The notes below the pieces were generated by a model that saw only the letters and a program-made list of their open reading frames with translations, was not told where the DNA came from and made no database searches. From Macrostomum hystrix (Eukaryota > Animalia > Platyhelminthes): DNA of 64,000 bases. Location: assembly GCA_950097015.1 (NCBI GenBank), contig CATNEN010000039.1, positions 13,268,001 to 13,332,000 on the forward strand. The letters are read 5' to 3'. Numbering within the stretch: the stretch's first letter is position 1; every line of letters starts with the position of its first letter. Shown one piece after another: positions 1 to 64,000 of the stretch. Both the position numbers and the translations under genes were made by a program.

Positions 1-230
1 GAATAAGAATGGGATGCGTGAATCAGAATGGGATCTGTGAATCAGAATGGGATCTGTGAATCAGAATGGGATCTGTGAATCAGAATGGGATCTGTGAATC
101 AGAATGGGATCTGTGAATCATAATGGGATCTGTGAATCAGAATGGGATCTAATTAAATCAGAATGGGATCTGTGAATCAGAATGGGATCTGTGAATCAGA
201 ATGGGATCTGTGAATCAGAATGGGATTTGT
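1..230. repeat. 19-bp minisatellite GAATCAGAATGGGATCTGT (array continues off the window start)
   Basis: Direct reading of tandem units. Confidence 0.95.
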
Positions 231-801
231 TGACCGGATTATGATTGTATGTGTAATTATCTGAGTCTGCAATTAGCCTTACAATGAAATCGTCTGGGAA
301 TTAGATTGCTACCTGAAAACATGTTAGAAGAAAAGTATTTTTATGTACGATATAAGTTCCATTTCGGCGGTTTGCGCACTCGCTACTGTAAGTAGTGACA
401 AGAAGCTAATGAAAAAATCCTGGTTTTGAATGAAATAAAAGCATGCATAAATATTCATTTTGATATATTTTTCTTTAAAAAACTGATGCTTATCGAACAA
501 ATGGCAAATAGAGACAAACAAATAAAAACAAGGTTTGATATCTAGGAAGCCACAGCTGAGCATTATGACAGATAAGAGATTAGCGAAAACGAAATGTTTA
601 ATATTCGATTGCCATCTTTATAAAGCAGACTTCAACCACAAAAACAAATTGTGCACACAAAGTAGGTCAAAGTTTCGAAAGCAACATATACAATAAAAGG
701 GCAAAACAAAATACTATATAACTCTGCTACACTTATAACAAAAAGTCTGCTTATTACTCGATGCAAGCCTAACAGGAAATACACGTCAAATATGTGACCA
801 A

Positions 802-1849
802 TGTCTAACAGGTGATCAGTGTCTAACAGGTGATCAGTGTCTAACAGGTGATCAGTGTCTAACAGGTGATCAGTGTCTAACAGGTGATCAGTGTCTAACA
901 GGTGATCAGTGTCTAACAAGTGATCAGTGTCTAACAGGTGATCAATATCTAACAGGTGATCTATATGTCTAACATGTGATCAATGTCTAACAGATGATCA
1001 GTGTCTAACAGGTGATCAGTGTCTAACAGGTGATCGGTGTCTAACAGGTGATCAGTTTCTAACAGGTGATCAGTGTCTAACAAGTGATCAGTGTCTAACA
1101 GGTGATCAATATCTAACAGGTGATCTATATGTCTAACATGTGATCAATGTCTAACAGATGATCAGTGTCTAACAGGTGATCAGTGTCTAACAGGTGATCA
1201 GTGTCTAACAGGTGATCAGTGTCTAACAGGTGATCAGTGTCTAACAGGTGATCAGTGTCTAAGAAGTGATCAGTGTCTAACAGGTGATCAATATCTAACA
1301 GGTGATCTATATGTCTAACATGTGATCAATGTCTAACAGATGATCAGTGTCTAACAGGTGATCAGTGTCTAACAGGTGATCAGTGTCTAACAGGTGATTG
1401 GTTTCTAACAGGTGATCAGTTTCTAACAGGTGATCAGTGTCTAACAGGTGATCAGTGTCTAACAGGTGATCAGTGTCTAACAAGTGATCAGTGTCTAACA
1501 GGTGATCAATATCAAACAGGTGATCTATATGTCTAACATGTGATCAGTGTCTAACAGGTGATCAGTGTCTAACAGGTGATCAGTGTCTAACAAGTGATCA
1601 GTGTCTAACAGGTGATCAGTTTCTAACAGGTGATCAGTGTCTAACAAGTGATCAGTGTCTAACAGGTGATTAATGTCTAACAGGTGAACAATGTCTACCA
1701 TGTGATCAATGTCTAACAGGTGATCAATGTCTAACAGGTAATCAGTGTCTAAGGGGTGATCAATATATCCAGCGGGTGATTAATGTCTAACAGGTGAACA
1801 ATATCTAACAGGTGATCAGTGTCTAACAGGTGAACAATATCTAACAGGT
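802..1849. repeat. 18-bp satellite GTCTAACAGGTGATCAGT, unit 1 array
   Basis: Direct reading. Confidence 0.97.
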
Positions 1850-2322
1850 TGTAGCCTAACAAACAATTAAATTGTCAACAAAGGTTTACAAAGTAATAAT
1901 TTTCCAACAATTGCACTTTAATCATCTAAGCTTAACGTGTACTTGTTTGTTTTTTTCAAAACAAGAGAAAAAAATGTGTTTACGTTATGAAAACGTTTTG
2001 AAAACTAAAGAAGCGTGTAATGTTAACAATTGAAAATACATAGGCAACATATTCTGATGTTGGACAATAATACTATAAATTAAAATAATTTTTTGAGAAC
2101 CTTAAAACCCTTTTGTACAATCGATACTATACAAAAGTGGAAGCAGATTAAAAATTATTTAACAAAAAATTGAATACTTTTGTGAAGCATATATTGCAAA
2201 GCAACAAGTTCTAAAATGATAAATAAATAAGGAAGCGGATCCGCATATACTACTGACCAAACTGACCAAGAAACTTTCTTGTAAACTTGTAAACTTACAT
2301 TGCACGATCTGGTCCATTAGTG

Positions 2323-2511
2323 TCAAAGATTGTACATGTATTGCGCAATCACTACAAACACCAGTGAAAGAAAAAAATAAACATTTAGCTGCAAATGAAA
2401 GATGAGAACTGATGATATTGTTGTGAGTACCATAGCAGACGACACTAGGAATAATTTACTGATGTTGGAGGCGAACTTCATGATAACACCCATGATCATA
2501 CCGCCGATGGC
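2323..2511 (-). pseudogene. Orphan duplicate of the SLC35A4 last coding exon (unit 1)
   Basis: Near-identical to 60463-60651 (one L>S change). Acceptor is retained but upstream exons are absent. Confidence 0.9.
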
Positions 2512-2554
2512 CTGTGAAACGGCGAATGCAATGATTAATTAGCGAAATTGACTA

Positions 2555-3268
2555 TAATCTACCAGATTTATCTACTAGAATCTAACAGATTCATCTACTA
2601 GAATCTACTAGGATTATCTACTAGAATCTACCTGATTTATCTACTAGAATCTACTAGGATTATCTACTAGAATCTACTAGGATTATCTACTAGAATCTAC
2701 TAGGATTATCTACTAAAATCTAACAGATTCATCTACTAGAATCTACCAGATTCATCCACTACAATCTACCAGATTTGTCTACTAGAATCTACCTATCTAC
2801 TTCTATTATTTATTATTTATTTACTAGAATCTATCCGATCTTTCTACTAGAATCTACCAGATCTATTTACTAGAATCTACCAGCATTATCTACTAGAATC
2901 TACGAGATTAATCTACTAGAATCTACCAGCATTATCTACTAGAATCTACCAGATTTATTTACTAGAATCTACCAGATTTATCTACTAGAGTCTACCAGCA
3001 TTATGTACTAGAATCTACCAGCATTATCTACTAGAATCTACCAGATTTATTTACTAGAACCTACCAGATTTATCTACTAGAGTCTACCAGATTTATCTAC
3101 TAGAATCTACCAGCATTATCTACTAGAATCTACCAGATTTATTTACTAGAATCTAACAGATTTATCTACTAGAGTCTACCAGCATTATGTACTAGAATCT
3201 ACCAGATTTGTCTACTAGAATCTTCCAGATATATCTACTAGAATCTACCAGATTTATCTACTAGAATC
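2555..3268. repeat. 23-bp minisatellite CTACTAGAATCTACCAGATTTAT (junction-containing array)
   Basis: Direct reading. Each unit contains the inverted repeat AATCT-ACC-AGATT. Confidence 0.95.
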
Positions 3269-3733
3269 AACTTCGAAATGCTCAGATTCTGGCATTTTGA
3301 CTTTGCTATATTCGAAATTGATTCAATAATACTCGTAGATGTTGTATTTTAAATTAATATTCTGCTTCCTGGAAATCGATACAATTTTGGAGTAATTTTA
3401 TGGTATGTAGCTTAAACGGTGTGTTATTCACTCAATCGTGAATAATAATTCGGCATGTTCACATGTAGTGCAATTGACACAAGCGAGCCCCAACGCCGAG
3501 CACAGCTCACCGTGTATTTAGCGCTAACAAATATACGGGCACGCTCTAAGTCTCACAAGACCTTTGAGGACTGTAGCATTTGTGGGCAACAACAGCAGTC
3601 TATGGTAACAAGACAATAAGCGCACATCACCGAGCATAGCTACCTACATGCATACGAATAGCTAAAAAACAATTAGCTAACAAATAGCTTACACACACAC
3701 TCAGCATTTGGCAAGTCAGGAGAGACGGAGTCG

Positions 3734-3767
3734 GTCACGTGATCAGCCCCGAACGGAAATATAAATA
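3734..3767 (+). promoter_or_regulatory. Core promoter of secreted-protein gene copy 1: E-box GTCACGTGA, ETS-like CGGAAA, TATAAATA
   Basis: Motifs at 3734-3742, 3754-3759 and 3760-3767, about 165 nt upstream of the ATG. Conserved in all three copies. Confidence 0.55.
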
Positions 3768-3926
3768 TCGACGCTGGTTAGCCTGCTAAATCACGCGCCT
3801 GTGGGAATCCTTCTTCAGGACAGAGCAACGCCCAATTCTTATTATTTTGCTTCAGACGCTCAAGACTTTTAGTTGCTTTCAGACCAGACCTGTCAGCAGC
3901 GGAGAAACAGACAACAGGCAAAGAAT

Positions 3927-4520
3927 ATGAACAGTTTCACAACAGTTCTGCTGCTGCTGCTACTTGCACTGTCGATTTCAACCACTGGTAAGTTGAAGCC
4001 AAGCTCTTATATTGTCTTATTGAAAGTCTCGCAATAGACAGGAGAAGAAAAAAGACACTAATTATTTTTATCTCCAGATGCAGCAACTATCTCCTCAGGC
4101 CAGCGTCGCCTAGTTCGCAGATCTAACGTAAACGCTGCTGACTACGATCCGAGCCTCACAAAGTTTACTGACGACTGTCCGAATGGCTACATTGCCCATC
4201 TGAAGTTTAACGCCAGTAAGTCCTCTGGAAGAATTTGGATCAATCACATATACTGTTTCGCCAATCGATTTCCTAATTCAATTCCAGCAACTGGCCTATT
4301 CGGCTGCGCCATCAGAACGCCGGAGATTTGCTTCGTGTTGTGCGAGATGATGCGCAGCGACAACTGGGATCCCACTAACGTGGTGTCCATTCTGGATAAC
4401 AGAGAATTCGACGGCTGGTACTGTAGGGCCCTGCCTCAATACGCCACCAGACCGTGCTTCTACAAGTCCAAGTACGAGACTCTGCTTGATGTGAGGCAGA
4501 TGTACACAAGAGATCGATAG
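3927..4520 (+). CDS. Novel secreted Cys-rich preproprotein, copy 1 (exons 3927-3987, 4078-4215, 4288-4520; 143 aa)
   Basis: Manual splice and translation: MNSFTTVLLLLLLALSISTTDA-ATISSGQRRLVRR-SNVNAADYDPSLTKFTDDCPNGYIAHLKFNATTGLFGCAIRTPEICFVLCEMMRSDNWDPTNVVSILDNREFDGWYCRALPQYATRPCFYKSKYETLLDVRQMYTRDR*. Both introns are GTAAGT...CTAAT...CCAG (90 and 72 nt, both phase 1). Hydrophobic signal peptide, upstream TATA box, AATAAA at 4588-4593. Confidence 0.85.
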
Positions 4521-4904
4521 ATGTACTACTAGCCAGATTACTGCCAGAACTGTGCGGAACTGTCCGGAGGCTCTGCAGATCGACATTAATAAACAATAGT
4601 AAAAATGCAACTCGTATATGCTTTGCAATGCAGTGAAAATATTATCTCCGATTGCTGGCGTGTGCGTGTGTGTGCTTGAATTCTTTAGGGCCTAAGCATA
4701 ATCGATTAATGTCTTAACTCCAGTGAAATATATGAAATACATTAATATTCTAATAACCAAATATAGTTTTGGCAATTCAACAAAATACCCGAAGATGACA
4801 GCAATGACTGAAAACGCAACCACTAAAACATGGCCTAAGTAATTATGGCATTTCTTGTGTATTAACTCAAATAGACGATAAATGGCTACAGATATATAGC
4901 CATA

Positions 4905-4955
4905 TAGATATATAGATTATAGATAGATAGATATAGATAGATTGATTGATAGATG
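4905..4955. repeat. (GATA)n microsatellite, unit 1 (no PLE)
   Basis: Direct reading. Confidence 0.85.
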
Positions 4956-6439
4956 GAATTTTCGCAAGGCAAAGTTGAAAAAGTACATTTATAGGATTCC
5001 ACAAGAAAACTTTTTTTAGCCATCAGTTGAAGGACAGCCCGGGCATCGGAAATTCCTGCCCGTTTCGCCCCCGAAAATAATCCTACAATTTCGCAGACAA
5101 ATTACCGGCGCAAGGAATGCAAATCTAAAAATGGCTGATGTGCTATGTCCCAGCAACTAAAGTGATTACACTCACTGCGGCCATTCATGCTAGCAAGGGC
5201 TAGGGCTAGGGCTAGCAAGATCTGCAGAAATCAAGAAATCAAAGACGTTCTAGAAATTATTTGTCCAAGCTACGAATATTACGCGATCCTACATAAAAAT
5301 CCCAATCAAACACGGTTTCCAAGAAACACGAAACTAAATAATTCAAACGTCAGAGAGTAATCTTCTAAAAATTAACATTTCTAATTCATCAGACTAAATT
5401 AGAATGATTAGATAAACGGGTTCTCAGAATGAGTATTACTTAGAAATTCAGCTTGAAAAAAATCTTTCAAAATTATATTTCCTAGAAATTTTATTGCTTA
5501 AAGAGATGATAACTTGAACACTCAGGTGTTTTGAAAAAGAAAGATTTCTTGGAAAACGTGCACTTTCTTTGAGTAACACTCTTTATATTGTTAATTTATC
5601 AACTTTTGAACCGATACGAATTCGCTAATGAGGCTTATATTATATGTCCTTGTCACCAGGGTCTTCGACAAAAAACTGCTGAATATCTCGACATGCTGAC
5701 TTGGACAACTAACAAATTAGTTAATCATAAGCTTTGATTCCGTCAATTATTTGATATTTCAGAGTAGGAAATTTCTTATAATATTCCGTCACGGACGTGA
5801 TCCGTGTTCTTTGACTTTTATTTATATCAGATGCCACTTAAAACAATTTCAGGCCAATATAGAAACCTTCGCAATAATGGCCTTGTGTTGTAAGGTGACA
5901 ATTGAAGTGCTCTTGTGAGATTGTAAAAGCGACTTTTATTTAGACTTTCTCTTTGGTTAATGAAATTCAAAGTTTTATTTTTACATTATTCTTTATTAAT
6001 ATTAGTAGAATTTAATAATCAAATTGATATTTCAATTCCATGCCTACCGAGACATTTTTAAAGGTTCCTAGATTGTTTTAAATTTAACACACCGTAATAT
6101 AAGGAAAATCACAATCGAACATTATCCGAAATCTACATGCAACTGACATATTTAACAAATCACTTTTCAGAATCAGCCAAGATTATAATTGGATCTGACA
6201 GACTCATAAATTAGCATCATTACTTTCTAGATATTGCTGTTAAGTGTACCAACGGAAGCTTTTAAACAATGAACAGAAGCAGTTAATGATTATCAATAAA
6301 AGTATATGACTTTCGAAGCGACTGCCGACAGCAATTGGAGAAAGTGGTTCGAGTATAAAACTATAGGCGATAAACAAATGGCTTCGTGTAATGAGTAGCA
6401 CTACTCATACCCAAGTAATCTCGGAAATGAATATTCGTA

Positions 6440-9400
6440 TGGATTATGCAACCTAGGGACTGTAGGATGTTTAGGGAGTATGCAATCTGGGGAATGTAGG
6501 ATGTTTAGGGAGTATGCAATCTGGGGAATGCAGGATGTTTAGGGAGTATGCAATCTGGGGAATGTAGGATGTTTAGGGAGTATGCAATCTGGGGAATGTA
6601 GGATGTTTAGGGAGTATGCAATCTGGGGAATGTAGGATGTTTAGGGAGTATGCAATCTGGGGAATGTAGGATATGTAAGGAGTATGTAATCTGGGGAATG
6701 CAGGATGTTTAGGGAGTATGTAATCTGGGGAATGCAGGATGTTTAGGGAGTATGTAATCTGGGGAATGTAGGATGTTTAGGGAGTATGTAATCTGGGGAA
6801 TGCAGGATGTTTAGGGAGTATGCAATCTGGGGAATGTAGGATGTTTAGGGAGTATGCAATCTGGGGAATGCAGGATGTTTAGGGAGTATGCAATCTGGTG
6901 AATGTAGGATGTTTAGGGAGTATGCAATCTGGGGAATGTAGGATGTTTAGGGAGTATGTAATCTGGGGAATGCAGGATGTTTAGGGAGTATGCAATCTGG
7001 GGAATGTAGGATGTTTAGGGAGTATGCAATCTGGGGAATGCAGGATGTTTAGGGAGTATGCAATCTGGTGAATGTAGGATGTTTAGGGAGTATGCAATCT
7101 GGGGAATGTAGGATGTTTAGGGAGTATGTAATCTGGGGAATGCAGGATGTTTAGGGAGTATGTAATCTGGGGAATGCAGGATGTTTAAGGAGTATGCAAT
7201 CTGGGGAATGCAGGATGTTTAGGGAGTATGCAATCTGGGGAATGTAGGATGTTTAGGGAGTATGCAATCTGGGGAATGCAGGATGTTTAGGGAGTATGCA
7301 ATCTGGGGAATGCAGGATGTTTAGGGAGTATGCAATCTGGGGAATGTAGGATGTTTAGGGAGTATGCAATCTGGGGAATGCAGGATGTTTAGGGAGTATG
7401 CAATCTGGGGAATGTAGGATGTTTAGGGAGTATGCAATCTGGGGAATGTAGGATGTTTAGGGAGTATGCAATCTGGGGAATGTAGGATGTTTAGGGAGTA
7501 TGCAATCTGGGGAATGCAGGATGTTTAGGGAGTATGCAATCTGGGGAATGCAGGATGTTTAGGGAGTATGCAATCTGGGGAATGTAGGATGTTTAGGGAG
7601 TATGCAATCTGGGGAATGTAGGATGTTTAGGGAGTATGCAATCTGGGGAATGCAGGATGTTTAGGGAGTATGCAATCTGGGGAATGTAGGATGTTTAGGG
7701 AGTATGCAATCTGGGGAATGTAGGATGTTTAGGGAGTATGCAATCTGGGGAATGTAGGATGTTTAGGGAGTATGCAATCTGGGGAATGCAGGATGTTTAG
7801 GGAGTATGCAATCTGGGGAATGTAGGATGTTTAGGGAGTATGCAATCTGGGGAATGTAGGATGTTTAGGGAGTATGCAATCTGGGGAATGTAGGATGTTT
7901 AGGGAGTATGCAATCTGGGGAATGTAGGATGTTTAGGGAGTATGCAATCTGGGGAATGCAGGATGTTTAGGGAGTATGCAATCTGGGGAATGTAGGATGT
8001 TTAGGGAGTATGCAATCTGGGGAATGCAGGATGTTTAGGGAGTATGCAATCTGGGGAATGTAGGATGTTTAGGGAGTATGCAATCTGGGGAATGTAGGAT
8101 GTTTAGGGAGTATGCAATCTGGGGAATGTAGGATGTTTAGGGAGTATGCAATCTGGGGAATGCAGGATGTTTAGGGAGTATGCAATCTGGGGAATGCAGG
8201 ATGTTTAGGGAGTATGCAATCTGGGGAATGTAGGATGTTTAGGGAGTATGCAATCTGGGGAATGTAGGATGTTTAGGGAGTATGCAATCTGGGGAATGCA
8301 GGATGTTTAGGGAGTATGCAATCTGGGGAATGTAGGATGTTTAGGGAGTATGCAATCTGGGGAATGTAGGATGTTTAGGGAGTATGCAATCTGGGGAATG
8401 TAGGATGTTTAGGGAGTATGCAATCTGGGGAATGCAGGATGTTTAGGGAGTATGCAATCTGGGGAATGTAGGATGTTTAGGGAGTATGCAATCTGGGGAA
8501 TGTAGGATGTTTAGGGAGTATGCAATCTGGGGAATGCAGGATGTTTAGGGAGTATGCAATCTGGGGAATGTAGGATGTTTAGGGAGTATGCAATCTGGGG
8601 AATGTAGGATGTTTAGGGAGTATGCAATCTGGGGAATGTAGGATGTTTAGGGAGTATGCAATCTGGGGAATGTAGGATGTTTAGGGAGTATGCAATCTGG
8701 GGAATGTAGGATGTTTAGGGAGTATGCAATCTGGGGAATGTAGGATGTTTAGGGAGTATGCAATCTGGGGAATGCAGGATGTTTAGGGAGTATGCAATCT
8801 GGGGAATGCAGGATGTTTAGGGAGTATGCAATCTGGGGAATGTAGGATGTTTAGGGAGTATGCAATCTGGGGAATGTAGGATGTTTAGGGAGTATGCAAT
8901 CTTGGGAATGTAGGATGTTTAGGGAGTATGCAATCTGGGGAATGCAGGATGTTTAGGGAGTATGCAATCTGGGGAATGCAGGATGTTTAGGGAGTATGCA
9001 ATCTGGGGAATGTAGGATGTTTAGGGAGTATGCAATCTGGGGAATGTAGGATGTTTAGGGAGTATGCAATCTGGGGAATGTAGGATGTTTAGGGAGTATG
9101 CAATCTGGGGAATGCAGGATGTTTAGGGAGTATGCAATCTGGGGAATGTAGGATGTTTAGGGAGTATGCAATCTGGGGAATGTAGGATGTTTAGGGAGTA
9201 TGCAATCTGGGGAATGTAGGATGTTTAGGGAGTATGCAATCTGGGGAATGTAGGATGTTTAGGGAGTATGCAATCTGGGGAATGCAGGATGTTTAGGGAG
9301 TATGCAATCTGGGGAATGTAGGATGTTTAGGGAGTATGCAATCTGGGGAATGCAGGATGTTTAGGGAGTATGCAATCTGGGGAATGTAGGATGTTTAGGG

Positions 9401-12400
9401 AGTATGCAATCTGGGGAATGTAGGATGTTTAGGGAGTATGCAATCTGGGGAATGTAGGATGTTTAGGGAGTATGCAATCTGGGGAATGCAGGATGTTTAG
9501 GGAGTATGCAATCTGGGGAATGCAGGATGTTTAGGGAGTATGCAATCTGGGGAATGTAGGATGTTTAGGGAGTATGCAATCTGGGGAATGTAGGATGTTT
9601 AGGGAGTATGCAATCTGGGGAATGCAGGATGTTTAGGGAGTATGCAATCTGGGGAATGTAGGATGTTTAGGGAGTATGCAATCTGGGGAATGTAGGATGT
9701 TTAGGGAGTATGCAATCTGGGGAATGTAGGATGTTTAGGGAGTATGCAATCTGGGGAATGCAGGATGTTTAGGGAGTATGCAATCTGGGGAATGTAGGAT
9801 GTTTAGGGAGTATGCAATCTGGGGAATGTAGGATGTTTAGGGAGTATGCAATCTGGGGAATGCAGGATGTTTAGGGAGTATGCAATCTGGGGAATGTAGG
9901 ATGTTTAGGGAGTATGCAATCTGGGGAATGTAGGATGTTTAGGGAGTATGCAATCTGGGGAATGTAGGATGTTTAGGGAGTATGCAATCTGGGGAATGTA
10001 GGATGTTTAGGGAGTATGCAATCTGGGGAATGTAGGATGTTTAGGGAGTATGCAATCTGGGGAATGTAGGATGTTTAGGGAGTATGCAATCTGGGGAATG
10101 CAGGATGTTTAGGGAGTATGCAATCTGGGGAATGCAGGATGTTTAGGGAGTATGCAATCTGGGGAATGTAGGATGTTTAGGGAGTATGCAATCTGGGGAA
10201 TGTAGGATGTTTAGGGAGTATGCAATCTTGGGAATGTAGGATGTTTAGGGAGTATGCAATCTGGGGAATGCAGGATGTTTAGGGAGTATGCAATCTGGGG
10301 AATGCAGGATGTTTAGGGAGTATGCAATCTGGGGAATGTAGGATGTTTAGGGAGTATGCAATCTGGGGAATGTAGGATGTTTAGGGAGTATGCAATCTGG
10401 GGAATGCAGGATGTTTAGGGAGTATGCAATCTGGGGAATGTAGGATGTTTAGGGAGTATGCAATCTGGGGAATGTAGGATGTTTAGGGAGTATGCAATCT
10501 GGGGAATGTAGGATGTTTAGGGATGCAATCTGGGGAATGCAGGATGTTTAGGGAGTATGCAATCTGGGGAATGTAGGATGTTTAGGGAGTATGCAATCTG
10601 GGGAATGTAGGATGTTTAGGGAGTATGCAATCTGGGGAATGTAGGATGTTTAGGGAGTATGCAATCTGGGGAATGCAGGATGTTTAGGGAGTATGCAATC
10701 TGGGGAATGCAGGATGTTTAGGGAGTATGCAATCTGGGGAATGCAGGATGTTTAGGGAGTATGCAATCTGGGGAATGTAGGATGTTTAGGGAGTATGCAA
10801 TCTGGGGAATGCAGGATGTTTAGGGAGTATGCAATCTGGGGAATGCAGGATGTTTAGGGAGTATGCAATCTGGGGAATGTAGGATGTTTAGGGAGTATGC
10901 AATCTGGGGAATGTAGGATGTTTAGGGAGTATGCAATCTGGGGAATGCAGGATGTTTAGGGAGTATGCAATCTGGGGAATGCAGGATGTTTAGGGAGTAT
11001 GCAATCTGGGGAATGTAGGATGTTTAGGGAGTATGCAATCTGGGGAATGTAGGATGTTTAGGGAGTATGCAATCTGGGGAATGCAGGATGTTTAGGGAGT
11101 ATGCAATCTGGGGAATGTAGGATGTTTAGGGAGTATGCAATCTGGGGAATGTAGGATGTTTAGGGAGTATGCAATCTGGGGAATGTAGGATGTTTAGGGA
11201 GTATGCAATCTGGGGAATGTAGGATGTTTAGGGAGTATGCAATCTGGGGAATGCAGGATGTTTAGGGAGTATGCAATCTGGGGAATGTAGGATGTTTAGG
11301 GAGTATGCAATCTGGGGAATGTAGGATGTTTAGGGAGTATGCAATCTGGGGAATGTAGGATGTTTAGGGAGTATGCAATCTGGGGAATGCAGGATGTTTA
11401 GGGAGTATGCAATCTGGGGAATGCAGGATGTTTAGGGAGTATGCAATCTGGGGAATGTAGGATGTTTAGGGAGTATGCAATCTGGGGAATGTAGGATGTT
11501 TAGGGAGTATGCAATCTGGGGAATGTAGGATGTTTAGGGAGTATGCAATCTGGGGAATGCAGGATGTTTAGGGAGTATGCAATCTGGGGAATGCAGGATG
11601 TTTAGGGAGTATGCAATCTGGGGAATGTAGGATGTTTAGGGAGTATGCAATCTGGGGAATGTAGGATGTTTAGGGAGTATGCAATCTGGGGAATGTAGGA
11701 TGTTTAGGGAGTATGCAATCTGGGGAATGTAGGATGTTTAGGGAGTATGCAATCTGGGGAAAGTAGGATGTTTAGGGAGTATGCAATCTGGGGAATGCAG
11801 GATGTTTAGGGAGTATGCAATCTGGGGAATGTAGGATGTTTAGGGAGTATGCAATCTGGGGAATGTAGGATGTTTAGGGAGTATGCAATCTGGGGAATGT
11901 AGGATGTTTAGGGAGTATGCAATCTGGGGAATGCAGGATGTTTAGGGAGTATGCAATCTGGGGAATGTAGGATGTTTAGGGAGTATGCAATCTGGGGAAT
12001 GTAGGATGTTTAGGGAGTATGCAATCTGGGGAATGTAGGATGTTTAGGGAGTATGCAATCTGGGGAATGCAGGATGTTTAGGGAGTATGCAATCTGGGGA
12101 ATGCAGGATGTTTAGGGAGTATGCAATCTGGGGAATGTAGGATGTTTAGGGAGTATGCAATCTGGGGAATGTAGGATGTTTAGGGAGTATGCAATCTGGG
12201 GAATGTAGGATGTTTAGGGAGTATGCAATCTGGGGAATGTAGGATGTTTAGGGAGTATGCAATCTGGGGAATGTAGGATGTTTAGGGAGTATGCAATCTG
12301 GGGAATGTAGGATGTTTAGGGAGTATGCAATCTGGGGAATGCAGGATGTTTAGGGAGTATGCAATCTGGGGAATGTAGGATGTTTAGGGAGTATGCAATC

Positions 12401-15062
12401 TGGGGAATGTAGGATGTTTAGGGAGTATGCAATCTGGGGAATGCAGGATGTTTAGGGAGTATGCAATCTGGGGAATGTAGGATGTTTAGGGAGTATGCAA
12501 TCTGGGGAATGTAGGATGTTTAGGGAGTATGCAATCTGGGGAATGTAGGATGATTAGGGAGTATGCAATCTGGGGAATGCAGGATGTTTAGGGAGTATGC
12601 AATCTGGGGAATGCAGGATGTTTAGGGAGTATGCAATCTGGGGAATGCAGGATGTTTAGGGAGTATGCAATCTGGGGAATGCAGGATGTTTAGGGAGTAT
12701 GCAATCTGGGGAATGTAGGATGTTTAGGGAGTATGCAATCTGGGGAATGTAGGATGTTTAGGGAGTATGCAATCTGGGGAATGCAGGATGTTTAGGGAGT
12801 ATGCAATCTGGGGAATGCAGGATGTTTAGGGAGTATGCAATCTGGGGAATGTAGGATGTTTAGGGAGTATGCAATCTGGGGAATGTAGGATGTTTAGGGA
12901 GTATGCAATCTGGGGAATGCAGGATGTTTAGGGAGTATGCAATCTGGGGAATGTAGGATGTTTAGGGAGTATGCAATCTGGGGAATGTAGGATGTTTAGG
13001 GAGTATGCAATCTGGGGAATGTAGGATGTTTAGGGAGTATGCAATCTGGGGAATGTAGGATGTTTAGGGAGTATGCAATCTGGGGAATGCAGGATGTTTA
13101 GGGAGTATGCAATCTGGGGAATGTAGGATGTTTAGGGAGTATGCAATCTGGGGAATGTAGGATGTTTAGGGAGTATGCAATCTGGGGAATGTAGGATGTT
13201 TAGGGAGTATGCAATCTGGGGAATGCAGGATGTTTAGGGAGTATGCAATCTGGGGAATGCAGGATGTTTAGGGAGTATGCAATCTGGGGAATGTAGGATG
13301 TTTAGGGAGTATGCAATCTGGGGAATGTAGGATGTTTAGGGAGTATGCAATCTGGGGAATGTAGGATGTTTAGGGAGTATGCAATCTGGGGAATGCAGGA
13401 TGTTTAGGGAGTATGCAATCTGGGGAATGCAGGATGTTTAGGGAGTATGCAATCTGGGGAATGTAGGATGTTTAGGGAGTATGCAATCTGGGGAATGTAG
13501 GATGTTTAGGGAGTATGCAATCTGGGGAATGTAGGATGTTTAGGGAGTATGCAATCTGGGGAATGTAGGATGTTTAGGGAGTATGCAATCTGGGGAAAGT
13601 AGGATGTTTAGGGAGTATGCAATCTGGGGAATGCAGGATGTTTAGGGAGTATGCAATCTGGGGAATGTAGGATGTTTAGGGAGTATGCAATCTGGGGAAT
13701 GTAGGATGTTTAGGGAGTATGCAATCTGGGGAATGTAGGATGTTTAGGGAGTATGCAATCTGGGGAATGCAGGATGTTTAGGGAGTATGCAATCTGGGGA
13801 ATGTAGGATGTTTAGGGAGTATGCAATCTGGGGAATGTAGGATGTTTAGGGAGTATGCAATCTGGGGAATGTAGGATGTTTAGGGAGTATGCAATCTGGG
13901 GAATGCAGGATGTTTAGGGAGTATGCAATCTGGGGAATGCAGGATGTTTAGGGAGTATGCAATCTGGGGAATGTAGGATGTTTAGTGAGTATGCAATCTG
14001 GGGAATGTAGGATGTTTAGGGAGTATGCAATCTGGGGAATGTAGGATGTTTAGGGAGTATGCAATCTGGGGAATGCAGGATGTTTAGGGAGTATGCAATC
14101 TGGGGAATGCAGGATGTTTAGGGAGTATGCAATCTGGGGAATGCAGGATGTTTAGGGAGTATGCAATCTGGGGAATGTAGGATGTTTAGGGAGTATGCAA
14201 TCTGGGGAATGCAGGATGTTTAGGGAGTATGCAATCTGGGGAATGTAGGATGTTTAGGGAGTATGCAATCTGGGGAATGCAGGATGTTTAGGGAGTATGC
14301 AATCTGGGGAATGCAGGATGTTTAGGGAGTATGCAATCTGGGGAATGCAGGATGTTTAGGGAGTATGCAATCTGGGGAATGTAGGATGTTTAGGGAGTAT
14401 GCAATCTGGGGAATGCAGGATGTTTAGGGAGTATGCAATCTGGGGAATGTAGGATGTTTAGGGAGTATGCAATCTGGGGAATGTAGGATGTTTAGGGAGT
14501 ATGCAATCTGGGGAATGCAGGATGTTTAGGGAGTATGCAATCTGGGGAATGCAGGATGTTTAGGGAGTATGCAATCTGGGGAATGTAGGATGTTTAGGGA
14601 GTATGCAATCTGGGGAATGTAGGATGTTTAGGGAGTATGCAATCTGGGGAATGTAGGATGTTTAGGGAGTATGCAATCTGGGGAATGCAGGATGTTTAGG
14701 GAGTATGCAATCTGGGGAATGCAGGATGTTTAGGGAGTATGCAATCTGGGGAATGTAGGATGTTTAGGGAGTATGTAATCTGGGGAATGCAGGATGTTTA
14801 GGGAGTATGTGGTCTGGGGAATGCAGGATGTTTAGGGAGTATGCAATCTGGGGAATGCAGGATGTTTAGGGAGTATGCAATCTGGGGAATGTAGCATGTT
14901 TAGGGAGTATGCAATCTGGGGAATGTAGGATGTTTAGGGAGTATGTAATCCGGGGAATGTAGGATGTTTAGGGAGTATGTAATCTGGGGAATGTAGGATG
15001 TTTAGGGAGTATGTAATCTGGGGAATGCAGGATGTTTAGGGAGTATGTGGTCTGGGAATGTA
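6440..15062. repeat. 34-bp G-rich minisatellite GGGAGTATGCAATCTGGGGAATG(T/C)AGGATGTTTA, about 250 copies
   Basis: Period 34 measured (6481 to 6515). Very homogeneous core with degenerate edges. Confidence 0.98.
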
Positions 15063-15560
15063 AGATATATAGAAAGTGAAGAAGCCCAGGGACTGCATGT
15101 ATAGATAGGAGTAGAAATGTCTGTTTCCGGGCATGACACCAGTCGCCACATGACTAGCTAAGGGCAAACGAGAGTTGAGCTAAAAGCAGCACAACTAAGA
15201 GCAGGCATTCAACGAAATGACAGTCTCCAATCCGTACTCATAACTGGATTAGCTGTGTCTGCATGCTCAATACTCAGTGTCTGCCTTTGATATCCACAAG
15301 CCCACGCAAAAAATGTGACCTCGAAGTTTCGACGCGAAACTTTGTCAATCCACTCAGCCAAATGAATACTTTTCTCTTCGCCCTGCTCGGCAGTGCGTCA
15401 CATTCTCAGTGTCTGCAATTTTGACTAACTGCTCGTGGGATAAGAATTGGAATGAAAGTTCTACTGGAATAAATAAAAGTAGATTGTAGCTTTTCTGCAC
15501 TAAAACTCAAATTTAATTTCATTCCGCGTTTGAGAAAAAAACTCTGTATTGGATTAAGAC

Positions 15561-16647
15561 CTGTGAATCAGAATGGGATCTGTGAATCCGAATGGGATCT
15601 GTGAATCTGAATGGAATCTGCGAATCAGAATGGGATTAGTGAATCAGAATGGGATCTGTGAATCAGAATAGGATCTGTCAATCTGAATGGAATCTGCGAA
15701 TCAGAATGGAATCTGTTAATCAGAGTGAGATCTGCGAATCAGAATGGAATCTGTCAATCTGAATGGAATCTGCGAATCAGAATGGAATCTGTCAATCTGA
15801 ATGGAATCTGCGAATCAGAATGGAATCTGTCAATCTGAATGGAATCTGCGAATCAGAATGGAATCTGTAATTCAGAATGGAATGCGTGAATCAGAATGGG
15901 ATCTGTGAATCAGAATGGGATGCGTGAATCAGAATGGGATGCGTGAAACAGAATGGGATGCGTGAATCAGAATGGGATGCGTGAAACAGAATGGGATGCG
16001 TGAATCAGAATAAGATCTGTGAATCAGAATGGGATGCGTGAATCAGAATAAGATCTGTGAATCAGAATGGGATCTTTAAATCAGAATGGGATGCGTGAAT
16101 TAGAATGTGATTTGTAAATTAGAATGGGATCTGTGAATCAGAATAGGATGCGCGAATTAGAATGGGATTTGTGAATCAGAATGATATTTGTGAATCAGAA
16201 TGGGATCTGTGAATCAGAATGGGATCTGTGAATCAGAATGGGATCTGTGAATCAGAATTGGATGCGTGAATCAGAATGAAATCTGTGAATCAGAGTGAGA
16301 TCTGTGAATCAGAATGGAATGCATGAATCAGAATGGGATGCGTGAAACAGAATGGGATCTGTGAATCAGAATGGGATCTGTGATTCAGAATGGGATGCGT
16401 GAATCAGAATTAGATGCGTAAAACAGAATGGGATGCGTGAATCAGAATGGGATACGTGAAACAGAATGGGATGCGTGAATCAGAATGAGATCTGTGAATC
16501 AGAATGTGATTTGTAAATTAGAATGGGATTTGTGAATCAGAATGGGATCTGTGATTTAGAATGGGATCTGTGAATCAGAATGGGATCTGTGAATCAGAAT
16601 GGGATCTGTGAATCAGAATGGGATCTGTGAATCAGAATGGGATTTGT
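15561..16647. repeat. 19-bp minisatellite array
   Basis: Tandem GAATCAGAATGGGAT(CT/GC)GT units. Confidence 0.95.
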
Positions 16648-17219
16648 GGACCGGATTATGATTGTATGTGTAATTATCTGAGTCTGCAATTAGCCTTACA
16701 ATGAAATCGTCTGGGAATTAGATTGCTACCTGAAAACATGTAAGAAGAAAAGTATTTTTATGTACGATATAAGTTCCATTTCGGCGGTTTGCGCACTCGC
16801 TACTGTAAGTAGTGACAAGAAGCTAATGAAAAAATCCAGGTTTTGAATGAAATAAAAGCATGCATAAATATTCATTTTGATATATTTTTCTTTAAAAAAC
16901 TGATGCTTATCGAACAAATGGCAAATAGAGACAAACAAATAAAAACAAGGTTTGATATCTAGGAAGCCACAGCTGAGCATTATGACAGATAAGAGATTAG
17001 CGAAAACGAAATGTTTAATATTCGATTGCCATCTTTATAAGGAAGACTTCAACCACAAAAACAAATTGTGCATACAAAGTAGGTCAAAGTATCGAAAGCA
17101 ACATATACAATAAAAGGGCAAAACAAAATACTATATAACTCTGCTACATTTATAACAAAAAGTCTGCTTATTACTCGATGCAAGCCTAACAGTAAATACA
17201 CGTCAAATATGTGACCAAT

Positions 17220-20200
17220 GTCTAACAGGTGATCAGTGTCTAACAGGTGATCAGTGCCTTACACGTTGTGTCTGTCTAACAGGTGATCAGTGTCTAACAG
17301 GTGATCAGTGTCTAACAGGTGATCAGTGTCTAACAGGTGATCAGTGTCTAACAGGTGATCAGTGTCTAACAGGTGATCAGTGTCTAACAAGTGATCAGTG
17401 TCTAACAGGTGATCAGTGTCTAACAGGTGACAGTGTCTCACAGGTGATCGATCAGTGTCTAACAGGTGATCAGTGTCTAACAGGTGATCAATGTCTAACA
17501 GGTTATCAGTGTCTAACAGGTGATCAGTGTCTAACAGGTGATCAGTGTCTAACAGGTTATCAGTGTCTAACAGGTGATCAATATCTAACAGGTGATCAGC
17601 GTCTAACAGGTGATCAGTGTCTAACAGGTGATCAGTGTCTAACAGGTGATCAGTGTCTAACAGGTGATCAGTGTCTAACAGGTGATCAGTGTCTAAAAGG
17701 TGATCAGTGTCTTACAGGTGATCGATCAGTGTCTAACAGGTGATCATTGTCTAACAGATGATCAGTGTCTAACAGGTGATCAATGTCTAACAGGTGATCA
17801 GAGTCTAACAGGTGATCAATGTCAAATACGTTGCGTCTGTCTAACAGGTGATCAGTGCCTAACAGGTGATCATTGTCTAACAGGTGATCAGTGTCTAACA
17901 GATGATCAATGTCTAACAGGTGATCAGTGTCTAACAGGTGATCAGTTTCTAACAGGTCATCAGTGTCTAACAGGTGATCAGTGTCTAACAGATGATCAAT
18001 ATCTAACAGGTGATCAGTGTCTAATGGATGATCAGTGTCTAACAGGTGATTAGTGTCTAACAGGTGATCAGTGTCTAACAGGTGATCAGTGTCTAACAAG
18101 TGATCAGTGTCTAACAGGTGATCAGTGTCTAACAGGTGATCAATGTCTAACAGGTGATCTATATCTAACAGGTGATCAGTGTCTAACAGGTGATCAGTGC
18201 CTAACAGGTGATCAGTGTCTAACAAGTGATCAGTGTCTAACAGGTGATCAGTGTCTAACAAGTGATCAGGGTCTAACAGGTGATCAGTGTCTAACAGGTG
18301 ATCAATATCTAACAGGTGATCAGCGTCTAACAGGTGATCAGTGTCTAACAGGTGATCAATGTCTAACAGGTGATCAGTGTCTAACAGGAGATCAGTGTCT
18401 AACAGGTGATCAGTGTCTAACAGGTGATCAGTGTCTAACAGGTGATCAGTGTCTAACAGGTGATCAGTGTCTAACAGGTGATCAGTGTCAAAAAGGTGAT
18501 CAGTGTCTTACAGGTGATCGATCAGTGTCTAACAGGTGATCATTGTCTAACAGGTGATCAGTGTCTAACAGGTGATCAATGTCTAACAGGTGATCAGAGT
18601 CTAACAGGTGATCAATGTCAAATACTTTGCGTCTGTCTAACAGGTGATCAGTGTCTAACAGGTGATCAGTGTCTAAACAGGTGATCAGTGTCTAACAGGT
18701 GATCAGTGTCTAACAGGTGATCATTGTCTAACAGGTGATCAGTGTCTAACAGATGATCAATGTCTAACAGGTGATCAGTGTCTAACAGGTGATCAGTTTC
18801 TAACAGGTCATCAGTGTCTAACAGGTGATCAGTGTCTAACAGATGATCAATATCTAACAGGTGATCAGTGTCTAACAGATGATCAGTGTCTAACAGGTGA
18901 TTAGTGTCTAACAGGTGATTAGTGTCTAACAGATGATCAATGTCTAACAGGTGATCAGTGTCTAACAGATGATCAATGTCTAACAGGTGATTAATGTCTA
19001 ACAGGTGATCAGTATCTAAAAGGTGATCAGTGTCTAACAGGTTATTAATGTCTAACAGGTGATCAGTGTCTAACAGATGATCAATGTCTAACAGGTGATC
19101 AGTGTCTAACAGGTGATCAGTGTCTAACAATTGTGATCAGTGTCTAACAGGTGATCGATCAGTGACTAACAGGTGATCAGTGTCTAACAGGTGATCAGTG
19201 TCTAACAGGTGATCAGTGTCTATAAGTTCTAATAGTTCTATAGTGTCACCTGTCAAACAGATGATCAATGTCTAACAGGTGATCAGTGTCTAACAGGTGA
19301 TCAGTGTCTAACAGGTGATCAGTGTCTAACAGGTGATCAATGTCTAACAGGTGATCTATATCTAACAGGTGATCAGTGTCTAACAGGTGATCAATGTCTA
19401 ACAGGTGATCTATATCTAACAGGTGATCAGTGTCTAACAAGTGATCAGTGTCTAACAGGTGATCAATATCTAACAGGTGATTAGTGCCTAACAGGTGATC
19501 AGTGTCTAACAAGTGATCAGTGTCTAACAAGTGATCAGTGTCTAACAGGTGATCAGTGTCTAACAGGTGATCAGTGTCTAACAGGTGATCAGTGTCTAAC
19601 AGGTGATCAGTGTCTAACAGGTGATCAGTGTCTAAAAGGTGATCAGTGTCTTACAGGTGATCGATCAGTGTCTAACAGGTGATCATTGTCTAACAGGTGA
19701 TCAGTGTCTAACAGGTGATCAATGTCTAACAGGTGATCAGAGTCTAACAGGTGATCAATGTCAAATACGTTGCGTCTGTCTAACAGGTGATCAGTGCCTA
19801 ACAGGTGATCAGTGTCTAACAGGTGATCAGTGTCTAACAGGTGATCAGTGTCTAACAGGTGATCATTGTCTAACAGGTGATCAGTGTCTATCAGATGATC
19901 AATGTCTAACAGGTGATCAGTGTCTAACAGGTGATCAGTTTCTAACAGGTCATCAGTGTCTAACAGGTGATCAATGTCTAACAGATGATCAATATCTAAC
20001 AGGTGATCAGTGTCTAACAGATGATCAGTGTCTAACAGGTGATTAGTGTCTAACAGGTGATCAGTGTCTAACAGGTGATCAGTGTCTAACAAGTGATCAG
20101 TGTCTAACAGGTGATCAGTGTCTAACAGGTGATCAATATCTAACAGGTGATCAGTGTCTAACAGGTGATCAGTGCCTAACAGGTGATCAGTGTCTAACAA

Positions 20201-23200
20201 GTGATCAGTGTCTAACAGGTGATCAGTGTCTAACAAGTGATCAGTGTCTAACAGGTGATCAGTGTCTAACAGGTGATCAATATCTAACAGGTGATCAGCG
20301 TCTAACAGGTGATCAGTGTCTAACAGGTGATCAATGTCTAACAGGTGATCAGTGTCTAACAGGTGATCAGTGTCTAACAGGTGATCAGTGTCTAACAGGT
20401 GATCAGTGTCTAACAGGTGATCAGTGTCTAACAGGTGATCAGTGTCTAACAGGTGATCAGTGTCTAACAGGTGATCAGTGTCAAAAAGGTGATCAGTGTC
20501 TTACAGGTGATCGATCAGTGTCTAACAGGTGATCATTGTCTAACAGGTGATCAGTGTCTAACAGGTGATCAATGTCTAACAGGTGATCAGAGTCTAACAG
20601 GTGATCAATGTCAAATACTTTGCGTCTGTCTAACAGGTGATCAGTGTCTAACAGGTGATCAGTGTCTAACAGGTGATCAGTGTCTAACAGGTGATCAGTG
20701 TCTAACAGGTGATCATTGTCTAACAGGTGATCAGTGTCTAACAGATGATCAGTGTCTAACAGGTGATTAGTGTCTAACAGGTGATTAGTGTCTAACAGAT
20801 GATCAATGTCTAACAGGTGATCAGTGTCTAACAGATGATCAATGTCTAACAGGTGATTAATGTCTAACAGGTGATCAGTATCTAAAAGGTGATCAGTGTC
20901 TAACAGGTAATTAATGTCTAACAGGTGATCAGTGTCTAACAGATGATCAATGTCTAACAGGTGATCAGTGTCTAACAGGTGATCAGTGTCTAACAATTGT
21001 GATCAGTGTCTAACAGGTGATCGATCAGTGACTAACAGGTGATCAGTGTCTAACAGGTGATCAGTGTCTAACAGGTGATCAGTGTCTATAAGTTCTAATA
21101 GTTCTATAGTGTCACCTGTCAAACAGATGATCAATGTCTAACAGGTGATCAGTGTCTAACAGGTGATCAGTGTCTAACAGGTGATCAGTGTCTAACAGGT
21201 GATCAATGTCTAACAGGTGATCTATATCTAACAGGTGATCAGTGTCTAACAGGTGATCAATGTCTAACAGGTGATCTATATCTAACAGGTGATCAGTGTC
21301 TAACAAGTGATCAGTGTCTAACAGGTGATCAATATCTAACAGGTGATTAGTGCCTAACAGGTGATCAGTGTCTAACAAGTGATCAGTGTCTAACAAGTGA
21401 TCAGTGTCTAACAGGTGATCAGTGTCTAACAGGTGATCAGTGTCTAACAGGTGATCAGTGTCTAACAGGTGATCAGTGTCTAACAGGTGATCAGTGTCTA
21501 AAAGGTGATCAGTGTCTTACAGGTGATCGATCAGTGTCTAACAGGTGATCATTGTCTAACAGGTGATCAGTGTCTAACAGGTGATCAATGTCTAACAGGT
21601 GATCAGAGTCTAACAGGTGATCAATGTCAAATACGTTGCGTCTGTCTAACAGGTGATCAGTGCCTAACAGGTGATCAGTGTCTAACAGGTGATCAGTGTC
21701 TAACAGGTGATCAGTGTCTAACAGGTGATCATTGTCTAACAGGTGATCAGTGTCTAACAGATGATCAATGTCTAACAGGTGATCAGTGTCTAACAGGTGA
21801 TCAGTTTCTAACAGGTCATCAGTGTCTAACAGGTGATCAATGTCTAACAGATGATCAATATCTAACAGGTGATCAGTGTCTAACAGATGATCAGTGTCTA
21901 ACAGGTGATTAGTGTCTAACAGGTGATCAGTGTCTAACAGGTGATCAGTGTCTAACAAGTGATCAGTGTCTAACAGGTGATCAGTGTCTAACAGGTGATC
22001 AATATCTAACAGGTGATCAGCGTCTAACAGGTGATCAGTGCCTAACAGGTGATCAGTGTCTAACAAGTGATCAGTGTCTAACAGGTGATCAGTGTCTAAC
22101 AAGTGATCAGTGTCTAACAGGTGATCAGTGTCTAACAAGTGATCAGTGTCTAACAGGTGATCAGTGTCTAACAGGTGATCAATATCTAACAGGTGATCAG
22201 CGTCTAACAGGTGATCAGTGCCTAACAGGTGATCAGTGTCTAACAGGTGATCAATGTCTAACAGGTGATCAGTGTCTAACAGGTGATCAGTGTCTAACAG
22301 GTGATCAGTGTCTAACAGGTGATCAGTGTCTAACAGGTGATCAGTGTCTAACAGGTGATCAGTGTCTAACAGGTGATCAGTGTCTAAAAGGTGATCAGTG
22401 TCTTACAGGTGATCGATCAGTGTCTAACAGGTGATCATTGTCTAACAGGTGATCAGTGTCTAACAGGTGATCAATGTCTAACAGGTGATCTATATCTAAC
22501 AGGTGATCAGTGTCTAACAGGTGATCAATGTCTAACAGGTGATCAATATCTAACAGGTGATCAGCGTCTAACAGGTGATCAGTGCCTAACAGGTGATCAG
22601 TGTCTAACAGGTGATCAATGTCTAACAGGTGATCAGTGTCTAACAGGTGATCAGTGTCTAACAGGTGATCAGTGTCTAACAGGTGATCAGTGTCTAACCG
22701 GTGATCAGTGTCTAACAGGTGATCAGTGTCTAACAGGTGATGAGTGTCTAAAAGGTGATCAGTGTCTTACAGGTGATCGATCAGTGTCTAACAGGTGATC
22801 ATTGTCTAACAGGTGATCAGTGTCTAACAGGTGATCAATGTCTAACAGGTGATCAGAGTCTAACAGGTGATCAATGTCAAATACGTTGCGTCTGTCTAAC
22901 AGGTGATCAGTGTCTAACAGGTGATCAGTGTCTAACAGGTGATCAGTGTCTAACAGGTGATCAGTGTCTAACAGGTGATCATTGTCTAACAGGTGATCAG
23001 TGTCTAACAGATGATCAATGTCTAACAGGTGATCAGTGTCTAACAGGTGATCAGTTTCTAACAGGTCATCAGTGTCTAACAGGTGATCAGTGTCTAACAG
23101 ATGATCAATATCTAACAGGTGATCAGTGTCTAACAGATGATCAGTGTCTAACAGGTGATTAGTGTCTAACAGGTGATTAGTGTCTAACAGGTGATCAATG

Positions 23201-26200
23201 TCTAACAGGTGATCAGTGTCTAACAGATGATCAATGTCTAACAGGTGATTAATGTCTAACAGGTGATCAGTATCTAAAAGGTGATCAGTGTCTAACAGAT
23301 GATCAATGTCTAACAGGTGATCAGTGTCTAACAGGTGATCAGTGTCTAACAATTGTGATCAGTGTCTAACAGGTGATCGATCAGTGACTAACAGGTGATC
23401 AGTGTCTAACAGGTGATCAGTGTCTAACAGGTGATCAGTGTCTATAAGTTCTAATAGTTCTATAGTGTCACCTGTCAAACAGATGATCAATGTCTAACAG
23501 GTGATCAGTGTCTAACAGGTGATCAGTGTCTAACAGGTGATCAGTGTCTAACAGGTGATCAATGTCTAACAGGTGATCTATATCTAACAGGTGATCAGTG
23601 TCTAACAGGTGATCAATGTCTAACCGGTGATCTATATCTAACAGGTGAACAGTGTCTAACAAGTGATCAGTGTCTAACAGGTGATCAATATCTAACAGGT
23701 GATTAGTGCCTAACAGGTGATCAATGTCTAATAGGTGATCAGTGTCTAACTGGTGATCAGTGTCTAACAGGTGATCAATATCTAACAGGTGATCAGCGTC
23801 TAACAGGTGATCAGTGTCTAACAGGTGATCAGTGTCTAACAGGTGATCAGTGTCTAACAGGTGATCAATGTCTAACAGGTTATCAGTGTCTAACAGGTGA
23901 TCAGTGTCTAACAGGTGATCAGTGTCTAACAGGTTATCAGTGTCTAACAGGTGATCAATATCTAACAGGTGATCAGCGTCTAACAGGTGATCAGTGTCTA
24001 ACAGGTGATCAGTGTCTAACAGGTGATCAGTGTCTAACAGGTGATCAGTGTCTAACAGGTGATCAGTGTCTAAAAGGTGATCAGTGTCTTACAGGTGATC
24101 GATCAGTGTCTAACAGGTGATCATTGTCTAACAGATGATCAGTGTCTAACAGGTGATCAATGTCTAACAGGTGATCAGAGTCTAACAGGTGATCAATGTC
24201 AAATACTTTGCGTCTGTCTAACAGGTGATCAGTGTCTAACAGGTGATCAGTGTCTAACAGGTGATCAGTGTCTAACAGGTGATCAGTGTCTAACAGGTGA
24301 TCATTGTCTAACAGGTGATCAGTGTCTAACAGATGATCAATGTCTAACAGGTGATCAGTGTCTAACAGGTGATCAGTTTCTAACAGGTCATCAGTGTCTA
24401 ACAGGTGATCAGTGTCTAACAGATGATCAATATCTAACAGGTGATCAGTGTCTAACAGATGATCAGTGTCTAACAGGTGATTAGTGTCTAACAGGTGATT
24501 AGTGTCTAACAGATGATCAATGTCTAACAGGTGATCAGTGTCTAACAGATGATCAATGTCTAACAGGTGATTAATGTCTAACAGGTGATCAGTATCTAAA
24601 AGGTGATCAGTGTCTAACAGGTTATTAATGTCTAACAGGTGATCAGTGTCTAACAGATGATCAATGTCTAACAGGTGATCAGTGTCTAACAGGTGATCAG
24701 TGTCTAACAATTGTGATCAGTGTCTAACAGGTGATCGATCAGTGACTAACAGGTGATCAGTGTCTAACAGGTGATCAGTGTCTAACAGGTGATCAGTGTC
24801 TATAAGTTCTAATAGTTCTATAGTGTCACCTGTCAAACAGATGATCAATGTCTAACAGGTGATCAGTGTCTAACAGGTGATCAGTGTCTAACAGGTGATC
24901 AGTGTCTAACAGGTGATCAGTGTCTAACAGGTGATCAATGTCTAACAGGTGATCTATATCTAACAGGTGATCAGTGTCTAACAGGTGATCAATGTCTAAC
25001 AGGTGATCTATATCTAACAGGTGATCAGTGTCTAACAAGTGATCAGTGTCTAACAGGTGATCAATATCTAACAGGTGATTAGTGCCTAACAGGTGATCAG
25101 TGTCTAACAAGTGATCAGTGTCTAACAAGTGATCAGTGTCTAACAGGTGATCAGTGTCTAACAGGTGATCAGTGTCTAACAGGTGATCAGTGTCTAACAG
25201 GTGATCAGTGTCTAACAGGTGATCAGTGTCTAAAAGGTGATCAGTGTCTTACAGGTGATCGATCAGTGTCTAACAGGTGATCATTGTCTAACAGGTGATC
25301 AGTGTCTAACAGGTGATCAATGTCTAACAGGTGATCAGAGTCTAACAGGTGATCAATGTCAAATACGTTGCGTCTGTCTAACAGGTGATCAGTGCCTAAC
25401 AGGTGATCAGTGTCTAACAGGTGATCAGTGTCTAACAGGTGATCAGTGTCTAACAGGTGATCATTGTCTAACAGGTGATCAGTGTCTAACAGATGATCAA
25501 TGTCTAACAGGTGATCAGTGTCTAACAGGTGATCAGTTTCTAACAGGTCATCAGTGTCTAACAGGTGATCAATGTCTAACAGATGATCAATATCTAACAG
25601 GTGATCAGTGTCTAACAGATGATCAGTGTCTAACAGGTGATTAGTGTCTAACAGGTGATCAGTGTCTAACAGGTGATCAGTGTCTAACAAGTGATCAGTG
25701 TCTAACAGGTGATCAGTGTCTAACAGGTGATCAATATCTAACAGGTGATCAGTGTCTAACAGGTGATCAGTGCCTAACAGGTGATCAGTGTCTAACAAGT
25801 GATCAGTGTCTAACAGGTGATCAGTGTCTAACAAGTGATCAGTGTCTAACAGGTGATCAGTGTCTAACAGGTGATCAATATCTAACAGGTGATCAGCGTC
25901 TAACAGGTGATCAGTGTCTAACAGGTGATCAATGTCTAACAGGTGATCAGTGTCTAACAGGTGATCAGTGTCTAACAGGTGATCAGTGTCTAACAGGTGA
26001 TCAGTGTCTAACAGGTGATCAGTGTCTAACAGGTGATCAGTGTCTAACAGGTGATCAGTGTCTTACAGGTGATCAGTGTCTTACAGGTGATCGATCAGTG
26101 TCTAACAGGTGATCATTGTCTAACAGGTGATCAGTGTCTAACAGGTGATCAATGTCTAACAGGTGATCAGAGTCTAACAGGTGATCAATGTCAAATACTT

Positions 26201-29200
26201 TGCGTCTGTCTAACAGGTGATCAGTGTCTAACAGGTGATCAGTGTCTAACAGGTGATCAGTGTCTAACAGGTGATCAGTGTCTAACAGGTGATCATTGTC
26301 TAACAGGTGATCAGTGTCTAACAGATGATCAGTGTCTAACAGGTGATTAGTGTCTAACAGGTGATTAGTGTCTAACAGATGATCAATGTCTAACAGGTGA
26401 TCAGTGTCTAACAGATGATCAATGTCTAACAGGTGATTAATGTCTAACAGGTGATCAGTATCTAAAAGGTGATCAGTGTCTAACAGGTAATTAATGTCTA
26501 ACAGGTGATCAGTGTCTAACAGATGATCAATGTCTAACAGGTGATCAGTGTCTAACAGGTGATCAGTGTCTAACAATTGTGATCAGTGTCTAACAGGTGA
26601 TCGATCAGTGACTAACAGGTGATCAGTGTCTAACAGGTGATCAGTGTCTAACAGGTGATCAGTGTCTATAAGTTCTAATAGTTCTATAGTGTCACCTGTC
26701 AAACAGATGATCAATGTCTAACAGGTGATCAGTGTCTAACAGGTGATCAGTGTCTAACAGGTGATCAGTGTCTAACAGGTGATCAATGTCTAACAGGTGA
26801 TCTATATCTAACAGGTGATCAGTGTCTAACAGGTGATCAATGTCTAACAGGTGATCTATATCTAACAGGTGATCAGTGTCTAACAAGTGATCAGTGTCTA
26901 ACAGGTGATCAATATCTAACAGGTGATTAGTGCCTAACAGGTGATCAGTGTCTAACAAGTGATCAGTGTCTAACAAGTGATCAGTGTCTAACAGGTGATC
27001 AGTGTCTAACAGGTGATCAGTGTCTAACAGGTGATCAGTGTCTAACAGGTGATCAGTGTCTAACAGGTGATCAGTGTCTAAAAGGTGATCAGTGTCTTAC
27101 AGGTGATCGATCAGTGTCTAACAGGTGATCATTGTCTAACAGGTGATCAGTGTCTAACAGGTGATCAATGTCTAACAGGTGATCAGAGTCTAACAGGTGA
27201 TCAATGTCAAATACGTTGCGTCTGTCTAACAGGTGATCAGTGCCTAACAGGTGATCAGTGTCTAACAGGTGATCAGTGTCTAACAGGTGATCAGTGTCTA
27301 ACAGGTGATCATTGTCTAACAGGTGATCAGTGTCTAACAGATGATCAATGTCTAACAGGTGATCAGTGTCTAACAGGTGATCAGTTTCTAACAGGTCATC
27401 AGTGTCTAACAGGTGATCAATGTCTAACAGATGATCAATATCTAACAGGTGATCAGTGTCTAACAGATGATCAGTGTCTAACAGGTGATTAGTGTCTAAC
27501 AGGTGATCAGTGTCTAACAGGTGATCAGTGTCTAACAAGTGATCAGTGTCTAACAGGTGATCAGTGTCTAACAGGTGATCAATATCTAACAGGTGATCAG
27601 CGTCTAACAGGTGATCAGTGCCTAACAGGTGATCAGTGTCTAACAAGTGATCAGTGTCTAACAGGTGATCAGTGTCTAACAAGTGATCAGTGTCTAACAG
27701 GTGATCAGTGTCTAACAAGTGATCAGTGTCTAACAGGTGATCAGTGTCTAACAGGTGATCAATATCTAACAGGTGATCAGCGTCTAACAGGTGATCAGTG
27801 CCTAACAGGTGATCAGTGTCTAACAGGTGATCAATGTCTAACAGGTGATCAGTGTCTAACAGGTGATCAGTGTCTAACAGGTGATCAGTGTCTAACAGGT
27901 GATCAGTGTCTAACAGGTGATCAGTGTCTAACAGGTGATCAGTGTCTAACAGGTGATCAGTGTCTAAAAGGTGATCAGTGTCTTACAGGTGATCGATCAG
28001 TGTCTAACAGGTGATCATTGTCTAACAGGTGATCAGTGTCTAACAGGTGATCAATGTCTAACAGGTGATCTATATCTAACAGGTGATCAGTGTCTAACAG
28101 GTGATCAATGTCTAACAGGTGATCAGTGTCTAACAGGTGATCAGTGTCTAAAAGGTGATCAGTGTCTTACAGCTGATCGATCAGTGTCTAACAGGTGATC
28201 ATTGTCTAACAGGTGATCAGTTTCTAACAGGTGATCAATGTCAAACAGGTGATCTATATCTAACAGGTGATCAGTGTCTAACAGGTGATCAGTGCCTAAC
28301 AGGTGATCAGTGTCTAACAAGTGATCAGTGTCTAACAGGTGATCAGTGTCTAACAAGTGATCAGTGTCTAACAGGTGATCAGTGTCTAACAGGTGATCAG
28401 TGCCTAACAGGTGATCAGTGTCTAACAGGTGATCAGTGTCTAACAGGTGATCATTGTCTAACAGGTGATCAGTGTCTAACAGATGATCAGTGTCTAACAG
28501 GTGATTAGTGTCTAACAGGTGATTAGTGTCTAACAGATGATCAATGTCTAACAGGTGATCAGTGTCTAACAGATGATCAATGTCTAACAGGTGATTAATG
28601 TCTAACAGGTGATCAGTATCTAAAAGGTGATCAGTGTCTAACAGGTAATTAATGTCTAACAGGTGATCAGTGTCTAACAGATGATCAATGTCTAACAGGT
28701 GATCAGTGTCTAACAGGTGATCAGTGTCTAACAATTGTGATCAGTGTCTAACAGGTGATCGATCAGTGACTAACAGGTGATCAGTGTCTAACAGGTGATC
28801 AGTGTCTAACAGGTGATCAGTGTCTATAAGTTCTAATAGTTCTATAGTGTCACCTGTCAAACAGATGATCAATGTCTAACAGGTGATCAGTGTCTAACAG
28901 GTGATCAGTGTCTAACAGGTGATCAGTGTCTAACAGGTGATCAATGTCTAACAGGTGATCTATATCTAACAGGTGATCAGTGTCTAACAGGTGATCAATG
29001 TCTAACAGGTGATCTATATCTAACAGGTGATCAGTGTCTAACAAGTGATCAGTGTCTAACAGGTGATCAATATCTAACAGGTGATTAGTGCCTAACAGGT
29101 GATCAGTGTCTAACAAGTGATCAGTGTCTAACAAGTGATCAGTGTCTAACAGGTGATCAGTGTCTAACAGGTGATCAGTGTCTAACAGGTGATCAGTGTC

Positions 29201-32200
29201 TAACAGGTGATCAGTGTCTAACAGGTGATCAGTGTCTAAAAGGTGATCAGTGTCTTACAGGTGATCGATCAGTGTCTAACAGGTGATCATTGTCTAACAG
29301 GTGATCAGTGTCTAACAGGTGATCAATGTCTAACAGGTGATCAGAGTCTAACAGGTGATCAATGTCAAATACGTTGCGTCTGTCTAACAGGTGATCAGTG
29401 CCTAACAGGTGATCAGTGTCTAACAGGTGATCAGTGTCTAACAGGTGATCAGTGTCTAACAGGTGATCATTGTCTAACAGGTGATCAGTGTCTAACAGAT
29501 GATCAATGTCTAACAGGTGATCAGTGTCTAACAGGTGATCAGTTTCTAACAGGTCATCAGTGTCTAACAGGTGATCAATGTCTAACAGATGATCAATATC
29601 TAACAGGTGATCAGTGTCTAACAGATGATCAGTGTCTAACAGGTGATTAGTGTCTAACAGGTGATCAGTGTCTAACAGGTGATCAGTGTCTAACAAGTGA
29701 TCAGTGTCTAACAGGTGATCAGTGTCTAACAGGTGATCAATATCTAACAGGTGATCAGCGTCTAACAGGTGATCAGTGCCTAACAGGTGATCAGTGTCTA
29801 ACAAGTGATCAGTGTCTAACAGGTGATCAGTGTCTAACAAGTGATCAGTGTCTAACAGGTGATCAGTGTCTAACAAGTGATCAGTGTCTAACAGGTGATC
29901 AGTGTCTAACAGGTGATCAATATCTAACAGGTGATCAGCGTCTAACAGGTGATCAGTGCCTAACAGGTGATCAGTGTCTAACAGGTGATCAATGTCTAAC
30001 AGGTGATCAGTGTCTAACAGGTGATCAGTGTCTAACAGGTGATCAGTGTCTAACAGGTGATCAGTGTCTAACAGGTGATCAGTGTCTAACAGGTGATCAG
30101 TGTCTAACAGGTGATCAGTGTCTAAAAGGTGATCAGTGTCTTACAGGTGATCGATCAGTGTCTAACAGGTGATCATTGTCTAACAGGTGATCAGTGTCTA
30201 ACAGGTGATCAATGTCTAACAGGTGATCTATATCTAACAGGTGATCAGTGTCTAACAGGTGATCAATGTCTAACAGGTGATCAGTGTCTAACAGGTGATC
30301 AGTGTCTAAAAGGTGATCAGTGTCTTACAGCTGATCGATCAGTGTCTAACAGGTGATCATTGTCTAACAGGTGATCAGTTTCTAACAGGTGATCAATGTC
30401 AAACAGGTGATCTATATCTAACAGGTGATCAGTGTCTAACAGGTGATCAGTGCCTAACAGGTGATCAGTGTCTAACAAGTGATCAGTGTCTAACAGGTGA
30501 TCAGTGTCTAACAAGTGATCAGTGTCTAACAGGTGATCAGTGTCTAACAGGTGATCAGTGCCTAACAGGTGATCAGTGTCTAACAGGTGATCAATATCTA
30601 ACAGGTGATCAGTGTCTAACAGGTGATCAGTGCCTAACAGGTGATCAGTGTCTAACAGGTGATCAATGTCTAACAGGTGATCAGTGTCTAACAGGTGATC
30701 AGTGTCTAACAGGTGATCAGTGTCTAACAGGTGATCAGTGTCTAACCGGTGATCAGTGTCTAACAGGTGATCATTGTCTAACAGGTGATCAGTGTCTAAC
30801 AGATGATCAATGTCTAACAGGTGATCAGTGTCTAACAGGTGATCAGTTTCTAACAGGTCATCAGTGTCTAACAGGTGATCAGTGTCTAACAGATGATCAA
30901 TATCTAACAGGTGATCAGTGTCTAACAGATGATCAGTGTCTAACAGGTGATTAGTGTCTAACAGGTGATTAGTGTCTAACAGGTGATCAATGTCTAACAG
31001 GTGATCAGTGTCTAACAGATGATCAATGTCTAACAGGTGATTAATGTCTAACAGGTGATCAGTATCTAAAAGGTGATCAGTGTCTAACAGATGATCAATG
31101 TCTAACAGGTGATCAGTGTCTAACAGGTGATCAGTGTCTAACAATTGTGATCAGTGTCTAACAGGTGATCGATCAGTGACTAACAGGTGATCAGTGTCTA
31201 ACAGGTGATCAGTGTCTAACAGGTGATCAGTGTCTATAAGTTCTAATAGTTCTATAGTGTCACCTGTCAAACAGATGATCAATGTCTAACAGGTGATCAG
31301 TGTCTAACAGGTGATCAGTGTCTAACAGGTGATCAGTGTCTAACAGGTGATCAATGTCTAACAGGTGATCTATATCTAACAGGTGATCAGTGTCTAACAG
31401 GTGATCAATGTCTAACCGGTGATCTATATCTAACAGGTGAACAGTGTCTAACAAGTGATCAGTGTCTAACAGGTGATCAATATCTAACAGGTGATTAGTG
31501 CCTAACAGGTGATCAATGTCTAATAGGTGATCAGTGTCTAACTGGTGATCAGTGTCTAACAGGTGATCAATGTCTAACAGGTGACCTATATCTAACAGGT
31601 GATCAGTGTCTAACAGGTGATCAATGTCTAACAGGTGATCTATATCTAACAGGTGATCAGTGTCTAACAAGTGATTAGTGTCTAACAGGTGATCAATATC
31701 TAACAGGTGATCAGTGTCTAACAGGTGATCAATGTCTAACACGTTGCGTTTGTCTAACAGGTGATCAGTGTCTAACAGGTGATCAATGTCTAACACGTTG
31801 CGTCTGTCTAACAGGTGATCAGTGTCTAACACGTTGCGTCTGTCTAACAGGTGATCAGTGCCTTACACGTTGTGTCTGTCTAACAGGTGATCAGTGTCTA
31901 ACACGTTGCGTCTGTCTAACAGGTGATCAGTGCCTTACACGTTGTGTCTGTCTAACAGGTGATCAGTGTCTAACACGTTGCGTCTGTCTAACAGGTGATC
32001 AGTGTCTAACAGGTAATCAGTGTCTAACAGGTGATCAGTGTCTAACATGTGATCAATGTCTTACAGGTGATCAATGTCTAAAAGGTGATCAATGTCTAAC
32101 AGGTAATCATTGTCTAAGGGGTGATCAATATATCCAGCAGGTCATTAATGTCTAACAGGTGATCAGTGTCTAACAGGTGATCAGTGTCTAACAGGTCATC

Positions 32201-35200
32201 AGTGTCTAACAGTTGATCAGTGTCTAACAGATGATCAATGTCTAACAGGTGATTAATGTCTAACAGGTGATCAGTATCTAAAAGGTGATCAGTGTCTAAC
32301 AGGTAATTAATGTCTAACAGGTGATCAGTGTCTAACAGATGATCAATGTCTAACAGGTGATCAGTGTCTAACAGGTGATCAGTGTCTAACAATTGTGATC
32401 AGTGTCTAACAGGTGATCGATCAGTGACTAACAGGTGATCAGTGTCTAACAGGTGATCAGTGTCTAACAGGTGATCAGTGTCTATAAGTTCTAATAGTTC
32501 TATAGTGTCACCTGTCAAACAGATGATCAATGTCTAACAGGTGATCAGTGTCTAACAGGTGATCAGTGTCTAACAGGTGATCAGTGTCTAACAGGTGATC
32601 AATGTCTAACAGGTGATCTATATCTAACAGGTGATCAGTGTCTAACAGGTGATCAATGTCTAACAGGTGATCTATATCTAACAGGTGATCAGTGTCTAAC
32701 AAGTGATCAGTGTCTAACAGGTGATCAATATCTAACAGGTGATTAGTGCCTAACAGGTGATCAGTGTCTAACAAGTGATCAGTGTCTAACAAGTGATCAG
32801 TGTCTAACAGGTGATCAGTGTCTAACAGGTGATCAGTGTCTAACAGGTGATCAGTGTCTAACAGGTGATCAGTGTCTAACAGGTGATCAGTGTCTAAAAG
32901 GTGATCAGTGTCTTACAGGTGATCGATCAGTGTCTAACAGGTGATCATTGTCTAACAGGTGATCAGTGTCTAACAGGTGATCAATGTCTAACAGGTGATC
33001 AGAGTCTAACAGGTGATCAATGTCAAATACGTTGCGTCTGTCTAACAGGTGATCAGTGCCTAACAGGTGATCAGTGTCTAACAGGTGATCAGTGTCTAAC
33101 AGGTGATCAGTGTCTAACAGGTGATCATTTTCTAACAGGTGATCAGTGTCTAACAGATGATCAATGTCTAGCAGGTGATCAGTGTCTAACAGGTGATCAG
33201 TTTCTAACAGGTCATCAGTGTCTAACAGGTGATCAATGTCTAACAGATGATCAATATCTAACAGGTGATCAGTGTCTAACAGATGATCAGTGTCTAACAG
33301 GTGATTAGTGTCTAACAGGTGATCAGTGTCTAACAGGTGATCAGTGTCTAACAAGTGATCAGTGTCTAACAGGTGATCAGTGTCTAACAGGTGATCAATA
33401 TCTAACAGGTGATCAGCGTCTAACAGGTGATCAGTGCCTAACAGGTGATCAGTGTCTAACAAGTGATCAGTGTCTAACAGGTGATCAGTGTCTAACAAGT
33501 GATCAGTGTCTAACAGGTGATCAGTGTCTAACAGGTGATCAATATCTAACAGGTGATCAGCGTCTAACAGGTGATCAGTGCCTAACAGGTGATCAGTGTC
33601 TAACAGGTGATCAATGTCTAACAGGTGATCAGTGTCTAACAGGTGATCAGTGTCTAACAGGTGATCAGTGTCTAACAGGTGATCAGTGTCTAACAGGTGA
33701 TCAGTGTCTAACAGGTGATCAGTGTCTAACAGGTGATCAGTGTCTAACAGGTGATCAGTGTCTAACAGGTGATCAGTGTCTAAAAGGTGATCAGTGTCTT
33801 ACAGGTGATCGATCAGTGTCTAACAGGTGATCATTGTCTAACAGGTGATCAGTGTCTAACAGGTGATCAATGTCTAACAGGTGATCAGAGTCTAACAGGT
33901 GATCAATGTCAAATACGTTGCGTCTGTCTAACAGGTGATCAGTGCCTAACAGGTGATCAGTGTCTAACAGGTGATCAGTGTCTAACAGGTGATCAGTGTC
34001 TAACAGGTGATCATTGTCTAACAGGTGATCAGTGTCTAACAGATGATCAATGTCTAACAGGTGATCAGTGTCTAACAGGTGATCAGTTTCTAACAGGTCA
34101 TCAGTGTCTAACAGGTGATCAATGTCTAACAGATGATCAATATCTAACAGGTGATCAGTGTCTAACAGATGATCAGTGTCTAACAGGTGATTAGTGTCTA
34201 ACAGGTGATCAGTGTCTAACAGGTGATCAGTGTCTAACAAGTGATCAGTGTCTAACAGGTGATCAGTGTCTAACAGGTGATCAATATCTAACAGGTGATC
34301 AGTGTCTAACAGGTGATCAGTGCCTAACAGGTGATCAGTGTCTAACAAGTGATCAGTGTCTAACAGGTGATCAGTGTCTAACAAGTGATCAGTGTCTAAC
34401 AGGTGATCAGTGTCTAACAGGTGATCAATATCTAACAGGTGATCAGCGTCTAACAGGTGATCAGTGTCTAACAGGTGATCAATGTCTAACAGGTGATCAG
34501 TGTCTAACAGGTGATCAGTGTCTAACAGGTGATCAGTGTCTAACAGGTGATCAGTGTCTAACAGGTGATCAGTGTCTAACAGGTGATCAGTGTCTAACAG
34601 GTGATCAGTGTCTTACAGGTGATCAGTGTCTTACAGGTGATCGATCAGTGTCTAACAGGTGATCATTGTCTAACAGGTGATCAGTGTCTAACAGGTGATC
34701 AATGTCTAACAGGTGATCAGAGTCTAACAGGTGATCAATGTCAAATACTTTGCGTCTGTCTAACAGGTGATCAGTGTCTAACAGGTGATCAGTGTCTAAC
34801 AGGTGATCAGTGTCTAACAGGTGATCAGTGTCTAACAGGTGATCATTGTCTAACAGGTGATCAGTGTCTAACAGATGATCAGTGTCTAACAGGTGATTAG
34901 TGTCTAACAGGTGATTAGTGTCTAACAGATGATCAATGTCTAACAGGTGATCAGTGTCTAACAGATGATCAATGTCTAACAGGTGATTAATGTCTAACAG
35001 GTGATCAGTATCTAAAAGGTGATCAGTGTCTAACAGGTAATTAATGTCTAACAGGTGATCAGTGTCTAACAGATGATCAATGTCTAACAGGTGATCAGTG
35101 TCTAACAGGTGATCAGTGTCTAACAATTGTGATCAGTGTCTAACAGGTGATCGATCAGTGACTAACAGGTGATCAGTGTCTAACAGGTGATCAGTGTCTA

Positions 35201-38200
35201 ACAGGTGATCAGTGTCTATAAGTTCTAATAGTTCTATAGTGTCACCTGTCAAACAGATGATCAATGTCTAACAGGTGATCAGTGTCTAACAGGTGATCAG
35301 TGTCTAACAGGTGATCAGTGTCTAACAGGTGATCAATGTCTAACAGGTGATCTATATCTAACAGGTGATCAGTGTCTAACAGGTGATCAATGTCTAACAG
35401 GTGATCTATATCTAACAGGTGATCAGTGTCTAACAAGTGATCAGTGTCTAACAGGTGATCAATATCTAACAGGTGATTAGTGCCTAACAGGTGATCAGTG
35501 TCTAACAAGTGATCAGTGTCTAACAAGTGATCAGTGTCTAACAGGTGATCAGTGTCTAACAGGTGATCAGTGTCTAACAGGTGATCAGTGTCTAACAGGT
35601 GATCAGTGTCTAACAGGTGATCAGTGTCTAAAAGGTGATCAGTGTCTTACAGGTGATCGATCAGTGTCTAACAGGTGATCATTGTCTAACAGGTGATCAG
35701 TGTCTAACAGGTGATCAATGTCTAACAGGTGATCAGAGTCTAACAGGTGATCAATGTCAAATACGTTGCGTCTGTCTAACAGGTGATCAGTGCCTAACAG
35801 GTGATCAGTGTCTAACAGGTGATCAGTGTCTAACAGGTGATCAGTGTCTAACAGGTGATCATTGTCTAACAGGTGATCAGTGTCTAACAGATGATCAATG
35901 TCTAACAGGTGATCAGTGTCTAACAGGTGATCAGTTTCTAACAGGTCATCAGTGTCTAACAGGTGATCAATGTCTAACAGATGATCAATATCTAACAGGT
36001 GATCAGTGTCTAACAGATGATCAGTGTCTAACAGGTGATTAGTGTCTAACAGGTGATCAGTGTCTAACAGGTGATCAGTGTCTAACAAGTGATCAGTGTC
36101 TAACAGGTGATCAGTGTCTAACAGGTGATCAATATCTAACAGGTGATCAGCGTCTAACAGGTGATCAGTGCCTAACAGGTGATCAGTGTCTAACAAGTGA
36201 TCAGTGTCTAACAGGTGATCAGTGTCTAACAAGTGATCAGTGTCTAACAGGTGATCAGTGTCTAACAAGTGATCAGTGTCTAACAGGTGATCAGTGTCTA
36301 ACAGGTGATCAATATCTAACAGGTGATCAGCGTCTAACAGGTGATCAGTGCCTAACAGGTGATCAGTGTCTAACAGGTGATCAATGTCTAACAGGTGATC
36401 AGTGTCTAACAGGTGATCAGTGTCTAACAGGTGATCAGTGTCTAACAGGTGATCAGTGTCTAACAGGTGATCAGTGTCTAACAGGTGATCAGTGTCTAAC
36501 AGGTGATCAGTGTCTAAAAGGTGATCAGTGTCTTACAGGTGATCGATCAGTGTCTAACAGGTGATCATTGTCTAACAGGTGATCAGTGTCTAACAGGTGA
36601 TCAATGTCTAACAGGTGATCTATATCTAACAGGTGATCAGTGTCTAACAGGTGATCAATGTCTAACAGGTGATCAGTGTCTAACAGGTGATCAGTGTCTA
36701 AAAGGTGATCAGTGTCTTACAGCTGATCGATCAGTGTCTAACAGGTGATCATTGTCTAACAGGTGATCAGTTTCTAACAGGTGATCAATGTCAAACAGGT
36801 GATCTATATCTAACAGGTGATCAGTGTCTAACAGGTGATCAGTGCCTAACAGGTGATCAGTGTCTAACAAGTGATCAGTGTCTAACAGGTGATCAGTGTC
36901 TAACAAGTGATCAGTGTCTAACAGGTGATCAGTGTCTAACAGGTGATCAGTGCCTAACAGGTGATCAGTGTCTAACAGGTGATCAGTGTCTAACAGGTGA
37001 TCATTGTCTAACAGGTGATCAGTGTCTAACAGATGATCAGTGTCTAACAGGTGATTAGTGTCTAACAGGTGATTAGTGTCTAACAGATGATCAATGTCTA
37101 ACAGGTGATCAGTGTCTAACAGATGATCAATGTCTAACAGGTGATTAATGTCTAACAGGTGATCAGTATCTAAAAGGTGATCAGTGTCTAACAGGTAATT
37201 AATGTCTAACAGGTGATCAGTGTCTAACAGATGATCAATGTCTAACAGGTGATCAGTGTCTAACAGGTGATCAGTGTCTAACAATTGTGATCAGTGTCTA
37301 ACAGGTGATCGATCAGTGACTAACAGGTGATCAGTGTCTAACAGGTGATCAGTGTCTAACAGGTGATCAGTGTCTATAAGTTCTAATAGTTCTATAGTGT
37401 CACCTGTCAAACAGATGATCAATGTCTAACAGGTGATCAGTGTCTAACAGGTGATCAGTGTCTAACAGGTGATCAGTGTCTAACAGGTGATCAATGTCTA
37501 ACAGGTGATCTATATCTAACAGGTGATCAGTGTCTAACAGGTGATCAATGTCTAACAGGTGATCTATATCTAACAGGTGATCAGTGTCTAACAAGTGATC
37601 AGTGTCTAACAGGTGATCAATATCTAACAGGTGATTAGTGCCTAACAGGTGATCAGTGTCTAACAAGTGATCAGTGTCTAACAAGTGATCAGTGTCTAAC
37701 AGGTGATCAGTGTCTAACAGGTGATCAGTGTCTAACAGGTGATCAGTGTCTAACAGGTGATCAGTGTCTAACAGGTGATCAGTGTCTAAAAGGTGATCAG
37801 TGTCTTACAGGTGATCGATCAGTGTCTAACAGGTGATCATTGTCTAACAGGTGATCAGTGTCTAACAGGTGATCAATGTCTAACAGGTGATCAGAGTCTA
37901 ACAGGTGATCAATGTCAAATACGTTGCGTCTGTCTAACAGGTGATCAGTGCCTAACAGGTGATCAGTGTCTAACAGGTGATCAGTGTCTAACAGGTGATC
38001 AGTGTCTAACAGGTGATCATTGTCTAACAGGTGATCAGTGTCTAACAGATGATCAATGTCTAACAGGTGATCAGTGTCTAACAGGTGATCAGTTTCTAAC
38101 AGGTCATCAGTGTCTAACAGGTGATCAATGTCTAACAGATGATCAATATCTAACAGGTGATCAGTGTCTAACAGATGATCAGTGTCTAACAGGTGATTAG

Positions 38201-41200
38201 TGTCTAACAGGTGATCAGTGTCTAACAGGTGATCAGTGTCTAACAAGTGATCAGTGTCTAACAGGTGATCAGTGTCTAACAGGTGATCAATATCTAACAG
38301 GTGATCAGCGTCTAACAGGTGATCAGTGCCTAACAGGTGATCAGTGTCTAACAAGTGATCAGTGTCTAACAGGTGATCAGTGTCTAACAAGTGATCAGTG
38401 TCTAACAGGTGATCAGTGTCTAACAAGTGATCAGTGTCTAACAGGTGATCAGTGTCTAACAGGTGATCAATATCTAACAGGTGATCAGCGTCTAACAGGT
38501 GATCAGTGCCTAACAGGTGATCAGTGTCTAACAGGTGATCAATGTCTAACAGGTGATCAGTGTCTAACAGGTGATCAGTGTCTAACAGGTGATCAGTGTC
38601 TAACAGGTGATCAGTGTCTAACAGGTGATCAGTGTCTAACAGGTGATCAGTGTCTAACAGGTGATCAGTGTCTAAAAGGTGATCAGTGTCTTACAGGTGA
38701 TCGATCAGTGTCTAACAGGTGATCATTGTCTAACAGGTGATCAGTGTCTAACAGGTGATCAATGTCTAACAGGTGATCTATATCTAACAGGTGATCAGTG
38801 TCTAACAGGTGATCAATGTCTAACAGGTGATCAGTGTCTAACAGGTGATCAGTGTCTAAAAGGTGATCAGTGTCTTACAGCTGATCGATCAGTGTCTAAC
38901 AGGTGATCATTGTCTAACAGGTGATCAGTTTCTAACAGGTGATCAATGTCAAACAGGTGATCTATATCTAACAGGTGATCAGTGTCTAACAGGTGATCAG
39001 TGCCTAACAGGTGATCAGTGTCTAACAAGTGATCAGTGTCTAACAGGTGATCAGTGTCTAACAAGTGATCAGTGTCTAACAGGTGATCAGTGTCTAACAG
39101 GTGATCAGTGCCTAACAGGTGATCAGTGTCTAACAGGTGATCAATATCTAACAGGTGATCAGTGTCTAACAGGTGATCAGTGCCTAACAGGTGATCAGTG
39201 TCTAACAGGTGATCAATGTCTAACAGGTGATCAGTGTCTAACAGGTGATCAGTGTCTAACAGGTGATCAGTGTCTAACAGGTGATCAGTGTCTAACCGGT
39301 GATCAGTGTCTAACAGGTGATCATTGTCTAACAGGTGATCAGTGTCTAACAGATGATCAATGTCTAACAGGTGATCAGTGTCTAACAGGTGATCAGTTTC
39401 TAACAGGTCATCAGTGTCTAACAGGTGATCAGTGTCTAACAGATGATCAATATCTAACAGGTGATCAGTGTCTAACAGATGATCAGTGTCTAACAGGTGA
39501 TTAGTGTCTAACAGGTGATTAGTGTCTAACAGGTGATCAATGTCTAACAGGTGATCAGTGTCTAACAGATGATCAATGTCTAACAGGTGATTAATGTCTA
39601 ACAGGTGATCAGTATCTAAAAGGTGATCAGTGTCTAACAGATGATCAATGTCTAACAGGTGATCAGTGTCTAACAGGTGATCAGTGTCTAACAATTGTGA
39701 TCAGTGTCTAACAGGTGATCGATCAGTGACTAACAGGTGATCAGTGTCTAACAGGTGATCAGTGTCTAACAGGTGATCAGTGTCTATAAGTTCTAATAGT
39801 TCTATAGTGTCACCTGTCAAACAGATGATCAATGTCTAACAGGTGATCAGTGTCTAACAGGTGATCAGTGTCTAACAGGTGATCAGTGTCTAACAGGTGA
39901 TCAATGTCTAACAGGTGATCTATATCTAACAGGTGATCAGTGTCTAACAGGTGATCAATGTCTAACCGGTGATCTATATCTAACAGGTGAACAGTGTCTA
40001 ACAAGTGATCAGTGTCTAACAGGTGATCAATATCTAACAGGTGATTAGTGCCTAACAGGTGATCAATGTCTAATAGGTGATCAGTGTCTAACTGGTGATC
40101 AGTGTCTAACAGGTGATCAATGTCTAACAGGTGACCTATATCTAACAGGTGATCAGTGTCTAACAGGTGATCAATGTCTAACAGGTGATCTATATCTAAC
40201 AGGTGATCAGTGTCTAACAAGTGATTAGTGTCTAACAGGTGATCAATATCTAACAGGTGATCAGTGTCTAACAGGTGATCAATGTCTAACACGTTGCGTT
40301 TGTCTAACAGGTGATCAGTGTCTAACAGGTGATCAATGTCTAACACGTTGCGTCTGTCTAACAGGTGATCAGTGTCTAACACGTTGCGTCTGTCTAACAG
40401 GTGATCAGTGCCTTACACGTTGTGTCTGTCTAACAGGTGATCAGTGTCTAACACGTTGCGTCTGTCTAACAGGTGATCAGTGCCTTACACGTTGTGTCTG
40501 TCTAACAGGTGATCAGTGTCTAACACGTTGCGTCTGTCTAACAGGTGATCAGTGTCTAACAGGTAATCAGTGTCTAACAGGTGATCAGTGTCTAACATGT
40601 GATCAATGTCTTACAGGTGATCAATGTCTAAAAGGTGATCAATGTCTAACAGGTAATCATTGTCTAAGGGGTGATCAATATATCCAGCAGGTCATTAATG
40701 TCTAACAGGTGATCAGTGTCTAACAGGTGATCAGTGTCTAACAGGTCATCAGTGTCTAACAGTTGATCAGTGTCTAACAGATGATCAATGTCTAACAGGT
40801 GATTAATGTCTAACAGGTGATCAGTATCTAAAAGGTGATCAGTGTCTAACAGGTAATTAATGTCTAACAGGTGATCAGTGTCTAACAGATGATCAATGTC
40901 TAACAGGTGATCAGTGTCTAACAGGTGATCAGTGTCTAACAATTGTGATCAGTGTCTAACAGGTGATCGATCAGTGACTAACAGGTGATCAGTGTCTAAC
41001 AGGTGATCAGTGTCTAACAGGTGATCAGTGTCTATAAGTTCTAATAGTTCTATAGTGTCACCTGTCAAACAGATGATCAATGTCTAACAGGTGATCAGTG
41101 TCTAACAGGTGATCAGTGTCTAACAGGTGATCAGTGTCTAACAGGTGATCAATGTCTAACAGGTGATCTATATCTAACAGGTGATCAGTGTCTAACAGGT

Positions 41201-44200
41201 GATCAATGTCTAACAGGTGATCTATATCTAACAGGTGATCAGTGTCTAACAAGTGATCAGTGTCTAACAGGTGATCAATATCTAACAGGTGATTAGTGCC
41301 TAACAGGTGATCAGTGTCTAACAAGTGATCAGTGTCTAACAAGTGATCAGTGTCTAACAGGTGATCAGTGTCTAACAGGTGATCAGTGTCTAACAGGTGA
41401 TCAGTGTCTAACAGGTGATCAGTGTCTAACAGGTGATCAGTGTCTAAAAGGTGATCAGTGTCTTACAGGTGATCGATCAGTGTCTAACAGGTGATCATTG
41501 TCTAACAGGTGATCAGTGTCTAACAGGTGATCAATGTCTAACAGGTGATCAGAGTCTAACAGGTGATCAATGTCAAATACGTTGCGTCTGTCTAACAGGT
41601 GATCAGTGCCTAACAGGTGATCAGTGTCTAACAGGTGATCAGTGTCTAACAGGTGATCAGTGTCTAACAGGTGATCATTTTCTAACAGGTGATCAGTGTC
41701 TAACAGATGATCAATGTCTAGCAGGTGATCAGTGTCTAACAGGTGATCAGTTTCTAACAGGTCATCAGTGTCTAACAGGTGATCAATGTCTAACAGATGA
41801 TCAATATCTAACAGGTGATCAGTGTCTAACAGATGATCAGTGTCTAACAGGTGATTAGTGTCTAACAGGTGATCAGTGTCTAACAGGTGATCAGTGTCTA
41901 ACAAGTGATCAGTGTCTAACAGGTGATCAGTGTCTAACAGGTGATCAATATCTAACAGGTGATCAGCGTCTAACAGGTGATCAGTGCCTAACAGGTGATC
42001 AGTGTCTAACAAGTGATCAGTGTCTAACAGGTGATCAGTGTCTAACAAGTGATCAGTGTCTAACAGGTGATCAGTGTCTAACAGGTGATCAATATCTAAC
42101 AGGTGATCAGCGTCTAACAGGTGATCAGTGCCTAACAGGTGATCAGTGTCTAACAGGTGATCAATGTCTAACAGGTGATCAGTGTCTAACAGGTGATCAG
42201 TGTCTAACAGGTGATCAGTGTCTAACAGGTGATCAGTGTCTAACAGGTGATCAGTGTCTAACAGGTGATCAGTGTCTAACAGGTGATCAGTGTCTAAAAG
42301 GTGATCAGTGTCTTACAGGTGATCGATCAGTGTCTAACAGGTGATCATTGTCTAACAGGTGATCAGTGTCTAACAGGTGATCAATGTCTAACAGGTGATC
42401 TATATCTAACAGGTGATCAGTGTCTAACAAGTGATCAGTGTCTAACAGGTGATCAGTGTCTAACAGGTGATCAGTGCCTAACAGGTGATCAGTGTCTAAC
42501 AGGTGATCAATATCTAACAGGTGATCAGCGTCTAACAGGTGATCAGTGCCTAACAGGTGATCAGTGTCTAACAGGTGATCAATGTCTAACAGGTGATCAG
42601 TGTCTAACAGGTGATCAGTGTCTAACAGGTGATCAGTGTCTAACAGGTGATCAGTGTCTAACCGGTGATCAGTGTCTAACAGGTGATCAGTGTCTAACAG
42701 GTGATCAGTGTCTAAAAGGTGATCAGTGTCTTACAGGTGATCGATCAGTGTCTAACAGGTGATCATTGTCTAACAGGTGATCAGTGTCTAACAGGTGATC
42801 AATGTCTAACAGGTGATCAGAGTCTAACAGGTGATCAATGTCAAATACGTTGCGTCTGTCTAACAGGTGATCAGTGTCTAACAGGTGATCAGTGTCTAAC
42901 AGGTGATCAGTGTCTAACAGGTGATCAGTGTCTAACAGGTGATCATTGTCTAACAGGTGATCAGTGTCTAACAGATGATCAATGTCTAACAGGTGATCAG
43001 TGTCTAACAGGTGATCAATTTCTAACAGGTCATCAGTGTCTAACAGGTGATCAGTGTCTAACAGATGATCAATATCTAACAGGTGATCAGTGTCTAACAG
43101 ATGATCAGTGTCTAACAGGTGATTAGTGTCTAACAGGTGATTAGTGTCTAACAGGTGATCAATGTCTAACAGGTGATCAGTGTCTAACAGATGATCAATG
43201 TCTAACAGGTGATTAATGTCTAACAGGTGATCAGTATCTAAAAGGTGATCAGTGTCTAACAGATGATCAATGTCTAACAGGTGATCAGTGTCTAACAGGT
43301 GATCAGTGTCTAACAATTGTGATCAGTGTCTAACAGGTGATCGATCAGTGACTAACAGGTGATCAGTGTCTAACAGGTGATCAGTGTCTAACAGGTGATC
43401 AGTGTCTATAAGTTCTAATAGTTCTATAGTGTCACCTGTCAAACAGATGATCAATGTCTAACAGGTGATCAGTGTCTAACAGGTGATCAGTGTCTAACAG
43501 GTGATCAGTGTCTAACAGGTGATCAATGTCTAACAGGTGATCTATATCTAACAGGTGATCAGTGTCTAACAGGTGATCAATGTCTAACAGGTGATCTATA
43601 TCTAACAGGTGAACAGTGTCTAACAAGTGATCAGTGTCTAACAGGTGATCAATATCTAACAGGTGATTAGTGCCTAACAGGTGATCAATGTCTAATAGGT
43701 GATCAGTGTCTAACTGGTGATCAGTGTCTAATAGGTGATCAATGTCTAACAGGTGACCTATATCTAACAGGTGATCAGTGTCTAACAGGTGATCAATGTC
43801 TAACAGGTGATCTATATCTAACAGGTGATCAGTGTCTAACAAGTGATTAGTGTCTAACAGGTGATCAATATCTAACAGGTGATCAGTGTCTAACAGGTGA
43901 TCAATGTCTAACACGTTGCGTCTGTCTAACAGGTGATCAGTGTCTAACAGGTGATCAATGTCTAACACGTTGCGTCTGTCTAACAGGTGATCAGTGTCTA
44001 ACACGTTGCGTCTGTCTAACAGGTGATCAGTGCCTTACACGTTGTGTCTGTCTAACAGGTGATCAGTGTCTAACACGTTGCGTCTGTCTAACAGGTGATC
44101 AGTGCCTTACACGTTGTGTCTGTCTAACAGGTGATCAGTGTCTAACACGTTGCGTCTGTCTAACAGGTGATCAGTGTCTAACAGGTAATCAGTGTCTAAC

Positions 44201-44530
44201 AGGTGATCAGTGTCTAACATGTGATCAATGTCTTACAGGTGATCAATGTCTAAAAGGTGATCAATGTCTAACAGGTAATCATTGTCTAAGGGGTGATCAA
44301 TATATCCAGCAGGTCATTAATGTCTAACAGGTGATCAGTGTCTAACAGGTGATCAGTGTCTAACAGGTCATCAGTGTCTAACAGTTGATCAGTGTCTAAC
44401 AGGTGATCAGTGTCTAACAGGTCATCAGTGTCTAACAGGTGATCAGTGTCTAACAGATGATCAATATCTAACAGGTGATCAGTGTCTAACAGGTGATTAA
44501 TGTCTAACAGGTGAACAATATCTAACAGGT
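17220..44530. repeat. 18-bp satellite, 27.3-kb array (about 1500 monomers) with higher-order structure
   Basis: Same monomer and same unique flanks as the 1-kb arrays. Variant patterns recur at 1866, 2158, 5580 and 8550 bp. Confidence 0.98.
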
Positions 44531-45001
44531 TGTAGCCTAACAAACAATTAAATTGTCAACAAAGGTTTACAAAGCAATAATTTTCCAACAATTGCACTTT
44601 AATCATCTAAGCTTAACGTGTACTTGTTTGTTTTTTCAAAACAAGAGAAAAAATGTGTTTACGTTATGAAAACGTTTTGAAAACTAAAGAAGCGTGTAAT
44701 GTTAACAATTGAAAATACATAGGCAACATATTCTGATGTTGGACAATAATACTATAAATTAATAGAATTTTTTGAGAACCTTAAAACCCTTTTGTACAAT
44801 CGATACTATACAAAAGTGGAAGCAGATTAAAAATTATTTAACAAAAAATTGAATACTTTTGTGAAGCATATATTGCAAAGCAACAAGTTCTAAAATGATA
44901 AATAAATAAGGAAGCGAATCCGCATATACTACTGACCAAACTGACCAAGAAACTTTCTTGTAAACTTGTAAACTTACATTGCACGATCTGGTCCATTAGT
45001 G

Positions 45002-45190
45002 TCAAAGATTGTACATGTATTGCGCAATCACTACAAACACCAGTGAAAGAAAAAAATAAACATTTAGCTGCAAATGAAAGATGAGAACTGATAATATTGT
45101 TGTGAGTACCATAGCAGACGACACTAGAAATAATTTACTGATGTTGGAGGCGAACTTCATGATAACACCCATGATCATACCGCCGATGGC
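45002..45190 (-). pseudogene. Orphan duplicate of the SLC35A4 last coding exon (unit 2)
   Basis: Near-identical to 60463-60651. No upstream exons in this unit. Confidence 0.9.
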
Positions 45191-45233
45191 CTGTGAAACG
45201 GCGAATGCAATGATTAATTAGCGAAATTGACTA

Positions 45234-46559
45234 TAATCTACCAGATTTATCTACTAGAATCTAACAGATTCATCTACTAGAATCTACTAGTATTATCTAC
45301 TAGAATCTAACAGATTCATCTACTAGAATCTACTAGGATTATCTACTAGAATCTACTAGGATTATCTACTAGAATCTACCTATCTACTTCTATTATTTAT
45401 TATCTATTATTTATTATTTATTTACTAGAATCTATCCGATTTTTCTACTAGAATCTACCAGATTTATTTACTAGAATCTACCAGCATTATCTACTAGAAT
45501 CTACGAGATTAATCTACTGGAATCTACCAGCATTATCTACTAGAATCTACCAGATTTATTTACTAGAATCTACCAGATTTATCTACTAGAGTCTACCAGC
45601 ATTATGTACTAGAATCTACCAGATTTGTCTACTAGAGTCTACCAGCATTATGTACTAGAATCTACCAGATTTGTCTACTAGAGTCTACCAGCATTATGTA
45701 CTTGAATCTACCAGATTTGTCTACTAGAGTCTACCAGCATTATGTACTAGAATCTACGAGATTAATCTACTAGAATCTACCAGCATTATCTACTATAATC
45801 TACCAGATATATTTACTAGAATCTACCAGATTTATCTACTAGAGTCTACCAGATTTGTCTACTAGAGTCTACCAGCATTATGTACTAGAATCTACGAGAT
45901 TAATCTACTAGAATCTACCAGCATTATCTACTAGAATCTACCAGATTTATTTACTAGAATCTACCAGATTCATCTACTAGAATCTACCAGATTTGTCTAC
46001 TAGAGTCTACCAGCATTATGTACTAGAATCTACGAGATTAATCTACTAGAATCTACCAGCATTATCTACTAGAATCTACCAGATTTATTTACTAGAATCT
46101 ACCAGATTCATCTACTAGAATCTACCAGATTTGTCTACTAGAGTCTACCAGCATTATGTACTAGAATCTACGAGATTTATCTACTAGAATCTACCAGATT
46201 TATTTACTAGAATCTACCAGATTTATCTACTAGAGTCTACCAGCATTATGTACTAGAATCTACCAGATTTGTCTACTAGAGTCTACTAGCATTATGTACT
46301 AGAATCTACCAGATTTGTCTACTAGAATCTTCCAGATATATCTACTAGAATCTACCAGATTTATCAACTAGAATCTACCAGCATTATCTACTAGAGTCTA
46401 CCAGATTTATCTACTAGAATCTACCAGCATTGTCTACTAGAATCTACCAGATTTATTTACTAGAATCTAACAGATTTATCTACTAGAGTCTACCAGCATT
46501 ATGTACTAGAATCTACCAGATTTATCTACTAGAATCTACCAGATTTATCTACTAGAATC
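45234..46559. repeat. 23-bp minisatellite, unit 2
   Basis: Direct reading. Confidence 0.95.
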
Positions 46560-47024
46560 AACTTCGAAATGCTCAGATTCTGGCATTTCGACTTTGCTAT
46601 ATTCGAAATTGATTCAATAATACTCGCAGATGTTGTATTTTAAATTAATATTCTGCTTCCTGGAAATCGATACAATTTTGGAGTAATTTTATGGTATGTA
46701 GCTTAAACGGTGTGCTATTCACTCAATCGTGAATAATAATTCGGCATGTTCACATGTAGTGCAATTGACACAAGCGAGCCCCAACGCCGAGCACAGCTCA
46801 GCGTGTATTTAGCGCTAACAAATATACGGGCACGCTCTAAGTCTCACAAGACCTTTGAGGACTGTAACATTTGTGGGCAATAACAGCAGTCTATGGTAAC
46901 AAGACAATAAGCGCACATCACCGAGCATAGCTACCTACATGCATACGAATAGCTAAAAAACAATTAGCTAACAAATATCTTACACACACACTCAGCATTT
47001 GGCCAGTCAGGAGAGACGGAGTCG

Positions 47025-47058
47025 GTCACGTGATCAGCCCCGAACGGAAATATAAATA
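47025..47058 (+). promoter_or_regulatory. Core promoter of copy 2 (E-box, ETS-like, TATA)
   Basis: Same motifs as copy 1. Confidence 0.55.
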
Positions 47059-47220
47059 TCGACGCCGGTTAGCCTGCTAAATCACGCGCCTGCTGTGGGA
47101 ATCCTTCTTCAGGACAGAGCAACGCCCAATTCTTATTATTTTGCTTCAGACGCTCAAGACTTTTAGTTGCTTTCAGACCAGACCTGTCAGCAGCGGAGAA
47201 ACAGACAACAGGCAAAGAAT

Positions 47221-47814
47221 ATGAACAGTTTCACAACAGTTCTGCTGCTGCTGCTACTTGCACTGTCGATTTCAACCACTGGTAAGTTGAAGCCAAGCTC
47301 TTATATTGTCTTATTGAAAGTCTCGCAATAGACAGGAGAAGAAAAAAGACACTAATTATTTTTATCTCCAGATGCAGCAACTATCTCCTCAGGTCAGCGT
47401 CGCCTAGTTCGCAGATCTAACGTAAACGCTGCTGACTACGATCCGAGCCTCACAAAGTTTACTGACGACTGTCCGAATGGCTACATTGCCTATCTGAAGT
47501 TTAACGCCAGTAAGTCCTCTGGAAGAATTTGGATCAATCACATATACTGTTTCGCCAATCGATTTCCTAATTCAATTCCAGCAACTGGCCTATTCGGCTG
47601 CGCCATCAGAACGCCGGAGATTTGCTTCGTGTTGTGCGAGATGATGCGCAGCGACAACTGGGATCCCACTAACGTGGTGTCCATTCTGGATAACAGAGAA
47701 TTCGACGGCTGGTACTGTAGGGCCCTGCCTCAATACGCCACCAGACCGTGCTTCTACAAGTCCAAGTACGAGACTCTGCTTGATGTGAGGCAGATGTACA
47801 CAAGAGATCGATAG
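47221..47814 (+). CDS. Secreted Cys-rich preproprotein, copy 2 (exons 47221-47281, 47372-47509, 47582-47814)
   Basis: Colinear with copy 1 at offset 43294. Differs by H61Y and one synonymous GGC>GGT change. Splice sites intact. Confidence 0.85.
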
Positions 47815-48194
47815 ATGTACTACTAGCCAGATTACTGCCAGAACTGTGCGGAACTGTCCGGAGGCTCTGCAGATCGACATTAATAAACAATATTAAAAAT
47901 GCAACTCGTATATGCTTTGCAATGCAGTGAAAATATTATCTCCGATTGCTGGCGTGTGCGTGTGTGTGCTTGAATTCTTTAGGGCCTAAGCATAATCGAT
48001 TAATGTCTTAACTCCAGTGAAATATATGAAATACATAATATTCTAATAACCAAATATAGTTTTGGCAATTCAACAAAATACCCTATGATAGCAGCAATGA
48101 CTGAAAACGCAAGCACTAAAACATGGCCTAAGTAATTGTGACATTTCTTGTGTATTAACTCAAATAGACGATAAATGGCTACAGATATATAGCC

Positions 48195-48427
48195 ATATAG
48201 ACAAATAGATAGATAGATAGATATATAGACAAATAGATAGATAAAAAGATAGATAAATAGTTAGATAGATAGATAAATAGATAGATTCATAGATAGATAG
48301 ATAGATATATAGACAAATAGATAGATAAATAGATAAGTTAGATAGATAGATAGATAGATAAATAGATAAGATAGATAGATAGATAGATGAATAGATAGAT
48401 AGATAGATAGATAGATAGATGGATAGA
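48195..48427. repeat. (GATA)n microsatellite, unit 2
   Basis: Direct reading. Confidence 0.95.
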
Positions 48428-49140
48428 CGAAGGCCTCTCAGAGGTAATCCACGCACACAGTACTAGATGTTTTGAAATGCCGATTTTTTTATATATAGTA
48501 CGATGGACCAAATTTTCGGGCAAAGCTGGGCCTTCTTCGGGTCTGTATATTTAGATAATTCAAACGATATTTGAAAAATATTGTTAAAGCGATCGCTTAT
48601 ATATATGGGAGGTTAAAAACCGTATTGATTTTAAAGTTGGAATTATACATAAAAAATTATAAACGAACACGGGCACGTTAAAAATAAAACTGTCAATGCC
48701 ACGTGCAGTCAGAGTCCTGTCAAAGGTTAAAGCGAATTAATTGTTATTTATGGGGGTAGCTTGGATGGACATAGAATGTCCTTCAGAGAGCGTGAGCGTG
48801 TGTACGCTGCCACTGTGCTCAAGTCACTGGCATGGTCTGCGATGACCGAACGGATTTCGTGTACAATACGTCCAGAGTGGTCCGTATAAGGAATGACGAT
48901 GGGGACGCACGCACTGCGGTTAGTGTCAATGGAGTTCAGGCCAGCTGGGGTCTGAGTTTTCAGGAGATTAATGAGTCTGAGTTCCATTTCTCTTCTCCTG
49001 CGTTGAGTTGCCTCTCTGTGCGTCTCACATTCAGGGCTGAGGTACCAAAGACCCATGAACCGTAAGTCCAGCAGGCTGTGGTCTGTAGAGCGAAAATGTC
49101 TTGAGACCGGGGTATCTTTTGCCAGTCTAATGTCGCTCAG
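48428..49140 (-). mobile_element. 5'-truncated Penelope-like retroelement (C-terminal GIY-YIG endonuclease region plus 3' UTR) in a (GATA)n tract
   Basis: Open frame 49140-48748: LSDIRLAKDTPVSRHFRSTDHSLLDLRFMGL...RRRREMELRLINLLKTQTPAGLN...VPIVIPY...VAAYTRSRSLKDILCPSKL. PV..HF...H, R...E...I..L.T..P.GLN and AY.R..SLKD.L are typical PLE motifs. Flanked on both sides by ATAG repeats. Absent from unit 1. Confidence 0.85.
48506..48543 (-). ncRNA. Minimal hammerhead-like motif, copy with a stem II mismatch
   Basis: Same as 56322-56359 but the 3' arm of stem II reads GCCC instead of GGCC. Confidence 0.5.
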
Positions 49141-49635
49141 ATAGATAGATAGATAGATGGAATCTACATTTCTAATTCATCAGACTACATAAAAATTAGA
49201 ATTATTATATAAATGGATTCTAAGAATCAGTAATACTTAGAAATTAAGCTTGAAGAAAATTCCAAATTTTATTTCGAAGAAATTTTATTGCTCAAAGAGA
49301 TAATTACTTCGAAACTCAAATGTTTTGAAGAAAACTAGATTTCTTGGAAAACGTGCATTTTCTTTAAAGTAACACTTTTTATATTGTTAATCTATCAACT
49401 TTTGAACCGATACGAATTCGCTAATGAGGCTTATATTATATGTCCTTGTCACCAGGGTCTTCGACAAAAAACTGCTGAATATCTCGACATGCTGACTTGG
49501 ACAACTAACAAATTAGTTAATCATAAGGGGCGGATCAGAACTTCAAACAAGCTTTGATTCCGTCAATTATTTCATATTTCAGAGTAGGAAATTTCTTATA
49601 ATATTCCGTCACGGACGTGACGTGTTCTTTGACTT

Positions 49636-50140
49636 GGGATTTGTGAATCAGAATGGGATGCGTGAATCAGAATGGGATCTGTGAATCAGAATGGGATGCG
49701 TGAATCAGAATTGGATGCGTGAATTAGAATGGGATTTGTGAATCAGAATTGGATTTGTGAATCAGAATGGGATTTGTGAATCAGAATGGGATCTGTGAAT
49801 CAGAATGGGATCTGTGAATCAGAATGGGATCTGTGAATCAGAATGGGATCTGTGAATCAGAATTGGATGCGTGAATTAGAATGGGATTTGTGAATCAGAA
49901 TTGGATTTGTGAATCAGAATGGGATGCGTGAATCAGAATGGGATGCGTGAATTGGAATGGGATTTGTGAATCAGAATGGGATTTGTGAATCAGAATGGGA
50001 TCTGTGAATCAGAATGGGATCTGTGAATCAGAATGGGATCTGTGAATCAGAATGGGATCTGTGAATCAGAATGGGATCTAATTAAATCAGAATGGGATCT
50101 GTGCATCAGAATGGGATGCGTGAATCAGAATGGGATCTGT
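49636..50140. repeat. 19-bp minisatellite array
   Basis: Same unit as above. Confidence 0.95.
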
Positions 50141-50710
50141 GGACCGGATTATGATTATGTGTAATTATCTGAGTCTGCAATTAGCCTTACAATGAAATCG
50201 TCTGGGAATTAGATTGCTACCTGAAAACATGTAAGAAGAAAAGTATTTTTATGTACGATATAAGTTCCATTTCGGCGGTTTGCGCACTCGCTACTGTAAG
50301 TAGTGACAAGAAGCTAATGAAAAAATCCAGGTTTTGAATGAAATAAAAGCATGCATAAATATTCATTTTGATATATTTTTCTTTAAAAAACTGATGCTTA
50401 TCGAACAAATGGCAAATAGAGACAAACAAATAAAAACAAGGTTTGATATCTAGGAAGCCACAGCTGAGCATTATGACAGATAAGAGATTAGCGAAAACTA
50501 AATGTTTAATATTCGATTGCCATCTATATAAGGCAGACTTCAACCACAAAAACAAATTGTGCACACAAAGTAGGTCAAAGTTTCGAAAGCAACATATACA
50601 ATAAAAGGGCAAAACAAAATACTATATAACTCTGCTACATTTATAACAAAAAGTCTGTTTATTACTCGATGCAAGCCTAACAGTAAATACACGTCAAATA
50701 TGTGACCAAT

Positions 50711-52401
50711 GTCTAACAGGTGATCAGTGTCTAACAGGTGATCAGTGTCTAACAGGTGATCAGTGTCTAACAGGTGATCAGTGTCTAACAGGTGATCAGC
50801 GTCTAACAGGTGATCAGTGTCTAACAAGTGATCAGTGTCTAACAGGTGATCAGTGTCTAACAGGTGATTAATGTCTAAAAGGTGATCAGTGTCTAACACG
50901 TTGCGTCTGTCTAACAGGTGATCAGTGTCTAACACGTTGCGTCTGTCTAACAGGTGATCAGTGTCTAACACGTTGCGTCCGTCTAACAGGTGATCAGTGC
51001 CTTACACGTTGTGTCTGTCTAACAGGTGATCAGTGTCTAACACGTTGCGTCTGTCTAACAGGTGATCAGTGTCTAACACGTTGCGTCTGTCTAACAGGTG
51101 ATCAGTGTCTAACACGTTGCGTCTGTCTAACAGGTGATCAGTTTCTAACAGGTGATCAGTGTCTAACAGGTGATCAGTGTCTAACAGGTGATCAGTGTCT
51201 AACAGGTGATCAGTATCTAACAGGTGATCAGTGTCTAACAGGTGATCAATGTCTAACAGGTGATCAGTGTCTAACAGGTGATCAGTGTCTAACACGTTGC
51301 GTCTGTCTAACAGGTGATTAGTGCCTAACAGGTGATCAATGTCTAACAGGTGATCAATGTCTAACACGTTGCGTCTGTCTAACAGGTGATCAGTGTCTAA
51401 CAGGTGATCAGTGTCTAACAAGTGATCAGTGTCTAACAGGTGATCAGTGTCTAACAGGTGATCAGTGTCTAACAGGTGATCAGTGTCTAACAGGTGATCA
51501 ATGTCTAACACGTTGCGTCTGTCTAACAGGTGATCAGTGTCTAACACGTTGCGTCTGTCTAACAGGTGATCAGTGCCTGACACGTTGTGTCTGTCTAACA
51601 GGTGATCAGTGTCTAACACGTTGCGTCTGTCTAACAGGTGATCAGTGCCTTACACGTTGTGTCTGTCTAACAGGTGATCAGTGTCTAACACGTTGCGTCT
51701 GTCTAACAGGTGATCAGTGTCTAACAGGTAATCAGTGTCTAACAGGTGATCAGTGTCTAACATGTGATCAATGTCTTACAGGTGATCAATGTCTAAAAGG
51801 TGATCAATGTCTAACAGGTAATCAGTGTCTAAGGGGTGATCAATATATCCAGCAGGTCATTAATGTCTAACAGGTGATCAGTGTCTAACAGGTGATCAGT
51901 GTCTAACAGGTCATCAGTGTCTAACAGGTGATCAGTGTCTAACAGGTGATCAGTGTCTAACAGGTGATCAGTGTCTAACAGGTGATCAGTGTCTAACAGG
52001 TGATCAGTGTCTAACAGGTGATCAGTGTCTAACAGGTGATCAGTGTCTAACAGGTGATCAGTGTCTAACAAGTGATCAGTGTCTAACAGGTGATCAATAT
52101 CTAACAGGTGATCTATATGTCTAACATGTGATCAATGTCTAACAGATGATCAGTGTCTAACAGGTGATCAGTGTCTAACAGGTGATCAGTGTCTAACAGG
52201 TCATCAGTGTCTAACAGGTGATCAGTGTCTAACAGGTCATCAGTGTGTAACAGGTGATCTATATCTAACAGGTGAACAATGTCTACCATGTGATCAATGT
52301 CTAACAGGTGATCAATGTCTAACAGGTAATCAGTGTCTAAGGGGTGATCAATATATCCAGCGGGTGATTAATGTCTAACAGGTGAACAATATCTAACAGG
52401 T
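50711..52401. repeat. 18-bp satellite, unit 3 array
   Basis: Direct reading. Rich in the CACGTTGCGTCT variant monomer. Confidence 0.97.
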
Positions 52402-52868
52402 TGTAGCCTAACAAGCAATTAAATTGTCAACAAAGGTTTACAAAGTTATAATTTTCCAACAATTGCACTTTAATCATCTAAGCTTAACGTGTACTTGTTT
52501 GTTTTTTCAAAACAAGAGAAAAAAATGTGTTTATGTTATGAAAACGTTTTGAAAACTAAAGAAGCGTGTAATGTTAACAATTGAAAATACATAGGCAACA
52601 TATTCTGATGTTGGACAATAATACTATAAATTAAAAGAATTTTTTGAGAACCTTAAAACCCTTTTGTACAATCGATACTATACAAAAGTGGAAGCAGATT
52701 AAAAATTAAAAAAAATTGAATACTTTTGTGAAGCATATAGTGCAAAGCAACAAGTTCTAAAATGATAAATAAATAAGGAAGCGGATCCGCATATACTACT
52801 GACCAAACTGACCAAGAAACTTTCTTGTAAACTTGTAAACTTACATTGCACGATCTGGTCCATTAGTG

Positions 52869-53057
52869 TCAAAGATTGTACATGTATTGCGCAATCACTA
52901 CAAACACCAGTGAAAGAAAAAAATAAACATTTAGCTGCAAATGAAAGATGAGAACTGATAATATTGTTGTGAGTACCATAGCAGACGACACTAGGAATAA
53001 TTTACTGATGTTGGAGGCGAACTTCATGATAACACCCATGATCATACCGCCGATGGC
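52869..53057 (-). pseudogene. Orphan duplicate of the SLC35A4 last coding exon (unit 3)
   Basis: Near-identical to 60463-60651. A 14-bp deletion in the adjacent intron removes the CTAAT branch-point-like motif. Confidence 0.9.
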
Positions 53058-53085
53058 CTGTGAAACGGCGAATGCGAAATTGACT

Positions 53086-53791
53086 ATAATCTACCTGATT
53101 TATCTACTAGAATCTAACAGATTCATCTACTAGAATCTACTAGGATTATCTACTAGAATCTAACAGATTCATCTACTAGAATCTACTAGGATTATCTACT
53201 AGAATCTACTAGGATTATCTACTAGAATCTACTAGGATTATCTACTAGAATCTACTAGGATTATCTACTAGAATCTACCTATCTACTTCTATTATTTATT
53301 ATTTATTATTTATTATTTATTTACTAGAATCTATCCGATTTTTCTACTAGAATCTACCAGATTTATTTACTAGAATCTACCAGATTTATTTACTAGAATC
53401 TACCAGATTTATCTACTAGAGTCTACCAGCATTATGTACTAGAATCTACCAGATTTGTCTACTAGAGTCTACCAGCATTATCTACTAGAATCTACCAGAT
53501 TTATTTACTAGAATCTACCAGATTTATCTACTAGAGTCTACCAGCATTATGTACTAGAATCTACCAGATTTGTCTACTAGAGTCTTCCAGCATTATGTAC
53601 TAGAATCTACCAGATTTATCTACTAGAATCTACCAGCATTATCTACTAGAATCTACCAGATTTATTTACTAGAATCTAACAGATTTATCTACTAGAGTCT
53701 ACCAGCATTATGTACTAGAATCTACCAGATTTGTCTACTAGAATCTTCCAGATATATCTACTAGAATCTACCAGATTTATCTACTAGAATC
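53086..53791. repeat. 23-bp minisatellite, unit 3
   Basis: Direct reading. Confidence 0.95.
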
Positions 53792-54256
53792 AACTTCGAA
53801 ATGCTCAGATTCTGGCATTTCGACTTTGCTATATTCGAAATTGATTCAATAATACTCGTAGATGTTGTATTTTAAATTAATATTCTGCTTCCTGGAAATC
53901 GATACAATTTTGGAGTAATTTTATGGTATGTAGCTTAAACGGTGTGTTATTCACTCAATCGTGAATAATAATTCGGCATGTTCACATGTAGTGCAATTGA
54001 CACAAGCGAGCCCCAACGCCGAGCACAGCTCAGCGTGTATTTAGCGCTAACAAATATACGGGCACGCTCTAAGTCTCACAAGACCTTTGAGGACTGTAAC
54101 ATTTGTGGGCAATAACAGCAGTCTATGGTAACAAGACAATAAGCGCACATCACCGAGCATAGCTACCTACATGCATACGAATAGCTAAAAAACAATTAGC
54201 TAACAAATATCTTACACACACACTCAGCATTTGGCCAGTCAGGAGAGACGGAGTCG

Positions 54257-54290
54257 GTCACGTGATCAGCCCCGAACGGAAATATAAATA
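54257..54290 (+). promoter_or_regulatory. Core promoter of copy 3 (E-box, ETS-like, TATA)
   Basis: Same motifs as copy 1. Confidence 0.55.
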
Positions 54291-54452
54291 TCGACGCCGG
54301 TTAGCCTGCTAAATCACGCGCCTGCTGTGGGAATCCTTCTTCAGGACAGAGAAACGCCCAATTCTTATTATTTTGCTTCAGACGCTCAAGACTTTTAGTT
54401 GCTTTCAGACCAGACCTGTCAGCAGCGGAGAAACAGACAACAGGCAAAGAAT

Positions 54453-55046
54453 ATGAACAGTTTCACAACAGTTCTGCTGCTGCTGCTACTTGCACTGTCG
54501 ATTTCAACCACTGGTAAGTTGAAGCCAAGCTCTTATATTGTCTTATTGAAAGTCTCGCAATAGACAGGAGAAGAAAAAAGACACTAATTATTTTTATCTC
54601 CAGATGCAGCAACTATCTCCTCAGGTCAGCGTCGCCTAGTTCGCAGATCTAACGTAAACGCTGCTCACTACGATCCGAGCCTCACAAAGTTTACTGACGA
54701 CTGTCCGAATGGCTACATTGCCTATCTGAAGTTTAACGCCAGTAAGTCCTCTGGAAGAATTTGGATCAATCACATATACTGTTTCGCCAATCGATTTCCT
54801 AATTCAATTCCAGCAACTGGCCTATTCGGCTGCGCCATCAGAACGCCGGAGATTTGCTTCGTGTTGTGCGAGATGATGCGCAGCGACAACTGGGATCCCA
54901 CTAACGTGGTGTCCATTCTGGATAACAGAGAATTCGACGGCTGGTACTGTAGGGCCCTGCCTCAATACGCCACCAGACCGTGCTTCTACAAGTCCAAGTA
55001 CGAGACTCTGCTTGATGTGAGGCAGATGTACACAAGAGATCGATAG
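54453..55046 (+). CDS. Secreted Cys-rich preproprotein, copy 3 (exons 54453-54513, 54604-54741, 54814-55046)
   Basis: Colinear with copy 1 at offset 50526. Carries H61Y plus D42H. Splice sites intact. Confidence 0.85.
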
Positions 55047-55426
55047 ATGTACTACTAGCCAGATTACTGCCAGAACTGTGCGGAACTGTCCGGAGGCTCT
55101 GCAGATGGACATTAATAAACAATAGTAAAAATGCAACTGGTATATGCTTTGCAATGCAGTGAAAATATTATCTCCGATTGCTGGCGTGTGCGTGTGTGTG
55201 CTTGAATTCTTTAGGGCCTAAGCATAATCGATTAATGTCTTAACTCCAGTGAAATATATGAAATACATAATATTCTAATACCCAAATATAGTTTTGGCAA
55301 TTCAACAAAATACCCTATGATAGCAGCAATGACTGAAAACGCAAGCACTAAAACATGGCCTAAGTAATTGTGACATTTCTTGTGTATTAACTCAAATAGA
55401 CGATAAATGGCTACAGATATATAGCC

Positions 55427-55602
55427 ATATAGACAAATAGATAGATAGATAGATATATAGACAAATAGATAGATAAAAAGATAGATAAATAGTTAGATAG
55501 ATAGATAAATAGATAGATTCATAGATAGATAGATAGATATATAGACAAATAGATAGATAAATAGATAAGTTAGATAGATAGATAGATAGATAAATAGATA
55601 AG

Positions 55603-55633
<31 letters not shown>

Positions 55634-55654
55634 GATAGATAGATAGATAGATGA

Positions 55655-55717
<63 letters not shown>

Positions 55718-55818
55718 GATAGATAGATAGATAGATGAATAGATAGATAGATAGATAGATAGATGAATAGATAGATGAATAGATAAATAGATAGATAGAT
55801 AGATAGATAGATAGATGA

Positions 55819-55856
<38 letters not shown>

Positions 55857-56030
55857 GAATAGATAGATAGATAGATAGATAGATGAATAGATAGATAGAT
55901 AGATAGATGAATAGATAGATAGATGAATAGATAGATAGATGAATAGATAGATAGATAGATAGATAGATGAATAGATAGATAGATGAATAGATAGATAGAT
56001 GAATAGATAGATAGATAGATAGATAGATGA

Positions 56031-56072
<42 letters not shown>

Positions 56073-56074
56073 GA

Positions 56075-56108
<34 letters not shown>

Positions 56109-56110
56109 GA

Positions 56111-56164
<54 letters not shown>

Positions 56165-56166
56165 GA

Positions 56167-56204
<38 letters not shown>

Positions 56205-56243
56205 GAATAGATAGATAGATAGATAGATAGATAGATGGATAGA
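55427..56243. repeat. (GATA)n microsatellite, unit 3, expanded, with GAATA interruptions
   Basis: Direct reading. Confidence 0.97.
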
Positions 56244-56956
56244 CGAAGGCCTCTCAGAGGTAATCCACGCACACAGTACTAGATGTTTTGAAATGCCGAT
56301 TTTTTTATATATAGTACGATGGACCAAATTTTCGGCCAAAGCTGGGCCTTCTTCGGGTCTGTATATTTAGATAATTCAAACGATATTTGAAAAATATTGT
56401 TAAAGCGATCGCTTATATATATGGGAGGTTAAAAACCGTATTGATTTTAAAGTTTGAATTATACATAAAAAATTATAAACGAACACGGGCACGTTAAAAA
56501 TAAAACTGTCAATGCCACGTGCAGTCAGAGTCCTGTCAAAGGTTAAAGCGAATTAATTGTTATTTATGGGGGTAGCTTGGATGGACATAGAATGTCCTTC
56601 AGAGAGCGTGAGCGTGTGTACGCTGCCACTGTGCTCAAGTCACTGGCATGGTCTGCGATGACCGAACGGATTTCGTGTACAATACGTCCAGAGTGGTCCG
56701 TATAAGGAATGACGATGGGGACGCACGCACTGCGGTTAGTGTCAATGGAGTTCAGGCCAGCTGGGGTCTGAGTTTTCAGGAGATTAATGAGTCTGAGTTC
56801 CATTTCTCTTCTCCTGCGTTGAGTTGCCTCTCTGTGCGTCTCACATTCAGGGCTGAGGTACCAAAGACCCATGAACCGTAAGTCCAGCAGGCTGTGGTCT
56901 GTAGAGCGAAAATGTCTTGAGACCGGGGTATCTTTTGCCAGTCTAATGTCGCTCAG
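56244..56956 (-). mobile_element. Second copy of the truncated Penelope-like element
   Basis: Near-identical to 48428-49140 with the same ends (offset 7816), so it was co-duplicated with the unit. Confidence 0.85.
56322..56359 (-). ncRNA. Minimal hammerhead-ribozyme-like motif of the PLE 3' region
   Basis: GAC-CCGAAGA-A-GGCC-cagcttt-GGCC-GAAA-AUUUG-GUC: stem I, CUGANGA-like core (U>C), stem II, GAAA and a short palindrome (AAAUUU) instead of stem III. Confidence 0.6.
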
Positions 56957-57453
56957 ATAGATAGATAGATAGATACATGGAATCTACATTTCTAATTCAT
57001 CAGACTACATAAAAATTAGAATTATTATATAAATGGATTCTAAGAATCAGTAATACTTAGAAATTAAGCTTGAAGAAAATTCCAAATTTTATTTCGAAGA
57101 AATTTTATTGCTCAAAGAGATAATTACTTCGAAACTCAAATGTTTTGAAGAAAACTAGATTTCTTGGAAAACGTGCACTTTCTTTAAAGTAACACTTTTT
57201 ATATTGTTAATCTATCAACTTTTGAACCGATACGAATTCGCTAATGAGGCTTATTTTATGTCCTTGTCACCAGGGTCTTCGACAAAAAACTGCTGAATAT
57301 CTCGACATGCTGACTTGGACAACTAACAAATTAGTTAATCATAAGGGGCGGATCAGAACTTCAAACAAGCTTTGATTCCGTCAATTATTTCATATTTCAG
57401 AGTAGGAAATTTCTTATAATATTCCGTCACGGACGTGACGTGTTCTTTGACTT

Positions 57454-58355
57454 GGGATTTGTGAATCAGAATGGGATGCGTGAATCAGAATGGGATGCGT
57501 GAATTAGAATGGGATTTGTGAATCAAAATGGGATTTGTGAATCAGAATGGGATCTGTGAATCAGAATGGGATGCGTGAATCAGAATGGGATGCGTGAAAC
57601 AGAATGGGATGCGTGAATCAGAATGGGATGCGTGAAACAGAATGGGATGCGTGAATCAGAATAAGATCTGTGAATCAGAATGGGATCTTTAAATCAGAAT
57701 GGGATGCGTGAATTAGAATGTGATTTGTAAATTAGAATGGGATCTGTGAATCAGAATAGGATGCGCGAATTAGAATGGGATTTGTGAATCAGAATGATAT
57801 TTGTGAATCAGAATGGGATCTGTGAATCAGAATGGGATCTGTGAATCAGAATGGGATCTGTGAATCAGAATTGGATGCGTGAATCAGAATGAAATCTGTG
57901 AATCAGAGTGAGATCTGTGAATCAGAATGGAATGCATGAATCAGAATGGGATGCGTGAAACAGAATGGGATGCGTGAAACAGAATGGGATGCGTGAATCA
58001 GAATGAGATCTGTGAATCAGAATGGGATCTGTGAAACAGAATGGGATGCGTGAATCAGAATAAGATCTGTGAATCAGAATGGGATCTTTAAATCAGAATG
58101 GGATGCGTGAATTAGAATGAGATTTGTAAATTAGAATGGGATCTGTGAATCAGAATGGGATGCGTGAATTAGAATGGGATCTGTGAATCAGAATGGGATG
58201 CGTGAATTAGAATGGGATCTGTGAATCAGAATGGGATTTGTGAATCAGAATGGGATCTGTGAATCAGAATGGGATCTGTGAATCAGAATGGGATCTGTGA
58301 ATCAGAATGGGATCTGTGAATCAGAATGGGATCTGTGAATCAGAATGGGATTTGT
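57454..58355. repeat. 19-bp minisatellite array
   Basis: Same unit as above. Confidence 0.95.
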
Positions 58356-58927
58356 GGACCGGATTATGATTGTATGTGTAATTATCTGAGTCTGCAATTA
58401 GCCTTACAATGAAATCGTCTGGGAATTAGATTGCTACCTGAAAACATGTAAGAAGAAAAGTATTTTTATGTACGATATAAGTTCCATTTCGGCGGTTTGC
58501 GCACTCGCTACTGTAAGTAGTGACAAGAAGCTAATGAAAAAATCCAGGTTTTGAATGAAATAAAAGCATGCATAAATATTCATTTTGATATATTTTTCTT
58601 TAAAAAACTGATGCTTATCGAACAAATGGCAAATAGAGACAAACAAATAAAAACAAGGTTTGATATCTAGGAAGCCACAGCTGAGCATTATGACAGATAA
58701 GAGATTAGCGAAAACGAAATGTTTAATATTCGATTGCCATCTTTATAAGGCAGACTTCAACCACAAAAACAAATTGTGCACACAAAGTAGGTCAAAGTTT
58801 CGAAAGCAACATATACAATAAAAAGGCAAAACAAAATACTATATAACTCTGCTACATTTATAACAAAAAGTCTGTTTATTACTCGATGCAAGCCTAACAG
58901 TAAATACACGTCAAATATGTGACCAAT

Positions 58928-59990
58928 GTCTAACAGGTGATCAGTGTCTAACAGGTGATCAGTGTCTAACAGGTGATCAGTGTCTAACAGGTGATCAGTG
59001 TCTAACAGGTAATCAGCGTCTAACAGGTGATCAGTGTCTAACAGGTGATCAGTGTCTAACAGGTGATCAGTGTCTAACAAGTGATCAGTGTCTAACAGGT
59101 GATCAATATCTAACAGGTGATCTATATGTCTAACATGTGATCAATGTCTAACAGATGATCAGTGTCTAACAGGTGATCAGTGTCTAACAGGTGATCAGTG
59201 TCTAACAGGTGATCGGTGTCTAACAGGTGATCAGTTTCTAACAGGTGATCAGTGTCTAACAGGTGATTAGTGTCTAACAGGTGATTAGTGTCTAACAGGT
59301 GATCAATGTCTAACAGGTGATCTATATCTAACAGGTGATCAGTGTCTAACAGGTGATCAGTGTCTAACAGGTGATCAGTGTCTAACAGGTGATCAGTGTC
59401 TAACAGGTGATCTATATGTCTAACATGTGATCAATGTCTAACAGATGATCAGTGTCTAACAGGTGATCAGTGTCTAACAGGTGATCAGTGTCTAACAGGT
59501 GATCAGTGTCTAACAGGTGATCAGTGTCTAACAGGTGATCAGTGTCTAACAGGTGATCAGTGTCTAACAGGTGATCAGTGTCTAACAAGTGATCAGTGTC
59601 TAACAGGTGATCAATATCTAACAGGTGATCTATATGTCTAACATGTGATCAATGTCTAATAGATGATCAGTGTCTAACAGGTGATCAGTGTCTAACAGGT
59701 GATCAGTGTCTAACAGGTGATCGGTGTCTAACAGGTGATCAGTTTCTAACAGGTGATCAGTGTCTAACAGGTGATCAGTGTCTAACAGGTGATTAGTGTC
59801 TAACAGGTGATCAATGTCTAACAGGTGATCTATATCTAACAGGTGATCAGTGTCTAACAGGTGATCAGTGTCTAACAGGTGATCAGTGTCTAACAGGTGA
59901 TCAGTGTCTAACAGGTGATCAGTGTCTAAGGGGTGATCAATATATCCAGCAGGTGATTAATGTCTAACAGGTGAACAATATCTAACAGGT
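58928..59990. repeat. 18-bp satellite, array downstream of the intact SLC35A4
   Basis: Direct reading. Confidence 0.97.
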
Positions 59991-60057
59991 TGTAGCCTAA
60001 CAAACAATTAAATTGTCAACAAAGGTTTACAAAGTTATAATTTTCCAAAAATTGCAC

Positions 60058-60063
60058 TTTAAT
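60058..60063 (-). terminator. Probable poly(A) signal (ATTAAA) of the SLC35A4-like gene
   Basis: ATTAAA on the minus strand about 400 nt after the stop codon, followed by T/GT-rich sequence just before the 18-bp array. Confidence 0.45.
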
Positions 60064-60462
60064 CATCTAAGCTTAACGTGTACTTGTTTGTTTTTTCAAA
60101 ACAAGAGAACAAAATGTGTTTACGTTATGAAAACGTTTTGAAAACTAAAGAAGCGTGTAATGTTAGCAATTGAAAATACATAGGCAACATATTCTGATGT
60201 TGGACAACAATACTATAAATTAAAAGAATTTTTTGAGAACCTTAAAAACCTTTTGTACAATCGATACAATACAAAAGTGGAAGCAGATTAAAAATTATTT
60301 AACAAAAAATTGAATACTTTTGTGAAGCATATATTGCAAAGCAACAAGTTCTAAAATGATAAATAAATAAGGAAGCGGATCCGCATATACTACTGACCAA
60401 ACTGACCAAGAAACTTTCTTGTAAACTTGTAAACTTACATTGCACGATCTGGTCCATTAGTG

Positions 60463-62981
60463 TCAAAGATTGTACATGTATTGCGCAATCACTACAAACA
60501 CCAGTGAAAGAAAAAAATAAACATTTAGCTGCAAATGAAAGATGAGAACTGATAATATTGTTGTGAGTACCATAGCAGACGACACTAGGAATAATTTACT
60601 GATGTTGGAGGCGAACTTCATGATAACACCCATGATCATACCGCCGATGGCCTGTGAAACGGCGAATGCAATGATTAATTAGCGAAATTGACTATAATCT
60701 ACCAGATTTATCTACTAGAATCTAACAGATTCATCTACTAGAATCTACTAGGATTATCTACTAGAATCTACCTGATTTATCTACTAGAATCTACCAGATT
60801 CGTCTACTAGAATCTACCGAATTCATCTACTAGAATCTACTAGGATTATCTACTAAAATCTAACAGATTCATCTACTAGAATCTACCAGATTCATCCACT
60901 ACAATCTACCAGATTTGTCTACTAGAATCTAACAGATTCATCTACTAGAATCTACTAGGATTATCTACTAAAATCTAACAGATTCATCTACTAGAATCTA
61001 CTAGGATTATCTACTAGAATCTACTAGGATTATCTACTAGAATCTAACAGATTCATCTACTAGAATCTATCTGATTTATCTACTAGAATCTACCAGATTC
61101 GTCTACTAGAATCTACCGAATTCATCTACTAGAATCTACCAGATTCGTATACTAGAATCTACTAGATTAATCTACTAGAATCTACCTGATTCATCTACTA
61201 GAATCTACCTGATTCGTCTACTAGAATCTACCTGATTCGTCTACTAGAATCTACCACATTCATCTACTAGAATCTACCAGATTCATCTACTAGAATCTAC
61301 CAGATTCATCTACTAGAATCTACCAGATTCATCTACTAGAATCTACCAGATTCATCTACTAGAATCTACCAGATTCATCTACTAGAATCTACCAGATTAA
61401 TCTACTAGAATCTACCACATTCATCTACTAGAATCTACCAGATTCATCTACTAGAATCTACCAGATTCATCTACTAGAATCTACCAGATTCATCTACTAG
61501 AATCTACCAGATTAATCTACTAGAATCTACCAGATTAATCTACTAGAATCTACCTGATTCATCTACTAGAATCTACCAGATTCATCTACTAAAATCTACC
61601 TGATTTATCCACTAGAATCTACCTGATTCATCTACTAGAATCTACCAGATTCATATACTAGAACCTACCAGATTCATCTACTAGAACCTACCAGATGTAT
61701 TATTTTCAACCGCATTTACCTGCGAGAATATGAGGACCCAGGTAAGGAATGTGAAGCCGCGAAACAGGTCGTAAGATTTGTCCGATCTACCGCGAGACTG
61801 CACAGCGAATGTGGCCAGATTGACGCCGACTCCAAAGGTGTAGAGCAGCGCATTCTGCATATTAATGTTCAGGCTAGGCTGTTTTTTGAGCACGTACTCG
61901 GTGTAGACACCAGCAAGACCGGACACTGTGCAGTAGGCCGTGATCATCAGCAAACCAATCGGGGTGATGTGCAGGGTTGACGACTTGTTTGAGGTCGGAG
62001 TGGTAGCCATGGCAGCATTCTGGAGTCCGCCCCAGCTATTGCTGACCCCAGCGGCAAAGAGTACACAGAGGGAGGCCCATTGTAGCTGGCTTAGAGGTTT
62101 CTTGATGATCAAGCGAAACAGCACTGCCGTGGTCAGGATCTTCAAATTGCCAAGCACCTGTGAATTGATAGGTGATTAATATTTGCGCGTCAGATTGAGA
62201 ATTGTGAACCGAGTTGGAATCCGTGAATTAGATTGGGATCTGTGAATGATATTAGGATCTGTGAATGATGAATGGGATCTGTGAATTATATTAGGATCTG
62301 TGAATAAGACTAGGATTTGTGAATGATATTGGAATCTGTGAATCAGATTGGGATCGATGAATTAATAAAATTGGGATGTGAAAGAGATTGGGATCAGTGA
62401 ATGATATTGGGATCTGTGAATGCTATTGGGATCTGTGAAAGAGATTGGGATCGATTAATTAATAAGATTTGGATTTGTGGATGAGATTGGGATCTATGAA
62501 TGATATTGGGATCTGTGAATAAGATTGGGATCTGTGAATGATTTTGGGATCGACGAATTAATAAAATTGGGATCTGTGAAAGAAGTTTGTATCTGTTAAT
62601 GAAGCTGGGATATTGAAGCGAGTTCGGGATCCGTGAATTATTTTTTAGATATTGTTGTGTCACTAAATATGGCTCGAGTATCTCGAGGCCGTACAACAGA
62701 CGCCAACCTGATAGCTAGCCGGGTCCATCTGCAGCTGAATGTACACGGCCAGATTGTTATTGAGTGCGTACAGCAGAGCGGGCACCAAGTAAAGCAATGC
62801 GCCGTGAATGGACGGACACTCAAACCTGCCCAATCGCCTGGCCTCGGGCAGGTACAATCCCAAGGAGAGGAACAGCTTAGTGAATTCAGTAATTAACACC
62901 ATGCTGGACGAGGACCAGGGTATGGCGCCGTCAACTTCCATCAGGTGCACCAGGATGGTGTAGGATGAATAGACTAGAGTG
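60463..62981 (-). CDS. SLC35A4: SLC35A4-like nucleotide-sugar transporter, 5'-partial (exons ~62981-62708, 62157-61720, 60651-60463)
   Basis: The spliced translation has the family motifs VDGAIPWSSSSMVLITEFTKL, ALLYALNNNLAVYIQLQMDPASYQ|VLGNLKILTTAVL, LHITPIGL..YCTVSGLAGVYTE..K.Q, QNALLYTFGV..N, GF..LIFSQ|AIGGMIMGVIMKFASNISKLFLVSSAMV..LQL..YMYNL*. These closely follow the SLC35A4 sequence as I recall it. Phase-0 GT-AG introns at 62707-62158 and 61719-60652. An in-frame stop upstream of 62981 means the start exon lies further upstream. The first acceptor could alternatively give an exon start at 62973. Confidence 0.9.
60695..61697. repeat. 23-bp minisatellite filling the last intron of SLC35A4
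   Basis: Lies between the exon ending at 61720 and the exon starting at 60651. Confidence 0.95.
62200..62640. repeat. Degenerate ~19-20-bp intronic minisatellite (GATTGGGATCTGTGAAT core) in an SLC35A4 intron
   Basis: Repeated TGGGATCTGTGAA core shared with the 19-bp family. Confidence 0.85.
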
Positions 62982-63161
62982 CTAATGGGATTAGTAGGCA
63001 GGTAATGTTGAGTATGGTTTTAGAAATATTACGAAAACAATAGTTGAGTCAAAAGTTGCATCAATGAGATACTAAATCAAAGCCTTTCTGTTAGTCTCGG
63101 TTTTTATGGCTCCTAAATCGGATATTAATGACGGCTCCTCTAAGAACAGTAGATCCTTAAA

Positions 63162-64000
63162 AACACAGCTCCTCTTAGGAGATCCTAAAATGGGATCTCA
63201 ATAACACAGCTTCTCTTAGAAGATCCTAAAATGGGATCTCAGTAACACAGCTCCTCTTAGAAGATCCTAAAATGGGATCCCAATAACACAGCTTCTCTTA
63301 GAAGATCCTAAAATGGGATCCCAATAACACAGCTTCTCTTAGAAGATCCTAAAATGGGATCTCAGTAACACAGCTTCTCTTAGAAGATCCTAAAATGGGA
63401 TCCCAATAACACAGCTTCTCTTAGAAGATCCTAAAATGGGATCCCAATAACACAGCTTCTCTTAGAAGATCCTAAAATGGGATCCCAATAACACAGCTTC
63501 TCTTAGAAGATCCTAAAATGGGATCCCAGTAACACAGCTTCTCTTAGAAGATCCTAAAATGGGATCCCAATAACACAGCTTCTCTTAGAAGATCCTAAAA
63601 TGGGATCTCAATAACACAGCTTCTCTTAGAAGATCCTAAAATGGGATCTCAGTAACACAGCTTCTCTTAGGAGATCCTAAAATGGGATCTTAATAACACA
63701 GCTTCTCTTAGGAGATCCTAAAATGGGATCCCAATAACACAGCTTCTCTTAGAAGATCCTAAAATGGGATCTCAGTAACACAGCTTCTCTTAGAAGATCC
63801 TAAAATGGGATCCCAATAACACAGCTCCTCTTAGAAGATCCTAAAATGGGATCTCAGTAACACAGCTTCTCTTAGAAGATCCTAAAATGGGATCTCAGTA
63901 ACACAGCTTCTCTTAGAAGATCCTAAAATGGGATCTCAGTAACACAGCTTCTCTTAGAAGATCCTAAAATGGGATCCCAATAACACAGCTCCTCTTAGAA
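63162..64000. repeat. 41-bp minisatellite AACACAGCTTCTCTTAGAAGATCCTAAAATGGGATC(C/T)CA(A/G)T, probably intronic in SLC35A4
   Basis: Period 41 (63203 to 63244). Internal inverted repeat AGATCC...GGATCT. Confidence 0.95.

What the first reader, a model, noticed from the sequence alone, without database searches (positions are those of the whole stretch)
3927..4520. Tandemly amplified, unrecognised secreted 6-Cys preproprotein (toxin, immune effector or signalling-like)
Seen in sequence: a 3-exon gene of which the ORF track shows only the last 61 aa. It has a signal peptide on its own exon with a phase-1 intron (predicted cleavage TDA|A), a 13-aa pro-piece ending RRLVRR|S, and a 108-aa mature domain with Cys at 54, 73, 81, 85, 112 and 123 plus an N-A-T sequon. 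Three intact copies (3927, 47221, 54453) each have a promoter and poly(A) signal. Established: signal + short propeptide + dibasic convertase site + disulfide domain is the architecture of venom, antimicrobial and pheromone/hormone precursors, which often expand in tandem. Inference: it is the only complete gene in the amplified unit, so it is the likely dosage target. I recognise no family for it.
Basis: partly seen in the sequence, partly recalled or inferred. Interest (0 to 1): 0.85.

Follow-up and report, generated by a model that had tools for sequence, protein, structure and literature searches.

The report
Flatworm-only secreted six-cysteine protein family
A spliced gene of a Macrostomum flatworm, present here in three near-identical tandem copies, encodes a small six-cysteine protein of no recognised family that is predicted to be secreted and trimmed, and likely acts as a body-wide signal rather than as a venom.

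Summary
The gene is real. The 3-exon model gives a 143-aa protein at all three copies. Public contigs splice intron 1 exactly in 4 of 4 runs laid and intron 2 in 3 of 4. The neighbouring SLC35A4 gene places the window in Macrostomum (82-92% to M. lignano). The only homologues found are three unnamed M. lignano genes; a published orthogroup holds them in 4 of 4 Macrostomum species. All share a signal peptide, an Arg|Ser site and Cys spacing 18-7-3-26-10. The cysteine core is conserved (60-73%) while signal and propiece drift (26-29%). The mature chain is acidic. M. lignano homologues are not region-specific and are expressed near housekeeping level, also in hatchlings. This argues against venom, cationic antimicrobial peptide or seminal-fluid protein, and favours a convertase-matured signalling ligand (inferred, about 0.4). 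No family or fold was found; a PAN/apple resemblance is weak. The copies sit in a recent 7-8 kb satellite-rich tandem duplication that also carries an orphan SLC35A4 exon; nothing shows dosage selection. Verdict: undescribed genus-wide secreted family, modest interest.

The parts
3927..3987 (+). Copy 1 exon 1 (coding part): predicted signal peptide, phase-1 intron follows
   Evidence: first ATG after 3648 is 3927
3988..4077 (+). Intron 1, 90 nt, GT..AG
   Evidence: skipped in 4 of 4 runs laid
4078..4215 (+). Copy 1 exon 2: propiece with RR|S, start of mature chain, Cys54, N-A-T sequon spanning the exon end
4216..4287 (+). Intron 2, 72 nt, GT..AG; open in frame (24 codons) but spliced out
   Evidence: 3 of 4 runs; absent from homologues
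4288..4520 (+). Copy 1 exon 3 coding part: five Cys and C-terminal tail
3667..4790 (+). Extent covered by spliced contigs (5' and 3' UTR included); true ends not shown
   Evidence: table 8
47221..47814 (+). Copy 2, intact (H61Y against copy 1); its five listed diagnostic variants are all in the contig of run X6
54453..55046 (+). Copy 3, intact (D42H, H61Y against copy 1)
3269..46559 (.). Repeat unit 1, inflated to 43 kb by an 8.6-kb 34-bp array (6441-15066) and a 27-kb 18-bp array (17211-44530)
46560..53791 (.). Repeat unit 2 (7.2 kb): gene, ATAG array, 1.2-kb spacer, 19-bp array, 0.56-kb spacer, 18-bp array, SLC35A4 last exon, 23-bp array
53792..61696 (.). Repeat unit 3 (7.9 kb), continuous with the intact SLC35A4 gene
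1..3268 (.). Tail of a further unit; implies a fourth gene copy left of the window (inferred)
   Evidence: same junction precedes all three copies
60463..62986 (-). Intact 3-exon nucleotide-sugar transporter (SLC35A4-like), convergent neighbour; its last exon is copied at 2323-2520, 45002-45199 and 52869-53066

Best explanation
This is a spliced, transcribed gene of a Macrostomum-wide family whose product is predicted to be secreted, cut after an arginine by a furin-like convertase, and folded by three disulfides into an acidic 108-residue protein that likely acts as an extracellular signal on a conserved partner in the worm's own body. Shown: splicing, family, invariant Cys spacing, Arg|Ser site in all members, core conservation. 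Inferred: secretion, cleavage, disulfides, N-glycosylation, ligand role. The three copies most likely arose recently from one tandem duplication whose junction lies at the 23-bp array in SLC35A4 intron 2, re-amplified by unequal crossing-over, with the gene as a passenger (inferred, about 0.6 on its own).
For: Core residues 54-123 are 51, 45 and 42 of 70 identical to the three M. lignano homologues, against 10/35, 9/35 and 8/31 in signal plus propiece; spacing 18-7-3-26-10 in all 8 sequences; Arg|Ser site and one N-glycosylation sequon in all; mature pI 4.6-5.7. Orthogroup OG0001910 has 12 genes in 4 of 4 species (PMC7336406 supplement rows). Five M. lignano members are 'Non-Specific' along the body; two such transcripts in PMC4490696 stained gut and one stained cells resembling neurons. 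baseMean 123-334 against 147 for the housekeeping SLC35A4; Mlig014950.g1 equal in adults and hatchlings (padj 0.77). One paralogue is socially responsive. Amplification: identical junction before 3 of 3 copies, 8-21 mismatches per 1.6 kb, none in the introns.
Against: No receptor, cell type, phenotype or confident fold is known. The same data fit a gut or epidermal binding or defence protein. Expression data are from M. lignano, not this species; in run X6 the contig depth is 459, which may mean high expression here but cannot rank genes. 'Non-specific' pools gut, nerve and skin. The window branch is long (0.64), so the family is not ultra-conserved. Closest-orthologue assignment rests on length, identity and the shared sequon, not on a rooted tree or synteny.
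Confidence: 0.4

Rival explanations
1. A gut or skin secreted binding or defence protein (lectin-like, protease-inhibitor-like or non-cationic antimicrobial), possibly built on a diverged PAN/apple core.
For: Body-wide expression fits gut or epidermis. The last four Cys with CxxxC, CRA and C-aromatic-x-K echo PAN domains: anchored score p 0.010-0.047 against shuffles; UniRef auto-name 'Apple domain' on one paralogue.
Against: PAN test is post hoc and weak: hhalign probability 0.9%, P 0.062; scores -6 to -14 against 24-52 for the 25 PAN domains themselves; 26 residues between Cys3 and Cys4 of the motif against 5 in 25 of 25. Three members carry three different auto-names. Expression near housekeeping level.
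Confidence: 0.3
2. A venom-like or defensive toxin precursor, amplified for dose.
For: Signal + short propiece + basic site + disulfide domain; tandem copies; 2 of 3 coding differences among copies change the residue.
Against: Mature core conserved and leader divergent, the reverse of the usual toxin-gene pattern (recalled); no gland-level or regional expression in homologues; copies are 98.5-99.5% identical with no diversification; three changes are too few to show selection.
Confidence: 0.08
3. A seminal-fluid, adhesive or other reproductive secretion.
For: Paralogue Mlig017821 is about 2-2.5-fold up in adults and flagged OvI_up/OvP_up.
Against: No member is tail-, testis- or ovary-specific (5 of 5 rows 'Non-Specific'); the closest homologue is unchanged and Mlig005456 is higher in hatchlings.
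Confidence: 0.05
4. The tandem copies are partly an assembly artefact (haplotypes from pooled worms stitched through satellites); the gene is real but single- or two-copy.
For: Copies differ at allele-like levels (0.5-1.3%) and are separated by long satellites; PMC10468722 passages report separately assembled haplotypes in first Macrostomum assemblies.
Against: The head-to-tail junction (23-bp array joined to gene upstream) does not exist in a single-copy locus unless it is ancestral, yet the intact SLC35A4 continues differently; four distinct versions of two spacers; unit 1 has a different spacer (86% over 474 nt, other inserts); copy-specific variants recur in independent contigs.
Confidence: 0.17

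Closest known systems
M. lignano hypothetical proteins Mlig014950g1/Mlig029358g1 (143 aa), Mlig005456 (137 aa), Mlig017821 (152 aa); orthogroup OG0001910 of PMC7336406
   Same: Same architecture, Cys spacing and Arg|Ser site; 60-73% identity in the core
   Different: Unnamed and uncharacterised; their several gene models may reflect M. lignano polyploidy (inferred), and tandem arrangement there was not testable
PAN/apple domain (Pfam PAN_1, PAN_4)
   Same: CxxxC, then CRA, then C-aromatic-x-K order; low-confidence model puts a helix at CxxxC and short strands at the later Cys
   Different: 26-residue instead of 5-residue loop, two conserved prolines where PAN has a strand, an extra N-terminal Cys pair, no significant profile match
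Convertase-matured disulfide hormones and growth factors as a class (insulin-like, eclosion hormone, CHH/ITP, cystine knots; recalled)
   Same: Signal, propiece, basic site, conserved disulfide core, divergent leader
   Different: Cys spacing 18-7-3-26-10 has no CC, CxC or CxGxC motif; no Pfam match
Venom and antimicrobial preproproteins (class, recalled)
   Same: Precursor layout and tandem copies
   Different: Acidic, core-conserved, not gland-level in homologues

Membership tests
Macrostomum orthogroup OG0001910 family | Significant sequence similarity and identical six-Cys spacing | tested here: met
   E 2.8e-27 and 3.6e-24, 9.7e-44 by profile; spacing identical in 8 of 8
Secreted convertase-matured preproprotein | Hydrophobic N-terminal signal and conserved basic site followed by Ser | tested here: met
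   Peak 10-residue hydropathy 2.6-3.5 and Arg|Ser in 8 of 8 sequences; SignalP/ProP not available
Secreted convertase-matured preproprotein | Actual secretion and cleavage | not testable with these tools
   Needs proteomics
PAN/apple domain | Profile match to PAN_1/PAN_4 | tested here: not met
   No Pfam PAN hit for window fragments or 5 homologues; hhalign probability 0.9%
PAN/apple domain | Short loop between CxxxC and the next Cys | tested here: not met
   26 residues against 5 in 25 of 25 bacterial PAN domains; animal PAN domains were not sampled
PAN/apple domain | PAN fold and disulfide pairing | tested here: inconclusive
   Models too poor (pLDDT 52 and 41)
SRCR domain | Match within the mature protein | tested here: not met
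   CD163 hit (E 3.4e-05) rests mostly on residues read from intron 2, which is spliced out and absent from homologues; it does not recur with the family profile
Cationic antimicrobial peptide | Net positive charge | tested here: not met
   Net charge -1.5 to -6.5 at pH 7 in 8 of 8
Rapidly diversifying venom toxin family | Hypervariable mature region with conserved signal (recalled) | tested here: not met
   Core 60-74%, leader 25-46% identity over all six pairs
Rapidly diversifying venom toxin family | Toxic activity, gland expression | not testable with these tools
   No assay or cell-type data found
Macrostomum seminal fluid or adhesive proteins | Tail-specific, adult-biased expression | tested here: not met
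   M. lignano homologues 'Non-Specific'; not adult-biased except Mlig017821
Cystine-knot or insulin-type hormones | CxGxC/CxC or CC motifs (recalled) | tested here: not met
   Spacing 18-7-3-26-10
Tick Salp15 / 8-Cys proteins | Language-model feature similarity of 0.9 or more | tested here: not met
   Best Atlas score 0.76, below what a third of shuffled proteins reach

The most novel reading that the evidence does not exclude
A flatworm-specific protein hormone or social-signalling ligand family with a disulfide fold not yet in the PDB, kept in three paralogues across Macrostomum, one tuned by group size, and copy-number variable through satellite-driven duplication.
Probability: 0.2. Interest if true: 0.6.

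Novelty: new variant of a known kind. Interest (0 to 1): 0.33.

Why it matters
Macrostomum is a tractable model (RNAi, in situ, transgenesis) and this family is small, conserved across the genus and unnamed, so its function can be tested directly. If it is a ligand it would add a flatworm-specific signalling molecule and perhaps a new disulfide fold. Lineage-restricted secreted cysteine-rich proteins are common in invertebrates, however, and the tandem amplification looks like ordinary copy-number variation, so a specialist would be curious rather than surprised.

Tried and rejected
Whole genome: none held, so no genome-wide paralogue count or synteny. Word-index search with the read-through frame found nothing (8 candidates) although close homologues exist, so that tool's blanks are weak; the full HMMER scan gave 3 hits, of which the 1827-aa repeat protein P0004 was dropped as spurious. 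Profile search: 3 hits among 684 candidates, all M. lignano. Metagenome scan: 79 pattern hits, none confirmed. PDB sequence search: SRCR hit rejected as intron-derived; antibody light chains E 0.59-1.4, not significant. AlphaFold2: exon 3 alone pLDDT 52, M. lignano homologue with 6-row alignment pLDDT 41; fold searches gave best Z 2.8 and 3.6 and best Foldseek E 3.5, which says nothing about fold novelty. Atlas: Salp15-like 0.76 and TM under 0.4; a second look with the mature part was not obtained. UniRef auto-names (Kp4, GPCR family 2, Apple) disagree and were not accepted. Mlig014950.g2 ('germline_FACS') belongs to another orthogroup and was not used. Gene ids in full text: 0 papers for three ids (Mlig017821 was not searched in full text); other literature searches listed no paper on this family by title or abstract. 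Supplement searches without hits: PMC5977470 (holds no Mlig0 ids, so uninformative), PMC8662610, PMC5816591, PMC7806878. Earlier scan notes: none. Expression of copies 1 and 3 as such was not established.

Full report
Observation. Splice sites are identical in the three copies and both introns are phase 1 GT..AG. Intron 2 is 72 nt and open in frame, so it had to be tested. Contigs from public runs skip intron 1 in 4 of 4 runs laid and intron 2 in 3 of 4; the fourth contig ends with nine letters equal to the start of exon 3. These were 4 of 9 listed runs, from 3 studies; only one is on record as RNA. The homologues also lack those 24 residues.

Organism. The convergent neighbour is a nucleotide-sugar transporter (Pfam Nuc_sug_transp). 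Its exons are 82-92% identical to M. lignano Mlig007964; exon 2 is 52% identical to the Schmidtea protein. The window is therefore a Macrostomum flatworm other than the reference M. lignano (inference; species not determined).

Family. A full HMMER scan of 1.84 billion representatives gave 3 hits: two M. lignano hypothetical proteins and one long repeat protein dropped as spurious. A profile search added a third M. lignano gene, Mlig017821. In the supplement of PMC7336406 (rows and passages seen) these genes share orthogroup OG0001910: 12 genes, M. hystrix 3, M. lignano 5, M. spirale 3, M. pusillum 1. That study compared only these four species, and other free-living flatworms are thin in the databases, so 'Macrostomum only' means 'not found elsewhere here'.

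Anatomy. All 8 sequences compared have a hydrophobic leader, an Arg|Ser site, one N-glycosylation sequon and Cys spacing 18-7-3-26-10. The core (54-123) is 51, 45 and 42 of 70 identical to the three M. lignano proteins, while signal plus propiece is 10/35, 9/35 and 8/31. Mature chains are acidic (pI 4.6-5.7). The N-A-T sequon at 65 is shared only with the closest homologue; the others have theirs elsewhere.

Expression of homologues. Five M. lignano members are classed 'Non-Specific' along the body axis. In PMC4490696 (passages seen) four such transcripts were stained: two gut, one neuron-like, one nothing. In PMC10092323 (supplement rows and passages; file cut when stored, so Mlig029358 was not seen) baseMeans are 276-323 for Mlig005456, 280 for Mlig014950.g1 and 123-334 for Mlig017821.g1/g3, against 147 for SLC35A4. 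Mlig014950.g1 is unchanged between adults and hatchlings, Mlig005456.g1 and g3 are higher in hatchlings, Mlig017821 is 2-2.5-fold higher in adults and flagged as up in the social contrasts (direction read from the label).

Fold and known families. Pfam gave nothing. The SRCR hit in the PDB comes from the spliced-out intron. I noticed a PAN/apple-like motif order and tested it against 25 bacterial PAN domains fetched from genomes. hhalign gave probability 0.9% and P 0.062. An anchored score beat shuffles at p 0.010-0.047, but the family was chosen by eye, scores were negative, and the central loop is 26 residues instead of 5. It remains a lead, not a membership. Structure models were too poor to use.

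The amplification. After masking arrays, the window resolves into a unit of gene, ATAG array, spacer, 19-bp array, spacer, 18-bp array, SLC35A4 last exon and 23-bp array. Units 2 and 3 are 7.2 and 7.9 kb; unit 1 is stretched to 43 kb by two giant arrays. The same junction precedes all three gene copies, whereas the last 23-bp array continues into intact SLC35A4 exon 2. This fits one tandem duplication broken in SLC35A4 intron 2 and re-amplified, with a founder copy left of the window (inferred). Copies differ by 8, 19 and 21 mismatches over 1.6 kb, none in introns, three in coding sequence. All five listed variants of run X6 are in copy 2; variants private to copy 2 or copy 3 recur in X1 and X2, which also carry changes seen in no copy. 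So the differences are real polymorphisms. False duplication of haplotypes is not excluded (PMC10468722 passages), but the junction and four distinct spacer versions argue against it. Nothing tests dosage selection; the orphan SLC35A4 exon is amplified just as much.

Mechanism and verdict. A conserved mature core behind a drifting leader, a retained convertase site, acidic charge and moderate body-wide, stage-independent expression fit a secreted ligand with a conserved partner best (0.4). A gut or skin binding or defence protein is close behind (0.3); toxin (0.08) and reproductive secretion (0.05) are disfavoured. Secretion, cleavage, disulfides and function are all inferred. The family is unnamed in the records seen and three of its gene ids occur in no searched full text. 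It is a new cysteine framework within a familiar kind of precursor. Interest 0.33. Other papers consulted: PMC5977470, PMC8662610, PMC5816591 and PMC7806878 (supplement searches only, no hits), PMC12148028 (passages, nothing relevant). General statements on toxin, hormone and Penelope motifs are recalled, not from calls.

Noticed in passing
window 60463-62986 (-), with extra last exons at 2323-2520, 45002-45199, 52869-53066: Intact SLC35A4-like nucleotide-sugar transporter whose two introns and 3' region are filled with satellites; its last exon is present four times, three as orphans that could in principle serve as alternative terminal exons.
   Followed up: partly
window 48748-49176 and 56564-56983 (-): Fragment resembling the C-terminal part of a Penelope-type GIY-YIG endonuclease (motif recalled; no Pfam hit), present in units 2 and 3 but not unit 1.
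   Followed up: partly
window 17211-44530 and 6441-15066: An 18-bp array of about 1508 copies (27 kb; 58-94 copies in the other units) and a 34-bp array of about 254 copies at 97% match found only in unit 1: very large array length changes between units that are about 99% identical.
   Followed up: no
window 4216-4287: Intron 2 is open in frame in all three copies and its translation resembles an SRCR motif; retention would give a 167-aa, 7-Cys form. No contig laid showed retention, but contigs drop rare forms.
   Followed up: partly
window 4955-6440 and 15067-15560: Sequence private to unit 1 around the 34-bp array; only 5375-5816 matches units 2 and 3, at 86%, against 98.5% for the gene segment, suggesting an older unit partly homogenised.
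   Followed up: partly
window 63162-64000: A 41-bp array upstream of SLC35A4.
   Followed up: no
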